From contig CALVRE010000042.1 of NCBI GenBank assembly GCA_944358455.1, forward strand, positions 299 to 64,298: DNA of 64,000 bases. Reading direction: 5' to 3'. The notes beneath the pieces were generated by a model, which saw nothing but the letters and a program-made list of their open reading frames with translations, was not told the origin of the DNA and searched no databases. The position numbers and the translations under genes were made by a program. This document shows positions 1 through 64,000 of this stretch, one piece after another; position 1 is the first letter of the stretch; the number at the start of each line of letters is the position of its first letter. Source of the stretch: an uncultured Bacilli bacterium (GTDB lineage Bacteria; Bacillota_I; Bacilli_A; RF39; UBA660).

Positions 1-2459
1 TCATTGATCAGCATCAAAAGAAAATTCAAACACGAAACGATGCTTGTAATAATCTGATTTTTCGTATAGATGATGCTCTACGTGACGCCAAATCAATATT
101 CTCTGATTCACAATCATTTGTTGATCCTCAAGCAGAAATTAAATGGAGAAATCGAAATGGTAACATATTAGCAGATTCCAAAATGCATAAAATCAAATGG
201 CTGAAAAAGGCTACCAATTACAAAGTATTATCTATCAAGATACTTGAATTAATTGATATTGATCAATCTATGTCTCAAAAAATTCTTCAACACAATGAGC
301 ATGCTATACGCATGAAAGTACAGGAAGCATATTCTCTTATTGGAGATGTTGAGGGTCGAAAACTTGATCAACAACAAATGACTTGTATTGTCAAAGAAGC
401 ACACAATCATTTAGTAATAGCTGGTGCTGGAACGGGGAAAACAACCACTATTGTCGGAAAAATCAAATATTTACTTAAAACAGGTAAATACTTACCACAA
501 GATATTTTGGTGTTGTCATTCACAAATGCCTCTGCATCTGAAATGAAGGAGCGCATTTTTTCCGAGACTGGGCATAATATTGCCGCTTCAACTTTTCATA
601 AACTTGGTTTAAATATTATATCACAAGTTGATAACGTAATGCCGAAAATAACTCGACTTAATCTACAAAAGTTTGTTAAAGATCAACTCATGTTGAATAT
701 GCAATCTGATGTATATCTCCATATGCTAAGTTCTTATTTACTGTATAATCGTGTGGTAGCAAAATCAGAGTTTGAGTTCAAATCGCAGAACGAATATGAT
801 GAATACTTGAGATTAAATCCACCAACCACAGTTAATAACGAAACTGTTAAAAGCTATGGAGAAATGGATATAGCTAACTTTTTAATGCAAAACGGTATAC
901 GGTATATTTATGAACATCCTTACGAAGTAGATACTCGCACTAGAGAATATGGGCAGTATTACCCGGACTTCTATCTTCCAGATTATAAAATTTATATTGA
1001 ATATTTTGGAATCAATCGAAACGGAGAAGCTCCATCTTATTTCAAATCTACAGATGGAATGACCGCTACAGAGTCTTATCGTGCATCCATGAGATGGAAA
1101 CACAATATACATCGCGAACATCATACCACGATGATTGAATGCTATGCCTATGAAAAACTAGAAGGAAATTTACTTGATTCCTTAAAAAATAAACTCGAAG
1201 ATGCGTCGGTTGTTTTAATGCCGAAATCTGCCAAAGATCTATGGACACAAGTTTCTGATGAGGGAGATTCTTTACTTGACGGTATTGTCGAATTATTTGA
1301 AACTTTGATCAACCTGATCAAGGGCAATGGGTATGATATAACAGCCGTTCGCAATTTGAATCATGCTGGTAGCAACACACAGACTAATAATACTTTACTT
1401 TCACTATTGGATCCAATTTTCAATGCTTACTGTCAATATCTTTTAGAACATGAAGAAATTGATTTTAATGATATGATTAGTTTTGCTTCCGAATATATAC
1501 GGCAAGGAAAATATACCAATCCTTACAAATATGTGATTGTGGATGAATATCAAGATATATCTAAGACTCGTTTTACACTTTTGGACTGCTTGCGAAAATC
1601 AAATGATTTTGATCTTTTCTGCGTTGGTGATGATTGGCAAAGTATATATCGTTTTGCTGGAAGTGATATTGGGTTCATCCTTAATTTTTCAAAATATTGG
1701 GGTGCAACAGAAATCAGCAGAATTGAAACTACATATCGTTTCTCGCAAAAGTTAATTGAAATAAGCAGTGGATTTATTATGCAAAATCCTGTTCAAATAA
1801 AAAAATCTATCAAAGGAAAAGCCGATAGTTTTAGATTCCCTCTTGGTGAAATTTCTGGCTATAATGATAAATATGCGATTGAATTTATGACAAAAAAACT
1901 AAATGATATTCCTAAAGGAAGTACTGTATTTTTCATTGGAAGATATTCTTTTGACGCCAAATTATTGTATGATAGCGAACTATTTTCCTATCAGCATAAC
2001 AGCGCAGATGGTTTTGTTGATATAAAAATTAAATGTCGTCCTGATCTAAAAATGAAATTTTTGACAGCACATAAATCAAAGGGCTTGCAAGCTGATTACA
2101 TATTTATAATAAATAATAAAAAATCAAGGATGGGATTTCCAAGTAAAATCCAGGACGCTCCAATTTTAAATTTGTTACTTGATAATTGTGACCACTATCC
2201 TCACGCGGAAGAGCGCCGTCTATTTTATGTGGCTTTAACCAGAGCGAAAACGAAAGCTTTTATTGTTACCGTCAAAGGACAAGAATCTGAATTTGCAATG
2301 GAACTTAAAGAACGATATAAAGATGATTTGAAAAAAGAGCAGTTTGAATGTCCTCTTTGTGGTGGACAATTGGTAAAGCATTCCGGTCCATATGGCGAGT
2401 TTTTTGGTTGCTCCAATTATTACACAAACAAATGCAACTACACAAGAAAAATTAGATAA
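1..2459 (+). CDS. SF1 UvrD-like helicase paralog 1, with an internal Vsr/DUF559-like putative nuclease insert and a C-terminal topoisomerase-type C4 Zn ribbon. Probably 5'-partial: the frame is open to the window start and the listed ORF begins at the ATG at 183.
   Basis: Walker A VIAGAGTGKTTT, Walker B VIVDEYQD, motif III GDDWQSIYRFAGS, motif VI TAHKSKGLQADYIF and AEERRLFYVALTR are all present. A ~370-aa insert between Walker A and Walker B carries YYPDF..KIYIEYFGI, resembling the Vsr PDF..hGCFWH pattern. The C-terminus has CPLCGG...GEFFGCSNY. There is no stop codon and no RBS upstream of the ATG at 183, and the in-frame translation from position 3 reads like protein. Confidence 0.8.
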   Translation, partial: IDQHQKKIQTRNDACNNLIFRIDDALRDAKSIFSDSQSFVDPQAEIKWRNRNGNILADSKMHKIKWLKKATNYKVLSIKILELIDIDQSMSQKILQHNEHAIRMKVQEAYSLIGDVEGRKLDQQQMTCIVKEAHNHLVIAGAGTGKTTTIVGKIKYLLKTGKYLPQDILVLSFTNASASEMKERIFSETGHNIAASTFHKLGLNIISQVDNVMPKITRLNLQKFVKDQLMLNMQSDVYLHMLSSYLLYNRVVAKSEFEFKSQNEYDEYLRLNPPTTVNNETVKSYGEMDIANFLMQNGIRYIYEHPYEVDTRTREYGQYYPDFYLPDYKIYIEYFGINRNGEAPSYFKSTDGMTATESYRASMRWKHNIHREHHTTMIECYAYEKLEGNLLDSLKNKLEDASVVLMPKSAKDLWTQVSDEGDSLLDGIVELFETLINLIKGNGYDITAVRNLNHAGSNTQTNNTLLSLLDPIFNAYCQYLLEHEEIDFNDMISFASEYIRQGKYTNPYKYVIVDEYQDISKTRFTLLDCLRKSNDFDLFCVGDDWQSIYRFAGSDIGFILNFSKYWGATEISRIETTYRFSQKLIEISSGFIMQNPVQIKKSIKGKADSFRFPLGEISGYNDKYAIEFMTKKLNDIPKGSTVFFIGRYSFDAKLLYDSELFSYQHNSADGFVDIKIKCRPDLKMKFLTAHKSKGLQADYIFIINNKKSRMGFPSKIQDAPILNLLLDNCDHYPHAEERRLFYVALTRAKTKAFIVTVKGQESEFAMELKERYKDDLKKEQFECPLCGGQLVKHSGPYGEFFGCSNYYTNKCNYTRKIR

Positions 2460-2566
2460 TACATTCTAATGCATCGACGAAAATATATAACTAATTTTCT
2501 AAAATTGTTAAAAGACTATGAACACTTCTTAACAATATAAGTTCATTTGTCAAACGAGTATCTTCC

Positions 2567-2595
2567 TTGACGATTTTCCTTTTTTAAATTATAAT
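2567..2595 (+). promoter_or_regulatory. Near-consensus sigma-A promoter, about 110 nt upstream of tRNA-Pro
   Basis: The -35 element is TTGACG (2567-2572), followed by a 17-nt spacer and TATAAT (2590-2595). A short hairpin GGTTGCAAGGTAACC plus T-run at 2661-2680 lies between the promoter and the tRNA. Confidence 0.5.
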
Positions 2596-2706
2596 TAGAA
2601 ATAAAAGATTGTGGTTATAAATTATTTCTTTAATGGGTGGTTATCTTGTTTTCTTTCACTGGTTGCAAGGTAACCTTTTTATACCATATTTAGAAAATAC
2701 ATAAAT

Positions 2707-2783
2707 CGGAGTGTAGTTCAGCTTGGTAGAATGCTGGCTTCGGGAGCTAGAGGTCGCAGGTTCAAATCCTGTCACTCCGACCA
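2707..2783 (+). tRNA. tRNA-Pro (anticodon CGG)
   Basis: A cloverleaf was folded by hand. It has a C1:G72 acceptor pair with A73, which is typical of bacterial tRNA-Pro. The anticodon stem is CTGGC/GCTAG with loop TTCGGGA, giving anticodon CGG and G37. The T-loop is TTCAAAT and CCA is encoded. Total length is 77 nt. Confidence 0.8.
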
Positions 2784-2851
2784 GTTTGATCATTCCATAT
2801 TTATAATATAATATTAAGTATCTTAATGATAAGAAAACTTAAATCATCGAT

Positions 2852-2878
2852 AAAAGATACCCATTGGGTATCTTTTTA
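2852..2878 (+). terminator. Rho-independent terminator after tRNA-Pro
   Basis: The hairpin is AGATACCC-ATT-GGGTATCT followed by TTTTT. It lies inside the 5' extension of the listed ZIP ORF, which argues for the later ZIP start at 2922. Confidence 0.55.
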
Positions 2879-2921
2879 TCATGTATCAATAAAGTTTTCA
2901 TATTCTTTAATAGGTGATAGT

Positions 2922-3680
2922 ATGGGACAAACAACATTTGCGTTTCTTTTAACTGTTCTGGCAGGTTTATCAACAATGATTGGAAGCATTCTTATTTTTA
3001 TTAAAGTAAACAATAGTAATAAATTAATTGCTAGTAGTCTAGGTTTTGCTGCTGGTGTTATGATGACAGTTTCTATTACGGATTTAATACCAGAATCTAT
3101 TCATTCGATCGAAAGTGTATATCGATTTGTTCCATCCCTATTAATTGTAGCAATTTTTATCACGATTGGCATTATATTTTCAATGATGATCGATCGATTT
3201 TTGCCAGAAGATTTAACTAATACGAATAAAAAAGGATTGTATAGGGTAGGAGTTATTTCCATGTTAGCCATTATCTTTCACAATATACCAGAAGGAATTG
3301 CGACTTTTATGACCACAAGTAGTCATATCACTCTTGGAATCGCCTTAACAATCGCCATAGCGATGCATAATATACCAGAGGGTATTTCGATATCGATTCC
3401 TATCTATTACGCGACAGGAAGTCGTTTAAAAGCGTTATTTTACACTTTTGTTTCTGGTTTATCAGAACCATTGGGCGCTATTTTGGCCTATTTGATACTT
3501 AGACCCTTTGTCAACGATATGATGATGGGATGTTTATATGCAATCATAGCAGGTATTATGTTACATATCTCCATTTATGAATTAATTCCTACCTCTTTTT
3601 CTTATCAGTATAAAAGAAGTAGTAAACGATGGATATTCATTGGAATTGTATTTATGCTCATCAATCATTTTCTTTTTTAG
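2922..3680 (+). CDS. ZIP-family metal (Zn) transporter, ZupT-like
   Basis: The protein is polytopic with duplicated HNIPEGIA and HNIPEGIS motifs typical of the ZIP family. The start was moved to the ATG at 2922, which has the RBS AGGTGA. Confidence 0.8.
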   Translation: MGQTTFAFLLTVLAGLSTMIGSILIFIKVNNSNKLIASSLGFAAGVMMTVSITDLIPESIHSIESVYRFVPSLLIVAIFITIGIIFSMMIDRFLPEDLTNTNKKGLYRVGVISMLAIIFHNIPEGIATFMTTSSHITLGIALTIAIAMHNIPEGISISIPIYYATGSRLKALFYTFVSGLSEPLGAILAYLILRPFVNDMMMGCLYAIIAGIMLHISIYELIPTSFSYQYKRSSKRWIFIGIVFMLINHFLF

Positions 3681-3703
3681 TAAAACATGTTACAATGGAG
3701 TAG

Positions 3704-3988
3704 GTGAGAAGTATGATAAAAGCATTTCAATATAAACCAAATGGAGTATGTTCGAAAAATATTATTTTTACAGTCGATGAAAATAATATCATTCGTGATT
3801 TAAGGGTCATTGGTGGTTGTCCTGGTAATTTACTAGGAATTAGTGCTTTAGTAAAAGGGCAAAAGATCGATGATGTAATCGAAAAATTAAAAGGAATTCG
3901 TTGTGGCAATAAAGTTACCTCATGTCCAGATCAAATTGCGATTGCATTAGAAAAATACAAAGATGAACAAATATTAAATGTAAAATAA
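3704..3988 (+). CDS. TIGR03905-like small 4-Cys protein
   Basis: A 94-aa protein with conserved Cys residues (GGCPGN...CGNK.TSCPDQ). RBS is GGAGTAGGTGAG. Confidence 0.6.
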   Translation: MRSMIKAFQYKPNGVCSKNIIFTVDENNIIRDLRVIGGCPGNLLGISALVKGQKIDDVIEKLKGIRCGNKVTSCPDQIAIALEKYKDEQILNVK

Positions 3989-4018
3989 AAAGAGATAACA
4001 ATTGTTTATCTCTTTTCA
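3985..4018. terminator. Bidirectional Rho-independent terminator
   Basis: The stem is AGAGATAA/TTATCTCT with A-runs and T-runs flanking on both sides. Confidence 0.55.
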
Positions 4019-4023
4019 TTGGG

Positions 4024-4224
4024 TTATTTGCAATCTCTTAGTTCAAATGAATGATCTGAATTTTCATCATATTCGAATGAATGATCTTCAGACTCAAAAC
4101 CGATGTTTTGATCATTTGAATTCATTTTACTCTTACAGTCAGTTACTTGATTATTTTTCTTGTTACTAACTTGTTTGTTACTTTTATTGGTAACATTAGA
4201 GTTTTTATTCTTATTCTTTGCCAT
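4024..4224 (-). CDS. Small low-complexity protein (N/K-rich N-terminus, acidic DHSFE-repeat C-terminus); hypothetical
   Basis: An ORF with an RBS (GGTGA) before the internal ATG (MAKNK...). It sits between the two helicase paralogs. Low complexity makes coding status uncertain. Confidence 0.3.
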   Translation of the reverse strand: MAKNKNKNSNVTNKSNKQVSNKKNNQVTDCKSKMNSNDQNIGFESEDHSFEYDENSDHSFELRDCK

Positions 4225-4358
4225 TTTCATCACCCATTAGTAGTATGGCTAAAAACATAGATTATATGCTGATAACATTATTCCATTATTTTCCAATAAA
4301 ACGATGCGCATTGTTAATTTTTATGATATACTATAAGCAATAATAGAGTAGGTGACAT

Positions 4359-6938
4359 ATGCATAACATCGAACATTTATTACAAGAAGAAAAATACATA
4401 TCTAGAAGTGATCTATTTATAAATGATCTTATGGAAACAAAATACTTACAACAAGCAGACTATCACAACAAACTCTTTATTCGAAAAAAATTAAAAGAGT
4501 ATAAAGAATATTTCGATCACATTTTAGATAAAGAAAATAAAAATATTAAATTGGATTTTGAACAGCGACTGGCTATCTTAACAGATGAAGATTATAATTT
4601 AATTATTGCTGGTGCAGGAAGTGGTAAAACGACAACAATGGTTGCCAAGATTAAATATTTAATTGAAAAGTGTCATATTCCTGGAAATCAAATTTTAGCT
4701 ATGTCTTTTGCCAGAAAAAACGTTATGGAACTCGACGAAAAATTAAACAAAATCTATCAACTTGGTGTCGATGTAAAAACATTTCATAAATTAGGATGCG
4801 AACTAATTGGAATCGACCGTAATACTCCTGTACGTGTCATTAGCCAAAATGTTCAAAAAGACATTATTTTAGATTTTTTAAAAAATGACATATATCAAGA
4901 TAAACAACTTTTGCATGATACAGTTAATTTTTTAAGTTGTTACTTCTATGCTGATCCTCATCTATCAGAATTTGAAAGTTTCGACGAATATAAAAAATAT
5001 AAATATGATACACAATACGAATCATTAAAGGGAAATCTAGGAGAGTACAATAAGACGATTATCGATAAGCGTAGAAAAGCAAAGATCAGTATCCAAAATG
5101 AATTTTTACGTTCGTATGAAGAACTAAAAATCGCGAATTTCTTATTTTTAAATGGGATTGAATATGAGTACGAAAAGCGATATCCGTTTCCAGCAGGAGA
5201 TGTTGTTTACTATCCGGATTTTACAATTAAGCAGGGAGAAAATATCGTTTATCTAGAACATTTTGGAATTCATCAAAATGGGTCAAGTGATATCTATAGT
5301 GCAGATGTGTTGCATAAATATTTGCATGAAATTGACATCAAAAAGCAATGGCACGAGCAAAATAAGACAAAGATGATATGTACCTATTCGCAATATAACG
5401 ATGGTCGATCACTGCTAGTACACCTGGAAGAACTATTGACTCAAAATGGATTTATTTTACACAAATTGGATGAAAAATCTGTATATGATAAGTTATTTGA
5501 AACATCACAAAACACGCAATTTTATGCCTATTTAATCTTAGCTTTATCATTTATAGCAAAATTTAAATTAACCTATTATCAATCTAGTTATTTTGATCAA
5601 CTGATGCAAACAACCGATAATGAGCGAACCTTTCAATTTTTAAAGTTGACAAAAAAAGTTTACCAAGCTTATCAAGATTATTTAACAAATCACCATTTAA
5701 TTGATTTTGAAGACATGATTATCCAGTCGATCGATGTATTAAGTCATACCAAAAAGGAATCGTTCCCGTTTCAATACCAGTATGTAATCGTAGATGAATA
5801 CCAAGATATTTCTGATCAAAGATTCGAATTGTTACGAAAATTTGTCATGTTATTAGGTGCAAAAGTGATCGCCGTTGGAGATGATTGGCAATCAATTTTC
5901 GCTTTTGCTGGTTCAAATGTTAGTTTATTTACTCAATTTGAAGAAGTAATGGGATATGCAGAGATTTTAAGAATCCAGAATACGTATCGCAATAGTCAAG
6001 AGTTAATCGATGTAGCAAGTGAATTTGTCGAAAAAAATAATGTACAAATTCATAAAGAGTTACATTCTAATATTCATCTTGATAAGCCGGTTGTAGTATA
6101 TTCTTATGATGATTACCATGCATCTTCAACTAATAAGGGGATATTAATTACTAAAATTATTCAAGATATTATAAAAGAATATTCACCACAAAACAAGATT
6201 CTTTTAATTGGTCGTTACCAAAATGATTTGGATCGATTACTAACAACAGGCCTTTTCCAAAAAGGACAAGGAAATCATGTTATCTGTACTAGTATTCCAA
6301 GTGCACGACTTTATTTCGCTACAGCCCATGGTTCCAAGGGAGTAGAGTATGATAATGTCATTATTATCAACGCGATCGATTCAACCTATGGTTTTCCTTC
6401 TAAAGTAAAAGATGATCCGATTTTCCTATTATTTGGAGATAAAAGAAATTTAGCATATGCCGAAGAGAGAAGACTGTTTTACGTTGCCTTGACACGAACA
6501 AAGAGTAGGGTATATATTATCGTTCCTGCTTCTAAACCATCTCCGTTTGTGTTAGAATTAAAAGAGAATATCCATGTTGAATTTAAAGATGATGTAGTAA
6601 AAAATTATCAAAATCAAATTGAAAGTTTAACATGTCCACACTGTGGTTTTTATTTAAAACGAGAATATTTTGACCCAATGAATCAATACGTATATCGTTG
6701 TACCAATGATAAAAATATATGTGATTTTATCACGACAGAATTAACTTATAAAGTTCCTATCAAACCATGTCCAAAATGTAAGAAAGGGTTTATCATATTT
6801 AAAACTATAGTTTCCAATCATGACCAAAAGTTATTGATGTGTGGTTGTACCAATTACCGAGAAGAAGAAATTGCATGCACGCATGTAGAGTACTTTCCTT
6901 GGAACAAGGCAGAGACTGATACTGTTACTCAGAGATAA
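4359..6938 (+). CDS. SF1 UvrD-like helicase paralog 2, with the same nuclease-like insert and two C-terminal Zn ribbons
   Basis: IAGAGSGKTTT, VIVDEYQD, GDDWQSIFAFAGS, TAHGSKG and AEERRLFYVALTR are present. The insert carries YYPDF..IVYLEHFGI. The C-terminus has CPHCG...YRCTN and CPKCKKG...MCGCTNY. RBS is TAGGTGA. Confidence 0.85.
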   Translation: MHNIEHLLQEEKYISRSDLFINDLMETKYLQQADYHNKLFIRKKLKEYKEYFDHILDKENKNIKLDFEQRLAILTDEDYNLIIAGAGSGKTTTMVAKIKYLIEKCHIPGNQILAMSFARKNVMELDEKLNKIYQLGVDVKTFHKLGCELIGIDRNTPVRVISQNVQKDIILDFLKNDIYQDKQLLHDTVNFLSCYFYADPHLSEFESFDEYKKYKYDTQYESLKGNLGEYNKTIIDKRRKAKISIQNEFLRSYEELKIANFLFLNGIEYEYEKRYPFPAGDVVYYPDFTIKQGENIVYLEHFGIHQNGSSDIYSADVLHKYLHEIDIKKQWHEQNKTKMICTYSQYNDGRSLLVHLEELLTQNGFILHKLDEKSVYDKLFETSQNTQFYAYLILALSFIAKFKLTYYQSSYFDQLMQTTDNERTFQFLKLTKKVYQAYQDYLTNHHLIDFEDMIIQSIDVLSHTKKESFPFQYQYVIVDEYQDISDQRFELLRKFVMLLGAKVIAVGDDWQSIFAFAGSNVSLFTQFEEVMGYAEILRIQNTYRNSQELIDVASEFVEKNNVQIHKELHSNIHLDKPVVVYSYDDYHASSTNKGILITKIIQDIIKEYSPQNKILLIGRYQNDLDRLLTTGLFQKGQGNHVICTSIPSARLYFATAHGSKGVEYDNVIIINAIDSTYGFPSKVKDDPIFLLFGDKRNLAYAEERRLFYVALTRTKSRVYIIVPASKPSPFVLELKENIHVEFKDDVVKNYQNQIESLTCPHCGFYLKREYFDPMNQYVYRCTNDKNICDFITTELTYKVPIKPCPKCKKGFIIFKTIVSNHDQKLLMCGCTNYREEEIACTHVEYFPWNKAETDTVTQR

Positions 6939-7542
6939 TAAAAAGTAAAAATATATAGAAGTTAACATAATATAGATTATAGTAAGTTATATATTTTTAA
7001 TAATTATTCGAATAGTTATTCATTTTAAAGTAAATATTGAATGTGAATTATCTTATTTTAGATAGTTCTTTTTTATTATTCTCAAGAATTATTTTTATAT
7101 TCGAAAGATTTTTGTATTATGATTCATTTGTTATTGTGATTATTTTTATTACATTATTTTAATCTAATCTTTTCCATTATTTAAATTGATATATGATACC
7201 ATGTTGTATATTTTAATTTGAGATGGACAGTTATTCATCTATTCTTCTTTTTTAGCGCTACAAAGCGCGTTATACATGTCTATGACCTACTCTCCTATTT
7301 GTTATGATAATAGTAGGGGGGTTAACAAAAAATTAATAGGGGAGTTGTTACTTTGTAAAAACGTTTTATGAATCGATATTTTATCGTAAACGTATAACTC
7401 TAAACAAGTCTTGTAAATATCGAATATATGATTCATATTAACAAGGGTAAGTAGAAATGAAATTTTGTTATGAAATGGATCGTTATTTTATATCGATAAA
7501 AATACTCTCTCCTACTCTATTAAAAAAAACACCGAGTAGGTG

Positions 7543-8331
7543 TTAATTTACTTTTCGTGATTGAATTTCTGCGATTTTTTCGAATACTTCAGCTGCATTC
7601 TTTTCATTGATTTCCGTATATCCTAATTCTTTTAGGGCTTGAACTTTGATCGTATTAAGTTCTAAAGTACGACTCATTTTTTCTTCTCTACGATGTTCTA
7701 TTTGATTTACAAAACGTTTATGGGATTCCGCAATTCTAGATTTAGATGCACCACCATTATTATATAAAGTCATTCCAGAGAACATGATACTTTCAAAGAT
7801 AAATTGATCATCTTCATCAAACACAAATTCAAGTGGCTTTACAAAACCAGTTGCCTTTGCTACATAAGCCAAAATGTACTTTAATTCTTTTGATGAATCC
7901 AATGATTGAATGAAATGATAAAGATAACGGAAAGTATGATATGCTTGATCGCTATTTCGTTCGCTATCATCTTCTAGTTTTTCTTTGATCAATTCGATAA
8001 TATTATGTAATAATTCTTTATCTCTTTTGTTTAGGCCATTATAAATATTACTACTATCATTAAATTCATTTTTCGCATTGTTTTCAAATAATGCATTAAT
8101 TCTCGTTTCTACATTCATAATATAATCAGTGTCTACTTTAATATTATTGATTTCATCTGGTGATTTAATACCAAGTAGATTTAGTAGTAACACTTTTTTA
8201 TCTTTTGGCCATTTATTAATATCATCTAGTTCCAAATAATTATAGATCATTTGTCTAGATACACCTAAATACTTCGCTAGTTTTACTTTTGAAATGCCTA
8301 ATTCATGTAAAATGTCATTTAGTTTTTCCAT
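7543..8331 (-). CDS. XRE-family HTH transcriptional regulator with a ~200-aa C-terminal domain of unknown function
   Basis: The N-terminal HTH is LAKYLGVSRQMIYNYLE. The start was set at MEKLN, which has the RBS AGGAGG. Confidence 0.7.
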   Translation of the reverse strand: MEKLNDILHELGISKVKLAKYLGVSRQMIYNYLELDDINKWPKDKKVLLLNLLGIKSPDEINNIKVDTDYIMNVETRINALFENNAKNEFNDSSNIYNGLNKRDKELLHNIIELIKEKLEDDSERNSDQAYHTFRYLYHFIQSLDSSKELKYILAYVAKATGFVKPLEFVFDEDDQFIFESIMFSGMTLYNNGGASKSRIAESHKRFVNQIEHRREEKMSRTLELNTIKVQALKELGYTEINEKNAAEVFEKIAEIQSRKVN

Positions 8332-8437
8332 ATTTTTAAAACCTCCTATTATCATTTTATCATTTCCCTGTCAAATGTCAAGTGTAAAGTAAAAGTATAG
8401 TTAAAAAGTTAAAAAAAGAGGGGAACTCCCCTACTAA

Positions 8438-9544
8438 TTATAAATACCAAAGCTTCTTATGATTTTTACGAACTTCTTTGATAATGCCACCACCTAAACA
8501 TTCTTCACCTAAATAGAAGACACAAGCTTGTCCTGGCGTAACTGATTTTACTCCGTTCTGATAATGGACGACGATATTACCATCATCTAGATATTCTAAT
8601 TCTACTTCATTATCTTTTTGACGGTAACGAAATTTCGCACTACATTGTGTTGGATATTCAGTGCTGATCCAATTCACTTGATCAACTAAACATTCAGTAC
8701 TAATCAAATACGGATTATCCTCACCATAAGCTACATACAAAATATTCTTTTCCAAATCTTTTCCAACGACAAAAAGCTTATCGGTACTACCTCCAATGTT
8801 AAGACCTTTTCGTTGTCCTATCGTATAATACATAAGACCGATGTGTTCTCCCAATACTTCGTTTGTTTCAATATTGACGATTTGTCCAGGTATGTTAGGT
8901 AAATAGTTTTTCAAAAAATCTTTAAAATGACGTTCTCCAATAAAGCAAATACCAGTTGAGTCTTTTTTCTTAGCTGTCGTTAAATGATTTTGTTCTGCTA
9001 TTTTACGAACTTCCGATTTTTCCAAATCGCCGATTGGAAAGAGAACATTCTCTAATTGTTTTTTTGATAGTTGAGACAAAAAGTAAGTTTGATCTTTATT
9101 ACGATCGACACCTCGCAATAATTTGCCATTTTTAATTCGTGCATAATGTCCGGTTGCAATATAATCGGCACCTAGTTTTTCTGCCTCTTTTACAAACATA
9201 TCAAATTTAATATACTTGTTACACATGATGTCAGGATTAGGTGTTCTACCGGCTTTTAATTCATCTAAAAAATAAGTAAATACATAATCCCAATATTCTT
9301 TTACAAAATCGACACGATGAAGAGGAATACCAATTTCTTCGCATACTTTTAAAGTGTCATTATAATCTTGTTCTTGTGGACATATTTGATTATTTAAGGT
9401 AGGATTACCCAAGATGTCATTATTTAAAGAGGCATCCCAGTTACGCATGAAAAGGCCTATGACATCATAGCCCTGTTCTTTCAAAAGAATGGCAGCAACA
9501 CTACTATCCACTCCTCCACTCATTCCAATTACTACTTTTTTCAT
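8438..9544 (-). CDS. mnmA: tRNA 2-thiouridylase MnmA
   Basis: The PP-loop IGMSGGVDSS is present and the length is typical for MnmA. The listed MICM extension is a GTG inside the RBS, so the ATG start was used. Confidence 0.9.
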   Translation of the reverse strand: MKKVVIGMSGGVDSSVAAILLKEQGYDVIGLFMRNWDASLNNDILGNPTLNNQICPQEQDYNDTLKVCEEIGIPLHRVDFVKEYWDYVFTYFLDELKAGRTPNPDIMCNKYIKFDMFVKEAEKLGADYIATGHYARIKNGKLLRGVDRNKDQTYFLSQLSKKQLENVLFPIGDLEKSEVRKIAEQNHLTTAKKKDSTGICFIGERHFKDFLKNYLPNIPGQIVNIETNEVLGEHIGLMYYTIGQRKGLNIGGSTDKLFVVGKDLEKNILYVAYGEDNPYLISTECLVDQVNWISTEYPTQCSAKFRYRQKDNEVELEYLDDGNIVVHYQNGVKSVTPGQACVFYLGEECLGGGIIKEVRKNHKKLWYL

Positions 9545-9572
9545 GCAAATCACCTAGAAGTATTATACCACA

Positions 9573-10202
9573 TTATTTTAAAATTGGAACGATCTCTTTC
9601 AATATGGTGGGAACGACATAAATTTCCATTAATGTTGTAATCATTACACCAATAATTGAGAGTAATAATATAAAAGAGTATTTATGAACGATTTTTCTAA
9701 AATCAAACGGTTCTTTCTTCAACATCGACTTGATTATTTTGAGAGAGACCGTTAGAGAATAAAGCATTAAAACAATGTAGAGAATCATATTGATAACATG
9801 ATGCGGAAAAATATAGAAAAAGGCAACCAAACATCCTTTTAATTGGTAATTCATAATAATGGATGAGATCGAAAAACCTAGAATAAAGGCTTTGCTGAAG
9901 AACATGAATAAAGTAACCGGAATTCCAATCACGGAAATGCCAAGTAACCAAATGACCAATACATAAATCACATTAGCACCTAAACTACTACATAAACTAT
10001 TGATATAATCTAGTTTTCCTGTATCAATGTTAGTAATAAAAGTATCTAAATATTCCTTTAACATGTTCTGATCATTTTTACTTAAAATTACAACAAAGAT
10101 AGATCCGGCTAAGATTCCTGCTAACATAAGGCTTACTAAGAAAATAATCATTTTCTTATTGGCTTTCGCTTTGACTTTTAGTTTGTCCACTATCTTTTTC
10201 AT
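9573..10202 (-). CDS. spoIIM: Stage II sporulation protein M (SpoIIM, DUF95) family membrane protein
   Basis: A ~210-aa polytopic protein. LGISVIGIPVTLFMFFSKAFILGFS is similar to B. subtilis SpoIIM LGISVIGMPIILIMLFLKGVVVGF. Confidence 0.7.
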   Translation of the reverse strand: MKKIVDKLKVKAKANKKMIIFLVSLMLAGILAGSIFVVILSKNDQNMLKEYLDTFITNIDTGKLDYINSLCSSLGANVIYVLVIWLLGISVIGIPVTLFMFFSKAFILGFSISSIIMNYQLKGCLVAFFYIFPHHVINMILYIVLMLYSLTVSLKIIKSMLKKEPFDFRKIVHKYSFILLLSIIGVMITTLMEIYVVPTILKEIVPILK

Positions 10203-10291
10203 TCTTTCACCTCAATAAATACTATTAATTTTTATAAAAAATATTCCAAAAATAAATAAAATAGTATATAATCTTACTAGAGGTGTTTAAA

Positions 10292-10405
10292 ATGGCTAGC
10301 AAAAAAAAGAAAAAAGCGCAGAATACAGAACGAACTTTTGCCCTTGTTTGTGTTGGTATCATGTTATTTAGTGTCGTTGCTTCGATACTCGTTTATTTTA
10401 TATAA
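10292..10405 (+). CDS. Small membrane peptide (37 aa), hypothetical
   Basis: MASKKKKKAQNTERTFALVCVGIMLFSVVASILVYFI. It has the RBS AGGTG and a terminator hairpin directly downstream. It is absent from the ORF track because it is under 60 aa. Confidence 0.4.
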   Translation: MASKKKKKAQNTERTFALVCVGIMLFSVVASILVYFI

Positions 10406-10434
10406 AATACTTCAAAATAACGAAGTATTTTTAT
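10406..10434 (+). terminator. Rho-independent terminator
   Basis: AATACTTC-loop-GAAGTATT followed by TTTTT. A second hairpin, AGATGAG/CTCATCT plus T-run, lies at 10444-10468. Confidence 0.5.
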
Positions 10435-10465
10435 ATGCACAAAAGATGAGAAAAATCTCATCTTT

Positions 10466-11458
10466 TTAATTTTCTGCTTCTTCTAACATGTTAGTAATGA
10501 AGATCCCATAGCCACGAGTTGGTGTATCTACTACTACGTGAGTTACAGCTCCTACTAAGTATTCGTCTTGTAGAATTGGACTTCCACTCATTCCTTGAAT
10601 AATTCCACCTGTTGTATTCAATAATTCTTGGTCGGTTATTTCAAACGAAATATTCTTCGTTGTCCCTTTTTGATTAATTCTGGTAATATTAATTTCATAT
10701 TCTTTGATTTCCGTACCATTTAATACCGTTCGAATCATAGCTTTTCCGGTTTTTACTTCATTTGGTTCGGCTACTTTATAAAGTTCTGTCTCAGGAAGTT
10801 CTTGTGTGTAGTTACCAAATATTCCGTGTTCGGTATTTTCAAAGACGTCACCTTGAATACGGTTCGAGTAATATTTCGCGTTTTTTTCTCCTGGTTCTCC
10901 ATTTTCACTTTTTTGAATTCCGGTTACTTCTGAATCATAGATTTTACCATCTTTAATCTCTAAAATTCTACCAGTTGTTTTTTCTAATATTTCATGCCCA
11001 AGAGCACCAAATAATTTCGTATTGGGATCGATATAAGTTAAGGTACCAATTCCCGTAATACTATCTTTGACATACAATCCTGTTTTATAGACGTTGTTTT
11101 CATCCTTATAAATTTTAAGAGTTGTGTTCAGAGTTTCATCATTTCGTTTATAACCTATTTCGATGGTTTCATCCGTATTTGCAGCATTTATTTTAGAGAC
11201 CATTTCACTAATCGTGCTGATGTTATCTCCATTGATACTAATAATCGTGTCTCCTACTTTTAATCCTGCATCTTTACCCGGATATTCGTCGTTTACTTTG
11301 TATAATCCAACGACTAAGACACCATCTGCGTGAAGTTCAATTCCGATGTTTTCGCCACCAGGAATGACGTAATCTGAATAAGCGAATACAAAACTTGGCA
11401 TACTAATTAATGCAAGAAGAGTAATACATGACGTTTTTAAAAATTTTTTAAAAGTCAC
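10466..11458 (-). CDS. spoIVB: SpoIVB peptidase (S55) with PDZ domain
   Basis: The signal peptide is followed by a PDZ domain (GLKVGDTIISINGDNI). GTLTYIDPNTKLFGALGH carries the catalytic His and GGIIQGMSGSPI the catalytic Ser. Confidence 0.85.
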   Translation of the reverse strand: MTFKKFLKTSCITLLALISMPSFVFAYSDYVIPGGENIGIELHADGVLVVGLYKVNDEYPGKDAGLKVGDTIISINGDNISTISEMVSKINAANTDETIEIGYKRNDETLNTTLKIYKDENNVYKTGLYVKDSITGIGTLTYIDPNTKLFGALGHEILEKTTGRILEIKDGKIYDSEVTGIQKSENGEPGEKNAKYYSNRIQGDVFENTEHGIFGNYTQELPETELYKVAEPNEVKTGKAMIRTVLNGTEIKEYEINITRINQKGTTKNISFEITDQELLNTTGGIIQGMSGSPILQDEYLVGAVTHVVVDTPTRGYGIFITNMLEEAEN

Positions 11459-11525
11459 ATTTTCATCTCCTTTATATCACTTGCAGACTACATTATTATT
11501 ATGGTTGGAATGATGATTATTATAG

Positions 11526-11553
11526 CCATAAAAAAATGCCAAATGAGGCATTT
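11526..11553 (-). terminator. Rho-independent terminator after xseB
   Basis: AAATGCC-loop-GGCATTT with a T-run on the minus strand. Confidence 0.5.
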
Positions 11554-11561
11554 GTTTCCTA

Positions 11562-11795
11562 TTAATTGGTGGTTTCTTCAATTTGAAAATCTTTTAAACT
11601 TCCATCTTCTAAAACCATTTTACTTACTTGCTCTTCCACTTGTTTTAATTCTTGATCACACTCGGAAGCAAGTTTCATAGCGCGGGTATATTTTTCGATC
11701 GATTCTTCTAATGAACCATTCCCGTTTTCTAAATCGCTGATGATCGTTTCTAATTCTTTCATTTTATCTTCAAATTTCATTTCTTTCTTTTCCAT
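11562..11795 (-). CDS. xseB: Exodeoxyribonuclease VII small subunit
   Basis: A 77-aa coiled-coil protein (LEESIEKYTRAMKL) immediately downstream of xseA. Confidence 0.85.
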   Translation of the reverse strand: MEKKEMKFEDKMKELETIISDLENGNGSLEESIEKYTRAMKLASECDQELKQVEEQVSKMVLEDGSLKDFQIEETTN

Positions 11796-11797
11796 CT

Positions 11798-13069
11798 TTA
11801 TTCTCCTTTTATCGTTATCACTTTTAGATCGATTTCTCCGTCATATAACTTCAGTTTAATATCTTCTTCTTTTTTGACATCGTAAATCGATTTAATAATA
11901 TGACTTTCCTGATAAGGAATTGCAAATCCTCGTTTTAAAACTGACATCGGATTAATCAATTCTAACTTTTCAATCTTGGTCTTTAAATCGATCATTTGTT
12001 TGGCATATAATTCTTCTGGATGTAAGAAAATATAATGCTTCATGATATGGTCTAAGTCAAACCTTTTATGCTCTAAAGTACGTGTCATCGATTGTTTTAA
12101 TCTTTCTATCAAAGTGTCTAGTTTTTGACTCTTATTTTCATAGATCATGATAGGATTTTTTATGACAAACGAATTTTTTAAGCTATCTAAATATAATTTT
12201 TGTAAATGAATGGTTTTATGAATACTTTCATGCAAACGAATTTTTAATTGTGTCATATGCTTTGTTAAATCAAGTATGTTAGGAACTGCTAATTCGGCCG
12301 CTCCAGTTGGCGTTGGTGCTCTAAGGTCAGCAACAAAGTCGCTAATCGTATAATCGATTTCATGGCCTACAGCACTGATGATCGGAATCGGACAAGCAAA
12401 TATCGTTCTTGCAACACTTTCTTCATTAAATGGCCATAAGTCTTCAATCGATCCACCACCTCGCCCAACAATTAAAAGATCAAGGTTATAATTTTCCGCA
12501 CGTTTGATATTTTTAACAATATCACTAGCTGCATTTTCTCCCTGGACTAAGCTTGGAAAAAGAATCGTCTCAGCAATGGGAAAACGTCTTCTAATCGTCG
12601 AAATAATATCTTTAATGGCCGCTCCAGTTGGTGCTGTAATAATACCGATTCGTTCAGGAATTTTAGGAATTGGTTTTTTATGACGAGGATCAAATAATCC
12701 TTCTTTTGATAACTGAGCTTTTAATTTTTCAAAGGCAATATACAAATTTCCTACTCCATCTTCGAGCATTTCTTCGACATATATTTGATAATTGCCACTT
12801 GCCTCATATATACTTATTCTTCCCGTTACTAAGATTTTCATTCCATCTGCTGGTTGAAAAGTAAGCTTGGATGCACTTTTACTGAACATGATCGCATTTA
12901 TTTTACTTGTTTCATCTTTAATCGAAAAATAAAGGTGACCACTAGAATGACTTTTAAAGTTGGAAATTTCTCCTTTTAAGAAAACAAGACGAAGATTTTC
13001 GTCTGTATCAAATTTCATCTTTAAATATCTTGTCAGAGCTCCAACACTAAGATATTTTCTATCATTCAT
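11798..13069 (-). CDS. xseA: Exodeoxyribonuclease VII large subunit
   Basis: 423 aa with an OB fold and catalytic domain. It sits in the conserved nusB-xseA-xseB context. Confidence 0.9.
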   Translation of the reverse strand: MNDRKYLSVGALTRYLKMKFDTDENLRLVFLKGEISNFKSHSSGHLYFSIKDETSKINAIMFSKSASKLTFQPADGMKILVTGRISIYEASGNYQIYVEEMLEDGVGNLYIAFEKLKAQLSKEGLFDPRHKKPIPKIPERIGIITAPTGAAIKDIISTIRRRFPIAETILFPSLVQGENAASDIVKNIKRAENYNLDLLIVGRGGGSIEDLWPFNEESVARTIFACPIPIISAVGHEIDYTISDFVADLRAPTPTGAAELAVPNILDLTKHMTQLKIRLHESIHKTIHLQKLYLDSLKNSFVIKNPIMIYENKSQKLDTLIERLKQSMTRTLEHKRFDLDHIMKHYIFLHPEELYAKQMIDLKTKIEKLELINPMSVLKRGFAIPYQESHIIKSIYDVKKEEDIKLKLYDGEIDLKVITIKGE

Positions 13070-13077
13070 TCTATCAC

Positions 13078-13479
13078 CTACTTATTGTGGTACACTTTAT
13101 CCAATACACCATTAATCATTTTACGCACATCATCATCACTATAACTTTTCGCAAGTTCGACAGCTTCATTGATCGATACAATTTCTGGTGTATTCGTATA
13201 TAGTAATTCATAGATTCCCATTCTAAGAATCGCTTGATCCGTATTTCCTAAACGATCGATCGTCCAATCATTCAAATATTGATTGGCAATTTTATCGATT
13301 TCATTCTGATAAGTAGTAACGCCATATACCATATCTTTTACGAATTCGTTTTCGATTGGTACTACTTCTTTGATCACATCGTCAATTTCATATTTTATTT
13401 TATTTTTTTCATATACATTGATCTGATAGAGAATGGTCATAATTAATTTTCTAAGTTCGCTTCTATTTAATGTTTCCAT
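13078..13479 (-). CDS. nusB: Transcription antitermination factor NusB
   Basis: 133 aa with typical NusB sequence (ILRMGIYELLY). Confidence 0.9.
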   Translation of the reverse strand: METLNRSELRKLIMTILYQINVYEKNKIKYEIDDVIKEVVPIENEFVKDMVYGVTTYQNEIDKIANQYLNDWTIDRLGNTDQAILRMGIYELLYTNTPEIVSINEAVELAKSYSDDDVRKMINGVLDKVYHNK

Positions 13480-13543
13480 AATCTCACCTGTTAACCATTA
13501 TAACATAAATAAATAGTAAAAAAAAGAGAATTTTCTTCTCCTT

Positions 13544-13786
13544 TCACTTATTTCTAAGAATTTTTGTTTTTGGCTTTTCTTTGTAAAACGTATGACCATC
13601 TTCCGTTTTATAAATTTTCTTTTTGTTGTCAAAATGACGATAAGTAAAATAGATAACCGATGCGACACCAGCTGAGATCGAAGCAATGATGGCTGCTTCT
13701 TTTAAACGTTTATTTGCGATTTTCGCATCTTTTTCCCTCTGTTTTTCTTTAAATTTTTCTAATTCTGTTTGTTGCAAACAAATCAC
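13544..13786 (-). CDS. Hypothetical small membrane protein
   Basis: The N-terminus is charged and is followed by one TM helix. The exact start is uncertain; it may be GTG or TTG near AGAGGTGA. Confidence 0.4.
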   Translation of the reverse strand: MICLQQTELEKFKEKQREKDAKIANKRLKEAAIIASISAGVASVIYFTYRHFDNKKKIYKTEDGHTFYKEKPKTKILRNK

Positions 13787-13788
13787 CT

Positions 13789-14178
13789 CTATTTCAATTT
13801 CTGATTGAGCAATTTATGTAGACGTTCTACTTGATCAAATTTATCATTTTTGTACGTTTTTAAAGTATCTTTAAACAACATGTTCAACTTCCAAAGAACT
13901 CCAAAGAAGCTTATGAACCCTAATAAAATCCCAATTAGATACAAATCGATTCCCATAAAATAATAACTAACGGTTAGTCCGATTATACCAAGTAAAACGG
14001 TCAAAACGCCAATTAGACGATTGCGATTATCCGTTTCGATATTGGCCAGTTGTTGTTTTAAATATTCGATTTTTTCATCTTTGGTGTCGATCGTATTGAG
14101 TAAATTATTATAGATAATCTCACTTTTATTTTTTTCATTTCCTTCGATTGTGATATTTACTTTATCATATTGTTTCAT
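13789..14178 (-). CDS. Hypothetical membrane protein (coiled-coil N-terminus plus two TM helices)
   Basis: An ORF closely spaced with its neighbours. Confidence 0.5.
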   Translation of the reverse strand: MKQYDKVNITIEGNEKNKSEIIYNNLLNTIDTKDEKIEYLKQQLANIETDNRNRLIGVLTVLLGIIGLTVSYYFMGIDLYLIGILLGFISFFGVLWKLNMLFKDTLKTYKNDKFDQVERLHKLLNQKLK

Positions 14179-14247
14179 ACCTTATTCCCCCATAAATAAA
14201 TTATACCATAAATCACTAAAAAAGCAATTTAAAAAGAAATAACAGCA

Positions 14248-14844
14248 TTATTTCTTTTTTGATAACTGTAATGTTCGCATTTTCACATTTCCAACATGAT
14301 CTGGTATTACCAATTTTTCTTGATAAAACGGAATATATTCTTCCTTTTCCGTTACCATTTTCGGAGTTTGAAGAGCATGAATAGAAAGTTTCCCTTGTTC
14401 AAAGGCAAGTTGTCGTTCTAAAAAACAGATAGATGTTTCTAATTTGTGCTGTTTTTGATTTAAATGTTCTAAATAGATACCATATATAGCTACACTTATC
14501 AATCCTGCAAGTAATGTAAATGCCCCCATTTTAAATAACCAAGTCGCTAGTGGGAACATATAAAACATGCCGCTGATGAGTGTAACTGGTAAAGCAAGTG
14601 CAGAAACGGTTTCAATGATACCTCCAACTTTTTTTGCCGTTTTGGAATTTTGCGCGTTTTCGAGATAATAAAGATAATCTTGATGACTTTTTAATTCACG
14701 AGCGAGATAACGATTGCGATTTTGAAAGTCTTTGATCATATTTAAATTTTCACGTAATTTAGAAACACTATAAATATGAAAATTACGAATAGAAGATCGT
14801 TTCGTTTCTCGTTTCGACGACTTTCTTTCGACAATTGCTTCCAT
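14248..14844 (-). CDS. Hypothetical membrane protein
   Basis: The ATG lies 1 nt after the upstream stop codon (translational coupling). Two central TM helices. Confidence 0.5.
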   Translation of the reverse strand: MEAIVERKSSKRETKRSSIRNFHIYSVSKLRENLNMIKDFQNRNRYLARELKSHQDYLYYLENAQNSKTAKKVGGIIETVSALALPVTLISGMFYMFPLATWLFKMGAFTLLAGLISVAIYGIYLEHLNQKQHKLETSICFLERQLAFEQGKLSIHALQTPKMVTEKEEYIPFYQEKLVIPDHVGNVKMRTLQLSKKK

Positions 14845-14845
14845 T

Positions 14846-15232
14846 TTATAGATATTTTTCTCCTTCTCCGCGATAGATCATGACGACATTCCAAATTCGA
14901 ACATAAATACTCATGACGGCAAAGGCGATCCAACCAAATATTGGAACAATCAAGCATAAAATCCATACATAAGGAGATAAATACAGTTCTTTTCCTGGAA
15001 CATTTAACTTTGCAGACACTTGGCAAGTAATCTGCAACATAAAGACCGATAGCATGATAACTGCTGGAAAGAAGCAACAAAGTACTCCAATTACCCAATA
15101 ATACCATTTCGCGTACCATGCATCTTTATCATAAACATTTAATAAGGCTCCTAACACTAGATCTCCTGCTCCATGTCCGAAAAGTAGCAATAGTAGCCAT
15201 ATCCACCAATTTTCACGTTTTAATATCGACAT
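14846..15232 (-). CDS. Hypothetical polytopic membrane protein
   Basis: RBS AGGAGGG. Preferred over the overlapping Cys/Arg-rich ORF 14742..15119, which looks spurious. Confidence 0.5.
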   Translation of the reverse strand: MSILKRENWWIWLLLLLFGHGAGDLVLGALLNVYDKDAWYAKWYYWVIGVLCCFFPAVIMLSVFMLQITCQVSAKLNVPGKELYLSPYVWILCLIVPIFGWIAFAVMSIYVRIWNVVMIYRGEGEKYL

Positions 15233-15273
15233 ATGATCCCTCCTAATAATTTATTATACTACAAATTTACTTT

Positions 15274-17826
15274 CTAATGTTGTTTTTCTTTCATTTCTTT
15301 TAATTTATAAAGGATGTTAAGTGCTTCCATTGGTGTAATTTCCAATGGGTTAATGTGGTCAAGTTCTTGTTCAATTTTTGATTCTTGTGGTTCTGGAACA
15401 AGAAACTCTAATGGAAGTGCCTCTTGAATCTTCATATCACGTTTCTTTTCTTTGCTTTCATACACACTTAGAATTTGATTTGCACGAACAATTAAAGAAT
15501 TTGGTAGATCGGCTAGTTTCGCAACATGGATGCCGTAACTTTTGTCGACACTCCCCTCTTTTATTTTGTGTAAAAAGGTAATATTACCATCTTCTTCATG
15601 GGCGCTGACATGAATATTTTTCAAGTCTTTTAAATTGTTTTCTAAATCCGTTAGTTCGTGATAGTGAGTAGAGAAAAATGTTTTCGCGTGAATATGTTCG
15701 CTGATGTATTCGATGATAGCCTGAGCGAGTGCCATGCCATCGAAAGTAGCAGTTCCTCTTCCTAATTCATCAAACAAAATCAAACTATTTTCCGTGGCAT
15801 TACTGATTGCATAGTTAGCTTCCATCATTTCCACCATGAAGGTTGATTCTCCACTTACCAAATCGTCACTTGCTCCAATTCTCGTGAAAATCGCATCGAA
15901 AATAGGCATTTTCGCACTTTTTGCGGGCACGAAGCAACCAATTTGAGCCAAGATTACTGTAATTGCCATTTGCCTCATATAAGTCGATTTACCAGCCATA
16001 TTAGGACCTGTAATTAAAAGAATATTTGTGTCTTTCTTCATGACAATATCATTAGGAACAAATTCACCATCAATCACTTTTTCGACAACTGGATGACGAT
16101 CATCGATAATGCAAATTTCGCGTTCATCGGTAATTGTCGGTCTCACATAATGATTTTCTTCGGAAACCGTCGTAAAAGATTGTAAGACATCGATCTCACT
16201 AATCACCTTAGCAATCTCTTGCAATCTTGGAATATATTCTTTAATTTTATCGCGGATTTCCGTAAATAATTGATACTCTAAATCGATGATTTTTTCTTCA
16301 GCATTTAAAATAAGAGCTTCTTTTTCTTTCAAAATCGGACTAATATATCGTTCACAGTTAGAAAGAGTCTGTTTACGTTCGTACCCATATTCCTCTTTCA
16401 CCAAACTCGTCTGCCCTTTCGATACTTCAATATAATATCCAAACACACGATTATATCCGACTTTTAAATTCTTAATACCAGTACGTTCTTTCTCTTCTTT
16501 TTCGAAATTGGCAACGAAATCTTTCCCACCTTTACGAAGACTTTTCAACTCATCCAATTCTTGATGAAACCCTTCTTTAATCAAATATCCTTCTTTTAAG
16601 GTGACAGGAGGATTTTCATAAATCGCTTGTTCTAATAGATCATAGAGCTCCGGTAATGTTTCGATCGTTTTATAAAAGTGAATCTGATCTAGAATGTTCT
16701 TAATATTTGGTAATACTTTTAAAGAACCTTTCAATTGTAACAAATCTCTCGCATTCGCACTTCCAAAGGCAACTCTTCCACTCAAACGTTCCAAATCGTA
16801 AACTTCAAACAAATAATTTTGAAGATCTTCTTTTAGAATAAATTCTTTTGATAGTATTTCGACCATATCGTAACGACGATTAATTTCCTCTTTGTCGATC
16901 AAAGGATTTTCGATGAAATTTTTCAGCATACGAGAACCCATCGCCGTCTTAGTACGATCCAAAAGCCAAATAAGCGAATAGTTACGTTGTTTCAATCGCA
17001 AAGTTTCCGTCAACTCTAAATTCCGTTTCGTATGAATATCCATCTTTAAATACTTTTTGTTTTCACGAACGATTGCTTTTTGTAAGTGTGATAAACTTCG
17101 TTTTTGTGTATTGTTGATATATGTGAGTAGATGCTTTAATGTTTCTACATGCCTTGCATCACCTAAATCTTCATACAATGTTTCGTATTCTGATAAGGAT
17201 GCAATTTCATCCTCAACCGTAACTGTCAATTTAAACTGATTTTTTAAAAGTGATAAAATTGTTTTATCGACCTTACTCGTCATGATCACTTCTTTAAGAC
17301 CTAGACTCACAATTTCCGTTACGACTTTCGTAGGATTATGCTCCATCAGAAAAACATAGATTTCACCAGTCGAAATATCGGCATAGCTAATGCCATAAGC
17401 ATGCGAAAAATCGACGATATTGCCAATATAATTGTTTTCGTATTCAATGAGTGATTCTTGATTGACGATCGTCCCCTTAGAAATGATCTGGGTAATGTCC
17501 CTTTTGACAATTCCTTTGGCTAATTTTGGATCTTCCATTTGCTCACAAATCGCTACTTTATATCCTTTATCAACTAATTTATCAATATAGATATTGGCAG
17601 CATGATGAGGAATACCACACATCGGAATTCGTTCTTCTAATCCAGCATTTTTACCGGTTAATGTAAGTTCTAATTCTCGTGATACTGTAACCGCATCCTC
17701 AAAAAACATTTCATAGAAGTCTCCTAGACGGAAGAATAAAATAACATCTTCATTCTCTTTCTTGATTTCTAAATATTGACGCATCATCGGCGTTACTTTA
17801 TTCATATCTACTTCGTTTCGTTTCAT
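15274..17826 (-). CDS. mutS: DNA mismatch repair protein MutS
   Basis: 850 aa. The N-terminus has MMRQYLEIK...GDFYEMFFEDA and a Walker A motif GPNMAGKST. Confidence 0.95.
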   Translation of the reverse strand: MKRNEVDMNKVTPMMRQYLEIKKENEDVILFFRLGDFYEMFFEDAVTVSRELELTLTGKNAGLEERIPMCGIPHHAANIYIDKLVDKGYKVAICEQMEDPKLAKGIVKRDITQIISKGTIVNQESLIEYENNYIGNIVDFSHAYGISYADISTGEIYVFLMEHNPTKVVTEIVSLGLKEVIMTSKVDKTILSLLKNQFKLTVTVEDEIASLSEYETLYEDLGDARHVETLKHLLTYINNTQKRSLSHLQKAIVRENKKYLKMDIHTKRNLELTETLRLKQRNYSLIWLLDRTKTAMGSRMLKNFIENPLIDKEEINRRYDMVEILSKEFILKEDLQNYLFEVYDLERLSGRVAFGSANARDLLQLKGSLKVLPNIKNILDQIHFYKTIETLPELYDLLEQAIYENPPVTLKEGYLIKEGFHQELDELKSLRKGGKDFVANFEKEEKERTGIKNLKVGYNRVFGYYIEVSKGQTSLVKEEYGYERKQTLSNCERYISPILKEKEALILNAEEKIIDLEYQLFTEIRDKIKEYIPRLQEIAKVISEIDVLQSFTTVSEENHYVRPTITDEREICIIDDRHPVVEKVIDGEFVPNDIVMKKDTNILLITGPNMAGKSTYMRQMAITVILAQIGCFVPAKSAKMPIFDAIFTRIGASDDLVSGESTFMVEMMEANYAISNATENSLILFDELGRGTATFDGMALAQAIIEYISEHIHAKTFFSTHYHELTDLENNLKDLKNIHVSAHEEDGNITFLHKIKEGSVDKSYGIHVAKLADLPNSLIVRANQILSVYESKEKKRDMKIQEALPLEFLVPEPQESKIEQELDHINPLEITPMEALNILYKLKEMKEKQH

Positions 17827-17904
17827 GTTACCACCTGTTTAATATTGTAACAGATTTTCTTTGATAAGTCACGAGAATAATGGTTACAAATAGAGTTTTC
17901 AAAA

Positions 17905-17926
17905 GAAAAAAGGATTCTCATCCTTC
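17905..17926 (-). terminator. Rho-independent terminator overlapping the ylbL stop codon (TGA)
   Basis: AAGGATGAGAATCCTT followed by TTTTTT on the minus strand. Confidence 0.5.
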
Positions 17927-18934
17927 TAAATTTTCCAGTACTTCTAGAGCCTCATCGAAAGTCGATACGCCGATGATTTCGATGTCGTAATGATTCTCTT
18001 CTTTTAGCTCCATCGCTTCTTCCAAATTATCGCCATTCGGAACTAAAAACAAATCCGCCTTTGCCTTGACAGCTCCTTTTAATTTATATTCAACTCCACC
18101 AATACTTCCAACGTTACCATCTAAATCGATCGTTCCCGTTCCCACGATCGTAAGACCATGCGTAATATCTTCTGGAATCAAATAGTTGTAAATCGCCAAA
18201 GCCATCATAAAACCGCCAGATGGACCAGATTCTGATTGATCGAAGTGAAAGGTGATTTCGGGATCCGTTATGACATCTTTCTTTTCCGAAATCATAACCC
18301 CAATGACTTCTACCCCTTCTAATTCGTAAATTTCAGCTTTTCTCGTATATTCTTTGCCATTATTGATTACGTTTAATGTAAGCGTATCCCCGATGGTACA
18401 CTTGCTGATTTCTTCTGCTAAAGCTTCTTTTTCATTGACGGCGATACCGTTGATTTCTAAAATTTCATCTTGTACTTCTAAATCGGTCCTGCCATCTGGA
18501 TCGACATAAGTGACAAACAACTGACGATTCGTTACCTCAATCTCTTTTCCGGCCTTTTGATAAGCCAAAATAAGAGCGTTGTCATTCGCTTCTTCGAGCA
18601 TTAAATGATCACGAAAACTAACATCGCGAATCGTTTCGTTTTCTAAAACAACTTCTTCTTGTTTGATGATATCCCAATCACTACGAAGACTAGCAATTAA
18701 CAAAACAGGAATCGTTCCTTTCAATTCTGAAACGTATGCCATATTAAAACTTCCTTCGACAGGATATCCCCCATCTACTTCAATTTTAGAAGAAATATCG
18801 ATAATTCCTCCTGGAGTATTGACATAATAAGGTAAACGAATCGTCGCCAAAAGAACGATTACGACCATTACAATAAAAAACTTATAATTTTCACATATGA
18901 TTTTTTTTATTTCATCATATAATTTATTGAACAT
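17918..18934 (-). CDS. ylbL: YlbL-family PDZ-containing Lon-like (S16) protease
   Basis: An N-terminal TM helix and PDZ domain are followed by a Lon-like proteolytic domain. ESGPSGG carries the catalytic Ser and KLKGAVKAKAD the catalytic Lys. Confidence 0.75.
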   Translation of the reverse strand: MFNKLYDEIKKIICENYKFFIVMVVIVLLATIRLPYYVNTPGGIIDISSKIEVDGGYPVEGSFNMAYVSELKGTIPVLLIASLRSDWDIIKQEEVVLENETIRDVSFRDHLMLEEANDNALILAYQKAGKEIEVTNRQLFVTYVDPDGRTDLEVQDEILEINGIAVNEKEALAEEISKCTIGDTLTLNVINNGKEYTRKAEIYELEGVEVIGVMISEKKDVITDPEITFHFDQSESGPSGGFMMALAIYNYLIPEDITHGLTIVGTGTIDLDGNVGSIGGVEYKLKGAVKAKADLFLVPNGDNLEEAMELKEENHYDIEIIGVSTFDEALEVLENLEG

Positions 18935-18979
18935 GGGATCTTCCTTTCTATTTATAGAATATTGATGATAGGTGAAAAT

Positions 18980-19957
18980 ATGAAAAAAATTCTAACAAGT
19001 TGTGGTATTATGATTGTTCTGCTCTTTATCGTTGTCGAGATTTTAACAGAATCTAGTACGATTTTAGAGAGTGTAAAATTTTCCTTTTCCATTTGGACGA
19101 ACAACATTTTTCCTTCTTTATTTCCTTTTTTTGTGTTGTCCGAAATACTCGTTAACTATGGTTTTATCGAACTTGTTGGAGAACTTTTTAAACCTTTCAT
19201 GTATTCTCTTTTTCGCGTGAAAGGTGAATGTGCTTTTATTTTCATCATGAGTATTATATCAGGTTTTCCTTCAAATGCCAAATACACGAGAGAGCTCTAT
19301 TTAAACGGAACTCTAAACAAAGAAGAGGCCTCGAAGATTCTTACTTTCACCCATTTTTCTAACCCGCTATTTATTTTAGGAACTATTTCGCTTCTCTTTT
19401 TAAATAATAAAGAAGCAGGACTATTAATTCTACTTTGTCATTATGGAACAAATCTTATTATTGGTCTTATTTTTCGTAATTTTTATCCTAGTCCAAAAGA
19501 ACATGAAAAGGTATCTTTGAAGCGAGCTATTTTAAATATGCATCAAAAAAGAATTCACAATCAACAATCGTTTGGAACGATTATGACGAATTCTCTCGTG
19601 AATAGTATCAATACATTGTTACTGATTTTAGGTGTTGTTACGGTTTTCTTAGTCATTACGACGATCATTGGTAACAATTTACATATCGGTAGTTACTATC
19701 AAAGTGTTTTAAATGGTTTCTTCGAAATGACGCAGGGATTAAAATATGTGAGTATTTTAGGAATTCCTCTGAAGTTAAAGGCGGTTCTTTCGACGATGAT
19801 CATATCGTTCGGAGGACTCAGTGTTCATATGCAAATGATGAGCATTCTAAGCGATACCAAAATTTCTTATTTTCCATTTTTAACGGCTCGTATCATGCAT
19901 GCCACCATCGCTTCCATGCTCGTTTATTTTCTCTTCGACTTTTGGATCATGCTTTAG
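18980..19957 (+). CDS. ylbJ: Sporulation integral membrane protein YlbJ (nucleoside-recognition domain)
   Basis: A polytopic protein with a YlbJ-like sequence. Its position next to ylbL matches the Bacillus arrangement. The start was set at MKKIL, with RBS AGGTGA. Confidence 0.65.
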   Translation: MKKILTSCGIMIVLLFIVVEILTESSTILESVKFSFSIWTNNIFPSLFPFFVLSEILVNYGFIELVGELFKPFMYSLFRVKGECAFIFIMSIISGFPSNAKYTRELYLNGTLNKEEASKILTFTHFSNPLFILGTISLLFLNNKEAGLLILLCHYGTNLIIGLIFRNFYPSPKEHEKVSLKRAILNMHQKRIHNQQSFGTIMTNSLVNSINTLLLILGVVTVFLVITTIIGNNLHIGSYYQSVLNGFFEMTQGLKYVSILGIPLKLKAVLSTMIISFGGLSVHMQMMSILSDTKISYFPFLTARIMHATIASMLVYFLFDFWIML

Positions 19958-20454
19958 CCGATCGTCGTAAAATTACTATTGTATTGATAAACGGCGGTTA
20001 CACCAAAGTTACCTTCTAATAAACGGTTAGTTACAGGAATTACAATTTTAATCATTGAATCGTATTGGGCAGGAGAAACATCAGGAACGGTTTCCGTTGA
20101 TACAACAAAATCACCAAAGCTGCTACCATCTACCAACTTGGTCGCATAATCACCATACTCAAATAAATTTTGATCTTTATCGATTCTTAAGGTGGTGGTG
20201 GAAGTATCATCGAAAGAAAACGTAATACAATTATCGCCACAATTTGTAAATGATGTAATCGTTTTGCTACGAAAATCATCGTATATTTTCTGTGTCATAA
20301 TCGCTTGTTTGTTGAGTAGTGCTGATTTGATTCCATTGTTAACATACATTTCTCTTAGTGAAATAATAATTTGAAATAAAAAGATTACGATTACCATTAC
20401 TAAACTAAATGATACCACTAGTTCCACTACTGTAAAGCCATTTTTCTTTTTCAT
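19954..20454 (-). CDS. Prepilin-type N-terminal cleavage/methylation domain protein (minor pseudopilin, ComGD/GspH-like)
   Basis: The N-terminus MKKKNGFTVVELVV has the G-F-T-x-x-E prepilin motif. Confidence 0.75.
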   Translation of the reverse strand: MKKKNGFTVVELVVSFSLVMVIVIFLFQIIISLREMYVNNGIKSALLNKQAIMTQKIYDDFRSKTITSFTNCGDNCITFSFDDTSTTTLRIDKDQNLFEYGDYATKLVDGSSFGDFVVSTETVPDVSPAQYDSMIKIVIPVTNRLLEGNFGVTAVYQYNSNFTTIG

Positions 20455-20463
20455 AGTTACCTC

Positions 20464-20973
20464 CTAATAAATTTTTATCGTCGCAAACGTTCCATCTTCC
20501 ATTTCGACTACTAAGCGGTATTTTAATAGTTCATCATCGTATTTGATATATTCGATAAAGCGTTTCATCGACTCAGAAATATCATCTATACTATCGAATA
20601 CACTTTGTACATAGGTCGTATTTTCATCGATAAAGAGAATGGTTTTGATCTCTAAGACTTCTTTTAATCGACGACAATAATCAGTTTCATTAACATAAGA
20701 AGTTGGACAATCTGACAAATCGATATATTTCATTTTATCGTTACGAAAGGTTTCTGCCATGGATATAAAATTGTCTTGCATGTAAAACTTTTTCATATTC
20801 TCTGCCGCATACAGAGCGTTTACGGTATTATATTTAAAAGTCGTCTGATACCCTTGATTGACATTTCGAAATTGAATAAACAAGAAAACCAACGTTCCTA
20901 AAATAAAGGTGGCAGCGATCAAAGTCTCAGCTAACATGAACCCTTTACTTTTATTTTTTTTCATAAACTTCAT
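20464..20973 (-). CDS. Prepilin-type pseudopilin
   Basis: The N-terminus KGFMLAETLIA is followed by a hydrophobic helix. Confidence 0.7.
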   Translation of the reverse strand: MKFMKKNKSKGFMLAETLIAATFILGTLVFLFIQFRNVNQGYQTTFKYNTVNALYAAENMKKFYMQDNFISMAETFRNDKMKYIDLSDCPTSYVNETDYCRRLKEVLEIKTILFIDENTTYVQSVFDSIDDISESMKRFIEYIKYDDELLKYRLVVEMEDGTFATIKIY

Positions 20974-21060
20974 CTCCCTATGTTGAATTTATTCTGAATA
21001 TATTATATAATACATTTAGGATAAATGCTAGTCAAAAATGAATAAAAGGGGATGAATATT

Positions 21061-22383
21061 ATGCTAAGAGTATTTGATTTTGAAAAGATGCCAGTTGTTG
21101 AAATTGTCAACGATATTATGGTCGATGCATCGAAACGTGGAGCAAGTGATATCCACTTTGATCCGTTAGAAAAATTTATGAAAATTAGAATTCGTATCGA
21201 TGGAATTCTAATTGACTATGCAGAAGTTCCTAACACAATTAAAAAGAATTTAATTACACGTATCAAGATTATTTCTAATATGAATATCACAGAAACACGT
21301 CTACCACAAGATGGTGCGATCAAGGCTACTCTTCAAGATACCAATCTCGATCTTCGTGTCTCTTGCTTACCTACTAGTCAAGGAGAAAAGATCGTTATTC
21401 GTATTTTGGACTATACGATGAGTTTATCTGGTATCGAGGAATTAGGATTCAGCGATGTCAACTATCAAAAAGTATTAAAAATGATTTCGGTACCAAATGG
21501 AATTGTGCTCGTCACTGGTGCGACTGGTACTGGTAAATCGACGACTGTCTACTCTATTTTGCAACGTTTAAATAAAGAGGAAACAAATATTATCACGGTT
21601 GAGGATCCGATCGAAATGGATATTGAAGGAATCAATCAGGTACAAACAAATAGTGAAATTGGACTTACTTTTGCAACCGCTCTTCGTTCGATCTTACGTC
21701 AAGACCCAAACATCATCATGATCGGAGAAATTCGTGATACCGAAACAGCAAAAATTGCCGTTCGTGCTTCTATCACAGGACACTTAGTATTATCGACGAT
21801 CCACACCAATAACTCTTTAAATACAATCGAACGTCTACTGGATATGGATGTAGAGCGTTATTTGTTATCAAGTGCTTTAACAGGTATCATTTCTCAAAAA
21901 TTAGCTCGTATGCTATGTCCTCATTGCCGTACGAAACGTAAAACAAATGATTATGAAAAAAATCTTTTAAAACAAGTAATTGGTCATTCCGTCGATGAAG
22001 TTTATACAGCAGAAGGTTGTGAAGTATGTGGAAATGGTTATCACGGACGTATCGCGATTCAAGAAGTACTTCTCATCAATCAAGAAATTCGTGATGCAAT
22101 CAGTAATAACTTACCAAAAGAAAAATTACGCGAACTTGTCTATCGTTCCGATGTAACAACACTACTTCAGGATGGATTACAAAAAGTAATCGATGGATAT
22201 ACAACATTTGAAGAAGTCCTAAAATTGATCGAATTAGATGACGATGAAAACATTATCGAAGGAAAGTTGGATTTAAAAGAAGCATTAAAGATGACGGATA
22301 TTGCGAAACATGCTCAAGAGCAAAATCAAACATTAGAACCAAAGCCTCTCGATCCTAAACCAATTATAGGACCAGTTGATTAA
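21061..22383 (+). CDS. Type II/IV secretion ATPase (GspE/PilB/ComGA family)
   Basis: Walker A VTGATGTGKSTT, an Asp box and His box, and a C-terminal tetracysteine (CPHC...CEVCG). The start was set at MLRVF after the RBS AGGGGA. Confidence 0.85.
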   Translation: MLRVFDFEKMPVVEIVNDIMVDASKRGASDIHFDPLEKFMKIRIRIDGILIDYAEVPNTIKKNLITRIKIISNMNITETRLPQDGAIKATLQDTNLDLRVSCLPTSQGEKIVIRILDYTMSLSGIEELGFSDVNYQKVLKMISVPNGIVLVTGATGTGKSTTVYSILQRLNKEETNIITVEDPIEMDIEGINQVQTNSEIGLTFATALRSILRQDPNIIMIGEIRDTETAKIAVRASITGHLVLSTIHTNNSLNTIERLLDMDVERYLLSSALTGIISQKLARMLCPHCRTKRKTNDYEKNLLKQVIGHSVDEVYTAEGCEVCGNGYHGRIAIQEVLLINQEIRDAISNNLPKEKLRELVYRSDVTTLLQDGLQKVIDGYTTFEEVLKLIELDDDENIIEGKLDLKEALKMTDIAKHAQEQNQTLEPKPLDPKPIIGPVD

Positions 22384-22407
22384 GCAAGTTTATACTTGCT
22401 TTTTTTG
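22383..22407 (+). terminator. Rho-independent terminator after the ATPase gene; a second minus-strand hairpin at 22411-22435 serves the pilD gene
   Basis: AGCAAGT-TTAT-ACTTGCT followed by TTTTTTT. The second hairpin is GAATAGA/TCTATTC with a T-run on the minus strand. Confidence 0.55.
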
Positions 22408-22425
22408 TATAAAAAAAGAATAGAA

Positions 22426-23196
22426 TTATCTATTCCAAGTTAGTAAATATAAAATCATTTCCATATCGATGCGACTAAGAAGCAAAATGATTGCTCCTAA
22501 GCTTAAGAAAGGACCAAAAGGGATCTCATGATTACTGTTCTTTTTTAGTGTCATAATGGCAATGGGTAAACCAATAATCGATCCTAAAAAGATGGATATA
22601 ATGGCAAGTGGCCAGCCAAGAACGATACCGAAAATTCCCATCAATTTAATATCTCCTCCACCCATCGATTCTTTTTTAAATAGAAAATCACCAAATTTCT
22701 TAAGTAAAAACATGATGATAAAGGAAATAATACCACTTATAAGCGCTGAAAATAAAGCCTCTCCACCACGAATAAAATAAATTTCAATCAGCAATAAAAT
22801 ACCAAAGACAATTAATACTTCATCAGGGATAATCATCGTTTCAATATCACTTACAAAGATGATTAAAAGCATCGATACAAACGTTAACGCAATCAATAAT
22901 TCCCAGGTGAGTCCAAACGCTAAATAAGAAAGAGCAAATAAAATACCACTTGCAATTTCAAAAACGGGATGAAACCAAGGAATTGGTGCTTTACAATTCT
23001 TACACTTCCCTTTCTGTAACAGAAAAGAAAAGATAGGAATCAATTCTAAAGGTGTTAGTATATGTCCACATTTGGGACAATGAGAACGAGGAGAGATAAT
23101 GGATTCTCCTCGCGGTAATCGATCCCCTACTACATTGTAAAAGGAACCGAAAATGGTTCCAAAAAGGAAAAAGATAATCGTATAATAAACTGTCAT
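22426..23196 (-). CDS. Prepilin peptidase (A24 family, PilD/ComC)
   Basis: The N-terminal CxxC...CPKCGH zinc motif is followed by a polytopic region with the catalytic Asp motif. The start was set at MTVYY, with RBS AGGGGGA. Confidence 0.85.
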   Translation of the reverse strand: MTVYYTIIFFLFGTIFGSFYNVVGDRLPRGESIISPRSHCPKCGHILTPLELIPIFSFLLQKGKCKNCKAPIPWFHPVFEIASGILFALSYLAFGLTWELLIALTFVSMLLIIFVSDIETMIIPDEVLIVFGILLLIEIYFIRGGEALFSALISGIISFIIMFLLKKFGDFLFKKESMGGGDIKLMGIFGIVLGWPLAIISIFLGSIIGLPIAIMTLKKNSNHEIPFGPFLSLGAIILLLSRIDMEMILYLLTWNR

Positions 23197-23206
23197 AAAA
23201 ATCCCC

Positions 23207-25114
23207 CTATACTTCTTGAATGGCAGTATACATATTAAACATTGGAATAACGATCGAAAGAATGATAATACCAACAACGACAGTTAAGAATAAAATCAAA
23301 ACTGGTTCGATAAATGTCTTAACACGAGTAACCGCATTCTTATGAAGATCCTGATAATACTCTGATACTTTCTTCATCATCTGTGGAAGTTCTCCTGTTC
23401 GTTCTCCTGTTACCAACATTTCATAAGCCGGCATTGGAAAGGCCCAATGATCTTTGAAGGCCGTTGATATCTTCTCACCTTTTGCAAGATTGGCAATCGT
23501 ATCCAATATTAACATTTTATAAATTTCATTATTCGTAATCTTATTTAAGATATCCATACTATCGGTAATGAAAACGTTGTGTTCCAATAAAGAAGCAAAA
23601 GTTTTCGTAAAAGTTGTAACTTCATTATAAATGATAATATTACCAAATATCGGTAAATGCATCAACAACCATTGTGTAGCTGTTCGAATCAATTTAACAT
23701 TATGATATAAATAAGCAAATACCCCAATTACAAGAGCAATAATAAGAATTACTAACCATAAATTATGTTGTAAGAAATCACTCAAATTCATAATGGCAAT
23801 CGTGATTCCTGGAATCTGTGCTGCATCCATACTTTCATATATTTCGACAAATTGTGGAATAACGTAGATCATAATGAAAGTAACAACAGCAATCGCTACT
23901 ACTAAGACAATCGAAGGATAAGTCATAGCCGTAATCATCTCTTTACGCGTTTTATCCATCTCTGTATAGTACTCTGCCATATCATCTAAGACTTCTGGTA
24001 GAGATCCTATCATTTCCGATGTCTTTATCATGTTAATAAGCAAAGCTGGAAAAGCTTTTCCTTGTTTTTCCATAGCGGTACTAAAGTTTTCTCCCATCGT
24101 AAGGTCGTAGATCATCAACTTAAAAATACGTTGATATGCCTTCGACTTAAACTGGCGAGATAAAATCTTGAGTGACTCAACTAAGGGAATACCAGCTTTG
24201 ATATATGTCGATAATTGTGTCAAGAAGAAAATAAGGTCTTTCGTCTTAACCTTCGTATGACTAGTTGCCGAACTTTGATGTAGGAAACGAATCCACTTAT
24301 CAGTTTTAATACTATATACTTCGTATCCTTCCGAAAGTAAAAAAGAATGAACCTCTACTTTCGAATATGCTTCAAAATAACCTTTGACAATTTTCCCATC
24401 GGGATCTTTCGCTTCGTATTCGTATAATAATTTGGTTGGACTTTTCTCCGCATCTTCTCCATCAAAATCGATTAATAAAACATTACGATTGATATCTTTA
24501 CGATTACGCTTTGCTTTTACAAACGATGAATTATTATACTTCTTCTTGATATTGGCAACCATTTTCTTTGGAAAAGCAATAATAGCAAGCAAAAAATCGT
24601 TGATGCGATCGCCAAACGTTTTTCTTTCAATCTTAACTTTTTCGTTGATATAAACATCATTTTCACGTTTTTGTTTTTCTCTTTTTTCAGCTAATTGACG
24701 TTCTTTTTCGAGACGACGTACTTCTTTTAATTTTTCCTCTTTTTCACGACGTGCTTCTGCTCTTATAGCAGCCTTTTCAGCATAGCGAACATATGCATTG
24801 TAAATAAAGATAAAAGGAACGGAAATTCCAAATAATGCATAATGTAAAAAGTGATAACAAATTCTTGATAATACGATAAAGCCTTTCACCGCATATTTCA
24901 AAATATATAAGAAAAATAAAACGATTGCTCGTATTCCTAATCCCACGTACTTCCCTAAAATAAAAATAAGGCTAACAATAAAATCAATTACGGTATAAAA
25001 AGTAAAGAAGGTTCCTAAACAAAAATATCGAATCAACATGATAGGTATTCTAAACAAGAAACGTACCATATGGTAGACCATTATGAAAGGATGAAAAAAT
25101 AGAGATTTCTTCAT
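23207..25114 (-). CDS. Type II secretion system F-family platform protein (PilC/ComGB-like) with a ~215-aa N-terminal extension (4 TM helices plus a K/E/R-rich coiled coil)
   Basis: The canonical GspF domains begin near LLYEYEAKDPDGKIVKG and continue with AGIPLVESL. The start was set at MKKSLFF with RBS AGGTG; the listed MFFA start is a GTG. Confidence 0.8.
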   Translation of the reverse strand: MKKSLFFHPFIMVYHMVRFLFRIPIMLIRYFCLGTFFTFYTVIDFIVSLIFILGKYVGLGIRAIVLFFLYILKYAVKGFIVLSRICYHFLHYALFGISVPFIFIYNAYVRYAEKAAIRAEARREKEEKLKEVRRLEKERQLAEKREKQKRENDVYINEKVKIERKTFGDRINDFLLAIIAFPKKMVANIKKKYNNSSFVKAKRNRKDINRNVLLIDFDGEDAEKSPTKLLYEYEAKDPDGKIVKGYFEAYSKVEVHSFLLSEGYEVYSIKTDKWIRFLHQSSATSHTKVKTKDLIFFLTQLSTYIKAGIPLVESLKILSRQFKSKAYQRIFKLMIYDLTMGENFSTAMEKQGKAFPALLINMIKTSEMIGSLPEVLDDMAEYYTEMDKTRKEMITAMTYPSIVLVVAIAVVTFIMIYVIPQFVEIYESMDAAQIPGITIAIMNLSDFLQHNLWLVILIIALVIGVFAYLYHNVKLIRTATQWLLMHLPIFGNIIIYNEVTTFTKTFASLLEHNVFITDSMDILNKITNNEIYKMLILDTIANLAKGEKISTAFKDHWAFPMPAYEMLVTGERTGELPQMMKKVSEYYQDLHKNAVTRVKTFIEPVLILFLTVVVGIIILSIVIPMFNMYTAIQEV

Positions 25115-25233
25115 TGCAAAAAACACCTACCCGTTCTTTCTATTCTTTATCATACACATTATAACATAATTTTCACTTTTGTAAAACATTTTTCAGGAAT
25201 TTCATATAATATTTTAGAAAGGAGTATACAAAC

Positions 25234-25626
25234 ATGAATTACTATAATCCTTATTATAACTTCCCTACTTACATGATGAGTGCAGCCCCAACATCCCGTG
25301 GTTTACTTGGAGGAATCAGTGCTGCAAGGGGTATTCGATCAGGTATCAATTGGGGCACGATTTTAAATAATATCCAAAGAGGTCTTGGTATTGCTAATCA
25401 GGCCATCCCGGTTATTAAACAAGTTACACCAGTGATGCGAAATGCGAAAACGATGTTTCAAGTAATGAACGAATTTAAAAAAGTCGATACTCCAATTTCA
25501 AACGAAAGAGCTACTACCCCAAATGAACAAATGATGAATAATGGCACCAATAGCGAAGAGGCTACGAGTGATGCTTCGGCCACTACTCAAACAATTAACA
25601 ACAACGGCCCCGTCTTCTTTATATAA
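25234..25626 (+). CDS. Hypothetical small protein (Tyr/Asn-rich N-terminus, Thr/Asn-rich C-terminus)
   Basis: RBS AGGAG. No recognisable family; possibly spore- or secretion-associated. Confidence 0.45.
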   Translation: MNYYNPYYNFPTYMMSAAPTSRGLLGGISAARGIRSGINWGTILNNIQRGLGIANQAIPVIKQVTPVMRNAKTMFQVMNEFKKVDTPISNERATTPNEQMMNNGTNSEEATSDASATTQTINNNGPVFFI

Positions 25627-25633
25627 AAAAGAG

Positions 25634-26293
25634 TTAAAATAACTTCAACTCCTTTTCAATTATTTTCTTTCTTCTCGCGGTTTTTATACGTAGAAAAATC
25701 TTCTTTTTTGGTAAGTGGGAAAGAATCTTTTCTTCTTTTTGAACTAAGTGCTGATAATATTCACGAGTACTTGGTTCTTTTTGTTGTCTTAAAATAGGGC
25801 CTAACCACTCATCTTTTTGTGAATAATGACCTTCTCCTTTCAAAAAGCTAATAATCACATTGTAGATATGTCCTTCTTTGACAACTTTTTCGTTTTCAAT
25901 TTGATATCCTAGATGTGTCACTTCTTTACGAAGTAATTCTAAATCATTGTTGGATTGTAAAATCAACTGTTCCGGCAATCGAGAAGCATGCTTTAAAATG
26001 GATAAAATCGTATGAGTTCCCATACCAGCAATCACAACTGTATATGGACCTTTTATCGTTAAATCCGGTAATCCATCACCAATACGAACTTCAATTTTAT
26101 CTTGTAAATGATATGCTTCTATATTGTGTCTAGCATTTTTTAAAGCATTTTCGTTGATATCACAAGCAATACAAGTGATGTTTCGTTCCATTGTACAATA
26201 GATATCTAATAGAGCATGATCACAACCAATATCCATTAATATTGGATATCGAATCATGTCAGCAATCGTTTGTAAGCGAGGTGATAATTTCAC
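25634..26293 (-). CDS. trmK: tRNA (adenine22-N1)-methyltransferase TrmK
   Basis: The SAM methyltransferase N-terminus is MKLSPRLQTIA...DIGCDHALL. It lies downstream of sigA, as in Bacillus. Confidence 0.8.
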   Translation of the reverse strand: MKLSPRLQTIADMIRYPILMDIGCDHALLDIYCTMERNITCIACDINENALKNARHNIEAYHLQDKIEVRIGDGLPDLTIKGPYTVVIAGMGTHTILSILKHASRLPEQLILQSNNDLELLRKEVTHLGYQIENEKVVKEGHIYNVIISFLKGEGHYSQKDEWLGPILRQQKEPSTREYYQHLVQKEEKILSHLPKKKIFLRIKTARRKKIIEKELKLF

Positions 26294-27378
26294 TAGTCAC
26301 CCATATAATCTTTTAGTTTACGAGAACGAGAAGGATGACGTAATTTACGTAACGCTTTCGCTTCAATTTGACGAATACGTTCACGAGTAACACCAAACAT
26401 CTGTCCAACTTCCTCTAAAGTACGACTCTTTCCATCTTCAAGACCAAAACGTAAACGAATGACTTTCTCTTCGCGTTCTGTCAATGTTAATAATACATCC
26501 GCAATTTCATCTTTTAACATTTCGTTAGTTGCATATTCTTCCGGGCTCATATTACTTTCATCTTTAATGAAATCGCCTAAATGAGAATCTTCCTCTTCTC
26601 CGATTGGCGTCTCTAAACTAACAGGATCTTGACTAATTTTATAGATATCGCGAATCTTATCAACTGACATATTCATTTTCTTAGCCAGTTCTTCTTCACT
26701 TGGTTCGCGGTTTAGTTCCAAGGTTAATTGTCTTTGAATTCGAGCTAATTTGTTGATGGTTTCCACCATGTGAACAGGAACACGAATCGTTCTTGCTTGA
26801 TCGGCAATCGCACGTGTAATCGCTTGACGAATCCACCAAGTCGCATAGGTAGAAAATTTATATCCCTTTGTAACATCAAATTTTTCAACTGCTTTCATAA
26901 GCCCAATATTTCCCTCTTGAATCAAATCAAGAAATAACATTCCACGTCCTACATAACGTTTCGCAATACTGACGACTAAACGAAGATTCGCTTCTGCTAG
27001 TGTCGTTTTGGCACTTTCATCTCCTGCAGCAATACGATCTGCTAAGGCGAGTTCCTCTTCCATCGTCAATAACTTAATTTGTCCGATCTCTTTTAGATAC
27101 ATACGAACTGGATCGTTAATCGTCAAATCTTTCGTCAGAGCACTATCATCCAAGATCAATTTCGAACTATCGTCTTCTTCTCCCTCGTCCTCCGATACGA
27201 CAGCAATACTATTTTCATTAAAGGTATTATATAACTCATCCAAAGAATCAGAATCTAAATCTAACCCTTTGAGGGCATTAGCCAGTTCTTCGTAAGTGAC
27301 AAAACCTTTTTCCTTTCCTTTTTTCACTAATTCTTCTTTACGCATTTCAAATGTTTTAATTTCGTTAATCACTTTCAT
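26293..27378 (-). CDS. sigA: RNA polymerase primary sigma factor SigA/RpoD
   Basis: Region 2 ([22 protein letters not shown]) and region 4 are present. 361 aa. Confidence 0.95.
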
Positions 27379-29122
27379 CTCTCCTCATTTTTAATCCTAC
27401 GATTTGTTTGGCGATATTCGCTTTTTCAAAGGGATCACTTGTCCGTTTCATCTGTTCTTTTAGACGTGCGGTTTCCACTTTGATATTATACTCTAAAATC
27501 ACATTAATGTAGTCATTAATTTCGTCAATTTTATATTCTTCTTTCAAATTTAAACGATTGATCTCACCCAACGTCTTCAATAATTCTTGATCCTCTCCTA
27601 TAAAAGTAATAAAATCAGCCATATCGATCGATTGATAATTTTTATAAAAATAATTAATTTCTCGTGCCAGATAACGGTAACGATCCGTCGGCATATAAGT
27701 AATCTTCTTTTGATACATTTTAATCACTTCTGGATACCGCAACATGTAATAAAGAAGTCCTGCTTCCGCTTTTTGATATTTTGATGGTCGCTCATTTACC
27801 TCTAAAACTCTTGGTACTTCTTTGATTGGTTCTTGTTTCTCTTTCAAATTATTTAATCTTGCCTTTAAGAAATCAAGATCCAAATTCGATTCTTGACTAA
27901 TTTTCTTTAAACTGATCTCGCGCATCACTTCATCATCGATCTTTGCTAATTCTTGAATGACCGTATTCACATAATTAGCCATGTCGACCGTACTACTCAA
28001 ATCCTTATCTTGCTTTAAATAATTTAATTTGAAATCCATGACACTAATTGGATTTTCTAGTTTCGCTAAAAATTTTTCTTTTCCATATTTTTTGATATAC
28101 TCATCGGGATCTAAATCTTTCTCTAAACGAACGATTTTAGGAATAACTCCCATTTCTAGTAGTTCGTTACTACAAGCAAGTGTCGCTTTTGCTCCCGCTC
28201 TATCACCATCAAAGCAAAGAATTACTTCTTTGGCCATTTTTTTTATCATGCCGGCTTGTTCTTTCGTTACCGCTGTTCCCATCGTCGCAATCACATTCTT
28301 TACGCCGACCGTATAAGCACGAATAACATCCATAAATCCTTCCATAATAATGACGCTTTGCTTCATTCTTGCTTCTTCTTTCGCACGATGATAATTATAT
28401 AATAATTCTCCTTTTTTAAAAATATCGGTTTCTTTCGTATTGATGTACTTAAATTCTTTCTCACCATGATAGACACGACCGCTAAAGCCAACTACTTTAC
28501 CAGATGGATCCCAAAGTGGAAACATGATACGATTATAATAAATATCTTGATAACCATACTCATTCTTGACAACTAAACCGCTTTTCAGCAAATCTGCATG
28601 TGCGAATTCTTTTCCTAATAATAATTTTGTCAACATCTCACGATTTTTAATCGAAAGACCAATTCCAAATTCACGAATAATGTCATCGGTAATATCTCGT
28701 CCTCTTAAATACTCTTTGGCCTCTTTTCCTTCTTTGGTATTAATATTATTTTGATAAAACTTCACGGCCACTTCATAAATATCGTATAACGATTGAAAAC
28801 GAGTATTGGTGTTTTTCTTAAAATCTCCTATCGCGATATCAATTCCTGCTTTATCTGCGACCTTTTTAAGAGCTTCTGGAAAACTGATATGTTCATAATC
28901 CATGATAAATTTAAATACGTTTCCTGTCGCACCACACGAAAAACAGGTATAAATTTGTTTCTCGCTCGATACACTCATACTAGGAGAATGATCATCGTGA
29001 AAAGGACAAACGCCAAAAAAATTTTTTCCCTTTTGTGTGAGCGGTAGATATTCGCCAATTACATCGACGATATTGACGCTACCACGAATATGATTGATTT
29101 CATCATTCGACAAAACATTCAT
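27365..29122 (-). CDS. dnaG: DNA primase DnaG
   Basis: CHC2 zinc finger ([11 protein letters not shown]...CFSCG) and a Toprim domain (EGFMD). The start was set at MNVLS, with RBS AGGGAG. Confidence 0.9.
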
Positions 29123-29175
29123 AAAATCACACTCCCTAATAATAATATACGACAAAACTTGTCCAATTCCTTTTT

Positions 29176-30120
29176 TTATAATTCAAAAATTGTATTTTTT
29201 ATAAATTTATAGTCTGTTTTATACTTAATTCCTCGTATCAAACGAAACATCGCTTCGTCTTTTGCTTTCGCTTCCAACATGATATCACAGTCTTGATTCG
29301 TAAATTTTATCTTTTCTAAAAAGGCTAAAAAAGAATCTAAATTGACATAATCATGATGACTACGAAACTCTTTCTTACTTTTAGGAGAAGAAAAATGAAT
29401 CTTGGGGACATAATTCGTGTCTTTCCAGGTTTGGAAAATCGCTTCGATATAATCCTCTACTTTCTCTCCGTGATTATTGCATAAATGATGATGATAATCC
29501 AACACCATCGGAATTTTCAACGTTTCACATACTTCCAACGTATCTTTCATCGTAAAAATTTTATCGTCATTTTCTAAAATAATATGTTTTTGTAAATAAG
29601 GATCAAGTTCTTTAAAACGTTTGATAAATCGTTTTTTACTCGCTTCCACTCCGAACGTGCCACTTCCAATATGCAGAATCATTTGTCCATCGATTTGCAT
29701 CGACTGAAACATAAATTCGTGATATTTGAGCATATTAATACTGGAGAGAACAACTTCAGAGCGAACACTGTTTAAAACACAAAATTGATCTGGATGAGTA
29801 TCGACGCGCATGTGATAACGTTTGATCAGTTTCCCAATTTTTTGCCACTCTTCCTGATAACGTTTTAAATCCAAAGTTACCTTTGGATGAGTCGCAAACG
29901 GAATAAGATTAGATGTCATTCGATAAAATTCAATTTCGTTTTTATAATTATAAAGAAGGATTTCTTTTAAATTACTAAAGTTAGATAAAATAATTTTTTC
30001 TAATTTTTCTTCTCTTTGACTAGGATTACAAGACTCATAATATGTATAAGTCATACTCGAAGACGAAGTTAAGGGTGCAAGTGTTAAAGGAATTGCTACA
30101 TAGCCTAATCTGATTTTCAT
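29176..30120 (-). CDS. uvsE: UV damage endonuclease (UvdE/UvsE)
   Basis: RLGYV, HPDQF, LENDDK and DYHHH motifs of the UvdE family. Confidence 0.8.
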   Translation of the reverse strand: MKIRLGYVAIPLTLAPLTSSSSMTYTYYESCNPSQREEKLEKIILSNFSNLKEILLYNYKNEIEFYRMTSNLIPFATHPKVTLDLKRYQEEWQKIGKLIKRYHMRVDTHPDQFCVLNSVRSEVVLSSINMLKYHEFMFQSMQIDGQMILHIGSGTFGVEASKKRFIKRFKELDPYLQKHIILENDDKIFTMKDTLEVCETLKIPMVLDYHHHLCNNHGEKVEDYIEAIFQTWKDTNYVPKIHFSSPKSKKEFRSHHDYVNLDSFLAFLEKIKFTNQDCDIMLEAKAKDEAMFRLIRGIKYKTDYKFIKNTIFEL

Positions 30121-30138
30121 ATTCTCACCACTTTTAGT

Positions 30139-30696
30139 ATGGATAGAAAGGAGGAAAACATGACATTAAAACAAGAAAAAATCATCGCTGTTATCGGAAC
30201 TTTTTTGCTGGCTTTTTTGTTTCATTTTCTGTATGAATGGTTTCCGAATACACTATGTTCCATTTTCTTTCCCGTCAACGAAAGTATTTGGGAACACATG
30301 AAATTATTATTTACACCAATTCTAACCTTCGGTATCGTGGAATTCTTGATTTTAAAATATCTTCATATCAAAACTCATAATTATTTTTTCTTTTTAACGA
30401 TTTTAGCTTTACTCAGTATCCCATTCTACCTTCTTTTTTATCTACCTATTTATTACATGATAGGAGAACAAATGTGGTTCAATATTGCTCTATTATTTCT
30501 CGTTATTTTACTCGTTCACATTGTTCATTATTTTCTCATTCAAAAAGATCTACACTTTTACTCCAATGTTTGGGCTGTCTTACTTGTCATAATCGGTTAT
30601 ATTATATTCGGATATCTTACCTATCAGCCAATCAAAAGTGATCTCTTTTTTGATCACTTAAACGAAAAATACGGTGTTAATACTTATCGTATATAA
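30139..30696 (+). CDS. Hypothetical polytopic membrane protein
   Basis: A 185-aa hydrophobic ORF with the RBS AGGAGG. Confidence 0.5.
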   Translation: MDRKEENMTLKQEKIIAVIGTFLLAFLFHFLYEWFPNTLCSIFFPVNESIWEHMKLLFTPILTFGIVEFLILKYLHIKTHNYFFFLTILALLSIPFYLLFYLPIYYMIGEQMWFNIALLFLVILLVHIVHYFLIQKDLHFYSNVWAVLLVIIGYIIFGYLTYQPIKSDLFFDHLNEKYGVNTYRI

Positions 30697-30728
30697 CAAA
30701 AAAGGAAAGTTTTCACTTTCCTTTTTAT
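30696..30728. terminator. Bidirectional Rho-independent terminator
   Basis: AAAGGAAAGT-TTTC-ACTTTCCTTT with A- and T-runs on both sides. Confidence 0.55.
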
Positions 30729-30733
30729 CTAGT

Positions 30734-31939
30734 CTACGGTTCATATCCATACAAATCATACAATTCATCTAAAGCACATTGTACGGTTTCACAAGTTGTA
30801 TATCCTAAGCTATTGTCATATGCTGTGATTCTGGCATGTGGCGTTGCGACCATCGTAACTTCTACACTTTTACTACTAACATGTCCTGCTGCATCGGTTA
30901 CCCAGAAATAAACGGTTCCATTTTCTTTTGCCGTATAAGTATAAGTTTGTTCAGATGTTGTTGCGCTAACATTCGTAAAGGTATTCGGTTGATTATTTGT
31001 GGTTGTCCAAGCATAACCGGTAATACCACTTTGACTATCGATCACTTTTGCCGTTACAGTATTGGTTAATCCTAATGTTGTTTGAGCAGTAAGACTTGAA
31101 ATAACAGGTGGCGTTTTATCTAATTGATAATGCATACTATTAACATTCGAACAGATTTCTGTCGTATGTGGCGTTTTTGCATTATCTGTTGCGGTTATAC
31201 AAATTGCATATTTGCCATCATTTTGAATTGCTACAATAGTTCCACTTGGATCAGCATCAGTCGTTGGTGTGCAGGTGGAATTCGTGGTTAAGCAATATTT
31301 AAATTCGGTTATTGCTACATCATCTGTTGCGCTTATTTGAACATTAAAATTTTCCGTTTTCCAAATGCTATCCGGCTCTGGATTAAACGTGATTGTTGGT
31401 GGCGTAATATCGATATACACATCACCAAAAATAAAGTTAAACTCAGCTGAATATGTTGTAGAGGATGTACCATTATTCTTAATTACAAGTGTAATAGTAA
31501 CACTTTCACCTGCTGGTATTTCATCGATTCCCACTTTATAATCGGTAATTTCATATGTAATGTTACCATTTAATTCATCACGAATCTCTTCGATCAATTT
31601 ATTATTACTACTATTATTTGTAATCGTAATCTTATAAGTAATCGTAGCATTTTGATTTGGCAATACCCCTTTACTAACTAATAAATCATGACTATATTGA
31701 TAATTTCCGTTCTCATAAGCACCATTCGATAGAATTGGCCCTTCGACATTCGTAATTCGAATATCTCGATCTGGTCTTATTTCAGTATTTGTTCCAATAC
31801 TAAGAACTCGAGAAAGTAAAGAAAAACCAATGGTTAAACTAAATAAAAATAACAACAGCAGAAAAACAAGAACTACTTTTCTGGTTCTCGAAGAATAATA
31901 AAAAGAATCTTTCCACTTGTTTCTCTTATAATTTTTCAT
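30734..31939 (-). CDS. Secreted or surface Thr/Asn-rich protein with a SipW-cognate-like signal peptide and Ig-like repeats (TapA-like accessory candidate)
   Basis: A hydrophobic N-terminus is followed by FSLLSRVLSIGTNTE, a cleavage-region motif shared with the two TasA-like proteins. The start was set at MKNYK, with RBS GGGTG. Confidence 0.6.
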   Translation of the reverse strand: MKNYKRNKWKDSFYYSSRTRKVVLVFLLLLFLFSLTIGFSLLSRVLSIGTNTEIRPDRDIRITNVEGPILSNGAYENGNYQYSHDLLVSKGVLPNQNATITYKITITNNSSNNKLIEEIRDELNGNITYEITDYKVGIDEIPAGESVTITLVIKNNGTSSTTYSAEFNFIFGDVYIDITPPTITFNPEPDSIWKTENFNVQISATDDVAITEFKYCLTTNSTCTPTTDADPSGTIVAIQNDGKYAICITATDNAKTPHTTEICSNVNSMHYQLDKTPPVISSLTAQTTLGLTNTVTAKVIDSQSGITGYAWTTTNNQPNTFTNVSATTSEQTYTYTAKENGTVYFWVTDAAGHVSSKSVEVTMVATPHARITAYDNSLGYTTCETVQCALDELYDLYGYEP

Positions 31940-32039
31940 TTCCAACACCCGATTATTATGTATCTTTACTATTCATATTTTACCTTATTTTTCCATTTTT
32001 ATCAACACCAGATGACATAAAAAGTACATTTCTATAAAA

Positions 32040-32069
32040 TAAAAAGAAAGTAACTTTCACTTTCTTTTT
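32040..32069 (-). terminator. Rho-independent terminator after the bitopic-protein gene
   Basis: AAAGAAAGT-loop-ACTTTCTTT followed by a T-run. Its sequence is similar to the hairpin at 30700. Confidence 0.5.
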
Positions 32070-33081
32070 ATTTTAATATATATTGATAGATAATATTTTC
32101 ATCTACAATTATAAAGATACTTGAATTTTTCTTTCGGTAATGTAAAATTGGTTTTTCGACATTTTCTCGTGCATCCATCAACTCTTCGAAAGATGATACT
32201 ACCACTACCTGCTTTCCTTCTGTAGATGGAAGTACTTTTGTTTCTACAATCGCACGATCATAATGTTTTTGAATTTTATCTAATTCGATTCGATAATGTC
32301 CTTTCGCTTTCTTCTCTTCTTCGATCATGCGAACAAGAGCAAGAACAACGAAGATTTCTAGTAAAATTCCTACCCAGAAAAAGAAGAAAAAGACAATATT
32401 CGTTATTTCTAATTGATTTTCCTCTTCCACAATAGAAGATTGATTGATATCTTTATATTGCATTCCTACTTGAATCGTCTGTTCTGTCAAAGGGATCTTC
32501 ATCTCTAAAGATTCATTTTTAATAACAGGATTTTTAAATTCGTCATATCCTGTCGTAATATGGATATTCAACTTTACTTGTAAATAACTATCTAAAGATA
32601 AGGCATAATCACTTTTAAATTCACTAATAATTTGATTATATTGATCATAATCAATTTGTACATCATCTGATATCGTAAAACTTTGTGCATGATCAACCTG
32701 TTGTTGTTGTAAATCTTTTAAAACATAATCCTTTTGATATAGTATTTGACTTTCATTTCCAGGCTCATGAGCAATGACAGTACCCGTAATATCATAAGAA
32801 TAATTCATATCGACATTCTTATCGGTATAATATGTATAATGAAAATTTACTGCAATGTAATCAATCAAACTTGCAATATATTGTCGTCCGGCCGGAAGAT
32901 AATCCTCCTCGAAATAATCGTTTTCCTTTAAATAGACATAATAGTCAATTTTACTTTGTTCTTGTACTTCTAATTGTCTTATATCAGCAAAACTAATACT
33001 TTCTTTCAAACAAAATATCGATACGATCAATACAGCTATAAATAAGAGAATACATGACCCTTTCTTAATAATTTTCTTCAT
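32068..33081 (-). CDS. Bitopic membrane protein (N-terminal signal-anchor, large extracytoplasmic domain, C-terminal TM helix plus ~90-aa cytoplasmic tail); hypothetical
   Basis: The start was set at MKKIIKK with RBS GGAGG. It is translationally close to the upstream peptidase gene. Confidence 0.55.
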   Translation of the reverse strand: MKKIIKKGSCILLFIAVLIVSIFCLKESISFADIRQLEVQEQSKIDYYVYLKENDYFEEDYLPAGRQYIASLIDYIAVNFHYTYYTDKNVDMNYSYDITGTVIAHEPGNESQILYQKDYVLKDLQQQQVDHAQSFTISDDVQIDYDQYNQIISEFKSDYALSLDSYLQVKLNIHITTGYDEFKNPVIKNESLEMKIPLTEQTIQVGMQYKDINQSSIVEEENQLEITNIVFFFFFWVGILLEIFVVLALVRMIEEEKKAKGHYRIELDKIQKHYDRAIVETKVLPSTEGKQVVVVSSFEELMDARENVEKPILHYRKKNSSIFIIVDENIIYQYILK

Positions 33082-33085
33082 ATGT

Positions 33086-34225
33086 TTACCTCCATTCACT
33101 TAACCAGACGCTTGGATATCCAATCGCAGGAATTCTCAATCTTGCAACGCCTATAATATCTTTTTCATAAATGACCATTGCATCTATATCGTCGTTATTA
33201 TCACCTTTGGTTCGATAAGTATAATTTCCATCTTGAGAGTCATTTTTTTGGACAACGCGGTGAACAATAACCCGATTATCATTACGATACACCAAAACAT
33301 CTCCCACTTCTATTTCATCTTTCTCTTTATCTGTCAGCTTATCTACAATAACGACATCGCCTCTTTTAATGTTCGGACTCATCGATGGCGATACGATCGC
33401 TAAAAAGTAATATTTAAAGAAACCACTCGTTAAAAGAATGACCACTATGACCAATATCCCAAAACATGCATTCACAATCATTCTTCCAGGATGCTTTGAT
33501 TCCCTAACAAAAAACATTCGTTCTTTCTTCGTCGCCCTATAAATTAATAAACAAACGATAAAAGGAAAAACTATCTCTAATATACTGGTTAAATAATTTC
33601 CTAAGTTCGGATAAATCGGCACCATATAAATTGGCAATTCCGTCAACAAGCGAAACCAAATGACCGATTTCCAAGAAATGTGATACATTAAAAAAGTAAA
33701 CGCTATATTTTTAGCAATACTAGGTAAAATAATTAAACTAATATTATCGATGATAGCATTGATATCATGTCCAAGTGGAAATGCTCCTCTAGCATCAAAT
33801 AAAATCAAAAATAATACTAATAAAGTTAACACAATCTTTTCGTGAGATCCATTCTTATATTTCGATACCACTTCATAACGTAATAACTCTTCTGCAACAA
33901 TCACTAATATTACAGGCAAAATATTTTGAAGTATAGTCAGAAAATCCAAACTATAAACGGTTCTAGCATATCCAGTAAAAATACCTAACACATAGACAAT
34001 GACAAAATAACATATCACATAACTAATCAAACTAAAGTTAATATCTAACGTTTTTTCCGACTTATCTTTTTCAAAGCCTTTTAGCAACACTATGACAATA
34101 AAGAAGATCGTCAAAAAAACAAATCCTAACAGTTGATTCGAAATAAAACGAAACAAAAAATTATTGCAAAGAATCAAAATAATTGCAATCAATTCAATTA
34201 AAACGATTTTTTGGTACTCCCTCAT
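33086..34225 (-). CDS. Fusion protein: CPBP (CAAX/Abi-type) intramembrane metalloprotease domain plus C-terminal type I signal peptidase (S26, SipW-like)
   Basis: The N-terminal ~270 aa is polytopic with EELLRYE (EExxxR) and FLMYH (FxxxH) CPBP motifs. The C-terminus has SPSMSP (catalytic Ser box), RGDVV, HRVV and GDNN S26 boxes. Confidence 0.7.
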   Translation of the reverse strand: MREYQKIVLIELIAIILILCNNFLFRFISNQLLGFVFLTIFFIVIVLLKGFEKDKSEKTLDINFSLISYVICYFVIVYVLGIFTGYARTVYSLDFLTILQNILPVILVIVAEELLRYEVVSKYKNGSHEKIVLTLLVLFLILFDARGAFPLGHDINAIIDNISLIILPSIAKNIAFTFLMYHISWKSVIWFRLLTELPIYMVPIYPNLGNYLTSILEIVFPFIVCLLIYRATKKERMFFVRESKHPGRMIVNACFGILVIVVILLTSGFFKYYFLAIVSPSMSPNIKRGDVVIVDKLTDKEKDEIEVGDVLVYRNDNRVIVHRVVQKNDSQDGNYTYRTKGDNNDDIDAMVIYEKDIIGVARLRIPAIGYPSVWLSEWR

Positions 34226-34337
34226 TCACATCACCAATCAATATTGTCGTTACTATATTTTATATTATAATATATTCTTTTGTTTTTATCAAGAATATCT
34301 ATCACAAAATTTACTTTTTGCAATATTAAAACAAAAA

Positions 34338-34357
34338 AAGAGAGACATAACTCTCTT
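34338..34357. terminator. Bidirectional terminator after TasA-like paralog B
   Basis: AAGAGAGA-CATAA-CTCTCTT with A- and T-runs. Confidence 0.5.
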
Positions 34358-34359
34358 TT

Positions 34360-34938
34360 TTAAGCTTGAACATAAGTGATTGTTGCACCAGAACCATTAA
34401 CTGTTACATCAGCCGTAGGTAACTGAGTTGCAGTATCTTTATAGGTAACTGTTAATTTAACTGTTTTGGTTTCGTCAGCATTTAACGTATCATTTTGAGC
34501 AATAGCAGTTCCGCCATCTACATATGTTAATGTATACTCATATGAAGTTTCTACTAAAGTTTCATCTGCGTCTTTAGTGTCTCCACTTCCAGTAAATGTA
34601 GGCGTCTTAGGAGAATAAGTACCAATCTTGGCATTGATTTCTCCATCATTTACGATATCGAACGTATAACTAACAGAATCTCCTGGAGCTTTTAACACAA
34701 CACCAGTTAAAGTTACAGTAGTATTATCTAAGCTAATACTACCTTTGTCAGCAGTACCAGTTACTTCTCCTGCACTGGCATTTTCAAAGTGAACATTCCA
34801 GCTCGCATTTAAAGATTGTACAGTAGAATCTGTATTAATATTTAATACTTGTGATAATGCTGCATAACCTAGTGTTACTCCTCCTATTGCGATAATCAAC
34901 GCAGCGATCGCTATTGTTCTTAGTGTTTTGCTTTCCAT
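34360..34938 (-). CDS. TasA/camelysin (M73)-like secreted protein, paralog B
   Basis: The signal peptide ends in GYAALSQVLNINTD. VVLKAPGDSVSYTFDIVNDGEI resembles the TasA motif LKPGD..F.F.N.GSL. RBS is GGAGGA. Confidence 0.65.
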   Translation of the reverse strand: MESKTLRTIAIAALIIAIGGVTLGYAALSQVLNINTDSTVQSLNASWNVHFENASAGEVTGTADKGSISLDNTTVTLTGVVLKAPGDSVSYTFDIVNDGEINAKIGTYSPKTPTFTGSGDTKDADETLVETSYEYTLTYVDGGTAIAQNDTLNADETKTVKLTVTYKDTATQLPTADVTVNGSGATITYVQA

Positions 34939-35175
34939 ATAAACTATTTCCTCCTCACTTCTAATTTTTATAACACCACTACTATGTTATACAATCTCAT
35001 TATAAAAAAATTTTTGATAAATTTCAATACTTTTTTTACTTTTTTCGACATATTATGCATTTCTATGGTCAATAAAGCTTTAAAAATCAACGGAAATTGA
35101 TATCCAACAAAAAATTCAAAATGCTACCAAAAGTAAAAAAATTGAGCAAAATTTGAATCATAGGAAATCTTTCTT

Positions 35176-35210
35176 ATAAAAAAGAAAGAGAACCACCATT
35201 CACTCTTTCT
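35176..35210 (-). terminator. Rho-independent terminator after TasA-like paralog A
   Basis: AGAAAGAG-loop-CTCTTTCT with a T-run on the minus strand. Confidence 0.55.
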
Positions 35211-35229
35211 CTATGTGTATTACATTTAT

Positions 35230-35805
35230 TTATGCTTGTACATACGTGATAATGACACCTGATCCGTCGATATTAACATCGTTTGTAGGTTCGAAATCAC
35301 CTTTTAGTTGATATGTGATCGTCAGCTTTAAAGTTTTTCTTTCGCCCTCATTTAAAACGTCTGACACGGTAAGTGGTGTTCCATCTTCATACGTTAATAT
35401 ATACTGATAGGCATCTCTTACGATTGCTTCATCTACTTCCGATGTCTCACCAAAACCTGTGAAACTTGGATTCTTATAATCGATATTTCCGATTTTCGCA
35501 TCCAAATTTCCATCATTTACGACTTCAAATGTATATGTAACAGAATCTCCAACATTTTTTAGAATAACGCCGTTTAACGTTATGTTAGTGGCATTTAATG
35601 TTAAGATTCCTTTCTCTGCATTTCCCGTAATGATTCCATTGCTTGCGTTTTCAAAATGAATATTCCACTTTGTATCTGGCGTTTGAACATAAGAATTTGC
35701 CTCCACTTTCAATATCTGAGAAAGTGCGGCATAACTGATTGACAATGCTCCAATGGCAAGTATGAGTGCTGATACAGCAATTGTTCTTAATGTGTTCTTT
35801 TTCAT
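35230..35805 (-). CDS. TasA/camelysin (M73)-like secreted protein, paralog A
   Basis: The signal peptide ends in SYAALSQILKVEAN. VILKNVGDSVTYTFEVVNDGNL is the same TasA-like motif. The start was set at MKKNT with RBS AGGAGGG; the gene is monocistronic with its own terminator. Confidence 0.65.
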   Translation of the reverse strand: MKKNTLRTIAVSALILAIGALSISYAALSQILKVEANSYVQTPDTKWNIHFENASNGIITGNAEKGILTLNATNITLNGVILKNVGDSVTYTFEVVNDGNLDAKIGNIDYKNPSFTGFGETSEVDEAIVRDAYQYILTYEDGTPLTVSDVLNEGERKTLKLTITYQLKGDFEPTNDVNIDGSGVIITYVQA

Positions 35806-35865
35806 ATACCCTCCTAATTCTAATTTAATTGTAACCTCTTTGACGATGTTTTTCAAGATTCATTT

Positions 35866-35903
35866 CAAAAAAACACAAAAAAAGGGAACTAATACTAGTT
35901 CCC
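35866..35903 (-). terminator. Rho-independent terminator, candidate end of the comE transcript
   Basis: GGGAACTAGTATTAGTTCCC followed by TTTTTTTGTGTTTTTTT on the minus strand. Confidence 0.5.
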
Positions 35904-36214
35904 AATCTATATAAACGCTACCAGTAGCGTCTACCTAAAGATAAGTTCAAATGAATGATTTCATTCGTACTTATCTTCTTTGAAACGATGTCTCGTTTTT
36001 TACATATACATATGAAGAGATGTAACTACTCATAATATATCCATTTCTTCTGATAATATTCCTAGTATCATTTCTTCTCAATATAATATATGATCATTCA
36101 AACATTCTGTGATTGATAAAAAAGATAATATCATAACAATGCATATATACTTCCAACATCACCACAATATTCAATCTATTGATTCTACCAATCATGATCC
36201 ATCCTTTCTTCTCT

Positions 36215-38299
36215 TTATGGTATACAAGTTTTCATTTCTAATTTTTTATGTTTAATTTTAAACATCATACTACCGTTTAAATCAGTTCTATAAATCATAG
36301 AGTTAGAGAGATTTTCTAGTACTTTATCATGAGGATGACCATACCAATTGTTTTTTCCTACTGATATAATGGAATATTTTGGATGAATACTACTTATAAA
36401 TTCTTCACTGGAACTTGTCTTACTCCCGTGATGTCCCACTTTCAATATGTCTATATCCGTAAGATCATATTTTTTTAAAATATCCTCTTCTACCTCTATT
36501 CCTGCATCTCCCATGAATAGCATTTTAACTCCATTATAATCAAAATATAATACATTAGAATTATCATTTTCATTATCGTATAATTTGTGATTTAAAAAAT
36601 ATATCTTGTGCCCCTTTAAATTTAATTCTTTGATGTTTTGACAATACTCAATCCTTTTTTCGTCTAGTATTTTTATTAGTTCTTGTTCTAACTCGTTATA
36701 ACCATCTGGATTAAAAATTACTTTTTCGATCGGGAAATGGTTTACTAAATAAAACGCTTCCCCCATATGATCGAAATCGCCATGAGTGAAAAGAAGAAAA
36801 TCAAGTTTTTGAATTCCTCTCGACTTCAAATAAGGAATTAACGTATTTTTGCTGATATTGTAATCATAGTCTTCCAAATTCATTAAATTTCCCCCTGTAT
36901 CAATCAGAATATTTCCTCGATTATACGGAAGTTCCATCAAGATCGCATCTCCTTGTCCTACATCTAATACGGTTACTACCACATAGTTGCGAAAATACGG
37001 CATCATATATAAAATAGCCAGTAAAACTGGTAATAATAGCATTCTTCTTTTTCGATAATGATAGATTCCAATGATGATCCATATCAAACTAGCGATTAAT
37101 ATACCTAAAAAGACAAACGATGGTTTCATAAAGGAAATCGTGAATAAAGAATAAGAGGATAATCGTTGCGATAGCGTTTCTAAAATAGAAATTAACACGT
37201 GATAGATTTTTCCTAGTGGCGCAAATAACAAGACAAAAAAAGAAAGTGGGAATAATAAATAGGTCACGTATGGAACAAAAAACAAGTTATAAATAGGCGT
37301 TAGAAAAGTCAGTTCAAAATTATAAGTAAGAGAGATGGGAATCCCTGTCAAAAAGGCAAGCAGAGAAATCAACCATAATTTTCGAAAATATCCTTTTTGT
37401 TCTTTTAAATAACGATTGCCATAGATGAGTACAAACGATATAGTAAAACTATAAAGAAAACCCAAATGATATACATAATAAGGATTATAGAAAAGTAAAC
37501 AAGAAATAACGAACATCAACAAATAAATGGTGTCGATTTTTAAATGAACAATCTTTCGTAATGTCAAAAGATAAAATAATAAAAGTGCTCTTAAAATAGA
37601 GGGAGAAAAACCAGTTACGAATGAATAAAATAATAAAATGATACTAACGATTGCATAATTTCTCTTTTTGTCTTTCCAAAAGCGATTTAAAATGGCAAGA
37701 ATGGTCGTTGCCATAAACGTAATATGCATTCCGGAAACGGAAAATAGATGACTGATGCCATTATGCTGATAACTATCTAATACATCTTCCTTAATATCAC
37801 TGCTATCTCCTAATAATAGATATTTTAAATAATCGGCGTGTTCTTTGGTATCAAAATAATCATTGATTTTTCCTTTCCAATCGTAAAGTAACGAATGATT
37901 CTTGTTTACTAAACGAATATCGGTAGGTACTAGTTGATAATAAATTTTTTTACTCAATAAGTAGTTACGGTAATTAAATAACCCAAAGGTACGATTCGTA
38001 GATGGTAATTTCAAAGTTCCTTCCACTTCGATTTGATCTCCTACTTCATAATCGAATGGTTCATAGATTGTCATAATGACTTTTTCTTTTCCTTTTATTT
38101 CGACTGTCGTTCGATCTTCTTGATTTTTCAAGGATACGATCGTTCCGATTATTTTTATTTCTCCTTCGTGATAAGAAGAAAAAATGATTTTTCCTTTGAC
38201 CACCCAAAAAGAATATACGAATGAGACAAAAAGAAGAAAAAGATAAAATTTCTTAGATTGTAATATAATCTTTAAGTTTTTCAAATGTACTATCGCCAA
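36215..38299 (-). CDS. comEC: DNA internalization competence protein ComEC/Rec2 (with metallo-beta-lactamase domain)
   Basis: An N-terminal OB/DUF4131 region and polytopic competence domain are followed by a C-terminal MBL fold (VLDVGQGDAIL, HGDFDHMG). Confidence 0.9.
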   Translation of the reverse strand: MAIVHLKNLKIILQSKKFYLFLLFVSFVYSFWVVKGKIIFSSYHEGEIKIIGTIVSLKNQEDRTTVEIKGKEKVIMTIYEPFDYEVGDQIEVEGTLKLPSTNRTFGLFNYRNYLLSKKIYYQLVPTDIRLVNKNHSLLYDWKGKINDYFDTKEHADYLKYLLLGDSSDIKEDVLDSYQHNGISHLFSVSGMHITFMATTILAILNRFWKDKKRNYAIVSIILLFYSFVTGFSPSILRALLLFYLLTLRKIVHLKIDTIYLLMFVISCLLFYNPYYVYHLGFLYSFTISFVLIYGNRYLKEQKGYFRKLWLISLLAFLTGIPISLTYNFELTFLTPIYNLFFVPYVTYLLFPLSFFVLLFAPLGKIYHVLISILETLSQRLSSYSLFTISFMKPSFVFLGILIASLIWIIIGIYHYRKRRMLLLPVLLAILYMMPYFRNYVVVTVLDVGQGDAILMELPYNRGNILIDTGGNLMNLEDYDYNISKNTLIPYLKSRGIQKLDFLLFTHGDFDHMGEAFYLVNHFPIEKVIFNPDGYNELEQELIKILDEKRIEYCQNIKELNLKGHKIYFLNHKLYDNENDNSNVLYFDYNGVKMLFMGDAGIEVEEDILKKYDLTDIDILKVGHHGSKTSSSEEFISSIHPKYSIISVGKNNWYGHPHDKVLENLSNSMIYRTDLNGSMMFKIKHKKLEMKTCIP

Positions 38300-38822
38300 T
38301 TCCTTTTACGTTTTTTAACTCATCGATCGAATTAAAATTACCATTCTCTTGTCTATAATCGATAATTGCTTGTGCTTTTACTTCACCAATTCCTGGTAAC
38401 GTCAGCAACTCCTGTAATGTTGCTCGATTTAAAGAGATTTTGGTGTTTGTATTTTCAGCAGAAGGTTCATTCGTCTCGACATGATTTTGATCGATACAAC
38501 CATCATTTTCGATTGTGGGGCATATACATTCTTTTTCAATATATTTAATAGCTGTATTCCCTTCCTCAAACTGGCGGATTTCATCTTTTGTATAGATAAT
38601 AATTACCATTTCATCTTCTAAAAGCTTGCTTAAATTGATCATCGATGTATCCGCATCGACATTTAATCCTCCGCTTTTTTCAATTACATCTTGGACACGA
38701 CTTCCCGCCTCTAATTCATATAATCCTGGCTTTACAATAGCACCTTTGATGTCAACTTTGATGGTTGTTTGTTCATCTGTCGTAGGTTGCTCCACTGGTT
38801 TTACAGTTAGTTCCTCTTGCAC
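38253..38822 (-). CDS. comEA: ComEA DNA receptor (SLBB plus tandem HhH), missing its membrane anchor; the anchor lies upstream in the same frame (38871-38951) and is separated by an in-frame TGA
   Basis: The SLBB motif is IVKPGLYELEAGSRVQDVIEKSGG and the HhH motifs are LPGIGEVKAQAII and VKGIGDSTFEKL. The listed start is a GTG. The upstream fragment encodes MKIILSWWDQYRYKWYVLGIVVVFILS* and has the RBS AAGGAG. Confidence 0.75.
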   Translation of the reverse strand: MQEELTVKPVEQPTTDEQTTIKVDIKGAIVKPGLYELEAGSRVQDVIEKSGGLNVDADTSMINLSKLLEDEMVIIIYTKDEIRQFEEGNTAIKYIEKECICPTIENDGCIDQNHVETNEPSAENTNTKISLNRATLQELLTLPGIGEVKAQAIIDYRQENGNFNSIDELKNVKGIGDSTFEKLKDYITI

Positions 38823-39027
38823 AACCTCATCTTTTCTTTCTTCTTCCGGCCAAAGAAGAAAAACAACTCAGGATAAAATGAATACGACAACTATTCCTAA
38901 TACATACCACTTATAGCGATACTGATCCCACCATGATAAAATTATTTTCATATACTCCTTTCTATCATTTATCACCCTTCTACTAAAAATATACGCTCAT
39001 CGATCATCAATTCCTTTTTTCCATAAA

Positions 39028-39053
39028 AAAATTTATCACATTTGTGTGATAAA
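39028..39053 (-). terminator. Terminator-like 11-bp perfect inverted repeat after the SEDS gene
   Basis: AATTTATCACA-TTTG-TGTGATAAATT followed by a T-run on the minus strand. It could also serve as an operator upstream of comEA. Confidence 0.4.
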
Positions 39054-39054
39054 T

Positions 39055-40209
39055 TTAAATACGAATACGTTCTCGTTTGGTTTCAATATGAACACGTTGG
39101 ACGATCGCTAACGATACGATAAGGGAAAGTGCAAACGATCCACCATACGAAAGGAACGGCAGTGGAACACCGGTCAAAGGCATAATTCCAAATAACCCAC
39201 CCAAATTAATTAATATATGCATAAAGATATATATCGCAACTCCAAGTGCTAAATATTGTCCACGAATCGTTGTAGCATTCATGGAAATATCTAAAATTCT
39301 TTTTAAAATAAATATATAACCGATAAAAATAGGCGTTACAAATAATAATCCATATTCTTCTACGATAATAGAGAAAACGGAATCGGTATGAGCTTCTGGA
39401 ATATAAGAGTATTTTTGTTTACTCTTCCCTACTCCTAATCCCGTTAATCCACCACTATTAATCGCAATAAAACTATTACAGATCTGATACCCCCCGGTTT
39501 CATAGCGACTACATGGATCCCAGAAATTAAAGCGAGCAAGTTGGGCATCTGTTAAAATATAACCTTTGGTATTTAAAATTACCAGAATTCCAAAGGCAGC
39601 AACGATAATTAAAAAGATAACTGTCTTTAATTTTTCGATCCGTAAAATAGGGCTCGCTAGAAATAAAACACCAAATATTGCCAACAGAATTAACATACCA
39701 CCAAAATCTTTTTGTTCAAAAACGAAAATAGGAAACAATAGACCAACAAACAAAATAATACCAATCATATCATAATGATTGATCCCTTTCGTACGTAACT
39801 TTTTATAAAAAACATCAAATAAAAGGGCCAAACATACGATTAAAACCGGTTTTGCAAATTCACTTGGTTGAACACCAAAAATCCAGTTTTTCGCACCACG
39901 ATGGGATTCTCCACGGAATGTGAGCATTGCCAGTAAAAACGTAACGCCAATAAAACCAACGAAAGCAAACGTTTTCCATTTCTTCGTCGGAATACTTAAA
40001 ATAAAAAGAGAAACAAAAACACCTAACAATAAAATTTCCATCTGTTTAAAAAAATAATAATAAAGAGAAATATTATAAGAGACCGCTTCACTGGAAGAAG
40101 CAGTTACAATATTTAAAGTTCCAAATAAAAACAAGATAATCGTTACAACAAGTAAAGGTTTATCCATATCATTGATCGTATTCTTTAAACTTTTGATTAA
40201 TGGCTTCAT
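39055..40209 (-). CDS. SEDS-family peptidoglycan glycosyltransferase (FtsW/RodA/SpoVE)
   Basis: 384 aa with ten TM helices and typical SEDS motifs (GGS...LP, IPEAHTDSVF). Confidence 0.85.
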   Translation of the reverse strand: MKPLIKSLKNTINDMDKPLLVVTIILFLFGTLNIVTASSSEAVSYNISLYYYFFKQMEILLLGVFVSLFILSIPTKKWKTFAFVGFIGVTFLLAMLTFRGESHRGAKNWIFGVQPSEFAKPVLIVCLALLFDVFYKKLRTKGINHYDMIGIILFVGLLFPIFVFEQKDFGGMLILLAIFGVLFLASPILRIEKLKTVIFLIIVAAFGILVILNTKGYILTDAQLARFNFWDPCSRYETGGYQICNSFIAINSGGLTGLGVGKSKQKYSYIPEAHTDSVFSIIVEEYGLLFVTPIFIGYIFILKRILDISMNATTIRGQYLALGVAIYIFMHILINLGGLFGIMPLTGVPLPFLSYGGSFALSLIVSLAIVQRVHIETKRERIRI

Positions 40210-40353
40210 ATCATCACCTTATAATAATATGATAACATATTTTATATTTTTCGGACAACTAAATTTCTAAAATCAGAAAAAATAGGTATTGTTCATGCTC
40301 AAATTAGACATTTATTAATAAACTATATTAGAACTAGATAGGAGGTAATTAGT

Positions 40354-40518
40354 ATGTATTATTACGGTGGATACCAAGGCTATGGCTGTGGTGCTCCATG
40401 TGGTTGCAACGTTGGAGGCGGCTGTGGTGCTGGATACGGTGCTGCAATCATTTTAGTACTATTTATTTTATTAGTAATTGTAATCGGTGCTCGTGCATTT
40501 GGTTCAGGAGTTCGTTAA
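40354..40518 (+). CDS. YjcZ-family small sporulation protein (Gly/Tyr/Cys-rich plus one TM helix), 54 aa
   Basis: MYYYGGYQGYGCGAPCGCNVGGGCGAGYGAAIILVLFILLVIVIGARAFGSGVR, with the strong RBS AGGAGG. It is not in the ORF track because it is under 60 aa. Confidence 0.6.
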   Translation: MYYYGGYQGYGCGAPCGCNVGGGCGAGYGAAIILVLFILLVIVIGARAFGSGVR

Positions 40519-40600
40519 TAGCAAAAAGGAAGTTTTACTTCTTTTTTCTTTTCACTCCCTTCTCTTTCTTTTTTGGACATTTCGTGATAAAATAAGGACT

Positions 40601-41164
40601 ATGGAGTTGATGTCTATGTTTAAAAAATTAGATATATTAGATGAAAAAGATCCACACTTAAGAAAAATAAGTAAAGATGCGGCTTTTCCTCTTTCGAAAG
40701 AAGAGCGTAATTTAATCCAACGTGCGATCGATCATCTTACTTATAGTCAAATTGAAGAATACGAAAAGAAATATGATTTACGTCCTGGAATGGGACTTGC
40801 ATTCCCACAGATTGGAATCAATAAACGAATTATTATCATCGTTCACGAATATGAAGAAGGAAAATTCGATAATTATGTCGTCATCAATCCAAAAATTGTC
40901 AGTCATTCCACGGAAATGGTAGCTGCAGAAGCTGGTGAAGGATGTTTGAGTGTCAATCGTGAAGTAGAAGGACATGTTCCTCGTTTTGCTAGAGTGACAG
41001 TCGAGGGATATGACGAAGACGGGAATAAAATTCGCATTCGTGCAAGAGAAGAATTATCGATTGCTTTCCAACATGAATGTGATCACTTGGATGGTATTCT
41101 CTTCTTTGATCGTATCGATCCAAAGAAACCATTCTTTACGGAAAAAGAAATTCGTTTAATTTAG
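40601..41164 (+). CDS. def: Peptide deformylase
   Basis: GLAFPQIG, EGCLSV and QHECDHLDG (HExxH) motifs are present. The start is ambiguous among the ATGs at 40601, 40610 and 40616. Confidence 0.85.
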   Translation: MELMSMFKKLDILDEKDPHLRKISKDAAFPLSKEERNLIQRAIDHLTYSQIEEYEKKYDLRPGMGLAFPQIGINKRIIIIVHEYEEGKFDNYVVINPKIVSHSTEMVAAEAGEGCLSVNREVEGHVPRFARVTVEGYDEDGNKIRIRAREELSIAFQHECDHLDGILFFDRIDPKKPFFTEKEIRLI

Positions 41165-41172
41165 GAGGAACT

Positions 41173-43101
41173 ATGAAAACAAGTTATAAAGTTATTTTAC
41201 TTATCGTTGTGGCTTGCTTAAGTTCAATCGCTATTTTCTATTTTACTGATCGTGCGAATCCCATTGCAGAAGAAGTCGATATCCTTGCCTATCAACAAGA
41301 GCTAGAACAGACTTTTTATCCTACTAAAGACGATACTTTTGAAAATCCGCGAATCATTGTCAATCCATATGGCAATTCTCCACTAACGGCTCTTATCATC
41401 TTCCAAACAAAAGATTTGACGGCTCCAACCGTAGTCATTCATGGAAAAGATGAAAATACAACTTATACCAAAAAATTCACACCTAGCAAAGAACATATTT
41501 TGCCTATTTATGGATTATATGCCAATACAGACAATACAATCGAACTCACCGTCAACAATGAAACCAAAACTTTGACGATTACAACCGATCCTCTTCCAGA
41601 TGATTTTATATTACCTACTAGTGTTACTGCAAATAAGCAGTTATTAGGAAATGACTTATATTTTGTAACCCCATCTAGTAGTGGTTATACGGCTGCTTAC
41701 GATGTAAATGGTGATGTTCGTTGGTATTTAACTGACATGTATTTATGGGATATTCAAACTTTAAACAATGGGAATTTATTACTCAGTACCAATCGTCTTA
41801 TCAATCCACCCTACTATACAACTGGTTTAATGGAAATGGATTTTATGGGAAAAGTATATTTTGAATATTCTCTTCCAGGTGGTTACCATCATGATGTCTT
41901 TGAAATGGAAAATGGTAATTTTTTGATTGCTAGCAATGATTTTGCAAGCGGAACAGTCGAAGATTATATCGTCGAGATGGATCGTGATACCGGAGAAATT
42001 ATCAAAACATTCGATCTCAAAGATATTTTAAATATGGAGGATGGAAAAAACGAAAATTGGAGCGAATATGATTGGTTCCATAATAATGCGGTATGGTACG
42101 ATAAAGCAACCAATTCCATCACTTTATCTGGTCGTCATCAAGATGCTGTCATCAATATCGATTACAATTCCGGAGAACTTAATTGGATCGTTGGTGATCC
42201 GACTAATTGGAGCGAAGAATATCAGAAATATTTCTTTACACCTATTGGAGACAATTTTGAATGGCAATGGAGCCAACATGCTTCCATGATCTTACCAAAT
42301 GGTAATTTGTTTGTTTTTGATAATGGTAATAATCGTTCTAAAATAGAAGAAGAATATATAGATGCTGTAAACAACTATAGTCGTGGTGTGATCTACCACC
42401 TCGATACCGTCAACCACACCATTTCTCAAGTATGGGAATATGGAAAAAATCGTGGTAGTGACTTTTATTCACCTTATATTTCTGATGTCGACTATCTGAG
42501 CGAAAACCATTATTTAATTCATTCTGGAGGAATATCTTATCAAGATGGTATCGTTCAAAATCAACCAGCAGGCCTTACTGATGTAGATAGATTGAATTCC
42601 ATTACCGTCGAAATTTTAAATGATGAAGTCATTTTTGAAATGCAATTACCAGGTAATTTCTATCGTGCTGAAAAAATGAACTTTTATTCCGATAGTGAAT
42701 TTAGTTTAGGTGAAGGAAAACGTTTGGGAAACATGGGAATTACTTCTACTTCTAACTCAAAACCAATTCTTATATTTGCCAAACAAATCGATGATCATTA
42801 TAACAGTTATAACATCAGTGTCAAAAAAGAAGTCGATCGTCTAGTAGTAACCGGTACTTTTCAAAAAGATGATAAAGTTCAAGTTATTTTAGATAATACG
42901 TTCGATAAACGTGTATACGATGTGCGTATTTCAGAAAGACCTTATACTGCAATGTGTATTGATATTTTCAATGAAGAAGAAGATACAAATGGTATTACCG
43001 TTACCAAATATATCAACGATTTAGGAATTACTGGAAAATATTATCTCTACATTAAAATTAATAATACGATCTATGATTTAAATCAATATATTCTTTATTA
43101 A
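41173..43101 (+). CDS. Arylsulfotransferase (ASST)-like beta-propeller protein, secreted or membrane-anchored
   Basis: An N-terminal TM helix is followed by repeated HNN..W, NGNL.V.DNGNN and similar blades. Confidence 0.45.
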   Translation: MKTSYKVILLIVVACLSSIAIFYFTDRANPIAEEVDILAYQQELEQTFYPTKDDTFENPRIIVNPYGNSPLTALIIFQTKDLTAPTVVIHGKDENTTYTKKFTPSKEHILPIYGLYANTDNTIELTVNNETKTLTITTDPLPDDFILPTSVTANKQLLGNDLYFVTPSSSGYTAAYDVNGDVRWYLTDMYLWDIQTLNNGNLLLSTNRLINPPYYTTGLMEMDFMGKVYFEYSLPGGYHHDVFEMENGNFLIASNDFASGTVEDYIVEMDRDTGEIIKTFDLKDILNMEDGKNENWSEYDWFHNNAVWYDKATNSITLSGRHQDAVINIDYNSGELNWIVGDPTNWSEEYQKYFFTPIGDNFEWQWSQHASMILPNGNLFVFDNGNNRSKIEEEYIDAVNNYSRGVIYHLDTVNHTISQVWEYGKNRGSDFYSPYISDVDYLSENHYLIHSGGISYQDGIVQNQPAGLTDVDRLNSITVEILNDEVIFEMQLPGNFYRAEKMNFYSDSEFSLGEGKRLGNMGITSTSNSKPILIFAKQIDDHYNSYNISVKKEVDRLVVTGTFQKDDKVQVILDNTFDKRVYDVRISERPYTAMCIDIFNEEEDTNGITVTKYINDLGITGKYYLYIKINNTIYDLNQYILY

Positions 43102-43128
43102 AACAAAAAGCTATCAATGATAGCTTTT

Positions 43129-44505
43129 TTATATTTCATATGGACTATGATAAGTCCCATTTCCTCCCTTTATAGTTACTGTTGGAGAAATAACTAATAC
43201 AGGACGAATTCCATAAGTGGAAGATACACTATTGTAATCGGTCGTACTATCTCTTATTACATACCAAGAATATGAAGCGTTCACCTTGGTCAAGGTCCAA
43301 CTATAAGTCATACGATCAGAACCTGACACGGAGTCACTAGGTGCTGCATACATCTCACCAATTCGTATCGTTCCTACCTTCGATGAAAAGATATCGGTTC
43401 CAGTATCATCGAGTGCTATACTATAATGTTTCCCATAATCAAATGATCGTCCATGATTCCATGTTATCGCTGCCACTTTGGCTTGATTTGCAGCACTTAC
43501 TAACTCATTCAAAACACTTCCATCTTGCAAAGATGTTAACATATTACGATAATTCATAGCCTCTGATACATATCCATCTAATACCATCTTTGTGCCTTCC
43601 ATTGTTTTCTCCATCACTCGATAAAGTTTACCATCTAATTTTACATATTCTCCACTCGTTGCAATATTTCTAAGTATTATACTTCCTTTCGATTTTTCTA
43701 TTTGATATGGATCCGTTTTTGTTCCACTTCCACTTTCCATTATCAAATCAGATGAAATGGTAATGATCGGACGAATACCACCAGCTCCTATTACACTAAA
43801 AGTCGTAGCATTGGTATTGGCACGTCCACTCCAACCACGAGTCGTACTTGTATTAGGTGTTAAAGTATACCAAACATCGATTTCCGAATCTCTCAAATAA
43901 GAATTGCTCCCCGCCAAATTAAATTCATCTAGCGACATCAATATAATCATAGCATTGCCTTCCGAAGTACAAGTTGTCCTAGCAGAACTGGAATCATCAG
44001 TCACATCTTTACAGTAAGACGTCATTTGTAATTGATTCTGTAAACTACTTTCTAAATGTCGATAGAAATAATCATTTAACCATTCATAAGCATGACTTGT
44101 TTCAAAGACATTTGATGTATCATCATATGAAATTATCGTAATATTTCCTTCACTAATTAATCGTACATTCCCATTCTCATCTTTTCCCATTATACGATAT
44201 AAGTTTCCTGATAGCCAAATATAATTGTTATCTTGGGTATTTTTTAAATAAGTTCCATCCATATATGTATAAGTTTCACTACTTGCTAATAAATCATCGA
44301 CAATCGTTCCGATAGGACCAATACTACGATTGGCTAACGTATATAATTCATCAATTGCTCCTTGAATATCTATCTCTTCCGTTCCACTATTACTATTATC
44401 GTATCCTACTTCTATGGCATCATACAAGGTTGTCACGGCATAAGTCGTCGTACTTGTAAACAGTATCAAAACAACAATCAATCCTATGAATCTCCATTTC
44501 TTCAT
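43129..44505 (-). CDS. Secreted protein with two tandem copies of a ~200-aa domain ending G(I/V)RP(I/V)..IS...I..G.GT..(S/D)PY.I
   Basis: A signal peptide is present. The start was set at MKKWRF with RBS AGGAG. The internal duplication was seen by eye. Confidence 0.55.
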   Translation of the reverse strand: MKKWRFIGLIVVLILFTSTTTYAVTTLYDAIEVGYDNSNSGTEEIDIQGAIDELYTLANRSIGPIGTIVDDLLASSETYTYMDGTYLKNTQDNNYIWLSGNLYRIMGKDENGNVRLISEGNITIISYDDTSNVFETSHAYEWLNDYFYRHLESSLQNQLQMTSYCKDVTDDSSSARTTCTSEGNAMIILMSLDEFNLAGSNSYLRDSEIDVWYTLTPNTSTTRGWSGRANTNATTFSVIGAGGIRPIITISSDLIMESGSGTKTDPYQIEKSKGSIILRNIATSGEYVKLDGKLYRVMEKTMEGTKMVLDGYVSEAMNYRNMLTSLQDGSVLNELVSAANQAKVAAITWNHGRSFDYGKHYSIALDDTGTDIFSSKVGTIRIGEMYAAPSDSVSGSDRMTYSWTLTKVNASYSWYVIRDSTTDYNSVSSTYGIRPVLVISPTVTIKGGNGTYHSPYEI

Positions 44506-44637
44506 ATTGAACTCCTTCCAACAAAAAAAGAGGGGGTAAATATTTACCCCCCCCGTGTGCATACTGCACACTCATTTTATTATTTTATTCTGTTCTCATT
44601 TTAACAGATTTAGTTTCTCTTTGCAAGTATTTTATCA

Positions 44638-45330
44638 TTATTCATATTTCCATAGTTCAATTCGATAATCATTCTTTTTCGTTTTTCCAAGTATTTTATG
44701 AAAACGATACTTTCCATATTTTCTTACCGAAAAGACATCTTGCTCTTTTAAGATCTTACTTCCATTTTTTAGATTTTCATAATTTAAATATATTTCTTTG
44801 TTATTGATTTTTTCCAACACTTTACTTCTACTCATAGAAAGCGCTTTGGCAATAATAGCGTCGCTTCTTAAACTAGGAACTTTTAATTCTAAATAATGGT
44901 ACTTTCTTTGATAACCGTTTAAAATATTTAAATCTACTGGTTCTATGTGGACTTTCTCTCTACCAATTTGATCCAATTGATATTGTATGAGATTGGCAAT
45001 TTGAGATAATACGACGACATAACTATTTTCTCCTACAATAATATCTCCAAACATATGGGAATCGATTCCTAGCGCAAATAGAGAGCCTAAAATAGAACGA
45101 TGTTCCAATGGATGATGAGAAGTAATTTTTAATAAAGTAATATCGGGCATATCGTTAGTATAAAAAATGACTTTATCGCAATCTTCATAAAGGGAAAAAC
45201 ATTGATACGTTCGTTCTGAAGTTTTAAAGTGTTGTTCGATTAACTTTTGTTCTTTGGGATCCAAAAAGAAAGTAGCTTTTCCTACTCTTAATTTTTGTAC
45301 ACTGTTTTTTATAAATATTTCGTCTTTCAT
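44638..45330 (-). CDS. ylmH: YlmH-like S4-domain RNA-binding protein
   Basis: HRSILGSLFALGIDSHMFGDII is similar to B. subtilis YlmH HRQVLGSLMSIGLKREKFGDIL. A C-terminal S4 domain is present. Confidence 0.6.
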   Translation of the reverse strand: MKDEIFIKNSVQKLRVGKATFFLDPKEQKLIEQHFKTSERTYQCFSLYEDCDKVIFYTNDMPDITLLKITSHHPLEHRSILGSLFALGIDSHMFGDIIVGENSYVVVLSQIANLIQYQLDQIGREKVHIEPVDLNILNGYQRKYHYLELKVPSLRSDAIIAKALSMSRSKVLEKINNKEIYLNYENLKNGSKILKEQDVFSVRKYGKYRFHKILGKTKKNDYRIELWKYE

Positions 45331-45378
45331 AAGATCCCTCGTTTTTATTATACTATAATGGCAAGAAAAAAAGAAAAC

Positions 45379-46296
45379 TCAACGATTTCTTTTTTGTAAT
45401 GTTTTTGGTTTTTCTTCATCACTTACTCTTTTTTCAAAGCTTTGTAACAAATGTCGATAATAATCTTTTTCTAATTGTTGTTTTTCATCGTTCGAGACAT
45501 TTTTAATCGATTCTTCATATTGATTTTTTATTTCCGAATCAATTAGACTAACCGCCGTATCAGGATTAAAATTATGATATAATGTTTGACAAAAATTAGA
45601 ATCCTGCTTAGCAGATAAGAGTAATTCATTCAAAGTCGAATAATCTTCTGGTGCATGAATTTTTAAAAAATTAGCAATTCCATCATCCTGAAATCCTAAT
45701 TCTTTTAATGTTTTCGTCAACGCTTCTAAATCATACAATATTTTTAGATCCATTTTGGGACTACATTCTATATCTGCTTCTAGTATTTCTTCTTTCGGCT
45801 GTGAACATTCTAATAAACTAGCATTTTGATAATCACGTAAACGTTCGTGAAAAAAAGTATGTGTTTCAAGCATCGTTTGATCGTAAAACTCTTTGGTTTT
45901 CGTATGGAAATTAATACGATTCAGTTCCAAAAGCATATTACTGATGTCTTCATGATAAGAAAGTGTTTGTTCCTTCGTTAAATTAGAGGAACGAAAATCA
46001 CGTAACATATACTCGATCATAACAGAAATATCATCTAATAAATTCAAATCTTGATAGCAAGTATCAATTATCGTTTCTTTTTCTATTTTACTGATTGCAA
46101 TAATCATGGTTACTGCTATAATTTGAAGAATTAAATTAGAACTCATCCATAATATTCCAAAAGGAATTGCAACTGCGGCTAGACAACTTATGATAGTATT
46201 TATGATAATTTTAATTTTAGATCGCTCTACTTTTTTTAGATAATTGGACCAATTAGCAATAAAAATATCTTTCATCATACTAAACACCTTTTTCAA
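45379..46296 (-). CDS. Hypothetical protein (two N-terminal TM helices plus cytoplasmic domain)
   Basis: ORF only. It lies immediately downstream of smc. Confidence 0.45.
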   Translation of the reverse strand: MKKVFSMMKDIFIANWSNYLKKVERSKIKIIINTIISCLAAVAIPFGILWMSSNLILQIIAVTMIIAISKIEKETIIDTCYQDLNLLDDISVMIEYMLRDFRSSNLTKEQTLSYHEDISNMLLELNRINFHTKTKEFYDQTMLETHTFFHERLRDYQNASLLECSQPKEEILEADIECSPKMDLKILYDLEALTKTLKELGFQDDGIANFLKIHAPEDYSTLNELLLSAKQDSNFCQTLYHNFNPDTAVSLIDSEIKNQYEESIKNVSNDEKQQLEKDYYRHLLQSFEKRVSDEEKPKTLQKRNR

Positions 46297-46340
46297 TAAT
46301 CAGCTTGTATTCTAACATTTTTTATATTGTTTGTCAAAAA

Positions 46341-49289
46341 CTAAGCCGGAATCTCTTCTAATTTAACACTTACTAATTTACTTACACCTGATTCTTGCAT
46401 CGTAATACCATATAAAATATCAGCATATTCCATCGTTTTCTTTTTATGGGTAATTAAAATAAATTGTGTTTTATCTTTCAATCCTGATAAATATTTACCA
46501 AAACTATCTACATTTACTTCATCTAAAGCAGCTTCTACTTCGTCTAAAATACAAAATGGGACAGGACGTGATTTCAGAATAGCAAATAATAAACTGATGG
46601 CCGTAAATGTTTTTTCACCACCCGATAGTAGCGATATTGTCGTTAGTTTCTTTCCAGGTGGAGATGCAACAATTTCAATTCCTGTTTCTAAAAGATTTTT
46701 AGGATCAGTCAGTTTCAATTCAGCATGTCCACCTTTAAATAATTCGCGGAATGTTTCGCTGAAATGATTTTGAACGATCTCGAAAGTTTTTAAAAACTCT
46801 TCTTTCATAATCGTATCCATTTCTTCGATAATTTCTAATAAAGTGTTTTCAGCATTTACTAAATCCGCTTTTTGATTCATCAAGAACTCATAACGTTCAC
46901 TGACACGATCATACTCTTCGGGAGCAGCAAGATTCACAACGCCAATTTCTTGTAAGCGACGTTTTAATGTATTTACTTTTCTTCGCGCATCTTCCGAATT
47001 TTCTTCCAGTAAATAAGATTCTTTCGCTTTTTCATATGTCATATGATATGTTTCATTCAAAGTAGTAAGTAATGTATCTAGTTTTACATCAGCACGATTC
47101 ACTTCGATTTCTAACTGTTTTAATTCTTGATTTTTTTGGTTAAAAGTACTGTTTTCTCTTTTTAAAACGGCATCGTATTCTTCGATACTTTCGTTTAAGT
47201 CAGTACGTTCTTTTTGAAGACGAGATAAAAGTTGTTCCCATTCGTTTTTCTTTTTTAAAATTTCATAATAGGTATTGATCACTTCCTCTTCTTCTGCACT
47301 GAGTGTGTGCTCAAGAATATGTTTTGTTCCTTCTAGTTGTTCTTTGATGTTACCTAATTGTTCTTCTAAATCGCGAACCAATACTTCTTCATTGAAAATA
47401 GAGTGTTCCTTGGATGCTTTTTCTTTTTGCTCTAAATAGAGCTTATCCTCTAACCCTCTCAATTCATAGTCAAGACGATTGATCGCCTCTTCTAGACGTT
47501 TTAATTCTTCGATTTGTAACGTTTGTTTGTTCATCAATGTTTGTAACTCATACTTATCTTGAATCATATTTCGCGTCGTTTGTACTTTACCACCAGTTAA
47601 AGAACCCCCTACATGTAAAAGATCTCCATCCAATGTAACAATCTTATAACGATAATTTACTTGACGACTAATATTATTGGCATCATCAATACTATGTGCG
47701 ACAATAACGTTTCCAAGTTGGTTTTGAATGATATTTCGATATTGACTTTCACACTTTACTAGATCAGACGCAATACCTATCACTCCTGGTAATTGCTTTA
47801 ATAGCCTACTCGTATCTAAATCAATTCCTTTCGGTTTAATAATGTTGAGAGGGAAAAAGGTAGCTCTTCCAATATTATTGGTTTTTAAATAATAGATTGC
47901 TTCTTTCGCAGATATTTCATTATCGACGACGATATAATTCGTACTGGCACCAAGTGAAGTAGAAATAGCTACTGCATATTCTGGAGCAACTTCAATCATA
48001 TTGCCAATCGCATTATGAATACCACGCAACTTAGGATTATTCAAGACATTTTTGACAGCATATGGCAAAGTCCCATTATTTTCAATGGTATCTTGTAACG
48101 TTTCAATTTTATTATCTAACATTGTCTTAGTACGTATTTTTTGACTCAACTCTTGATCATAACGGCTTTTTTTGTCACGGTTTTCTTTGATTTCTTGTTC
48201 CAACTTGTGAATACGTTCTTGAAGTTCTTGTAATTCCCCTTCTTGCCCCTTTAACAGTTGATTGTGTTGTACCAGTTCGGCATCGATATTCTTCTCTTTT
48301 TCTGTCAATTCGACGATATTATCATGAAGTTTTGCGTCTTCTACCTCGTATTTTTTACGTTCTAGCAAGATTTGTTTTCGACTATTTTGTTTTTCTAGTT
48401 CGGTGCTAGCATTCATCAATTCAGCTTGAGCATTGGTTATTTTTTGATTCAGTTCCTGATTTTTTTTCTTAAATGTTTCTACTTGTACTTCCGTCTTTGA
48501 ATTAGAAGTCATCAGTTCGACTACTTCTTGGTTCAAACGATCAATTTTACGCTTATTTTCTTGATAGGTTGTGTTGATATTCATAATATCATTTGTAATC
48601 AGTGCTACTTCAAGCTTCTCTAACTGTTCTTTCACCTCATTATATTCTAATGCTTTTTCTTTTTGCTCACGAAGTGGTTCTACTTGAAGTTCCAATTCAT
48701 GAATAATGTCTTCCACTCGACTCATATTGTTATGAGTACGTTCTAACTTTCGAAGCGCATCTTCTTTTCTCTTTTTATATTTTAATACTCCTGCTGCCTC
48801 TTCGAAAACAACACGACGATCTTCCGGCTTATTCGATAGTATTTCCTCGATTTTTCCTTGTGAAATAATATTAAAACTTTCTTTTGCTATTCCACTATCC
48901 AACAAAATATCAGTAATATCCTTTAAACGACATTTTTCACCATTCAAAAAATATTCGTTCGTACCATCTTGATATACACGTCTTTTAATTGATACTTCTG
49001 TAAAATCAACTGGCAAGTATTTATCACTATTATCAAATACTAAAGTAACACTCGCAACATTTTGCTTATTACGTGATTTACTACCAGAAAAAATGACATC
49101 GGTCATCGTTCCATCTCCACGAAGCGATTTCACAGACTGTTCCCCTAAAACCCAACGAACGGCATCGACGATATTACTTTTTCCACTTCCATTTGGTCCA
49201 ACAATACCAGTAATTCCTTTCCCTAACTCTAGATTGATTTTATCTGCAAAAGATTTAAAACCTTGTGCCTTTATTTCTTTCAAGTACAT
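46341..49289 (-). CDS. smc: Chromosome partition protein SMC
   Basis: Walker A GPNGSGKSN, a long coiled coil, a hinge, the signature LSGGEKT and Walker B ILDEVEAALD. The start was set at MYLKE. Confidence 0.95.
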   Translation of the reverse strand: MYLKEIKAQGFKSFADKINLELGKGITGIVGPNGSGKSNIVDAVRWVLGEQSVKSLRGDGTMTDVIFSGSKSRNKQNVASVTLVFDNSDKYLPVDFTEVSIKRRVYQDGTNEYFLNGEKCRLKDITDILLDSGIAKESFNIISQGKIEEILSNKPEDRRVVFEEAAGVLKYKKRKEDALRKLERTHNNMSRVEDIIHELELQVEPLREQKEKALEYNEVKEQLEKLEVALITNDIMNINTTYQENKRKIDRLNQEVVELMTSNSKTEVQVETFKKKNQELNQKITNAQAELMNASTELEKQNSRKQILLERKKYEVEDAKLHDNIVELTEKEKNIDAELVQHNQLLKGQEGELQELQERIHKLEQEIKENRDKKSRYDQELSQKIRTKTMLDNKIETLQDTIENNGTLPYAVKNVLNNPKLRGIHNAIGNMIEVAPEYAVAISTSLGASTNYIVVDNEISAKEAIYYLKTNNIGRATFFPLNIIKPKGIDLDTSRLLKQLPGVIGIASDLVKCESQYRNIIQNQLGNVIVAHSIDDANNISRQVNYRYKIVTLDGDLLHVGGSLTGGKVQTTRNMIQDKYELQTLMNKQTLQIEELKRLEEAINRLDYELRGLEDKLYLEQKEKASKEHSIFNEEVLVRDLEEQLGNIKEQLEGTKHILEHTLSAEEEEVINTYYEILKKKNEWEQLLSRLQKERTDLNESIEEYDAVLKRENSTFNQKNQELKQLEIEVNRADVKLDTLLTTLNETYHMTYEKAKESYLLEENSEDARRKVNTLKRRLQEIGVVNLAAPEEYDRVSERYEFLMNQKADLVNAENTLLEIIEEMDTIMKEEFLKTFEIVQNHFSETFRELFKGGHAELKLTDPKNLLETGIEIVASPPGKKLTTISLLSGGEKTFTAISLLFAILKSRPVPFCILDEVEAALDEVNVDSFGKYLSGLKDKTQFILITHKKKTMEYADILYGITMQESGVSKLVSVKLEEIPA

Positions 49290-49393
49290 AACTTCCACCC
49301 ACTTATTTTTCCTTTTTTATTATACTATAAAAAGATAAGAAAACACAAGGAAAAGCCGACTTAAGGCACAATAAAAAGGATCTTGTGATCCTT

Positions 49394-49618
49394 TTATAAT
49401 GATTTTTTGATCGTACGTATCCTTTTACTGCTACGACTCCATTTTACTAAACAAGATAAAAGCAAAATAGTAAGTGGTATTAATAATATCTTGTAAAGTG
49501 GATCAGTTCCTCCATTTATAATCTGGTTCATTGTTAAAGCGATAGCAAAACACCACATCATTGCCCAAAACATATTTAAATTGCGATGAACACGTACATA
49601 TTTCAGCTCTTTTTCCAT
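49394..49618 (-). CDS. Small two-TM membrane protein, hypothetical
   Basis: ORF of 74 aa. Confidence 0.4.
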   Translation of the reverse strand: MEKELKYVRVHRNLNMFWAMMWCFAIALTMNQIINGGTDPLYKILLIPLTILLLSCLVKWSRSSKRIRTIKKSL

Positions 49619-49752
49619 ATAATATCCCCCTTTTGATGGGACTTATTATACTCATAAATAAGATTTTGTCAAATTGATGCATTTACATTCATAATGAGTA
49701 ATATTAGGGTCAAAAACAACCATTTTATTATTCATTTCTATTTTTTGAAATA

Positions 49753-51162
49753 TTATGAATTTATTTCGCCTACTTTTTCTAATTCAAAATAGAAAGTAGT
49801 GCCTTTTCTTTTTTGGGAATTGACACCATATTTTGAACCATGTTGAATCAAAATATTTTTGACGATCGATAAGCCGATTCCTGTTCCATATTGATTACGT
49901 TGATATTTTTTATCGACTTTATAATATTTATCCCAAATAAGATCAATATCTTTTGGATCGATTCCTTTGCCACTATCTTTGACTTCAACTAAGACAGTAT
50001 CTTGTTGATCGGTCAATACGATCGTGACTGTTTTATTCGTTCCTGTATAGTTAATGGCATTGTTAATCAAATTGTAAATTACTTGTTCAATTCTCTTTTT
50101 ATCAGCACGAACCTTATAATGAATAGCATCATCAAAAACAAAATGGAATCCTTCGGTTTCAACTAAATATTGATAATGAGAAAGAATCATTTGAATCAAT
50201 TCAGTCACATCGAATACTTCCATATTAAGTTCAATCGTTTTCGCTTGTAACTTTGATAAATCCAATATATCGTTCACTAAAAGATTCAAACGATCGGCTT
50301 CTTCGGTAATAACATTCAGATTTTGTTCTCTTTTTTCTTTGTTATCACTATTGAGATCACGAGCCATTTCGGCGTACGCTTTAATCATCGTAAGTGGTGT
50401 TTTTAAATCATGACTAACATTTGCTAGTAAATCTCGACGTAATTCCTCTGTTTTGGCTAGTTCATTTCGTGCATAATTTAAAGTCGTAGCAAGTTCATTC
50501 ATTTCAGCAATGTCTTCGCCGGTTTCAAAGACAACATCATATTCTCCTTTTGCCATTTTTTTAGCCGATTCATTAATTTTGACAATTGGTCTAGAAAGAC
50601 GTTTGGAAATAAAATAAGCAACTAGTAATGATAGCAATAACACGAAGATCGTAACGATGATGAGTTGACTAGTTAAAATATGTGTCGTAGAATCCATCGG
50701 AACTAAAGAAGTACTGATAAATGCATATGTTCCATTTCCTAATCTCATAGCATAAATTAACGCTTCGTTATCGAACTTAGGATTGATTAATTTATAACTT
50801 TTATGGTTTTCACCACTATCGATAAAATCGACTTTATAATTGGTTGTATATCCTGGTCCTTCTCCCATGATACATCCTCGATTAAACATATTAGAAGAAT
50901 AAACGGAATTATATTGATTGGTTATTTCAATACAAACTTCACTATTGTAAGCGATTTCATCTAATAATGTCTCATAGTCATTATCTTGATAACTGTTTAA
51001 AACGGCAACAGCAACACTTTTGATTTCTCTTGTTTTAGACCATTCGTAATAGGTATTTAAAAAAGCAACTTGAAAGAGCCACAAAAAAGATAGAATCATT
51101 ACAGAAAAAACGATCATATATGCCCATATTTTAACACTCATACTATTTTTCTTGTACAACAA
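49753..51162 (-). CDS. Sensor histidine kinase (HisKA/HATPase_c)
   Basis: H-box SHDLKTPLT, a G-box and two TM helices. It overlaps the response-regulator gene by 20 nt. Confidence 0.85.
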   Translation of the reverse strand: MLYKKNSMSVKIWAYMIVFSVMILSFLWLFQVAFLNTYYEWSKTREIKSVAVAVLNSYQDNDYETLLDEIAYNSEVCIEITNQYNSVYSSNMFNRGCIMGEGPGYTTNYKVDFIDSGENHKSYKLINPKFDNEALIYAMRLGNGTYAFISTSLVPMDSTTHILTSQLIIVTIFVLLLSLLVAYFISKRLSRPIVKINESAKKMAKGEYDVVFETGEDIAEMNELATTLNYARNELAKTEELRRDLLANVSHDLKTPLTMIKAYAEMARDLNSDNKEKREQNLNVITEEADRLNLLVNDILDLSKLQAKTIELNMEVFDVTELIQMILSHYQYLVETEGFHFVFDDAIHYKVRADKKRIEQVIYNLINNAINYTGTNKTVTIVLTDQQDTVLVEVKDSGKGIDPKDIDLIWDKYYKVDKKYQRNQYGTGIGLSIVKNILIQHGSKYGVNSQKRKGTTFYFELEKVGEINS

Positions 51163-51820
51163 ACTTATACCCCATTCCGCGAACAGTTGCGATTAAATCA
51201 CGATATTTTCCTAAACTGTTACGAAGCATTTTAATATGTGTATCGATTGTTCGATCATCGCCAAAAAAGTCATAACCCCATATTTGATTAAGTAATTTTT
51301 CACGACTGAGAGCAATATTTTTATTTTGAATAAAGAAAACCAGCAATTCATATTCTTTCGGAGTCAATTTTACTTCTTCTTCATCGATCATTACCATATG
51401 GGCATCGAAATCAACAACCAAAGTCTGATAAATAAAATGATCTCCCATTACTTTATGAGAACGAGCTAAAACCGCCTTCACTCTAGCCATCAATTCTCTA
51501 GGGCTAAAAGGTTTTGTCACATAATCATCGATTCCAAGATCAAATCCCATCAATTTGTCGTACTCTTCTCCACGCGCTGATAACATAATTGTTGGTATTT
51601 TCTTTTCTTTATAAATTTCTCTACAAGCTGAAAAACCATCTAATTTGGGCATCATAATATCGATAATCATAAGATCGATACTCTCTTTTTTTGCTACTTC
51701 AATCGCTTCACACCCGTTTTCTGCTTCGATCACTTCATAGCCTTCATTTTTGGAATATTCAGTAATCACATCACGAATTAATTTTTCATCATCTACGACT
51801 AATATTTTCAAAAGTATCAC
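51143..51820 (-). CDS. OmpR-family response regulator
   Basis: Receiver domain (DD..D, K) and a winged-helix C-terminus. Confidence 0.85.
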   Translation of the reverse strand: MILLKILVVDDEKLIRDVITEYSKNEGYEVIEAENGCEAIEVAKKESIDLMIIDIMMPKLDGFSACREIYKEKKIPTIMLSARGEEYDKLMGFDLGIDDYVTKPFSPRELMARVKAVLARSHKVMGDHFIYQTLVVDFDAHMVMIDEEEVKLTPKEYELLVFFIQNKNIALSREKLLNQIWGYDFFGDDRTIDTHIKMLRNSLGKYRDLIATVRGMGYKFVVQEK

Positions 51821-51874
51821 TTCCTCATCTAATATTATACAGATTATTATGTAATTTGTGTGAAAAAAAAGAAA

Positions 51875-53284
51875 CTATTGTTTCTTCTTTTTAGTAAACG
51901 TGAGCCATTTTGATTTTGGCTCTACTGGTTCCACGGATACTTTTTCCTCTTGTTCTTCCATCAGTTCTGGTACTATTGACTCTCTTTTTTGGGCATCACC
52001 TAAAATATGATAGATATGAAACAAAGCTTTCGGATCACGAACGTTATCCTTTTCCAGGACTAACTTTAAATATTCGATATATTTAGGGTAAACACGAATC
52101 AATATTTGTGGTAAGCTATATCTTTTTAATGGATAATAGCACACATCTTTATAACGTTCGTACATTTCTTCATTGATTCGAAATGTAAGAGGTTCAAAAT
52201 ATTGATTGGAAACAATAGAAAACGATTGTGCGGTTCGATGCAAGAAGTTATCATATCCGCTACTGACACCCCAATATGGATATCTATCATTTCCTTCATT
52301 CCATTTTAATAGTACGATGAGTGTTTCAATCAATTGATTTTTTTGCTTACGAAGCATATCGGTCTGTGCAGTTAACTTTTGATATTGTTTCAAGTCTTCT
52401 ATTATATCCGCTTGAAATAAATACTGATATGTTTCCATACAAAGTTTTTTCTCTTGCGTACTTTTTGCTTCTAAGAAAGTATTTAAAATACGAGGTTGTA
52501 ACGCAAAATGGAACTTTTCTTTTTGATAATCATCAATCAAATTTTTATAACGATTGATCCAAAATAATACTTGGATCGCATTGTCGGTATAATCCCCTGA
52601 GCGTGGTATGAAAGAACGCTCGATTAAATTAGATCCAAAAGTTGGATGATAACGATAATTTGGCTGTCGAATGATACGATTATGACGGAGTTCTAATACT
52701 TTTATATATTGTGAGTCATAAACCGCATCATGCATTTGTGACAGCGTCTTTTTAAAAGCACTTTCTAAATGATGATCCGAATATTTTATATTTCCTTTTT
52801 TAATATATTGCGATAATTGTTCTTGCAATATTTCCATACTGCTTACGATATTGATGAATCGTTCTTCATCCAATTTTAGGTTAATTTGTTTTTGTTTATT
52901 AATTAAAAAATGATTGAAATATAAAATTTTTCGTTTCAATATATTTTGATAATCGTCGAGCCAATCGTTTGTTTTCATAAATACGCGAATAGGATTCGAA
53001 AGATGAGAAACAGATTGTTCGACCATTCGGTTTAAAACTTGTTCTTTTAAAGCGAGGTCAACACGACTTCGTTCATATTGATTATCTCTAAAAATACGAT
53101 CGACTAATTCTAGTGATATTTGATATTTGTCTAAAAAATGACTATTCAACAATTGTCTTTCGAATTCTAAGACTTGTCTATCCGTATAATAATATACTTT
53201 TTTACCATCTTCGATTCGAATTTTTTGTGGTTCACTTCGTAACCAAGAAATAATTTCTTGAATATCTTGTTCTACTGCTTTCAC
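51875..53284 (-). CDS. Hypothetical cytoplasmic protein, 469 aa, no recognisable family
   Basis: A long ORF in the AT-rich coding style. Confidence 0.5.
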   Translation of the reverse strand: MKAVEQDIQEIISWLRSEPQKIRIEDGKKVYYYTDRQVLEFERQLLNSHFLDKYQISLELVDRIFRDNQYERSRVDLALKEQVLNRMVEQSVSHLSNPIRVFMKTNDWLDDYQNILKRKILYFNHFLINKQKQINLKLDEERFINIVSSMEILQEQLSQYIKKGNIKYSDHHLESAFKKTLSQMHDAVYDSQYIKVLELRHNRIIRQPNYRYHPTFGSNLIERSFIPRSGDYTDNAIQVLFWINRYKNLIDDYQKEKFHFALQPRILNTFLEAKSTQEKKLCMETYQYLFQADIIEDLKQYQKLTAQTDMLRKQKNQLIETLIVLLKWNEGNDRYPYWGVSSGYDNFLHRTAQSFSIVSNQYFEPLTFRINEEMYERYKDVCYYPLKRYSLPQILIRVYPKYIEYLKLVLEKDNVRDPKALFHIYHILGDAQKRESIVPELMEEQEEKVSVEPVEPKSKWLTFTKKKKQ

Positions 53285-53314
53285 CTAGATTCCCCCATCT
53301 TATTTAGTCGATGT

Positions 53315-53896
53315 CTATTTTTGCAATCCAGAAAGAATATATTCTTTTACTTTCTGGTGTTCACTGGAAGAATAGACTGTATCGTATGGTTCCGACAAAT
53401 TCCAATTTTTTATATCAACATTAACATAATTTTCACCATTTTTCATAACTCCCATAATTTTACCAGCAGCTTTAATATTATGGCGTCCAAATTCGCGATC
53501 ATACAATGGTTGATCAACACATTTTAATTCACGATCATAGGTAAATTGTCCTACTGTTAGGGTTTTATTTTTTCCAACACTGAAAATACTTAAATTTCCA
53601 CCTAATTTTAACAAATCGACAAGAGCATAGATATCTCTTTCTAAAATTTCTTTTTTACATGATGTCGCAAAAACGATAAAACTTGGATTATATTCATTAT
53701 ATAATCCTTCACGTTGTTTTTTATTTTTGTTATAGGTATTCACACATACCGCAATCGTATAATCAGATGGTTTTAAAGCGACAATACGTCTTGTACCCTT
53801 ATAAAAATAATTTTCAATTCCCTCAATATTTTCATGATAATAATGCTTATCCGTATCCAAAACTTTCATTAATTCTTCTAATTTCTTTTCATTCAT
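53315..53896 (-). CDS. Hypothetical protein, 193 aa
   Basis: ORF only. Confidence 0.5.
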   Translation of the reverse strand: MNEKKLEELMKVLDTDKHYYHENIEGIENYFYKGTRRIVALKPSDYTIAVCVNTYNKNKKQREGLYNEYNPSFIVFATSCKKEILERDIYALVDLLKLGGNLSIFSVGKNKTLTVGQFTYDRELKCVDQPLYDREFGRHNIKAAGKIMGVMKNGENYVNVDIKNWNLSEPYDTVYSSSEHQKVKEYILSGLQK

Positions 53897-53971
53897 ATAT
53901 ATCTTCCTTTCACAATAAAGCTTAGTTATTATAGCACTTTTTTTGGGTTTGTCAAATCGATATTCATCTTG

Positions 53972-54004
53972 ATAAAAAAAAGATGTAATAAAGTACTACA
54001 TCTT
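53972..54004 (-). terminator. Rho-independent terminator after uppP
   Basis: AAGATGTA-loop-TACATCTT followed by TTTTTTTT on the minus strand. Confidence 0.5.
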
Positions 54005-54809
54005 AAAAAATAACCATCAATAATACAACGATCGCAAGGGCGATACGATACCACATAAACACTTTGAAGTCATGTTTGCGAATGTAACGAAGTAAGAATT
54101 CGATACATAAGAGGCCAGAAATAAAGGCAACTAAAATACCAATGATAAAGAATGACACATTCGCTCCGATCAATGCCCATGTTTCGCTTTTGAGTAAACT
54201 AAGGACGACGGCCCCCAATACTACTGGAGCTGACAAGTAAAACGAGAACTTAGCAGCATCTTCGCGATTTAAAGAGAGTCCTCTAGCAGCAGCAATCGTC
54301 GTTCCACTTCTTGAAAAACCAGGAATCAAAGCAAATACTTGGGAACAACCAATTAAAAGAGCATCTTTCCAATTCATCTTTTCAATCGTTTTATCACTCT
54401 TACTATAACGATCAAGTAAATAAATGATAATTCCCATGAATGCTAGTGCGAAAGCAATCAAAATATAATTTCCTCGCACAGAAGTTTCGATCGTCTCTTC
54501 TAGTAAAACACCAGCGATGGCAGCAGGAATAGTCGCAAGGACAATATGCCAGAATAGTTTTCCTTCTTGATTTTTTGGCCCTTTTGTTAATCCTTTTATC
54601 ACCATGTTCCAGAAATCTTTGAAGAAATAAATGGCAATTGCCAGCAATGTTCCGAGATGTAAGGCAATGTCAAACGTAAGGGCGACTTCTTCTCCCATAC
54701 TTGCTCCAATACCAAACAAATCACGGAAAATAATGAGATGCGCGGAACTAGAAATCGGCAAAAACTCAGCAATTCCTTGAATAATAGCAAGTAAAATAAT
54801 TCCAAACAT
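54003..54809 (-). CDS. uppP: Undecaprenyl-diphosphatase UppP/BacA
   Basis: IIQGIAEFLPISSSAHLII and a C-terminal PGFSRSG motif. Confidence 0.9.
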   Translation of the reverse strand: MFGIILLAIIQGIAEFLPISSSAHLIIFRDLFGIGASMGEEVALTFDIALHLGTLLAIAIYFFKDFWNMVIKGLTKGPKNQEGKLFWHIVLATIPAAIAGVLLEETIETSVRGNYILIAFALAFMGIIIYLLDRYSKSDKTIEKMNWKDALLIGCSQVFALIPGFSRSGTTIAAARGLSLNREDAAKFSFYLSAPVVLGAVVLSLLKSETWALIGANVSFFIIGILVAFISGLLCIEFLLRYIRKHDFKVFMWYRIALAIVVLLMVIF

Positions 54810-54898
54810 AAAATCTCTCCTTACTGATCACGAACAAAATCATATTTTGCTTTCACTCTTTTATGTGTCTACAAAATTATATCAAATTTTTCTGCAAA

Positions 54899-55345
54899 TT
54901 AGAAGTGATCTTTGCAATTCAGGATGATTTTTTCGATCGTCTCGAGAAGTTTTTCGTCATTTTCCTTCGTTCGCTTCTTTGGACCTTTTACCCGAACTTT
55001 CTGAAGACGCATTTTAGTGTGTTCGTGTCTCATGGCAAGCATTTCATCAATTGTTTGATTTTTAAAGCAAAAACCGAGTGGATGGACAACGTATGATCCT
55101 TTTATTAAACATACTGCTGCTACTCCATAATCTTGCGTGATAACAACATCGTTAGTTGTCACTTCATTTACAATATATTGATCGGTACTTTGATAACCAG
55201 TATCACATAAAACGACTTTTGCATAGTCACTTTGAATTTCATGCGCGAAATCGTGGCAGATCAATACTGGTAGCTGATGTTTTTCTCCTAATGAAACAAT
55301 GTCTTTTACGATTGGACAAGCATCGGCATCGATTATGATTCTCAT
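54899..55345 (-). CDS. YaiI/YqgE-type UPF0178 (DUF188) protein
   Basis: MRIIIDADACP... with a typical length. The start was set at MRIII after the RBS GGTGA. Confidence 0.7.
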   Translation of the reverse strand: MRIIIDADACPIVKDIVSLGEKHQLPVLICHDFAHEIQSDYAKVVLCDTGYQSTDQYIVNEVTTNDVVITQDYGVAAVCLIKGSYVVHPLGFCFKNQTIDEMLAMRHEHTKMRLQKVRVKGPKKRTKENDEKLLETIEKIILNCKDHF

Positions 55346-55394
55346 ACTATCACCATCTCTATTGTACATGAAATCATATCAAAAAAGAAGTTGA

Positions 55395-57206
55395 TTATTC
55401 TTCAACTTCTTCAAATTGTGAATTATAGAGAGTCGCATAGAAACCATTTTTCTTTAAAAGCGAATCATGAGTTCCTTGTTCCACGATATCTCCATCTCGC
55501 ATAACTAAAATTAAATCGGCATTTTTAATCGTCGATAAACGATGGGCAATGATAAAGCTTGTTCTACCTTCCATGAGTTTATCCATCGCTTGTTGAATTA
55601 ATATTTCCGTTCTGGTATCGACGCTACTGGTCGCTTCATCGAGAATTAAGACTTTTGGATCGGCTAAAATAGCACGAGCGATCGTCAAAAGTTGTTTTTC
55701 TCCTTGTGATATGTTTCCTCCTTCTTCATTGATTGGAGTATCATATCCATCTGACAAAGTACGAATGAAGTGATCAATTTGTGCCATTTTGGCAGCTTCT
55801 TCTACTTCTTCATCCGTAGCATCTAATTTCCCATAGCGAATATTATCTTTAATCGTACCACTATAAAGCCAAGTATCTTGTAACACCATTCCAAATAAAC
55901 TTCTCAGATCATTTCTAGAAAAATCAGTCGTAGGAATTCCATCAATCTTAATGGAACCACTATTGAGTTCATAGAAACGCATGAGTAATTTGACAATCGT
56001 TGTTTTTCCTGCTCCCGTTGGTCCTACGATAGCAATCGTCTGTCCTGGTTTAACATGAGCATTGAAATCATTGATGATGATACGATCAGGATGATATCCA
56101 AAATGAACATGATCAAATGTAACTTCACCCTTGATATTTTTAGTAGAAGCCGTTTTCTTCTTATCTGGTACTTCTTCTTCTGCATCTAAGAATTCGAAGA
56201 CACGTTCAGAAGCAGCCATCGTTTGTTGTAAGACATTGGATATTTGTGCAAGTTGGGCAATTGGATTGTTAAACTGTCTTACATATTGAATAAAGGCTTG
56301 AATATTACCTACAGTAATCGTTCCTCTAGAGGCATAATATCCTCCCATGATACATACGACAACGTAACTTACATTTCCGATAAAATTCATAAATGGAAAC
56401 ATCAGTCCTGATAAAAATTGACTCTTCCAAGCTGAATTATATAATTCTTGATTAATGGTTTTAAAAGTTGCTTTCGATTGTTCTTCTCCGTTGAACGCTT
56501 TTACAACTAAGTGACTTCCATACATTTCTTCAATATGACCATTCAACTTACCTAAACTATCTTGTTGAGCAACGAAAAAGCGTTGACTTTTTCCTACTAA
56601 CCACATAACGATCATCAAAGATAGTGGAAGAATCACTAATGATACGATCGTCATCGGAACACTGATGCGAAGCATCATGAATAAAATTCCGATGAGTGTT
56701 ACGACCGAAGTAATAATTTGTGTAATACTTTGGTTGAGGTTTTGGGAAATGGTATCGACATCATTCGTAATACGTGATAATACATCTCCGGTTGTCGTTT
56801 TATCGTAATAAGCTAGCGGCAAACGATTGATCTTTTCAGAAATATCTTTACGTAAGCGATACGTAATTTTATTGGATACTCCTGACATGATAAATCCTTG
56901 AATATAGGAAAATGCTGAACTAGCAAAATAAATGCATAATAGATAGATCAAAATTCTTCCAATACCAGCAAAGTCGATTCCACCAGTACCGGTTACTTTA
57001 TTCATAAGTCCCTCAAATAGAAGGGTTGTTGCTTCTCCTAGGATATCTGGTACTAAAATAGCAAAAATCGTCGAACCAATGGCAAAGAAGATAACCACGA
57101 GAAAAGCAAACTTATAACTTCCCACATAATGAAGAAGTTTTTTTAATGTTCCTTTAAAATCTTTGGCGCGTTCTGTTGTGGCGCCTCTCATTGGACCACC
57201 TTTCAC
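55395..57206 (-). CDS. ABC exporter, fused permease and ATPase (heterodimer partner B)
   Basis: Six TM helices plus a nucleotide-binding domain with GPTGAGKTT, ISQGEKQ and ILDEATS. It overlaps the upstream partner by 4 nt (GTGA). Confidence 0.9.
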   Translation of the reverse strand: MKGGPMRGATTERAKDFKGTLKKLLHYVGSYKFAFLVVIFFAIGSTIFAILVPDILGEATTLLFEGLMNKVTGTGGIDFAGIGRILIYLLCIYFASSAFSYIQGFIMSGVSNKITYRLRKDISEKINRLPLAYYDKTTTGDVLSRITNDVDTISQNLNQSITQIITSVVTLIGILFMMLRISVPMTIVSLVILPLSLMIVMWLVGKSQRFFVAQQDSLGKLNGHIEEMYGSHLVVKAFNGEEQSKATFKTINQELYNSAWKSQFLSGLMFPFMNFIGNVSYVVVCIMGGYYASRGTITVGNIQAFIQYVRQFNNPIAQLAQISNVLQQTMAASERVFEFLDAEEEVPDKKKTASTKNIKGEVTFDHVHFGYHPDRIIINDFNAHVKPGQTIAIVGPTGAGKTTIVKLLMRFYELNSGSIKIDGIPTTDFSRNDLRSLFGMVLQDTWLYSGTIKDNIRYGKLDATDEEVEEAAKMAQIDHFIRTLSDGYDTPINEEGGNISQGEKQLLTIARAILADPKVLILDEATSSVDTRTEILIQQAMDKLMEGRTSFIIAHRLSTIKNADLILVMRDGDIVEQGTHDSLLKKNGFYATLYNSQFEEVEE

Positions 57207-59413
57207 ATTAATTCCTCCTTTGATAACTGACTAGAAGCAATTTCATAATAAGTAGGACAATTTTTGAGTAACTCTTCATGAGTACCCTTTCCTACGATTT
57301 CACCACGATCGAGAACGATGATTTGATCCGCATTCATGATCGTACTGATACGCTGAGCAACAATTAAAACGGTACTATTTTTCGTATAATCTTTGAGTGC
57401 TGCGCGTAAAGTCGCATCGGTCTTAAAGTCTAAAGCTGAAAAACTATCGTCGAAGATATAAACATCTGGTTTTTTCACTAAAGCACGGGCAATACTCAAA
57501 CGTTGTCTTTGTCCTCCTGATACATTGGTGCCGCCTTGAGCAATTTCGCTATCGTATTTCTTTTCTTTACTTTCGATAAATTCCGTTGCTTGGGCAACTT
57601 CTGCAGCCTTTTTAATTTCTTTCTTCGTCGCTTCTGGACGTCCATATCGTAAATTTGAATCGATCGTTCCGGATAATAATACTCCTTTTTGTGGAATATA
57701 ACCAATTACTTCACGTAAATCATGCATCGTAACATCACGAACATCGACACCATTTACTAATACTTTTCCCCCTGTCACATCAAAGAAACGAGGGATCAAA
57801 TTAATCAGAGTACTTTTCCCACTTCCAGTAGATCCGATAAAGGCCGTAGTCTTACCAGGTTCTGCCACAAAACTAATGTGATGTAAGACATCTTCTTCTG
57901 CATCAGCATAGCGGAAATTGACATTTTGAAATTCTACATATCCTTTTTTCTTAGAATCGAATTTTTTCGGATCGGTAGGATCGGTAATCACAAGTTTGGT
58001 CTCCAATACTTCTTCAATACGACGACCAGATACACTGGCACGTGGAACCATGATGAACATGACAGCGATCATCAAGAACGACATGATAATTTGCATTGCG
58101 TATTGCATGAAGGCCATCATATCTCCTACTTGCATACCACTGGATTCAATTTGATGTGCACCTACCCAAACAATCAAAAGAACAACACCATTCATGATCA
58201 AATTCATAGCTGGCATCATAAAGGTCATGATGCGATTGATAAACAAATTCGTCTTCGATAAATTTTTATTCGCTTCATCAAAACGATTCTCTTCAAATTT
58301 TTGTGTTCCGAAAGCACGAATGACCAAAATTCCGTTTAAGTTTTCACGAGCAACTAAGTTCAAGCGATCGATCAACTTTTGCATTTTGTTAAATTTTGGC
58401 ATAGCAATCGCAAAAATTACCATAATTAAACAGATCAACACGATAACCGCCAAAGCGATAATCCAACTCATCGATGTACTCTTGGCAAGTGCCATAAAAA
58501 TTCCACCGATTCCCATGATTGGCGCATAACAAATCATACGCAATCCCATGACAATTAACATTTGAACTTGGGTAATATCGTTAGTTGTACGTGTGATTAA
58601 GGATGCTGGACCATATTGTTTCATTTCGACATTGGAGAAATCTTCTACTTTTTCGAATACCGATCTACGAAGATCACGAGCAAAACCAGTACCAATACGA
58701 GAAGCCAAGAAGCCAACTAAAACTGCCGTTAGAGCAATGATAAGAGCAAGGCCAAGCATTTTAGCTCCTGTCAAAATGATATAATTTTGTTGGATTTGAT
58801 CCGTATCGACACCTAATTCTTGATAGAACATCTTGACAAATACAGGTCCTACCTGACTTGCTAAAGAAGATGTACTAGAACTACTTTCTTCGATCAAGGC
58901 TTCGATTTTCTCTTGAGGTATCGTTTGTAGCATTGGGATCATTTCATAGATCGCTTCTATATGAATCGATGAACCATCCGTCACATCGGCGTTTTCAGAC
59001 TGCATCATTTCTTCTGAAAGACTCGTAAACGACATCATCGCTGTACTAAAAATAGTATTCAACTCTTCCTTGTCATGATCACTTTTCAGTACATAGATAT
59101 CCTCTTCTTCTAACTTTGGATAATCCTCTAAATAGTTTGTATAAGCTTCATGATCCTTGGTAATGAGTTCATAAGAATCCGCTACTGTTTGTCGGTCTTC
59201 TTCCGTCATGAAGATCGTAAGTAACTCATAACCTTTTTGATCGATTGCCTTTGGTGCTGATTCGGTAATACCACCTTGTTGCAATCCGACATTGATAATA
59301 TCAGACATATAATTTGGCAAACTCAAATCGCAAATTGCTTGCACAAAAAGCAAAATCACAACTAAAACCAATTGCTTCCAATAAGGTTTTAAATAAGATA
59401 ACACTTTTTTCAT
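57203..59413 (-). CDS. ABC exporter, fused permease and ATPase (partner A), with a ~190-aa extracytoplasmic insertion after TM1
   Basis: The nucleotide-binding domain has GSTGSGKST and VSGGQRQRLSIARAL. Confidence 0.9.
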   Translation of the reverse strand: MKKVLSYLKPYWKQLVLVVILLFVQAICDLSLPNYMSDIINVGLQQGGITESAPKAIDQKGYELLTIFMTEEDRQTVADSYELITKDHEAYTNYLEDYPKLEEEDIYVLKSDHDKEELNTIFSTAMMSFTSLSEEMMQSENADVTDGSSIHIEAIYEMIPMLQTIPQEKIEALIEESSSSTSSLASQVGPVFVKMFYQELGVDTDQIQQNYIILTGAKMLGLALIIALTAVLVGFLASRIGTGFARDLRRSVFEKVEDFSNVEMKQYGPASLITRTTNDITQVQMLIVMGLRMICYAPIMGIGGIFMALAKSTSMSWIIALAVIVLICLIMVIFAIAMPKFNKMQKLIDRLNLVARENLNGILVIRAFGTQKFEENRFDEANKNLSKTNLFINRIMTFMMPAMNLIMNGVVLLIVWVGAHQIESSGMQVGDMMAFMQYAMQIIMSFLMIAVMFIMVPRASVSGRRIEEVLETKLVITDPTDPKKFDSKKKGYVEFQNVNFRYADAEEDVLHHISFVAEPGKTTAFIGSTGSGKSTLINLIPRFFDVTGGKVLVNGVDVRDVTMHDLREVIGYIPQKGVLLSGTIDSNLRYGRPEATKKEIKKAAEVAQATEFIESKEKKYDSEIAQGGTNVSGGQRQRLSIARALVKKPDVYIFDDSFSALDFKTDATLRAALKDYTKNSTVLIVAQRISTIMNADQIIVLDRGEIVGKGTHEELLKNCPTYYEIASSQLSKEELM

Positions 59414-59423
59414 ATTTCCTCCT

Positions 59424-60032
59424 CTATTTATATAATCCTTCTTTTAATAAATACATTTCATTCTTTTGACGACGTTTGGCCTCGTCTAACGTAACGTTAC
59501 CTTTCAAAAGTAGCATCAAAGAATGAATGGTTACCATTTGTAAAAGATGAAAGAGATCCCATACTGTAATTCCATCTTTTAAATTGAGCTTAGAAGTATC
59601 AATTTTGGTTAATAGCTCATCACGAAGTCGGGTTCTTTCTTCTAGTGGCATCTTAGGAAACAAAAAACTTTCGGAACGAAAATCGAGATTGGCAATCACT
59701 TTTCGAAAAAATGGCATTTCCGCTTGGTAATAATGATCCAACATATAATCAAACACATTGATAAACATCTCGATCAAATCCCCACCATGATCGTCTAAAG
59801 TATGAATCATGACTTGATAAAGAGTTTCTTGATAATGTTTAAGCAAATAGAAATAAATATCTTCTTTGCTCTCGAAATACATATAGAAACTACCTCTAGA
59901 AATACCCGCATCCTTGATCATTTGATTGATCGATGCTTCGTGGAATGATGCTTTGGTAAATTCTCGTTTCGCGGCTTCTAACAAAGCTTCTTGTTTTTCG
60001 ACCGGTAAGCGAAAGAACGTTTGACTTGGCAT
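59424..60032 (-). CDS. TetR/AcrR-family transcriptional regulator
   Basis: HTH ASINQMIKDAGISRGSFYMYFESKEDIY. Confidence 0.85.
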   Translation of the reverse strand: MPSQTFFRLPVEKQEALLEAAKREFTKASFHEASINQMIKDAGISRGSFYMYFESKEDIYFYLLKHYQETLYQVMIHTLDDHGGDLIEMFINVFDYMLDHYYQAEMPFFRKVIANLDFRSESFLFPKMPLEERTRLRDELLTKIDTSKLNLKDGITVWDLFHLLQMVTIHSLMLLLKGNVTLDEAKRRQKNEMYLLKEGLYK

Positions 60033-60108
60033 ATGACACTACCTTTCTATTATATGATACTTTTAGGCAACGTTTCCATTATATATGACAAGTTGTCACA
60101 TTGTCAAT

Positions 60109-60134
60109 ACAAAAAAGAAAGGTTTTACCCTTTC
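60109..60134 (-). terminator. Rho-independent terminator after fhs
   Basis: GAAAGG-loop-CCTTTC followed by TTTTTT on the minus strand. Confidence 0.5.
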
Positions 60135-60153
60135 CCACAATTTTCCATAATCT

Positions 60154-61818
60154 TTAAAATAATCCTGTAATAATTCCATTCTGATCAATATCCATATGAA
60201 GATAAGCAGGATTTTTCCCAAGACCTGGCATCGTCATAATACTTCCCATATAAACGACAATAAAGCCTGCTCCACTACATACTTTTAAATCCCGTACGGT
60301 CAACGAGTATCCTGATACCTCTCCAATCTTTTTGGGATCATCACTCAAAGAATACTGCGTTTTGGCAACACAAATAGGTAAATGGGAATATCCCATTTCT
60401 TCTATTTTTCGAAGACTTTTTAAAGCTTCTTCTTCGTAATGAACATCTTCGGCACGATAAATTTCGTGTGCAAGTAAAGCGATTTTATCCGTAATCGATA
60501 ACTGGTCTTCATATAATAGTTGAAACTGAGATGGTTCCTCACACAGTTTTATAATCTCTTTCGCTAAAGAGGTGGCACCTTCTCCACCTTTTCTAAATGT
60601 TTCGCTCACCTCGCATGGTACTCCTAACCCACGTACGTATTCTTTTAATGCCTTAATCTCTTCTTCACTATCCGTATGGAACTGATTGATACAGACGATG
60701 ACATGGTTGGAATACTTCTTCATATTTTCAATATGAACACGAATATTATCCATACCCGCTTTCAAATAATCGACACTTGGTGTTTTTAGATCTTCTTTGG
60801 GCATATGTCCATTGTATTTTAGACTACGAATAGTAGCATTCACTACGACAACATCTGGTTTTAATCCAGCTTTACGGCATTTGATATCAAAAAACTTCTC
60901 TGCTCCTAAATCAGCCCCAAATCCTGCTTCGGTTACCACATAATCGCCCAACTTCAATCCTAATTTCGTTGCAATAATCGAGTTACACCCATGCGCAATA
61001 TTAGCAAATGGTCCTCCATGAATGATGGCCGGATGATGTTCTAGTGTTTGAACCAAATTGGGCTTGATGGCATCTTTTAAAAGAACGGTCATAGCCCCTG
61101 CTACTTTTAAGTCACGTGCGTAAATAGGTTTTTCATCATACGTATAAGCAACTAAAATATTCCCTAATTTTTCCTTTAGATCTTCTAGATTTTCCGCCAA
61201 GCATAAAATAGCCATAATTTCGGTTGCAACCGTAATTACAAAAGAATCTTTTCTTTCAATTCCACTGTTTTTCCCTTCTCCAATCGTAATATGACGAAGA
61301 GAACGATCATTCATGTCCAGTGCTCTAGGAAAAACAATGGTATTCGGATCGATATTCAATTCATTTCCCTGAAATAAATGATTATCTAAAGCTGCACATA
61401 ATAGATTGTTTGCCGAAGTGATCGCATGCATATCACCAGTAAAATGAAGATTGATATTCTCCATTGGAGCTACTTGCGAATAACCACCACCAGTTGCTCC
61501 TCCCTTGATTCCAAAAACAGGTCCCAAAGATGGTTCTCGTAACACGACGATACTATTTTTTCCTAACTTACAAAGAGCATCATCAATGCCGATACTCATC
61601 GTCGTCTTTCCTTCCCCAAAAGGCGTCGGATTGATGCTCGTCACTAAAATTAAATGTCCGTTTTCACGCTTTTTCTCCTCTTCCATGATCGCTAAATCCA
61701 ATTTGGCCATATAATGACCATATGGTTCGACAAAGGATGGATCAATTTCCAACATATTCGCTACTTCCATAATGGGAAGTAATTTTGTTTCATTACTAAT
61801 TTCAATATCCGTCTTCAT
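60154..61818 (-). CDS. fhs: Formate--tetrahydrofolate ligase
   Basis: 554 aa, with PTPFGEGKTT. Confidence 0.95.
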   Translation of the reverse strand: MKTDIEISNETKLLPIMEVANMLEIDPSFVEPYGHYMAKLDLAIMEEEKKRENGHLILVTSINPTPFGEGKTTMSIGIDDALCKLGKNSIVVLREPSLGPVFGIKGGATGGGYSQVAPMENINLHFTGDMHAITSANNLLCAALDNHLFQGNELNIDPNTIVFPRALDMNDRSLRHITIGEGKNSGIERKDSFVITVATEIMAILCLAENLEDLKEKLGNILVAYTYDEKPIYARDLKVAGAMTVLLKDAIKPNLVQTLEHHPAIIHGGPFANIAHGCNSIIATKLGLKLGDYVVTEAGFGADLGAEKFFDIKCRKAGLKPDVVVVNATIRSLKYNGHMPKEDLKTPSVDYLKAGMDNIRVHIENMKKYSNHVIVCINQFHTDSEEEIKALKEYVRGLGVPCEVSETFRKGGEGATSLAKEIIKLCEEPSQFQLLYEDQLSITDKIALLAHEIYRAEDVHYEEEALKSLRKIEEMGYSHLPICVAKTQYSLSDDPKKIGEVSGYSLTVRDLKVCSGAGFIVVYMGSIMTMPGLGKNPAYLHMDIDQNGIITGLF

Positions 61819-61927
61819 TTTCTCATCTCCTATCTCTAGTATACGCTAGAAACGATCATTTTACAAATCCTAATTGTGACAAAACTGTTAGAAAAAAGTC
61901 ATCATCTCGTCACGATAACTTGTTAGA

Positions 61928-62752
61928 ATGGACATGGTGATATCAATGAAACGAAAACGTCTTACCCAAATATTTCCCTTTCTTTTACCACTTCGTGTGC
62001 GTGAAAAAGAATTTTTCTACCATCTTCGTCTCAAAATGAATGGAAATTATGCCAGTATCAAAAGAGAAAATGTCTTTCACGAAGAGGTTACACACAAACG
62101 AGTTTTACTCATCAACGAAGATAGTGGTTACGATATCGAATACCAGTACAACAAACGCGACAACATTAAAATAGCTGGTAAAAAAATCAATCGTGTGATT
62201 ATTAAACCTGGAGAGGTCTTTTCATTTTGGTACTTGGTAGGAAAAATAAGCGCTAAAAATGGCTATAAAAAGGGATTATGTATTTCTGATGGAAAAATGA
62301 CTTACGCTTATGGCGGTGGATTATGCTTACTTAGCAATTTCCTTTTCGAACTATTTTTAGAAACACCACTCACCATTCAAGAACGACATCCACATGCTTA
62401 CGAATCATTTCGCCCTAAAGAAGGTGACATTCTAGGAACCGATGCGACGATCGTAAGTGGTTGGCTCGATCTAAAAATGAAAAATAATACGAATATGACT
62501 TTCCAAATTCTAATTGAAACCGATGACCAATATTTATATGGTGCGATTCTAAGTAACCATCTTATGCCTTACCATTACAAGATTGTGGAAGAAAATGGAA
62601 CTTATCTAAAAAATCAAGATGAAATTTATTATGATAACGATATTATCAAAGAATGGTATCACAAAGAAACGAACATACTCGCCAAAAGAGAATTCCTATA
62701 TCACTCACATATTTTAATCCGCTATCCTGTAACAGAAAAAGACTTATCTTAA
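61928..62752 (+). CDS. VanW-family protein
   Basis: PGEVFSFW and GGGLCLLSN motifs. Confidence 0.75.
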   Translation: MDMVISMKRKRLTQIFPFLLPLRVREKEFFYHLRLKMNGNYASIKRENVFHEEVTHKRVLLINEDSGYDIEYQYNKRDNIKIAGKKINRVIIKPGEVFSFWYLVGKISAKNGYKKGLCISDGKMTYAYGGGLCLLSNFLFELFLETPLTIQERHPHAYESFRPKEGDILGTDATIVSGWLDLKMKNNTNMTFQILIETDDQYLYGAILSNHLMPYHYKIVEENGTYLKNQDEIYYDNDIIKEWYHKETNILAKREFLYHSHILIRYPVTEKDLS

Positions 62753-63375
62753 GTCTTTTCTTTTTTTATAATGTAAACTTTCTGATTCGTATAGAATGCA
62801 TAAAATACTTCTTTTAAATCAATTTGTTTCTTTTTTAATACATTCATAAGCCACGAAACATCTTTTCTTATTTCTTGTATCTTTTCTTGATCAATGTGAC
62901 CATCTACGATTAGTGGTAATGGCTGATCGTGCGTATTTCGCAAAATTGATAATTGTCCGTTGGTTTTTAAAATTGCACAGGGAACTTCTTCAATGCTATG
63001 ATACCCTTGTTCATGAAGATCCGACAATAGCTGATCAAAACTGTAGTGCAAACTTGCCATCTCTTTAAAATTCAAAGTTCCATCTTTAATGATCACAGTT
63101 GGTTTTCTATCGATCCAATTACGTAGTCTTCGACTATGCTCCATCCCGTAATGAAATAAAAATTGCAATATGATTAGAATGGCGATGGGAATCAATAACA
63201 TCCATAAAAAACGGTCATTTATAATGAGCATAAAAAAGAATAATTCGACTATTAATAAACTTACTAAAAATTCTATCATCGTAAGTTTTCCTACCTCTTT
63301 TTTATCAATCATACGATCAATCAGAACGATCAAAACATATAGAACAATTGTCTTTGCAATTATGATCAGATACAT
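62749..63375 (-). CDS. DUF421 (YetF/YdfS-like) membrane protein
   Basis: An N-terminal TM domain is followed by a C-terminal YetF-like domain. Confidence 0.7.
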   Translation of the reverse strand: MYLIIIAKTIVLYVLIVLIDRMIDKKEVGKLTMIEFLVSLLIVELFFFMLIINDRFLWMLLIPIAILIILQFLFHYGMEHSRRLRNWIDRKPTVIIKDGTLNFKEMASLHYSFDQLLSDLHEQGYHSIEEVPCAILKTNGQLSILRNTHDQPLPLIVDGHIDQEKIQEIRKDVSWLMNVLKKKQIDLKEVFYAFYTNQKVYIIKKEKT

Positions 63376-63532
63376 AATATCACCTATTTTATATTGTACA
63401 AAGGTAAATCAAAATATCCAAACAAATTTTGACATTAATTTACCTCACGATCACCCAATCTTCTTATGAAAATACCCTTTTCGATGGTATAAAAAAAATT
63501 TCGCATCATACATTTTATTAGGAGGAATTACG

Positions 63533-63913
63533 ATGCATTATATTTTTGAATTAAAGAAATTAGGAAAAGCATTCTTATATTTATTAGGCTTTTTATTTGT
63601 TTTAACTTTCTTAATGACGGTCTTACATTATTTTCATATTATTCCATATCAATTCGTAACCATTTTAAAATTAGTGATTCCCATTCTTTCTCTTTTCGTT
63701 GGTGGTTTTGTTTTAGCAAAGAATTCCAAAGAAAAAGGTTGGTTAGAAGGAATTAAAATAGGACTTATTTTTCTAGTGATACTAGTGTTATTTAACTATT
63801 TAGGACTCCACAAAAGTTTTCAATGGAAAGATCTTATTTATTATTTCATTCTACTCGTTGGTAGTCTCTTTGGAGGCATGGTAGGAATCAATTTTACGTC
63901 AAAAGAAAAATAA
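63533..63913 (+). CDS. Small polytopic membrane protein (TIGR04086/YrzE-like)
   Basis: 126 aa with four TM helices. RBS is AGGAGG. Confidence 0.55.
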   Translation: MHYIFELKKLGKAFLYLLGFLFVLTFLMTVLHYFHIIPYQFVTILKLVIPILSLFVGGFVLAKNSKEKGWLEGIKIGLIFLVILVLFNYLGLHKSFQWKDLIYYFILLVGSLFGGMVGINFTSKEK

Positions 63914-64000
63914 ACTAGCTAGCTAGTTTATTTTTTTGTCGAATTAAGACTCTTTCGTATAGTACGTTTTCATAAATTCTTCTTTATATTCTAACACACG

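What the first reader, a model, noticed from the sequence alone, without database searches (positions are those of the whole stretch)
1..6938. Tandem diverged paralogs of an SF1 helicase with an inserted Vsr/DUF559-like putative nuclease and a topoisomerase-type Zn ribbon, bracketing tRNA-Pro
Both proteins carry the full UvrD motif set: Walker A ~80 aa from the N-terminus, DEYQD, GDDWQSI(Y/F)xFAGS, TAHxSKG and AEERRLFYVALTR. The segment between Walker A and Walker B, where UvrD has domain 1B, is about 370 aa. It contains a block conserved in both paralogs: E(M/L)xIANFLxxNGIxYxYExxY......YYPDF........(I/V)Y(I/L)E(Y/H)FGIxxNG. By eye this resembles the PDF...hGCFWH core of Vsr/DUF559 PD-(D/E)XK-type endonucleases, with acidic residues at the expected spacing. 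Each C-terminus carries CPxCG...G.FxGCSNY-type C4 ribbons as in topoisomerase I zinc fingers, two of them in paralog 2. The copies are only moderately similar and sit head-to-tail. Between them lie tRNA-Pro(CGG), a ZIP transporter, a 4-Cys protein and a low-complexity small ORF. After them come a 600-bp AT-rich non-coding stretch and an XRE regulator. Helicase plus nuclease single-chain proteins at a tRNA locus are typical of anti-phage or anti-plasmid defence modules (Gabija-, Nhi- and Hachiman-like logic). This particular domain order is not one I can assign to a named system.
Basis: partly seen in the sequence, partly recalled or inferred. Interest (0 to 1): 0.65.

Follow-up and report, generated by a model that had tools for sequence, protein, structure and literature searches.

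The report
Helicase IV-like helicases with inserted nuclease
Two distantly related copies of an uncharacterised but widespread helicase carry a nuclease-fold domain inserted in the motor and zinc ribbons at the tail; both are accessory, horizontally moving genes, so they are more likely a stand-alone DNA-conflict or DNA-processing enzyme than a housekeeping helicase.

Summary
Copy 1 runs off the left edge of the window. Its full length is 834 aa, so its Walker A lies about 155 aa from the true N-terminus, not 80.

Both proteins are UvrD-family helicases. Their closest named relative is E. coli helicase IV (HelD), but they score below that model's cut-off.

Relative to HelD they carry an extra ~160-240 aa. 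A high-confidence AlphaFold model (pLDDT 93.9) folds the ~137-aa core of this insert as a restriction-endonuclease-type (PD-(D/E)XK) nuclease. The best structural matches are I-Bth0305I, Vsr, VRR-NUC, DUF559 and Bax1. By sequence the only significant relative is phage T7 endonuclease I. Three acidic catalytic residues are invariant from bacteria to archaea. The catalytic lysine is always an aromatic or other hydrophobic residue, so nuclease activity is unproven.

The two copies share 33% identity and belong to different subfamilies; they are not a recent tandem duplication. Both are accessory. Most related genomes have an empty site where copy 2 sits. A near-identical strain (flanks 95-99% identical in DNA) carries an allele only 67% identical in protein. 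Copy-1-type genes are low-GC islands in higher-GC hosts.

No conserved partner gene and no named defence system matches. A defence role is plausible but unproven.

The parts
3..2459 (+). Copy 1: helicase IV-like SF1A helicase with nuclease-fold insert and one Zn ribbon. It is truncated at the window's left edge; the full protein is 834 aa.
   Evidence: NCBIfam helicase IV 350.6 bits (cut-off 543). P0001 is 99.7% identical and 834 aa.
420..446 (+). Copy 1 Walker A (AGAGTGKTT).
   Evidence: Sequence; alignment to UvrD.
810..1220 (+). Copy 1 inserted PD-(D/E)XK (T7 endonuclease I-like) domain. E227, D262 and E273 are present; F275 sits at the lysine position (numbering of the 758-aa ORF).
   Evidence: Pairwise alignment, family alignments, hhalign to T7 endonuclease I.
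2346..2453 (+). Copy 1 C-terminal topoisomerase-type C4 zinc ribbon.
   Evidence: Pfam PF01396, 33.2 bits against cut-off 32, residues 722-757.
2707..2783 (+). tRNA-Pro(CGG). It belongs to the conserved backbone: 95% identical in the related contig L094.
2826..3680 (+). ZupT zinc transporter, a conserved backbone gene.
   Evidence: 95-99% DNA identity to L094. Present next to the XRE-like gene in 40 of 55 related loci.
3704..3988 (+). TSCPD / TIGR03905 4-Cys protein, on the backbone side of the divergence step.
4024..4233 (-). Low-complexity small ORF (69 aa), 100% identical in L094. The divergence step begins at its 5' end.
4359..6938 (+). Copy 2: helicase IV-like SF1A helicase (859 aa) with nuclease-fold insert and two Zn ribbons. 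It is a hypervariable accessory gene.
   Evidence: AF2 pLDDT 88.8. Allele step. Empty sites in relatives.
4608..4637 (+). Copy 2 Walker A (residues 84-93).
   Evidence: Invariant A84-T93 in alignment A1.
5052..5462 (+). Copy 2 inserted PD-(D/E)XK domain (residues 232-368). E255, D287 and E300 are invariant; F302 replaces the catalytic lysine.
5793..5807 (+). Copy 2 Walker B, DEYQD (residues 479-483).
   Evidence: Invariant D479, E480, Q482 and D483.
6633..6878 (+). Copy 2: two C4 zinc ribbons (C759/C762/C781/C788 and C804/C807/C830/C840).
   Evidence: Conserved cysteines. Beta-hairpins with pLDDT ~90 in the model. Homologues carry PF01396.
6939..7542 (.). AT-rich non-coding stretch between copy 2 and the XRE-like gene. 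In relatives the corresponding site holds variable cargo.
   Evidence: GC 0.23-0.24. A 9-kb Rep_1 element lies here in L095. Variable gap contents in relatives.
7543..8355 (-). XRE-like HTH protein (270 aa). It is a conserved lineage gene next to mnmA and marks the backbone on the right side.
   Evidence: Weak HTH hits. 65-79% identical homologues in 80 metagenome loci, next to mnmA in most of them.

Best explanation
Each gene encodes a stand-alone, single-chain helicase-nuclease of one large uncharacterised family.

Shown:
- The motor is a UvrD-type SF1A helicase, closest to E. coli helicase IV, with all ATPase and helicase motifs and a much reduced 2B region.
- A T7-endonuclease-I-like PD-(D/E)XK domain is inserted where UvrD has domain 1B, flanked by long helices.
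- One or two topoisomerase-I-type C4 zinc ribbons end the protein.
- The genes are accessory. Copy 2 occupies a variable site that is empty in most relatives, and it differs sharply between near-identical strains. Copy-1-type genes are low-GC foreign genes in other hosts. Family members sit on plasmids among restriction and abortive-infection genes. No partner gene is conserved.

Inferred:
- The motor translocates 3'->5' on single-stranded DNA, as SF1A enzymes do.
- The nuclease-fold domain, held on a helical arm, meets the fork or branch point ahead of or beside the motor. There it binds or cuts branched or unwound DNA.
- The zinc ribbons hold single-stranded DNA.
- The most likely biological role is attack on, or exclusion of, invading or replicating mobile DNA (phage, plasmid, rolling-circle elements), acting as a one-gene system.
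For: Motor:
- Pfam UvrD-helicase E 1.9e-46 and 2.2e-38.
- NCBIfam helicase IV is the best hit, at 350.6 and 279.7 bits.
- 32% identity to E. coli HelD over 316 aa. HelD has ~83 aa (306-389) where copy 2 has ~244 aa (184-428).
- Foldseek of the full model gives UvrD1, PcrA, UvrD and Rep as best matches, E ~1e-18.

Insert:
- AF2 pLDDT 93.9 with alpha-beta-beta-beta-alpha-beta-alpha order.
- hhalign to T7 endonuclease I gives 93.4%, E 2.5e-7. E255, D287 and E300 align to E20, D55 and E65.
- A profile search of all PDB sequences finds only T7 endonuclease I (E 5e-4), then Bax1 (E 0.02-0.1).
- The acidic triad is kept in bacterial and archaeal members.

Size of the family: 5,789 clusters at 50% identity match at E<=1e-3 and 1,798 at E<=1e-10. 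Most matches lie ~280-500 aa into proteins of 800-1,300 aa.

Accessory and mobile nature:
- Between the window and L094, DNA identity is 95-99% across 2851-4200. It then drops to 56-81% across the helicase.
- In 27 of the 40 related loci with ZupT downstream (55 loci were long enough to judge), the XRE-to-ZupT gap is under 1.2 kb, with no helicase. One locus has a truncated remnant. Copy 1 is absent from all.
- Elsewhere the same gap holds a NERD nuclease protein, Cas9, and filamentous-phage-like and Rep genes.
- Copy-1-type genes are 34-39% GC in contigs whose flanks are mostly 45-55% GC (one downstream flank 41%), and they share no synteny.
- 73 plasmid records carry a match covering at least 80% of copy 2. 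The examples inspected sit next to DUF262/GmrSD, AAA ATPase plus UvrD, and DUF3800 genes.

No conserved neighbour: among 133 neighbouring ORFs from 27 loci, no Pfam family occurs more than 3 times.
Against: - The lysine equivalent to T7 endonuclease I K67 is F, W, Y or another hydrophobic residue in every member examined. The T7 K67A mutant is the inactive form used to crystallise the junction complex; the 2pfj sequence shows ETAG. The domain may therefore bind DNA without cutting it.
- No defence model in PADLOC matches beyond generic UvrD-core hits to GajB and RTasHel.
- Defence-type neighbours are scattered, and many neighbours are housekeeping genes.
- Copy-2-type genes sit next to ZupT in several related species. 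That could also reflect vertical inheritance of a fast-evolving repair gene.
- Model coordinates could not be inspected. The position of the conserved K328/H332 relative to the acidic triad, and of the nuclease relative to the DNA path, is therefore unknown.
Confidence: 0.5

Rival explanations
1. It is a DNA repair, recombination or replication-restart enzyme. A helicase IV-like motor unwinds stalled forks, bubbles or recombination intermediates, and the built-in structure-specific nuclease incises them. This would resemble RecB/AddA, or XPB with Bax1.
For: - The closest named relative is helicase IV.
- The insert's sequence relatives are a Holliday-junction resolvase (T7 endonuclease I) and the XPB-partner nuclease Bax1.
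- Copy-2-type genes keep their position next to ZupT in several related species.
- One plasmid copy lies near UvrX and a GIY-YIG nuclease.
Against: - Most relatives of this lineage lack the gene at this site.
- The allele differs far more than its flanks between near-identical strains.
- Copy-1-type genes have foreign GC content and no synteny.
- The family occurs on plasmids among restriction-type genes.
These patterns are unusual for housekeeping repair genes.
Confidence: 0.3
2. The nuclease fold is catalytically dead. It serves as a branched-DNA or DNA-end recognition, wedge or regulatory module of the helicase, so the protein is a specialised helicase only.
For: The canonical lysine is replaced by an aromatic or other hydrophobic residue throughout the family. 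The T7 endonuclease I K67A mutant binds junctions without cutting (established knowledge; the mutant sequence is visible). Degenerate PD-(D/E)XK domains are known, for example in RecC (PMC3424549).
Against: Three metal-binding carboxylates (E255, D287, E300) plus S252, N260 and E272 are invariant across bacteria and archaea. That is hard to explain without metal binding. The structurally closest clade (Vsr, I-Bth0305I, DUF559) consists of active nucleases that also lack the canonical lysine (plus established knowledge).
Confidence: 0.3
3. It is a function of mobile elements themselves, such as a plasmid, ICE or prophage accessory helicase for replication, transfer or anti-defence, rather than a host defence.
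For: The family is present on plasmids, including mobilizable and conjugative ones. A copy-1-type gene lies directly beside an integrase/relaxase/MobC element. The site next to copy 2 receives Rep-carrying elements.
Against: In the window no integrase, relaxase, replication gene or att-like repeat accompanies either gene. In L081 the gene lies outside the integrase end of the element. Four hits in the phage collection are short unannotated faecal contigs.
Confidence: 0.15
4. The two copies are a functional pair (a heterodimer or two-component system) created by tandem duplication at the tRNA-Pro locus.
For: They lie head to tail within 7 kb.
Against: - They share only 33% identity and belong to different deep subfamilies.
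- They share no DNA similarity beyond one motif.
- They are separated by backbone genes.
- L094 has copy 2 without copy 1.
- Homologues of each occur alone elsewhere.
Confidence: 0.05

Closest known systems
E. coli DNA helicase IV (HelD, NCBIfam PRK11054)
   Same: It is the best family-level hit for both copies (350.6 and 279.7 bits). Identity is 32% over the C-terminal 316 aa and 29% around Walker A. Both are SF1A motors; the window proteins have a short 2B region (~70 aa against ~240 in UvrD).
   Different: The scores are below the 543-bit cut-off. HelD has no nuclease-fold insert (83 aa where copy 2 has 244 aa). No zinc-ribbon match was seen in it. It has its own ~165-aa N-terminal region that does not align with copy 2.
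Phage T7 endonuclease I (Pfam PF05367), a Holliday-junction resolvase
   Same: It is the only significant sequence relative of the insert (hhalign 93.4%, E 2.5e-7; PDB profile search E 5e-4). E20, D55 and E65 are matched by invariant E255, D287 and E300. The RS..E, EYE and Y.PDF motifs are shared.
   Different: K67 is replaced by an aromatic or other hydrophobic residue. The Pfam score (15.5 bits) is below the gathering score of 29.1. T7 endonuclease I is a domain-swapped homodimer (PMC3424549). Here a single unswapped domain is embedded in a helicase.
Vsr / DUF559 / I-Bth0305I (EDxHD) branch of the PD-(D/E)XK superfamily
   Different: There is no significant sequence relation (hhalign to E. 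coli Vsr 0.9%; no Pfam hit). No Vsr-type His motif was detected.
RecB / AddA / AdnB helicase-nucleases
   Same: They combine a UvrD-like SF1A motor and a PD-(D/E)XK nuclease in one chain. They are Foldseek matches at E 1e-15 to 1e-11.
   Different: Their nuclease is a C-terminal RecB-type domain rather than an insert at the 1B position. They work in multi-subunit complexes and are conserved repair enzymes.
XPB-Bax1 helicase-nuclease pair
   Different: It consists of two separate proteins, and XPB is an SF2 helicase.
Helicase-nuclease defence systems (Gabija GajAB, Nhi, Hachiman, Hna)
   Same: They share the logic of a helicase plus a nuclease. The GajB and RTasHel models hit the UvrD core (E down to 1e-47).
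   Different: There is no GajA or other partner gene. The nuclease type and position differ. No system-level match exists in PADLOC 2.0. Hna is a different enzyme.

Membership tests
SF1A UvrD/Rep/PcrA helicase superfamily | Walker A, motif Ia, Walker B DExQD, motif III GDxxQxI, and motifs V/VI (TxHxxKG, EERRLxYVAxTRA). | tested here: met
   Pfam UvrD-helicase, AAA_19 and UvrD_C above cut-off in both copies. Motif residues invariant in 70 sequences. Best solved structural matches are UvrD1, PcrA, UvrD and Rep.
DNA helicase IV (NCBIfam PRK11054 equivalog) | Whole-protein score at or above the curated cut-off of 543 bits. | tested here: not met
   350.6 bits (copy 1) and 279.7 bits (copy 2).
DNA helicase IV (NCBIfam PRK11054 equivalog) | HelD-type N-terminal domain and a continuous 1A/1B region without a large insert. 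| tested here: not met
   BLASTP to E. coli HelD aligns only residues 25-184 and 428-740 of copy 2. The first ~165 aa of HelD do not align, and the insert has no counterpart in HelD. No Helicase_IV_N hit in Pfam.
RNA-polymerase-recycling HelD (Bacillus / Mycobacterium type) | N-terminal secondary-channel arm and clamp-arm insertion that bind RNA polymerase. | tested here: inconclusive
   Foldseek matches 6wvk_H and 6yys_H only weakly (TM 0.26-0.34), behind UvrD, PcrA and RecB.
PD-(D/E)XK phosphodiesterase superfamily | Alpha-beta-beta-beta-alpha-beta core fold. | tested here: met
PD-(D/E)XK phosphodiesterase superfamily | Acidic residues of the PD and (D/E)xK motifs, plus the helix-1 glutamate. 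| tested here: met
   E255, D287 and E300 are invariant. They are kept in Proteobacteria, Actinomycetota and archaea.
PD-(D/E)XK phosphodiesterase superfamily | Lysine of the (D/E)xK motif. | tested here: not met
   The position is F302 in copy 2 and F275 in copy 1. It is F, W, Y or another hydrophobic residue (I, V, L) in all members examined. Whether K328/H332 substitute could not be tested without coordinates.
Phage_endo_I (Pfam PF05367) | Score at or above the gathering score (29.1 bits). | tested here: not met
   15.5 bits, E 0.014, for the copy 2 insert; no hit for copy 1. Profile-level relation is significant, and one homologue (P0211) carries a precomputed PF05367 hit.
Vsr (PF03852) / DUF559 (PF04480) | Sequence-profile match to the family. 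| tested here: not met
Topoisomerase-type C4 zinc ribbon (Pfam PF01396) | Gathering score and four conserved cysteines. | tested here: met
   Copy 1 scores 33.2 bits against 32. Copy 2 fails Pfam on its own, but it has two sets of four cysteines at least 90% conserved, and its homologues carry PF01396.
Gabija (GajA + GajB) | An adjacent GajA (ATPase + TOPRIM/OLD nuclease) gene. | tested here: not met
   Only the UvrD core matches the GajB models. No such neighbour exists in the window, and no partner is conserved across 27 loci.
Any named anti-phage system (PADLOC-DB 2.0) | A system-specific protein model match. | tested here: not met
   The 25 best matches shown were only generic GajB and RTasHel helicase models. 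Newer catalogues (current DefenseFinder) could not be run.

The most novel reading that the evidence does not exclude
This family is a widespread, previously unnamed one-gene immune system. A helicase IV-like motor carries a lysine-less T7-endonuclease-I-type branch nuclease on its 1B arm. It destroys replicating phage, plasmid or rolling-circle DNA. Alleles are exchanged at chromosomal hotspots under diversifying pressure.
Probability: 0.35. Interest if true: 0.75.

Novelty: new variant of a known kind. Interest (0 to 1): 0.55.

Why it matters
Helicase-nuclease enzymes are central to DNA repair (RecBCD, AddAB) and to many newly found anti-phage systems. This family is large: at least 1,800 clusters at 50% identity, spanning bacteria, archaea and plasmids. 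In the databases it is labelled only 'UvrD-helicase domain-containing protein' or 'DNA helicase IV', and its nuclease-fold insert has no Pfam annotation.

Placing a junction-resolvase-like domain inside the motor, rather than at an end, is an unusual design. It could show how unwinding and cutting are coupled at a fork.

If the defence reading is right, it adds a compact single-gene system that is common in gut bacteria. If the lysine-less site is active, it widens the known chemistry of the T7 endonuclease I branch. If it is inactive, it is a case of a nuclease fold re-used as a DNA-structure sensor.

Tried and rejected
- PADLOC scan of both helicases and the XRE-like protein gave only generic UvrD-core hits.
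- Pfam and PDB single-sequence searches of the insert alone gave nothing significant. Profile methods were needed.
- hhalign of the insert profile against E. coli Vsr was not significant. A 'member of Vsr/DUF559' reading was therefore dropped in favour of 'same fold, T7 endonuclease I-like sequence'.
- The AFDB50 fold library was not available.
- Exact look-ups of the window's own proteins (P0121, P0242), meant to recover DNA left of the window, found nothing. Cluster look-up gave no names or accessions. The source organism and the region upstream of copy 1 remain unknown.
- Rfam found only the tRNA. Repeat and promoter/terminator scans showed no att-like repeats and nothing above background.
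- Escherichia 'plasmid' hits turned out to be true helD, covering only the C-terminal third.
- Literature searches (papers read) found no description of this architecture. Hna and 'type II Gabija' are different.
- Tandem duplication and a two-gene system were rejected.
Full report
**What is in the window**

- copy 1: 183-2459 +
- tRNA-Pro(CGG): 2707-2783
- ZupT: 2826-3680
- a TSCPD/TIGR03905 4-Cys protein: 3704-3988
- a low-complexity 69-aa ORF on the minus strand: 4024-4233
- copy 2: 4359-6938 +
- a 600-nt stretch of 23-24% GC
- a 270-aa protein with weak helix-turn-helix hits: 7543-8355, minus strand

One correction is needed. The reading frame of copy 1 is open from nt 3. A 99.7% identical public protein is 834 aa long. 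Copy 1 is therefore cut by the window edge, and its Walker A lies about 155 residues from the true N-terminus.

The two proteins align end to end at 33% identity (E 3e-98). Their genes share no DNA similarity apart from 39 nt at helicase motif III.

**The motor**

Both proteins hit UvrD-helicase, AAA_19 and UvrD_C strongly. The best curated family is DNA helicase IV, at 350.6 and 279.7 bits, below its 543-bit cut-off.

E. coli HelD aligns with copy 2 only at residues 25-184 and 428-740. HelD has about 83 residues where copy 2 has about 244. Against UvrD, the region that corresponds to 1B is about 190 residues longer here. The region that corresponds to 2B is about 170 residues shorter.

A full-length AlphaFold2 model of copy 2 has mean pLDDT 88.8. 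Its best solved matches are UvrD1, PcrA, UvrD and Rep, followed by AddA, AdnB and RecB, with RNA-polymerase-binding HelD further down.

**The insert**

In a 70-sequence alignment these residues are invariant: E248, S252, E255, N260, Y269, Y271, E272, P286, D287, F288 and E300. K328 and H332 are nearly invariant.

A model of residues 232-368 alone has pLDDT 93.9 and the order helix, three strands, helix, strand, helix.

- RAP-domain proteins, TnsA and Hjc below these

Nearly all of the leading matches have the PD-(D/E)XK fold.

By sequence the picture is more specific. A profile of the insert matches T7 endonuclease I at 93.4% probability, E 2.5e-7. In a profile search of all PDB sequences, only T7 endonuclease I is significant (E 5e-4), followed by Bax1 at E 0.02-0.1. 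E. coli Vsr is not matched (0.9%), and Pfam gives nothing above threshold.

The alignment puts E255, D287 and E300 on T7 residues E20, D55 and E65. It puts F302 on the catalytic K67.

In members from Clostridia, Proteobacteria, Actinomycetota, Thermoplasmata and Halobacteria the three carboxylates are always kept. The lysine position is always F, W, Y or another hydrophobic residue. Nuclease activity is therefore plausible, because the structurally nearest branch also lacks that lysine. It is not shown.

I could not test whether K328/H332 reach the active site, or where the domain sits relative to the DNA path.

**The tail**

Copy 1 passes the topoisomerase-type zinc ribbon model (33.2 bits against 32). 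Copy 2 has two sets of four conserved cysteines, modelled as beta-hairpins.

**How large and how mobile the family is**

The insert profile finds 5,789 clusters at 50% identity at E<=1e-3 and 1,798 at E<=1e-10. Most matches lie 280-500 residues into proteins of 800-1,300 aa.

In a sample of species-representative genomes, the insert-bearing architecture occurs in many bacterial phyla and in archaea.

Seventy-three plasmid records carry a match covering at least 80% of copy 2. In the examples inspected the gene stands alone among DUF262/GmrSD, AAA ATPase plus UvrD, DUF3800, HTH and transposase genes.

Among 133 neighbouring ORFs from 27 loci, no Pfam family recurs more than three times. There is no conserved partner gene. 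Defence-type hits are scattered among housekeeping genes (mad3, AriA-like, GmrSD, McrBC).

**Copy 1 type**

Proteins 74-84% identical to copy 1 occur in unrelated neighbourhoods. In those contigs the gene is 34-39% GC, while the flanks are mostly 45-55% GC; one downstream flank is 41%. In one common gut bacterium the gene lies between a tRNA-Ser and an integrase/relaxase/MobC element. This is the signature of horizontal transfer.

**Copy 2 and its site**

A contig from a very close relative (L094) is 95-99% identical in DNA to the window from the tRNA-Pro to nt ~4200. Identity then falls abruptly to 56-81% across the promoter region and the whole helicase gene, which is 67% identical in protein. 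That contig has an IS element after the tRNA-Pro and no copy 1.

More distant relatives also have a copy-2-type gene next to ZupT. In one of them (L095), a 9-kb element with a Rep_1 gene sits between the helicase and the XRE-like gene.

I then used the conserved XRE-like protein as bait and recovered 80 related metagenome loci:
- 55 have enough downstream sequence to judge.
- 40 of those have ZupT downstream.
- In 27 of those 40 the gap is under 1.2 kb, so the site is empty.
- One locus (L155) has a truncated helicase remnant.
- None has copy 1.

In other loci the gap holds a NERD nuclease protein, Cas9, filamentous-phage-like genes (Zot, G2P-type Rep), a sigma factor or a peptidase.

Both helicases are thus accessory insertions on either side of a conserved tRNA-Pro/ZupT segment. 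The XRE-ZupT interval is a variable site.

**Interpretation**

Shown:
- the domain architecture
- the fold and nearest relatives of the insert
- the conservation pattern
- the lack of a partner gene
- the accessory and mobile nature of both genes

Inferred:
- 3'->5' translocation on ssDNA
- presentation of fork or branch DNA to the inserted domain
- ssDNA binding by the ribbons

I favour a stand-alone DNA-conflict function, directed against mobile or replicating foreign DNA. The grounds are the allele step, the empty sites, the foreign GC content and the plasmid neighbourhoods. A repair or recombination role, or a non-catalytic sensor role for the insert, remains open.

No named defence system matches. 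I found no paper that describes this architecture. I cannot exclude that one exists outside the searched library.

Noticed in passing
window 4024-4233 (minus strand); L094 9024-9224: The low-complexity 69-aa ORF (N/K-rich, then a repeated DHSFE motif) is 100% identical in protein in the related contig L094. The sharp drop in DNA identity between the two strains starts at its 5' end, around nt 4200-4350. Whether it is a real gene is unknown.
   Followed up: partly
L094 6511-7863, against window ~2865: The close relative has an IS element (rve-family transposase plus an HTH protein) inserted between tRNA-Pro and ZupT. This element is absent from the window.
   Followed up: partly
window 6939-7542; L095 3975-13236: In a relative, the site corresponding to the AT-rich gap between copy 2 and the XRE-like gene holds a ~9-kb element of small ORFs with a Rep_1 gene. 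Other relatives have Zot, G2P-type Rep and RepSA genes just past the XRE-like gene. This suggests a landing site for rolling-circle or filamentous-phage-like elements.
   Followed up: partly
L132 11033-15187: In one related metagenome contig, a complete Cas9 gene (1,385 aa; REC, RuvC, HNH and PI domains) sits directly after the XRE-like gene. This is where the window has copy 2.
   Followed up: partly
L101 5654-6394: A stand-alone NERD nuclease-domain protein (247 aa) occupies the XRE-ZupT gap in this related locus. Two further ORFs downstream of the XRE-like gene in other loci also match NERD.
   Followed up: partly
L155 1647-2864: A 406-aa UvrD-type remnant lies between the XRE-like gene and ZupT. 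It lacks Walker A and the nuclease-fold insert, and looks like a decayed copy-2-type gene.
   Followed up: partly
window 7543-8355 (minus strand): The 'XRE regulator' has only weak HTH hits at its N-terminus, and about 200 residues have no family match. Even so, it is 65-79% identical across 80 metagenome loci and lies next to mnmA in most of them. It behaves like a conserved lineage gene of unknown function.
   Followed up: partly
L081 9800-14388: In a common gut bacterium, the copy-1-type gene (34% GC against 47% flanks) lies between a tRNA-Ser(CGA) and the integrase/excisionase end of a relaxase/MobC mobilizable element.
   Followed up: partly
homologues P0164, P0167, P0179, P0194, P0210, P0211, P0217, P0234: Some copy-2-type relatives (990-1,210 aa) also carry HRDC (PF00570) or RQC (PF09382) domains, as RecQ helicases do.
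   Followed up: no

Follow-up and report, generated by a model that had tools for sequence, protein, structure and literature searches.

Loci of the AbpX type, first described in January 2026 (bioRxiv 10.64898/2026.01.04.697558), encode a major and a minor subunit, a tip protein, a multi-TM type I signal peptidase (SPase I) and a DUF5305 accessory protein. Examples are AbpX of Pyrodictium abyssi (PDB 9sj2/9rhp) and the locus of Zestosphaera tikiterensis NZ3, and DUF5305 was likened in the same preprint to the accessory subunits of the eukaryotic signal peptidase complex. The haloarchaeal Tat-fimbriae (tafi) comprise the TafA/C/E subunits, the peptidase TafD and the DUF5305 protein TafG (PDB 9p0a; PMC11821415). 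In the tapA-sipW-tasA operon of Bacillus subtilis, the matrix subunit TasA, for which assembly by N-terminal donor strands is established, is encoded beside its dedicated peptidase SipW.

We analysed a 64,000-nucleotide stretch of DNA, hereafter called the window, from a low-GC uncultured Bacillota bacterium of the gut type. Positions 30734-35856 carry a locus that probably specifies an extracellular fibre system of the TasA superfamily, related to AbpX, together with dedicated processing machinery; this reading builds on what was observed of the locus, namely how its genes are arranged, the homologies and folds of their products, the conservation of catalytic residues and that of the neighbourhood. 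Because loci of this kind were already described in the January 2026 preprint, it is a divergent new member of the AbpX type and not a new system. The initial annotation of this DNA could not match the locus to a described system, a statement that no longer stands: the gene set of the AbpX clade (multi-TM SPase I, DUF5305, minor subunit and tip protein) is present, and the peptidase is homologous to that of the example organism of the preprint.

The locus shares several traits with each of these systems. Its peptidase is homologous nearly end to end, membrane domain included, to that of AbpX loci, with residues 39-369 aligning with the SPase of the Zestosphaera abpX locus (L062), which has the same gene set. 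It differs from AbpX loci by its host, by a peptidase of nine predicted TM helices that lacks the C-terminal tenth helix, and by the absence of SLH or LPXTG anchors and of c-di-GMP or two-component genes nearby. As in tafi, genes for predicted donor-strand subunits are accompanied by those for a dedicated SPase I and its DUF5305 partner, but Tafi subunits take the Tat pathway, whereas the proteins described here are devoid of a twin-arginine motif. As for TasA/CalY, predicted secreted beta-sandwich matrix subunits are encoded beside a dedicated ER-type (Ser/His) peptidase, and a PGD...F.(V/E)N.G block is shared; TapA is missing from our locus.

Gene organization and conservation of the locus

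The initial annotation had delimited five minus-strand genes bounded by terminators, and this description was borne out. All five co-oriented ORFs were confirmed at their coordinates, and hairpin and U-tract terminators, whose folding energies we computed, were found at five places, which defines four transcription units: subunit A; subunit B; the fusion protein and DUF5305; and the tip-like protein. The features are as follows, in the order of transcription; the start codons given are the likely ones.

35884..35903, minus strand: intrinsic terminator of the upstream unit on the comEC side, marks the upper limit of the locus (8-bp stem, T-run; -14.4 kcal/mol)
35828..35856, minus strand: putative promoter-like site of subunit A (TTGAAA-17-TACAAT, 10/12; consensus match only)
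35230..35805, minus strand: subunit A gene (ATG 35805; GGAGGG RBS upstream of the start)
35176..35212, minus strand: terminator 3' of subunit A (-10.2 kcal/mol, followed by a U-tract)
34999..35027, minus strand: promoter-like site of subunit B (TTGAAA-17-TATAAT, 11/12 matches)
34360..34938, minus strand: subunit B gene (ATG 34938; GAGGAGG RBS upstream of the start)
34334..34361, minus strand: terminator 3' of subunit B (-11.8 kcal/mol)
34264..34292, minus strand: promoter-like site of the peptidase-DUF5305 operon (TTGATA-17-TATAAT, 11/12 matches)
33521..34225, minus strand: fusion protein residues 1-235, 8-TM CPBP/Abi (CAAX-protease-like) fold domain (start ATG 34225)
33086..33490, minus strand: fusion protein residues 246-379, ninth TM helix and extracytoplasmic ER/archaeal-type signal peptidase I domain (TIGR02228)
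32068..33081, minus strand: DUF5305 gene, 337 aa (ATG 33081; PF17231; GGAGG 7 nt upstream)
32038..32072, minus strand: terminator 3' of the DUF5305 gene (-13.5 kcal/mol)
31977..32005, minus strand: promoter-like site of the tip-like gene (TTGATA-17-TAAAAT)
30734..31939, minus strand: tip/adhesin-like large subunit gene (likely start ATG 31939, 401 aa, or GTG 31948, 404 aa)
30699..30726, minus strand: terminator closing the locus (-17.6 kcal/mol)

Neither a cell-wall anchor (LPXTG, SLH) nor a regulator was found within the locus. The five genes are real and not chance ORFs, since the subunit profile matches 8,868 cluster representatives at E<=1e-3, the fusion protein has >200 full-length homologues, and the adjacency of the cassette genes is kept in dozens of genomes. 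Among 64 loci with a long peptidase, 53 harbour small subunits, 58 a DUF5305 gene and 18 a large subunit-like protein. In a relative whose peptidase is 58% identical, the whole cassette is present in a different chromosomal context. DUF5305, in contrast, is absent from all 12 loci with a short SipW-like peptidase, two of which carry genuine Peptidase_M73 genes.

The signal peptidase fusion and its DUF5305 partner

The fusion protein is 379 residues long and has nine predicted TM helices. Its C-terminal part (residues 257-375) matches TIGR02228 with 80.6 bits for a cutoff of 51.85 (E 1.1e-22), and its best sequence relatives in the PDB are SEC11A/C (E about 4e-18). None of 55 sequences deviates at S281, H322, R323, D342 or D348. 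The catalytic Ser and His (not Lys) and the Asp of GDNN sit in SGSMEP, VHRV and KGDNN blocks that align with SEC11C. The initial annotation had made its peptidase assignment dependent on catalytic residues being present on alignment, and Ser281 and His322 are both there. The domain scores 63.6 bits against the SipW equivalog model NF046067, the cutoff of which is 190; judging from its sequence, the peptidase is not the SipW orthologue, and SipW is devoid of a CPBP-fold domain. An ER/archaeal-type SPase domain is encoded in the transcription unit next to the subunit genes, and the initial proposal, secreted TasA-like fibres served by their own signal peptidase of the SipW (Ser/His) type, is supported.

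The N-terminal domain has an 8-TM Rce1-like (CPBP/Abi) fold. In the initial annotation the fusion had been called a dual protease. We compared it with the catalytic motifs of CPBP proteins, EExxxR, FxxxH and HxxxN/D, as defined in PMC12260438, which it does not possess. E113 and R116 are invariant, with an ExxR spacing that makes them a degenerate remnant of motif 1. There is no conserved His anywhere in residues 1-255, and PF02517 yields no match to any of 55 family members even at E<=1. For these reasons the domain looks non-catalytic, and the dual-protease label is not upheld. Its best structural match is SpdC, a non-catalytic member of the family, and it looks like the CAAX-like proteins SpdC, LnsB and SpbR, which have degenerate motifs and are documented to be non-proteolytic (PMC12260438).

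Could the CPBP domain still be an active intramembrane protease working beside the signal peptidase? It might then clear cleaved signal anchors in a signal-peptide-peptidase-like manner, or cut the subunits or a regulator a second time. E113 and R116 are located on TM4, at the site of CPBP motif 1, and other polar residues in or near the membrane helices are conserved, namely K122 (95%), D144 (89%) and N173 (87%), so that these five residues could form an unconventional active site. This is unlikely, given that a single, misspaced Glu of motif 1 is conserved, that motifs 2 and 3 are absent for want of any His-conserved column, that PF02517 finds none of the family members, and that the closest structural relative and its kin are not proteolytic.

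The missing motifs, together with analogy, rather suggest that the CPBP-fold domain may serve as a scaffold. In Staphylococcus aureus, the degenerate CAAX-like protein SpbR binds SpsB, a type I signal peptidase (PMC12260438). Degenerate catalytic motifs are common to SpdC/LyrA (PDB 6u0o), SpbR and our domain, but the latter is covalently fused to its peptidase, which is of the ER/archaeal type and not of the P-type as is the SpbR partner. SpbR inhibits cleavage, whereas a putative role in substrate docking or activation is proposed here. Another difference is with TafD, which has four TM helices, an N-terminal catalytic domain and no CPBP-fold domain.

The gene that follows starts 4 nt past the peptidase stop codon. 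It codes for the bitopic protein of the initial description, which is a DUF5305 protein matching PF17231 over the full length of the profile (1-217/217; 66 bits for a cutoff of 29). Hydropathy analysis places its TM segments at about residues 8-40 and 229-261 (numbering of the GTG-start ORF); they enclose an extracytoplasmic domain, and the C-terminal domain is cytoplasmic. No sequence relative of DUF5305 was detected among solved structures. We regard it as a putative signal-peptidase accessory subunit. In the eukaryotic signal peptidase complex (SEC11A/C and SPCS1-3; PDB 7p2p/7p2q), the catalytic subunit likewise works alongside accessory modules that are embedded in the membrane and extend to both its luminal/extracytoplasmic and its cytoplasmic side. 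No CPBP-fold subunit belongs to that complex, however, and the system described here appears to be dedicated to a single substrate family.

The putative fibre subunits

The two small proteins are paralogous, with 53% identity in pairwise comparison (E 5e-73), and each gene has its RBS and its own terminator, as initially reported. The subunit A precursor has 191 residues, with a signal anchor at residues 1-26 and a predicted cleavage site at SYA|ALSQ; its mature form (165 residues) has a pI of 4.29 and 13.9% Asp+Glu. The 192-residue precursor of subunit B would be cleaved at GYA|ALSQVLNINT to yield a mature protein of 166 residues with a pI of 4.07 and 12.7% Asp+Glu. Both thus fall in with the acidic mature proteins of the AbpX clade (pI about 4, about 15% Asp+Glu). 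Among 303 family members, position -1 of the predicted cleavage site is occupied by Ala in 89% of cases and by Ser in 10%.

The initial annotation had likened these proteins to the M73 family (TasA/camelysin). Membership of that family was rejected: PF12389 (Peptidase_M73) matches neither protein at E<=1, whereas the TasA-like ORFs of two other loci (L077 and L074), used as positive controls, score 2.3e-87 and 9.8e-35. The motif quoted in that annotation, VVLKAPGDSVSYTFDIVNDGEIN, is real and represents the best-conserved block of the family. It is homologous to the TasA/camelysin block and can be aligned with its counterpart in a genuine Peptidase_M73 protein, over 35 columns only (hhalign probability 45.6%).

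Homology with established members of the TasA superfamily (TasA, AbpX, AbpA, Tafi, 0406 threads, CanA) was detectable, with similarity to AbpX visible with profiles only. The subunit-family profile (A1) has no match by itself among PDB sequences, but it aligns with a profile of AbpX-like proteins from Clostridia and Zestosphaera (A4) with an hhalign probability of 98.2% (E 3.7e-14), and with Zestosphaera AbpX with a probability of 88.5% over 144 columns. A4 in turn finds, among PDB sequences, AbpX (9sj2; E 5e-15) and TasA (5of1/8aur; E about 5e-5, 4e-5 for 5of1). The AlphaFold2 model of subunit B has a pLDDT of 87.9, with values >90 in its beta-sandwich core. A Foldseek search gave AbpA as the top match (probability 0.99) and TasA at 0.87, although these are modest values that many Ig-like domains of non-fibre proteins also reach. 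The initial annotation would have been refuted by a lack of structural likeness to TasA/camelysin; the modelled fold appears to resemble that of TasA-superfamily subunits. Owing to the profile links to AbpX (9sj2) and TasA and to the fold matches with archaeal thread, AbpA, Tafi and TasA subunits, we place the proteins, by sequence and model, in the TasA superfamily, probably closest to the AbpX clade.

The subunit clade is very large and unannotated, without a Pfam family, and most of its sampled loci carry the label of uncultured Bacilli and come from gut-associated MAGs. Giant proteins (P0170 and P0173) contain the subunit core domain too, repeated about 35 times in tandem.

The tip-like protein harbours a signal anchor with a predicted cleavage site at GFS|LLSRVLSIGT, a subunit-homologous module (residues about 20-162; hhalign probability 94.5%) and C-terminal Thr/Ser/Asn-rich Ig/PKD-like domains (weak PKD and DUF11 matches), and it lacks LPXTG and SLH motifs. 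Its 401 residues are presumed to form a tip.

As in AbpX loci, an amphipathic N-terminal strand directly follows the predicted cleavage site, with the sequence A-L-S-Q in place of x-W-S-E. The aromatic residue at mature position 2 of the AbpX clade (the 'Trp clamp') is absent, with Leu in both subunits and in the tip-like protein; across 303 clade members, this position is L (50%), F (25%), M (11%), Y (6%) or W (4%). The acidic calcium ligand at position 4, a Glu in AbpX, is also absent, replaced by Gln in both subunits and by Arg in the tip-like protein; across the same 303 members, it is Q (45%), T (22%), E (10%), S (10%) or D (3%). The missing acid suggests that the calcium site is either of another kind or lacking. 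In the monomer model of subunit B, the segment corresponding to the predicted donor strand (residues 27-47) adopts no structure, in line with what is described for AbpX.

Alternatively, the small beta-sandwich proteins might not polymerise and might act at the surface or in secreted form, for instance as coat proteins or monomeric adhesins, while requiring a signal peptidase of their own. The modest fold matches, which many non-fibre Ig-like domains equal, the missing aromatic-2 and acidic-4 signature, and the use of the core domain in giant repeat proteins, a non-fibre role, would agree with this. On the other side, conservation in the family is highest in the strand directly past the cleavage site, which keeps hydrophobic residues at positions 2, 6 and 8, is common to small subunits and large tip-like proteins, and has no structure in the monomer model. 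The profile link to AbpX/TasA covers both this strand and the core, and fibre systems have the pattern seen here, several paralogous subunits and a single large one at each locus. We thus find the absence of a fibre quite improbable. A sortase-type Gram-positive pilus locus with a SipA-like chaperone instead of an enzyme is highly implausible, as Ser281, His322 and Asp342 are invariant, unlike in non-catalytic SipA-type homologues, the peptidase domain is of the SEC11/archaeal type by sequence, and the five proteins of the locus have no sortase-family match and no LPXTG motif.

Proposed mechanism and significance

In the fibre system that we favour, the two acidic beta-sandwich subunits and the larger tip/adhesin-like subunit would be exported via their N-terminal signal anchors. 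The Ser-His signal peptidase domain would cut them behind a small residue (...G/S-Y/F-A/S | A/L-L-S-Q/R...), which would set free an N-terminal amphipathic strand whose mature positions 2, 6 and 8 are hydrophobic. By homology, polymerisation is expected to proceed by donor-strand complementation, the freed strand entering the groove of the next subunit to build the fibre. The 8-TM CPBP/Abi-fold domain most likely has no catalytic role and would act as a scaffold in the membrane, docking or gating the substrate, and the translationally coupled DUF5305 protein may act as the accessory subunit of the peptidase.

A broader joint reading is offered tentatively, as a possibility that we would not yet favour. 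The CPBP pseudo-protease, the SEC11-type domain and DUF5305 would form a prokaryotic substrate-dedicated signal-peptidase complex, in which a degenerate CAAX-like scaffold selects or gates signal-anchored subunits, as a fused, activating counterpart of SpbR-SpsB. The large Leu2/Gln4 clade would build calcium-independent donor-strand fibres, and these would make up a major surface matrix, so far overlooked, in uncultured gut Bacilli.

Bacteria and archaea increasingly appear to share a matrix scaffold in the form of TasA-like donor-strand fibres, and this locus points to a very large unannotated branch of the TasA superfamily in uncultured Bacilli, with thousands of protein clusters. It goes beyond the published description of AbpX-type loci in two respects. 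The extra membrane domain of the peptidase has a CPBP/Abi fold with degenerate motifs, which links these systems to the recent finding that a CAAX-like pseudo-enzyme regulates a signal peptidase. The calcium-binding donor-strand signature is replaced in this branch, and a different assembly trigger is therefore predicted.

Organization of the locus

The initial annotation proposed five minus-strand open reading frames (ORFs) in region 30734-35856, and all of them were found:

Subunit A gene: start ATG 35805, minus strand, small secreted protein; GGAGGG ribosome-binding site (RBS) upstream
Subunit B gene: start ATG 34938, minus strand, small secreted protein; GAGGAGG RBS upstream
Fusion protein gene: start ATG 34225, minus strand, CPBP-fold domain and signal peptidase I
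DUF5305 gene: start ATG 33081, minus strand, bitopic protein; GGAGG 7 nt upstream
Last gene: start ATG 31939, minus strand, tip-like protein of 401 aa

Subunits A and B are paralogues (53% identity, E 5e-73). The DUF5305 ATG is located only 4 nt past the stop codon of the fusion gene, which implies translational coupling. Five hairpin and U-tract terminators (-10 to -18 kcal/mol) are found before the subunit A gene and past the genes for subunit A, subunit B, DUF5305 and the last protein, and good sigma-70-like hexamers precede the subunit B, fusion and last genes. This layout indicates four transcription units, with each of the small genes being monocistronic, as initially annotated.

The flanking DNA is that of an ordinary low-GC (about 32%) Bacillota chromosome: comEA-comEC lie to one side of the locus and uvdE-dnaG-rpoD to the other, and MutS, SMC and FtsW/RodA are also encoded. 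No Rfam match was obtained in a scan of positions 30000-36400, hence no riboswitch or c-di-GMP element is present, and positions 35904-36214 (~310 bp), from the comEC stop codon to the terminator at 35884-35903, harbour neither a convincing ORF nor an Rfam match. A polytopic DUF6512 membrane protein (30139-30696, plus strand; PF20122, E 6e-15) is coded convergently with the fibre locus, at its end; being missing from the cassette of a close relative (locus L082), it is probably unrelated. A few kb from the locus, a plus-strand gene (41173-43101) codes for an arylsulfotransferase (ASST, PF05935, E 2.6e-100) complete with its N-terminal Ig-like domain. A 639-aa ORF with two stretches matching the T2SS protein F domain (PF00482; 23207-25126, minus strand) may be part of an operon for a competence pilus or type IV pilus, distinct from the fibre locus.

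The small subunits and their relationship to AbpX

Subunits A and B match no Pfam or NCBIfam family above threshold, including Peptidase_M73, and a word-indexed search yielded only 49 relatives, all unnamed. With an exhaustive profile search, 8,868 cluster representatives were collected at an E-value cutoff of 1e-3 (5,458 of them at E<=1e-10), revealing a very large unannotated family. Its alignment shows a conserved signal anchor ending in G-Y-A-A-L-S-Q-x-L-x-I-N-G-x-A-x-V, a PGDSVSYTFDIVNxGxIxAKI block, which is the motif of the initial annotation, and a Y-x-Q motif on the C-terminal side. An AlphaFold2 model of the subunit (mean pLDDT 87.9) has a beta-sandwich core with values >90, and residues 27-47, directly past the predicted cleavage site, are unstructured. 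Two very long proteins, P0170 (4825 aa) and P0173 (4658 aa), contain about 34-35 tandem copies of the subunit core segment (profile positions about 76-163), indicating that very large surface proteins use this domain too, as a repeat unit.

The profile of the subunit family retrieved nothing from the PDB sequences even at E<=10, and a Foldseek PDB search with the subunit model gave no match at E<=1e-3, with AbpX entries absent among the 50 matches listed. Stronger evidence comes from sequence comparison, where the link to solved structures was established through an intermediate profile built from AbpX-like proteins of Clostridia and Zestosphaera. The subunit profile aligns with it at an hhalign probability of 98.2% (E 3.7e-14), and with the AbpX protein of Zestosphaera tikiterensis at 88.5%; the intermediate profile in turn matches AbpX (9sj2, 5e-15; 9rhp, 9e-9) and TasA (5of1 and 8aur, about 5e-5). 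From these comparisons we conclude that the small proteins belong to the TasA superfamily, with the AbpX clade as the nearest relatives. The proposed likeness to TasA/CalY thus holds at the superfamily level. It does not extend to M73 membership, as a 35-residue PGD...N.G block is all that aligns with a genuine camelysin/TasA-family protein. Other types of surface proteins were also considered. Lipoproteins were ruled out by the lack of a lipobox Cys, the mature subunits being devoid of any Cys, and type IV or competence pseudopilins by the absence of a class III signal motif; sortase pili were dropped because none of the five proteins matches a sortase family or has an LPXTG motif and the peptidase retains its catalytic residues.

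The structure of the AbpX fibre was reported in a January 2026 preprint (bioRxiv 10.64898/2026.01.04.697558). It polymerises by donor-strand complementation, with calcium bound at the strand-groove interface, and its loci, which occur in archaea as well as in Bacillota and Chloroflexota, comprise genes for minor subunits, tip proteins, a DUF5305 accessory protein and a 'structurally distinct' signal peptidase I with ten transmembrane (TM) helices (same preprint). Therefore, although the locus could initially not be matched to any described system, loci with the same gene set are now on record. Our genome scan with the fusion protein recovered the example organism of the preprint, Z. tikiterensis NZ3 (locus L062; residues 39-369, E 3e-21), where the genes form the same set as in the window: AbpX (202 aa), minor subunit (229 aa), tip protein (327 aa), signal peptidase (421 aa) and DUF5305 protein (364 aa).

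The mature window subunits are acidic (pI 4.1-4.3, 13-14% Asp+Glu), similar to AbpX. In contrast, the hallmark aromatic 'clamp' of AbpX at mature position 2 is replaced by Leu, and the calcium-ligand acid at position 4 by Gln; the latter position is acidic in only about 13% of 303 sampled sequences close to those of the window. The donor-strand starts of related loci are graded, from A/MWSE in the archaeon through A/YWTD in Clostridia and A/LFSE in several metagenome-assembled genomes (MAGs) labelled Bacilli, Mollicutes or Muribaculaceae to A/ALSQ in the window (slashes denote predicted cuts). The hydrophobic residues of the strand at mature positions 2, 6 and 8 match the register of W2, L6 and L8 in AbpX.

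The signal peptidase and the proteins encoded with it

Residues 257-375 of the 379-aa fusion protein correspond to an ER/archaeal-type signal peptidase I (TIGR02228, 80.6 bits for a cutoff of 51.85), whose nearest solved relatives by sequence are human SEC11A/C (E about 4e-18). S281, H322, R323, D342 and D348 are invariant across 55 homologues, so that the catalytic Ser and His expected of an active peptidase are in place. The protein is not a SipW orthologue, as it scores 63.6 with NF046067 (cutoff 190). In its AlphaFold2 model (pLDDT 90.3), eight TM helices precede a ninth that serves as the anchor of the catalytic domain; AbpX-type peptidases have a tenth TM helix at the C-terminus, which is missing here.

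The first 240 residues match no family, and the same holds for all 55 homologues. In the CPBP-fold domain that they form, only E113 and R116 are invariant, with an ExxR rather than EExxxR spacing, and no His is conserved at any position of this domain; other conserved polar residues are K122, D144 and N173. The 'dual protease' mechanism put forward in the initial annotation therefore finds no support. Such degenerate motifs are typical of SpdC, LnsB and SpbR, CAAX-like proteins without proteolytic activity, and together with the missing catalytic signature they lead us to read this domain as a putative integral module that scaffolds or gates the peptidase. That it has an unconventional catalytic role is a minority possibility. 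We found no paper describing a fusion of signal peptidase and CPBP/CAAX domains in a TasA context, and in the text of the AbpX preprint 'CPBP' is nowhere present and 'Abi' occurs only inside ordinary words such as 'ability' (bioRxiv 10.64898/2026.01.04.697558). Within the literature searched, the CAAX-like fold of the extra membrane domain thus appears to be unreported.

The bitopic protein belongs to DUF5305 (66 bits for a cutoff of 29), with two hydrophobic segments on either side of an extracytoplasmic domain and then a cytoplasmic C-terminal domain. An analogy between DUF5305 and the accessory subunits of the eukaryotic signal peptidase complex (SPC) has been proposed; among PDB sequences, its profile gave only a spurious match with tryptophanase (E 0.034). 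In the Tat-fimbriae of haloarchaea, the DUF5305 protein TafG is found alongside a dedicated peptidase, TafD, which is needed for processing of the fibre subunit (PMC11821415).

The signal anchor and strand of the 401-aa protein are of the type seen in the subunits (GFS/LLSRVLSIGT, with the predicted cut between S and L), and homology to the small-subunit family extends over residues 20-162 (hhalign probability 94.5%). The remainder is rich in Thr, Ser and Asn and matches PKD and DUF11 weakly. The protein is fast-evolving, and just six relatives were recovered. It lacks LPXTG and SLH anchors, and its mature form harbours six Cys residues, compared with none in the small subunits. The Cys-containing motif at its C-terminus (positions 30737-30830), ...YDNSLGYTTCETVQCALDELYDLYGYEP, matched no family.

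Distribution and proposed assembly

The genome scan, performed with an alignment of 13 closer fusion-protein sequences, identified 64 loci with a long peptidase, many of them interrupted by contig ends. One to five small subunit genes are located just upstream of the peptidase gene in 53 loci, DUF5305 is directly downstream in 58, and a large subunit-like protein is encoded in 18. DUF5305 was absent from all 12 loci whose peptidase is short and SipW-like. In a relative with 58% peptidase identity, three subunit genes, the peptidase, DUF5305 and a 398-aa tip gene adjoin rplI-dnaB, and this conserved gene company in different surroundings indicates that the genes move together as a cassette. The latter comprises neither anchor nor regulator genes. 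In one goat-jejunum Bacilli MAG the module is present twice on a contig (L020, 3724-12191), where two long peptidases (5680-6822 and 9279-10421) are accompanied by two DUF5305 genes, a tip-like protein of 580 aa and several subunits.

The labels place most hosts among uncultured Bacilli, Mollicutes, Tenericutes or Clostridia, and gut samples from human, mouse, goat, deer, rabbit or chicken are indicated by many of the MAG names. Bacillota-type cassettes on contigs labelled Bacteroides, Bacteroidaceae or Muribaculaceae (L002, L010, L015, L029, L031, L032, L039) or Saccharibacteria (L076) may reflect mis-binning rather than true hosts. A SpoIIR gene (PF09551; 11030-11548) near the cassette of L082 suggests that these uncultured Bacilli are spore-formers or descend from such bacteria.

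We propose that the precursors would be exported by the Sec system with a signal anchor of 26 aa, or of about 40 aa for the tip protein. The S281/H322 peptidase would then cut after Ala or Ser (89% and 10%, respectively, at position -1 of 303 relatives) to generate mature A-L-S-Q starts, or L-L-S-R in the tip protein. The freed N-terminal strand would enter the groove of the next subunit, and the tip-like protein would join through the same kind of strand and display its Ig-like domains, with the CPBP-fold domain and DUF5305 possibly assisting the peptidase as accessory modules.

The central idea stands: a TasA-like fibre locus equipped with a dedicated SipW-like peptidase that carries an additional CPBP-type domain. 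We consider it likely that this is an AbpX-type locus of the TasA superfamily, for which we infer that fibres form, where the precursors are cut and what the accessory modules do. It represents a divergent, very large and unannotated AbpX-type branch of the TasA superfamily, found mostly in gut-derived MAGs among the sampled loci. What differs in this branch is the altered donor-strand signature and the proposed scaffold domain of the peptidase with a CAAX-like fold.

Follow-up and report, generated by a model that had tools for sequence, protein, structure and literature searches.

A probable donor-strand fibre locus with its own signal peptidase gene in an uncultured Bacilli bacterium

A locus on the minus strand of the window (the whole stretch of 64,000 nucleotides analysed here) encodes two small pilin-like paralogs, A and B, a polytopic type I signal peptidase, a DUF5305 membrane protein, and a larger protein, C. 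Its features are listed below, where a slash marks a predicted cut site and the terminator-like hairpins come from a consensus scan only.

35884–35903, minus strand: terminator-like hairpin between comEC and A, at the locus start
35230–35805, minus strand: pilin-like paralog A, 191 aa; ORF with a ribosome-binding site, matched by a local HMM from family alignment A1 (E 1e-73)
35698–35739, minus strand: motif in A, ISYA/ALSQILKVEA; predicted cut site at −3 to −1, then the putative donor-strand start, in register with AbpX
34360–34938, minus strand: pilin-like paralog B, 192 aa, start at 34938
34831–34872, minus strand: motif in B, LGYA/ALSQVLNINT; the best-conserved 14-residue stretch in the family
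34334–34361, minus strand: terminator-like hairpin directly 3′ of the B stop codon
33086–34225, minus strand: polytopic type I signal peptidase, 379 aa (TIGR02228, Pfam S24/S26)
32068–33099, minus strand: DUF5305 membrane protein, 343 aa counted from a GTG (PF17231, E 4e-18)
30734–31939, minus strand: protein C, 401 aa
31790–31831, minus strand: motif in C, IGFS/LLSRVLSIGT; kept in the C family and in the equivalent downstream proteins of the related loci L008/9 and L027–L030
30699–30726, minus strand: terminator-like hairpin 3′ of C, at the locus end

The start ATG of A at 35805 has an AGGAGG ribosome-binding site, whereas a TTG upstream at 35856 lacks one. The likely start of the DUF5305 protein is the ATG at 33081, in a frame that overlaps the end of the peptidase gene. 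The length of C counts from the ATG at 31939, and the ORF listing begins at the GTG at 31948. The hairpin behind B is possibly an attenuator separating the pilin genes from the peptidase unit. Type IV prepilins are recognized by a short basic leader, a cut between G and F/M ahead of a hydrophobic helix, and a Glu at +5; this type IV (class III) pattern is not present in A, B, or C. Elsewhere in the window, true type IV (class III) prepilins are encoded at 19954–20973 (KGFTVVE, KGFMLAE).

The N-termini of A (MKKNTLRTIAVSALILAIGALSISYAALSQILKVEANSY), B (MESKTLRTIAIAALIIAIGGVTLGYAALSQVLNINTDST), and C (...LFLFSLTIGFSLLSRVLSIGTNTEIR), re-read from the DNA, are exactly those quoted in an earlier sequence-only reading, which had noticed a motif common to the three. 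This motif was confirmed: the pattern [AGS][YFW][AS]x[LFVI][ST]xx[LVI]x[IV], derived from A, B, and C themselves, matched only these ORFs in the six frames of the whole window, against about 0.07 matches expected from composition, and 500 shuffles of the window gave a mean of 0.11 matches, with none reaching three. Since the pattern was built from the same three sequences, the stronger support is its recurrence at orthologous positions in other loci. The agreement between A and B is trivial, because they are paralogs with 53% identity; the match of C alone adds information, and this match also reflects homology.

The same reading had named the organism's generic signal-peptide style as the explanation that would undo its proposal, and this was not borne out. 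The other exported proteins of the window carry ordinary signal peptides without the motif (for example, ...SFVFA/YSD at 10466–11458). Among 720 ORFs of related loci, nearly all N-terminal motif matches also match the pilin HMM. The exceptions are two matches inside membrane proteins (L011, 16064–18346, and window, 14846–15232) and three N-terminal matches in L015 and L016, where the pilin-HMM matches are listed under different or overlapping ORFs. Within the data at hand, these counts refute a generic style or a chance resemblance, either of which is now scarcely credible.

The peptidase scored 80.6 bits against TIGR02228 (cutoff 51.85) and 63.6 against the Bacillus-specific SipW equivalog NF046067, below its cutoff of 190. 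Hydropathy indicates about nine hydrophobic segments (residues 1–265), followed by an archaeal/ER-type catalytic domain with the boxes S281 (SPSM), H322 (VHR), and GDNN at 341 (G341–N344). The SxSM, VHR, and GDNN boxes are kept in six orthologs, and are of the Ser/His rather than the Ser/Lys type; full-length homologs form at least 203 clusters. As judged from its sequence, the protein is an archaeal/ER (SipW/Sec11-type) signal peptidase I; the TIGR02228 score above the cutoff and the conserved catalytic boxes support the SipW-type peptidase in the peptidase/substrate relationship proposed earlier.

Motif-bearing proteins adjoin the peptidase gene in 10 independent loci, and searches begun with the small proteins and with the peptidase gave the same result. 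The order of one to three pilins, a peptidase of 376–393 aa, the DUF5305 protein, and a large protein with the C-type motif was found in the window, L004/5, L008/9, L010, L011, and L016, and also in L027–L030, which were reached via peptidase homologs of 33–39% identity. The DUF5305 gene adjoins the peptidase gene in every peptidase locus compared, and the DUF5305 protein is proposed to be an accessory subunit of the peptidase. By this synteny and by analogy with SipW and TafD, we infer that the peptidase of the operon cleaves its motif-bearing neighbours, for which it may be specific.

The position of the cut within the motif is suggested by comparison with AbpX and TasA. AbpX-like loci have been described in Pyrodictium abyssi, with homologs in Thermoproteota, Bacillota, and Chloroflexota; AbpX of P. 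abyssi reads ...IGLTYA/QWSETLSLSATISTG, where the donor strand seen by cryo-EM is W2–I12 and the cut site itself is a PrediSi prediction used in designing the recombinant protein (bioRxiv 10.64898/2026.01.04.697558). In an hhalign comparison of family alignment A1 with the single AbpX sequence (E 3.1e-5, probability 73%, 138 columns), ALSQxLxIxGxAxV is in register with the AbpX donor strand QWSETLSLSATIS, and LTYAQWSETLSLS is set on LGYAALSQVLNIN. Similarly, TasA in the fibre begins at A28, right behind ...GGGTWA, and its donor strand comprises residues 28–38. The sequence-only reading had taken the whole motif for a signal-peptide C-region; by these alignments, this would hold only for the first two or three residues (G/S, Y/F, A/S), and ALSQVLNI... 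falls in the predicted mature N-terminus. The shared motif would therefore be mostly mature N-terminus, together with the predicted cut site of the operon's peptidase.

The conservation in 185 family sequences is consistent with this assignment. Position −1 is A in 164 sequences and G or S in the remaining 21, −2 is F, Y, or W in all 185, and −3 is A, G, or V in 176. Behind the predicted cut, hydrophobic residues are conserved at +2 (L in 126, M in 27, and F in 25 sequences), +6 (L in 172), +8 (I in 169), +12, and +14, whereas +4 is Q in 85, T in 48, and E in only seven; A and B have L2 and Q4. Conservation with the periodicity of a beta-strand runs to +14, and then to an invariant Trp at +21. 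No other window of the family is as conserved as the motif (0.72 vs 0.51 elsewhere).

That the motif serves solely as a C-region recognized by a dedicated SipW-type peptidase, and is removed by a cut after ...LNI or ...INT, would agree with its position next to the hydrophobic core, with its occurrence together with the peptidase gene in the 10 loci, and with its being better conserved than the rest of the protein. However, invariant small residues at −3 and −1 are found only at (A/G/V)-(F/Y)-A, with no conserved AXA-like site downstream, the aligned residues of AbpX and TasA belong to the mature protein and its donor strand, and the conservation runs on with strand periodicity to +14 and then to the Trp at +21, so that this explanation is very unlikely. 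Because the homology of A, B, and C spans the entire N-terminal domain, beyond the signal peptide, and because of the mature position, fibre assembly explains the conservation of the motif at least as well as peptidase recognition does.

The hydrophobic segment could also be an uncleaved signal anchor, in which case A, B, and C would be type II surface proteins with a membrane-adjacent strand, and the peptidase would serve other substrates. The hydrophobic region is long (17–20 residues), the AF2 helix continues through residue 27, and many family members, adhesin fusions especially, lack a nearby peptidase; loci with family genes but no peptidase within 10 kb are L001, L006, L014, L015, and L017–L021. 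Nevertheless, the −3/−1 small-residue rule holds in the 185 sequences, and the hydrophobic regions of TasA and AbpX are equally long, yet these proteins start, by structure or design, behind the equivalent Ala. The synteny of peptidase and pilin genes in both search directions and the requirement of the equivalent Tafi peptidase for processing also argue against an anchor, which we consider improbable to much the same degree as a pure recognition signal.

With a cleaved signal peptide of residues 1–26 predicted for both A (35728–35805) and B, mature A would have 165 aa, a pI of 4.29, and 13.9% D+E, and mature B 166 aa, a pI of 4.07, and 12.7% D+E. The AF2 model of B (pLDDT 87.5) consists of a TM helix (residues 2–27), a disordered segment (residues 28–48), and a beta-sandwich; residues 28–48 are low-confidence coil, that is, the N-terminal extension is unstructured in the monomer. 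The best Foldseek matches of the model were AbpA (7ueg), FimG, and TasA (8aur). The model resembles the fibre subunits of the TasA superfamily (thread, AbpA, TasA) most, and its fold scores to pilins are only moderate.

Beta-sandwich folds are common, and it is conceivable that the proteins, though processed by the operon's peptidase, form no fibre, being monomeric secreted or wall-associated proteins of Ig-like or DUF11-like fold whose N-terminus serves some other interaction. Consistent with this, Pfam gives weak DUF11/CARDB-like matches, the profile core also matches DUF11 repeats in giant surface proteins, and the fold scores to pilins are moderate, as noted. In contrast, the best structural matches are consistently subunits of donor-strand filaments, the monomer model leaves the N-terminal extension disordered, as is the case for AbpX, the locus has the composition of described TasA-superfamily fibre loci, and the family aligns in register with the AbpX donor strand. 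A monomeric role is thus unlikely, if slightly less so than an anchor.

Protein C has a long signal peptide or anchor with a predicted cut at S40/L41, a diverged pilin-like domain (residues ~60–173), and two Ig/PKD-like domains (182–263 and 270–361); at the C-terminus it carries the conserved tail YDNS...C..VQCALDELY. By hhalign, homology to the pilin family covers the first 140 residues (98.2%, E 3.5e-14). C is a candidate tip, nucleator, or adhesin subunit.

Two features of the TasA superfamily, whose donor-strand-complemented fibre subunits include TasA, AbpA, AbpX, Tafi, the threads, and CanA, are found in the A/B family: a beta-sandwich resembling those of solved members, and an amphipathic N-terminal extension that starts from a predicted SPase I cut site. 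Loci of this superfamily (TasA, Tafi, AbpX) join a dedicated SPase I, a DUF5305 protein, minor subunits, and tip proteins. Together with the gene order, these features suggest that the locus probably encodes a TasA-superfamily donor-strand fibre, most similar to that of AbpX, along with the machinery that processes it; it is a previously unannotated example of a kind of system already known. Counting against this reading are the frequency of beta-sandwich folds, the matches of the profile core to DUF11 repeats, the absence of the AbpX hallmark residues at +2 and +4, and the relatives whose family genes have no peptidase nearby.

In such a fibre, A and B would be small acidic pilin-like subunits, and C a larger one in which the same module is followed by Ig-like domains. 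Sec would export the three proteins via a long signal peptide ending in (A/G/S)-(Y/F)-(A/S), and the polytopic Ser/His signal peptidase I, probably with the DUF5305 protein, would cut behind that residue, exposing A/L-L-S-Q/R-x-L-x-I-x-G-x-A-x-V as the new N-terminus. This amphipathic strand would then enter the open beta-sandwich of a neighbouring subunit (donor-strand complementation), leading to polymerisation. Because C carries the same strand, it could be incorporated into the fibre or nucleate it, with its distal domains on display. Under this scheme of export, cleavage, and strand insertion, the motif would comprise both the cut site and the donor strand.

The likeness to AbpX extends to several properties. 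AbpX has 161 aa, a pI of 4.05, and 15% acidic residues (165/166 aa, pI 4.1–4.3, and 13–14% Asp+Glu for mature A/B), and the predicted cut site ...(T/G)YA/ is followed in the same register by x-hydrophobic-S-(E/Q)-T-L-x-(L/I). Its N-terminal extension is disordered in the monomer model, as in the B model, and its locus encodes a polytopic SPase I (~10 TM; ~9 segments here), a DUF5305 protein, extra subunits, and a tip-like protein. Conversely, the family has Leu, Met, or Phe at +2 and Gln or Thr at +4, where AbpX has a conserved aromatic residue and a calcium-binding Glu, respectively, and it lacks a Cys pair. The window locus also differs in having neither an SLH nor an LPXTG anchor, and it contains no genes for c-di-GMP or two-component functions. 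As the hhalign probability reaches only 73%, the A/B family would be a separate, distant subfamily.

The TasA-TapA-SipW system of B. subtilis (with CalY/camelysin) likewise combines a fibre subunit, an accessory subunit, and a dedicated ER-type signal peptidase. The donor strand of TasA begins at the first mature residue, as predicted here, its sequence is also present in TapA, and the core motif PGDxxxxxFxxxNxG of TasA aligns with the A/B family. The comparison with TasA, TapA, and CalY in the sequence-only reading was apt, because the NCBIfam model TIGR04088 ("SipW-dependent-type signal peptide") matches residues 11–44 of TasA, likewise across the cut into the donor strand at the mature N-terminus. 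However, hhalign between TasA and the A/B family reaches only 30%, and TIGR04088, NF046066, and Pfam Peptidase_M73 gave no match on the N-termini of A, B, and C at E up to 10, with TasA as a control scoring 38 bits on TIGR04088 and 514 bits on NF046066. A typical prokaryotic SPase I has two TM segments; the peptidase here has ~9 and is paired with a DUF5305 protein. C is a homolog of the pilin domain, whereas the central domain of TapA has a different beta-sandwich fold.

The Tat-fimbriae (Tafi) cluster of haloarchaea (TafA/C/E, peptidase TafD, and DUF5305 protein TafG) resembles the locus in its dedicated SPase I, with TafD genetically required for the processing of TafA, and in its DUF5305 gene. 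It differs in its archaeal hosts, in its Tat signals (Sec-type here, without twin arginine), and in TafD, whose four TM segments are combined with two external domains.

Structurally, the B model is best matched by the archaeal bundling pili (AbpA/AbpB) and the Sulfolobus threads (Saci_0406), for which sequence similarity to the A/B family was undetectable by HMMER. In AbpA, the N-terminal donor strand also lies directly behind the SPase I site (AMA/TL). AbpB, a large partner with multiple beta-domains, is the proposed supplier of the first strand and adhesin; C would play the corresponding part here. Unlike the present locus, no dedicated peptidase was found adjoining the ABP operon.

Chaperone-usher pilins (FimA, FimG, PapK, CfaB) are among the top fold matches and share an incomplete Ig-like fold completed by the N-terminal strand of a neighbour. 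Unlike the proteins described here, they come from Gram-negative bacteria and use a periplasmic chaperone and an outer-membrane usher, without a dedicated signal peptidase; by the evidence obtained here, they are analogous rather than related to A and B.

A broader and considerably more tentative proposal is that the A/B family forms the core of a very large unannotated TasA-superfamily branch in gut-associated uncultured Bacilli, Erysipelotrichaceae, and Mycoplasmatota-affiliated lineages. The signal, donor strand, and pilin module would there be a general handle for surface display, and the peptidase and DUF5305 protein would also act as an assembly machine; the docking might be calcium-independent, because Leu2/Gln4 replace the aromatic and acidic residues. 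An exhaustive family profile search returned 680 clusters (50% identity) at E≤1e-30 and 5318 at E≤1e-10. The module is fused to many domains of adhesin type (BspA-type LRR, DUF6273, Listeria-Bacteroides repeats, and DUF285), and several dispersed copies occur per genome.

The motif (Y/F)(A/S)(A/L)LS(Q/R)(V/I)L(S/N/K)(I/V), which the sequence-only reading placed in the signal-peptide C-region of three secreted proteins and assigned to a dedicated SipW-type peptidase, occurs in a group of five genes, all on the minus strand, within 30734-35805. Two paralogous small pilin-like proteins (A and B, 53% identical) precede a polytopic type I signal peptidase, a DUF5305 protein, and the third motif-bearing protein (C).

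Genes and terminator-like hairpins of the locus and its upstream flank
36215-38822, minus strand, ComEC-like and ComEA-like ORFs (named by eye), directly upstream of A
35903-35884, minus strand, terminator-like hairpin upstream of A (consensus scan)
35805..35230, minus strand, A, 191 aa, with AGGAGG before the ATG
34938..34360, minus strand, B, 192 aa
34361-34334, minus strand, terminator-like hairpin of 11 pairs starting at the B stop codon, ahead of the peptidase gene (consensus scan only)
34225..33086, minus strand, polytopic membrane protein (signal peptidase), 379 aa
33099..32068, minus strand, DUF5305 protein, 343 aa, its reading frame overlapping the end of the peptidase gene
31939..30734, minus strand, C, 401 aa counted from the ATG
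30726-30699, minus strand, terminator-like hairpin 3' of C (consensus scan)

For A, an upstream TTG at 35856 is without a ribosome-binding site. Since promoter-like matches across the locus were no commoner than by chance (39, versus 36 ± 6 in shuffled sequence), no promoter is claimed. The predicted hairpin at 34334-34361, between B and the peptidase gene, may set a high ratio of pilin to machinery expression. A UV-damage endonuclease gene and a DUF6512 gene form the downstream flank.

The N-termini quoted for A, B, and C matched the sequence exactly, and a pattern search in all six frames of the window confined the motif to these three ORFs; about 0.07-0.11 matches would be expected by chance, and three were reached in 0 of 500 shuffles. 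Because the pattern had been composed after inspection of the three sequences, its recurrence at other loci is the real test. All related loci that were examined had the motif at orthologous positions. Among 720 ORFs from these loci, an N-terminal motif was nearly always seen in proteins that also matched the pilin HMM, the exceptions being two matches inside membrane proteins (16064-18346 of locus L011 and 14846-15232 of the window) and three N-terminal matches in L015 and L016, where the pilin-HMM matches lie under different or overlapping ORFs. Other exported proteins of the window have ordinary signal peptides, such as ...SFVFA↓YSD (the arrow marks a predicted cut). These results indicate that, in the window and in the 720 ORFs, the motif is not a generic feature of unrelated exported proteins. 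The 480-aa DUF6273 protein at 43129-44571 (...TTTYA↓VTTL) was considered as a fourth substrate and was rejected, as it matches neither the pilin HMM nor the motif pattern.

For the A/B family, a word-indexed search retrieved 49 unnamed relatives, from metagenomes and from metagenome-assembled genomes (MAGs) labelled "Bacilli bacterium" or "Candidatus Aphodocola". Related loci were collected with a trimmed version of a 25-sequence family alignment, and the best among GTDB representatives showed 71% identity. An exhaustive profile search of cluster representatives gave 8602 matches at E<=1e-3, 5318 at 1e-10, and 680 at 1e-30; a part of the weaker matches were giant DUF11-repeat proteins matching the sandwich core only, suggesting that this core is related to DUF11-type repeats and that the counts at weak E-values exaggerate the size of the family. 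In two such surface proteins (P0114, 4658 aa; P0157, 4825 aa), the profile matched 32-35 repeats, at profile positions about 71-160 only, and in a 480-aa protein (P0199) it matched three tandem pilin-like domains. No Pfam or NCBIfam model reached its threshold for A, B, or C, the only matches being sub-threshold ones of the DUF11 type. A perfect motif, VAYAALSQTLTINGTG, is also seen in a 167-aa family member (L022, 3860-4363) whose 4.5-kb contig was assigned to Candidatus Saccharibacteria; mis-binning or horizontal transfer could account for this.

The 14-residue motif window is the most conserved part of the A/B proteins (mean top-residue frequency 0.72 versus 0.51 elsewhere), and the invariant positions of the 25-sequence alignment include Ala26, Leu32, and Trp47. 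The logo over 185 family sequences is (T/S)(V/I)(A/G/V)(F/Y)A↓A(L/M/F)S(Q/T)xLxIxGxAxV. Counted from the predicted cut, Ala occupies position -1 in 164 of the 185 sequences and Gly or Ser in the remaining 21, all 185 have an aromatic residue at -2, and 176 have A, G, or V at -3; on the other side, 172 have Leu at +6 and 169 have Ile at +8. As judged from this pattern, the logo is that of a predicted AXA-type signal-peptidase site followed by a putative strand with one hydrophobic face.

The register of the cut was compared with that of two fibre subunits. The precursor of AbpX, the Pyrodictium abyssi fibre subunit, reads ...LALTAIGLTYA↓QWSETLSLSATISTGSLDV (AbpX preprint supplement, bioRxiv 10.64898/2026.01.04.697558), and mature AbpX begins with QWSE; the cryo-EM structure of the fibre shows residues W2-I12 as the donor strand (bioRxiv 10.64898/2026.01.04.697558). 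An hhalign comparison of the 25-sequence alignment with the single AbpX sequence (E 3.1e-5, probability 73%, 138 columns) paired LTYAQWSETLSLS with LGYAALSQVLNIN, so that Ser3, Thr5, Leu6, and a hydrophobic residue at position 8 correspond. For TasA, the chain in the fibre structure begins at A28, immediately past the signal peptide; its donor strand consists of residues 28-38, without which assembly is lost. The "SipW-dependent-type signal peptide" model of NCBIfam spans TasA 11-44 and so extends past the cut into this strand. The AbpX register, together with the start and donor strand of TasA, suggests that only the G/S-Y/F-A/S portion of the motif is signal-peptide C-region, and the remainder is predicted to be mature protein. 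Mature A (27-191) and B (27-192) would accordingly begin with ALSQ, and mature C (41-401) with LLSR. We infer that the motif comprises the cut site and the donor strand of a TasA-superfamily fibre, of which A and B would be polymerising subunits.

The modelled fold was consistent with this assignment. In the AF2 model of B (pLDDT 87.5), a membrane helix (2-27) and a disordered stretch (28-48) precede a beta-sandwich, and a Foldseek search against the PDB returned the archaeal bundling pilin AbpA at the top, followed by FimG and the TasA fibre, with moderate scores. AbpA, FimG, and TasA are subunits that polymerise by N-terminal strand donation. A HMMER search of PDB sequences with the family profile had no meaningful match (best E 0.14). 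We do not claim A and B as direct members of the TasA family, as hhalign aligned only the PGD...F.N.G core, at a probability of 30%. Mature A and B (165-166 aa, pI 4.1-4.3, 13-14% acidic residues) resemble AbpX in size and charge, whereas Leu and Gln replace the aromatic and the calcium-binding acidic residue of the AbpX-like proteins; from Gln4, assembly is predicted not to require calcium. This type of system is already known from TasA/TapA/SipW, Tafi, and AbpX, and the A/B family is a predicted distant and unannotated member of it that is without the calcium-site residues of AbpX.

For C, the six database relatives conserve ...LTIG(Y/F)(S/G)↓(L/V)L(S/N)xVLSIxxDxAVRPDxDIRIT. A profile-profile comparison of the C and A/B families (probability 98.2%, E 3.5e-14) aligned C 22-161 to pilin 7-171 with motif superposed on motif, indicating that the motif similarity stems from homology throughout the N-terminal domain. 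The motif would therefore be common to A, B, and C because all three are subunits built on one module. In the AF2 model of C (pLDDT 80), a long helix (17-46) and a gap are followed by beta domains at 60-173, 182-263, and 270-361, and the distal domains matched generic Ig, FN3, and PKD folds. In related loci, the place of C is taken by a gene for a larger protein that has an N-terminus of this kind and adhesin-type repeats: L008/L009 have Listeria-Bacteroides repeats, L030 has DUF285 and faint LRR matches, and L029 has a 918-aa protein. TapA and AbpB have been proposed to be partners that have the donor strand in common with the fibre, are able to initiate or cap it, and bear distal domains; C, with a motif common to the subunits and its own distal domains, is like them and may have a comparable role.

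For the peptidase, the 379-aa protein scored 80.6 bits with TIGR02228, the model of archaeal-type signal peptidase I (cutoff 51.85), and 63.6 with the Bacillus SipW equivalog, under the cutoff of that second model. Its catalytic domain occupies the last ~120 residues, and SxSM, VHR, and GDNN are kept in six orthologs (S281, H322, and G341 in the window protein). About nine hydrophobic segments lie ahead of it (residues 1-265); their odd number and the basic N-terminus would place the catalytic domain outside the cell. This polytopic part matched no Pfam family at E up to 10, and a CPBP-like "EELLR...FLMYH" pattern recognised there by eye was accordingly dropped. The full-length architecture, including the polytopic domain, is common to at least 203 clusters. 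The following gene matched DUF5305 (E 4e-18), a pairing that is the same as that of the AbpX loci, where a ten-TM peptidase, DUF5305, minor subunits, and tip proteins are described in archaea and Bacillota and DUF5305 is proposed as a peptidase accessory subunit (bioRxiv 10.64898/2026.01.04.697558). In haloarchaeal Tafi, the cluster peptidase TafD is genetically required to process the major subunit, its deletion mutant accumulating unprocessed precursor, and TafG of the same cluster is a DUF5305 protein.

Searches from the pilins found the order pilin(s)-peptidase-DUF5305 in the window, L004/5, L008/9, L010, L011, and L016. Searches from four peptidase homologs (33-39% identity; L027-L030) found the same layout in all four loci, with one or two motif-bearing pilins directly upstream of the peptidase, DUF5305 directly downstream, and, beyond it, a gene for a large protein that bears the C-type motif. 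Combining both directions, ten independent loci link pilin and peptidase. The proposal of a dedicated SipW-like peptidase with a cognate family of proteins holds in spirit, with the peptidase putatively specific for them; the placement of the motif does not hold, as the predicted cut site and donor strand were taken for signal peptide.

No peptidase was found within 10 kb of the family genes in L001/L012, L006, L014, L015, and L017-L021, and L013 has DUF5305 and no recognisable peptidase within 10 kb. In several of these genomes, the pilin module is fused to BspA-type LRR (LRR_5) or DUF6273, in multiple dispersed copies per genome (six loci in one MAG). Such fusions of signal, motif, and pilin module (L014 9974-11323; L015 3889-5073, 13119-14063, and 17342-18484; L017 10001-11344; L018 5288-6484; L019-L021; L023) are scattered among housekeeping genes, often beside smc, with no peptidase within 10 kb. 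In L013, from an Erysipelotrichaceae MAG, four pilin paralogs surround the DUF5305 gene (7613-11911).

For the TasA, Tafi, and AbpX systems, it is already established that a peptidase can be dedicated to substrates of its own, and the main value of the present result is the correction that the conserved "signal-peptide motif" is, as predicted, mostly mature protein. If the fibre reading is right, many uncultured gut Firmicutes have on their surface a fibre of the TasA/AbpX type whose adhesin-bearing subunits are exchangeable, one that went unrecognised by the Pfam and NCBIfam models in the searches run here and that bears on their surface attachment and biofilm building. A long hydrophobic region followed by (A/G/V)(F/Y)A↓A(L/M/F)SxxLxIxGxAxV would serve as a simple sequence criterion by which to identify the subunits and the probable substrates of the polytopic peptidase.

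A second shared motif, xYDNSxS...(V/I)QxA(L/I)DELY, covered by no Pfam family, forms the C-terminal tail of C (ITAYDNSLGYTTCETVQCALDELYDLYG; 30734-30830, minus strand). It also follows the signal anchor of the 480-aa DUF6273 protein 11 kb away (VGYDNSNSGTEEIDIQGAIDELY; 43129-44571, minus strand) and that of two paralogs just downstream of the L027 peptidase-DUF5305 pair (L027 10785-12788). The window also holds a second, unrelated class of pilin signal: ComG-like pseudopilins with the classical prepilin motif are encoded at 19954-20454 and 20464-20973 on the minus strand (KGFTVVE and KGFMLAE), and an adjoining 443-aa ORF (21052-22383, plus strand) may be a GspE/ComGA-type ATPase.

Follow-up and report, generated by a model that had tools for sequence, protein, structure and literature searches.

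The 64,000-nt stretch of DNA analysed here (contig CALVRE010000042.1, from an uncultured Bacilli bacterium; referred to below as the window) carries a comEA reading frame that is broken by a single TGA, raising the question of whether this codon is an error in the sequence, a stop that is recoded or read through, or a genuine lesion. The gene lies on the minus strand. Direct reading identifies an ATG at 38951-38949 and, 3 nt on its 5' side, a Shine-Dalgarno-like AAAGGAG (38955..38961, minus strand) that shows no variation across four aligned conspecific sequences. The ATG and the following 26 codons (38871..38951) specify MKIILSWWDQYRYKWYVLGIVVVFILS, the cytoplasmic N-terminus of ComEA together with the initial 13 residues of its membrane anchor. 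Translation then meets the TGA at codon 28 (38868..38870), past which the same frame (38253..38867) resumes with VVFLLWPEEERKDEVVQEE... and runs for 204 further codons, corresponding to residues 29-232, to a TAA at 38255-38253. When the two parts were joined, Pfam recognized an SLBB domain, of the oligomerization type, at amino acids 65-117 (38601-38759; E 5.5e-12) and a helix-hairpin-helix (HhH) DNA-binding domain, HHH_3, at amino acids 169-231 (38259-38447; profile positions 3-65 of 65; E 2.3e-22). The minus-strand reading and the Pfam matches thus bear out the initial annotation, made from the sequence alone, which had described an ATG with a ribosome binding site, the TGA, and a frame running on into the SLBB and HhH domains. 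The 27-aa peptide that precedes the stop matches, at 100% identity, residues 1-27 in two intact ComEA proteins of the same species (P0122 and P0123) and therefore does not represent a chance ORF.

The gene 5' of comEA encodes an FtsW/RodA-family protein. Directly 3' lies comEC (36215..38299, minus strand), in which Pfam recognizes DUF4131, Competence and metallo-beta-lactamase (Lactamase_B) domains. The start of comEC may be a TTG at 38299, which implies a 47-nt overlap with comEA, or a GTG at 38203, and the choice made by gene callers differs from contig to contig. A C-terminal tandem HhH domain, a middle SLBB domain and linkage to comEC are all features of ComEA. The domain order, TM anchor, middle domain (here SLBB) and HhH, is common to the Gram-positive ComEA of the Bacillus subtilis/Geobacillus type, whose gene likewise lies directly 5' of comEC; the window differs from this type in that no comEB separates comEA from comEC and in that the anchor segment is broken by the TGA at codon 28. 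Nowhere in the window are the N-terminal TM anchor and the two domains found within one ORF, while every conspecific and related comEA allele has the anchor. The locus is thus a comEA gene, disrupted in this strain.

Gram-positive ComEA proteins are built of an N-terminal TM segment, an oligomerization domain and an HhH DNA-binding domain; ComEA, tethered to the outer face of the membrane by the TM segment, is needed for DNA binding and uptake (PMC9747964). In the window, hydropathy calculation places the anchor at residues 15-34 (38850..38909, minus strand), WYVLGIVVVFILS[L/stop]VVFLLW, and the TGA cuts through it. The mean Kyte-Doolittle score of the 19-residue window spanning residues 15-33 is 2.92 with leucine at position 28 and 2.67 with tryptophan, and its strong hydrophobicity requires codon 28 to be read. 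The pre-stop peptide contains an uncharged run of 13 residues only, in agreement with the earlier remark that the helix is too short without this codon. The accompanying suggestion, that reading TGA as Trp would complete the helix, holds as far as hydrophobicity is concerned, but the result would be an L28W variant and not the native protein (see below). The 189-aa ORF listed for the locus opens, as originally noted, at a GTG 45 nt 3' of the TGA (38820..38822, minus strand). This is the sole in-frame NTG codon separating the TGA from the comEA domains; a GAGG is read just 2 nt 5' of it, a spacing that is probably poor for a Shine-Dalgarno element. The Kyte-Doolittle maximum of the restart product is 0.84, and no anchor-like segment is present in it, confirming that a ComEA initiated here would have neither anchor nor secretion signal.

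The ancestral state of codon 28 could be read from other members of the species. Twelve conspecific contigs, assembled from other samples (ENA and Logan) and 99.0-99.9% identical to the window at the nucleotide level, carry an intact comEA, and in all twelve the codon is TTA (Leu). Against three of these (L034, L036 and L037), the window shows one mismatch in the whole of comEA plus 24 nt upstream, at the middle base of codon 28 (position 38869: G on the coding strand of the window, T in the intact alleles). The same picture emerges at the protein level. A search with the joined ComEA returned a 232-aa match at 98% identity and many others at 50-69%, all of them about 200-250 aa long; the 90% protein cluster consists of eight full-length conspecific variants of 232 aa together with the window's own 189-aa call. 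Nine conspecific ComEA proteins, 97-100% identical, all have Leu28 (eight are the 232-aa proteins; the ninth, P0004, ends prematurely at 138 aa), and residue 28 is the sole difference between P0123 and the conceptual ComEA of the window. In the nearest other species (sister species L004; 68% protein identity), codon 28 is TTC (Phe). More widely, a scan of representative genomes, which yielded no conspecific genome and a best match at 68% identity, provided 21 species-level relatives for comparison, all of them MAGs of uncultured Bacilli, "Tenericutes" or "Mollicutes", among them Ca. Faecisoma merdavium. In 21 of 21, ComEA is uninterrupted, 195-241 aa long and hydrophobic in its N-terminal segment. 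None of the 21 has a stop at position 28, where the residues are hydrophobic, and the further ComEA homologues that were read are likewise intact, with a hydrophobic N-terminal anchor. A separately initiated, anchor-less ComEA was found in no lineage among the relatives examined. The initial annotation had allowed for the case that relatives all share the stop and make a signal-less ComEA; instead, their proteins are intact and anchored.

These comparisons show TTA (Leu), the most used leucine codon within the window (890 occurrences), as the ancestral codon, and TGA as the derived one. The initial annotation had envisaged a recent TGG-to-TGA nonsense mutation and had proposed looking for TGG in relatives. 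The recent nonsense mutation stands. The TGG origin does not: TTA in the 12 conspecific contigs, the one-base difference from three of them and TTC in L004 identify the event as TTA-to-TGA. As judged from the aligned alleles, the change is a T-to-G transversion in an otherwise unchanged haplotype. The locus thus bears one mark of a recent nonsense pseudogene, an intact allele in the same species combined with a stop that is derived.

A mismatch of one base to three alleles that are identical at every other position is also the pattern expected of a sequencing or assembly error, and the source sequence is metagenome-assembled; if such an error had occurred, the true base at 38869 would be T, codon 28 would be TTA (Leu) and comEA would be intact. 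When the 189-aa ORF product was looked up by exact match, one further contig emerged, L003 (ENA ERZ24773300, BRZ_EA NODE_68292; 1913 nt, coverage 1.46), which has the identical TGA at codon 28 and three other mismatches to the window in its 1913 nt, all of them transversions and possibly read errors. L003 is the sole other TGA contig, and with 1.46x coverage it might share reads or sample with the window. Still, the presence of the identical base in two non-identical assemblies makes a one-off sequencing or consensus error unlikely. The parent contig of the window is recorded as 109.8 kb, which suggests adequate consensus depth, and direct reading of the local context, TCCT[T>G]AGTT, reveals no homopolymer; nor is this context a GGC-type Illumina error motif. 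Sequencing error, one of the candidates put forward at the outset, is consequently considered quite unlikely. With the window and L003 as its only carriers, the TGA allele accounts for 2 of the 14 sequences of the species, and the sampled sequences show it to be rare, at low frequency within the species. Exact 45-mers of either comEA allele had 0 matches among the JGI metagenome contigs scanned.

A different class of explanation holds that the TGA is not a stop at all, or is a programmed one: that it specifies selenocysteine, undergoes dedicated readthrough, or is read as Trp by a non-standard code as in the Mycoplasmatales. The affinities of the organism give this idea some appeal. The window has a GC content of 32.8%, and its source is a low-GC, wall-bearing relative of the Mollicutes, related to Bacilli/Mycoplasmatota and known from metagenomes alone; the lineage is filed beside the Mollicutes, Ca. 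Faecisoma, the genus of one relative, being placed by NCBI in Mycoplasmatota incertae sedis. To our knowledge, natural competence has never been shown in this lineage. The likeness to the Mycoplasmatales, which use translation table 4, thus comprises the low GC, the related taxonomic neighbourhood and the status of TGA as the least used terminator: the 50 long ORFs of the window end in TAA (32), TAG (15) or TGA (3), so that TGA stops are rare in this AT-rich genome. Unlike in table 4, however, TGA terminates translation in this genome and occurs at no sense position, and the ancestral residue at codon 28 is Leu, not Trp. The 18,744 sense codons of the 50 ORFs include no TGA against 119 TGG, and the three genes that end in TGA do so with independent signs of a gene end. 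The YlbL-like gene (PDZ + Lon_C) reaches position 201 of 205 in the Lon_C profile, and a hairpin and T-run come after its TGA; the 736-aa ABC exporter gene ends in TGA where it overlaps the following ABC gene by GTGA; and between the TGA of a 305-aa gene and the ylmH ATG lie a TATAAT-like promoter box and a ribosome binding site. TGA is a real terminator in this genome, as the initial annotation had stated in noting its use as a stop elsewhere and its absence from within genes. The codon counts and the three verified gene ends rule out code 4 or any general reassignment of TGA. A second candidate for an in-frame TGA (45379-45381), between the 305-aa ORF and ylmH, which share a frame, was discarded in view of the intervening TATAAT-like box and ribosome binding site and of ylmH's own ATG. 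The lineage goes unmentioned in a 2026 NAR paper on UGA-reading tRNA-Trp variants.

Recoding confined to comEA fares no better. A 12-bp hairpin (38835-38863) begins 4 nt 3' of the TGA and could be taken for a SECIS or stimulatory element. Its predicted stability, -15.4 kcal/mol, compares with a mean of -11.9 for dinucleotide shuffles (z = -1.41), 17 of 200 of which are equally stable. The 12-bp stem exists, but a structure no more stable than shuffled sequence was rejected as a recoding signal. The same hairpin is found in the intact comEA alleles, and it results from hydrophobic codons rich in pyrimidines that precede purine-rich Glu/Lys codons. An Rfam search of the whole window returned a tRNA-Pro only, with no match around the comEA TGA. 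The homologous residue is Leu in conspecifics and Phe in L004, and at no homologous ComEA position was Cys, Sec or Trp observed. Finally, the stop is polymorphic inside the species and is not conserved in orthologues. Programmed readthrough, which the initial annotation had listed among its candidates, finds no backing in a stop that varies within the species, is absent from relatives and is followed by a hairpin without statistical significance, and recoding in any of its forms appears scarcely credible.

The explanation favored by all these data is a real and very recent T-to-G nonsense mutation, which very probably makes comEA of this strain a nascent pseudogene or a severe hypomorph. The age of the lesion is suggested by the state of the neighboring sequence. 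comEC is an intact ORF of 694 codons whose product, with a handful of variable columns, is at a rounded 100% amino acid identity over 694 columns to the ComEC proteins encoded by the conspecific contigs L032 and L038, and comEA has no frameshift or stop other than that at codon 28; the near-identity of an intact comEC to its conspecific counterparts and the otherwise undamaged state of comEA imply that the lesion is recent. No exact match to the window's ComEC (662 aa) is on record.

The absence of a second lesion in comEA and comEC might also be read as a sign that the gene is still in use. By this account, which follows the proposal of Belinky et al. 2021 (PMC7918605) on in-frame stops, low-level leaky decoding by tRNA-Trp would supply enough anchored L28W protein for function, and comEA would be a competence gene tuned down and not dead. 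UGA is the leakiest of the stops, and in E. coli and Salmonella the residue reported to be inserted is Trp (PMC7918605); readthrough of UGA reached 6% with a reporter in wild-type B. subtilis (Karow et al. 1998, as quoted in PMC7918605). The Trp28 helix remains hydrophobic (see above), and TGA is the rarest terminator in the window, at 3 of 50. The lack of further decay, however, is equally expected of a mutation only one substitution in age. At 2 of 14 sequences the allele is rare, and it occurs in no other species, the region is without a stimulatory signal (z = -1.41), and the sufficiency of a few percent of ComEA is unsupported. Functional readthrough is thus improbable. An extension of it, in which part of the population would keep the TGA allele as a leaky "dimmer", making a few percent of L28W ComEA so that DNA uptake is lowered but not abolished, must be rated highly unlikely. 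If true, it would amount to a heritable competence tuning, reversible in one step, in an organism with a reduced genome that is related to the lineage in which UGA was later reassigned to Trp.

If the nonsense mutation is what it very probably is, its consequences can be outlined. The change from TTA (Leu) to an opal codon at position 28 falls in the middle of the single N-terminal TM anchor. Ribosomes would be expected to stop after a peptide of 27 residues, too short to span the membrane. Reinitiation at the GTG at 38822 could yield a ComEA, but one that would be anchor-less and cytoplasmic, and such a protein would be kept from the outer side of the membrane, where Gram-positive ComEA binds DNA. 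The loss of anchored ComEA predicts a strain that is transformation-deficient or strongly impaired. Near-cognate, unprogrammed decoding of the UGA by tRNA-Trp may produce full-length L28W protein, amounting to no more than a few percent; since the anchor of this variant would still be hydrophobic, the allele could be a severe hypomorph instead of a null. About 615 nt of untranslated message ahead of comEC may, in addition, lower comEC expression through lost translational coupling or polarity.

The case conforms to what is known of strain-level nonsense pseudogenes and in-frame stops (Belinky et al. 2021, PMC7918605): a lone premature TGA, a remainder that is undamaged, presence in more than one sequence and, given the leakiness of UGA, the prospect of residual expression. 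It differs from the in-frame stops of that study in that the window's stop occurs in no other species and is separated from intact alleles by one substitution. Comparable in-frame stops at the population level have been described widely (PMC7918605). Neither the gene, a comEA of the standard Gram-positive type, nor the lesion, an ordinary nonsense mutation at strain level, requires a new mechanism. The relevance of the case is slight outside annotation, where a comEA pseudogene or disrupted gene (Leu28 to opal) is a better entry for the locus than a 189-aa signal-less ComEA. Most conspecifics retain an intact comEA-comEC pair, while this strain is predicted to be impaired in natural transformation. 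An in-frame TGA within a hydrophobic helix should not be presumed to be a former Trp codon; here, population data directly revealed the ancestral codon to be TTA.

Amino acid variation in ComEA, as revealed by comparing the window with conspecific contigs from other samples (L001, L002 and L032-L041), is clustered in residues 1-60, where the variants W15G, V23L, E38G and D59N are found (positions 38777-38909, minus strand). The remaining changes in the same set of contigs affect residues 156 and 165, in the inter-domain linker, and the SLBB and HhH domains are free of variation. Within the N-terminal region, the comEA mRNA can form a 12-bp hairpin (38835-38863, minus strand), the arms of which consist of Phe-Leu-Leu (TTTCTTCTT) and Glu-Glu-Arg (AAGAAGAAA) codons at the membrane/cytoplasm boundary of the protein. 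This hairpin is common to all comEA alleles; its stability shows no excess over that of shuffled sequence.

A perfect 10-bp AT-rich inverted repeat (39025-39054, minus strand; arms ATTTATCACA and TGTGATAAAT, loop CAAA, followed by TTTTTT) lies immediately 3' of the stop codon of the ftsW/rodA-like gene. The repeat and its T-run look like an intrinsic terminator. A consensus terminator scanner did not report this repeat, because only two of its pairs are G-C. Since the terminator-like element separates comEA from the ftsW/rodA-like gene, comEA probably has its own promoter. At the other end of the gene, the choice of the comEC start is ambiguous between two minus-strand candidates: a TTG at 38299, which places the first 47 nt of comEC inside the 3' end of comEA and lengthens the protein by a hydrophobic N-terminal stretch of 32 residues, and a GTG at 38203, 50 nt past the comEA stop. 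Gene callers chose TTG in some conspecific contigs and GTG in others.

Just downstream of comEC, a region (33086-35856, minus strand) encodes a 379-amino-acid protein with a SipW/archaeal-type signal peptidase I domain confined to its C-terminal third (residues 255-375). For the two genes preceding it (34360-34938 and 35230-35856), family searches gave nothing or, at best, a weak hit to DUF11. The region may be a SipW-plus-substrate cluster, with a peptidase carrying an unusual N-terminal extension.

On the plus strand, a 54-codon ORF (40354-40518; MYYYGGYQGYGCGAPCGCNVGGGCGAGYGAAIILVLFILLVIVIG...) specifies a Gly/Cys/Tyr-rich polypeptide with a hydrophobic C-terminal tail. Its score against the model for YjcZ-family "tiny TM" sporulation proteins, 20.4 bits, falls narrowly under the 21.35-bit cut-off. 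A 54-amino-acid gene is called at the matching position in five conspecific contigs.
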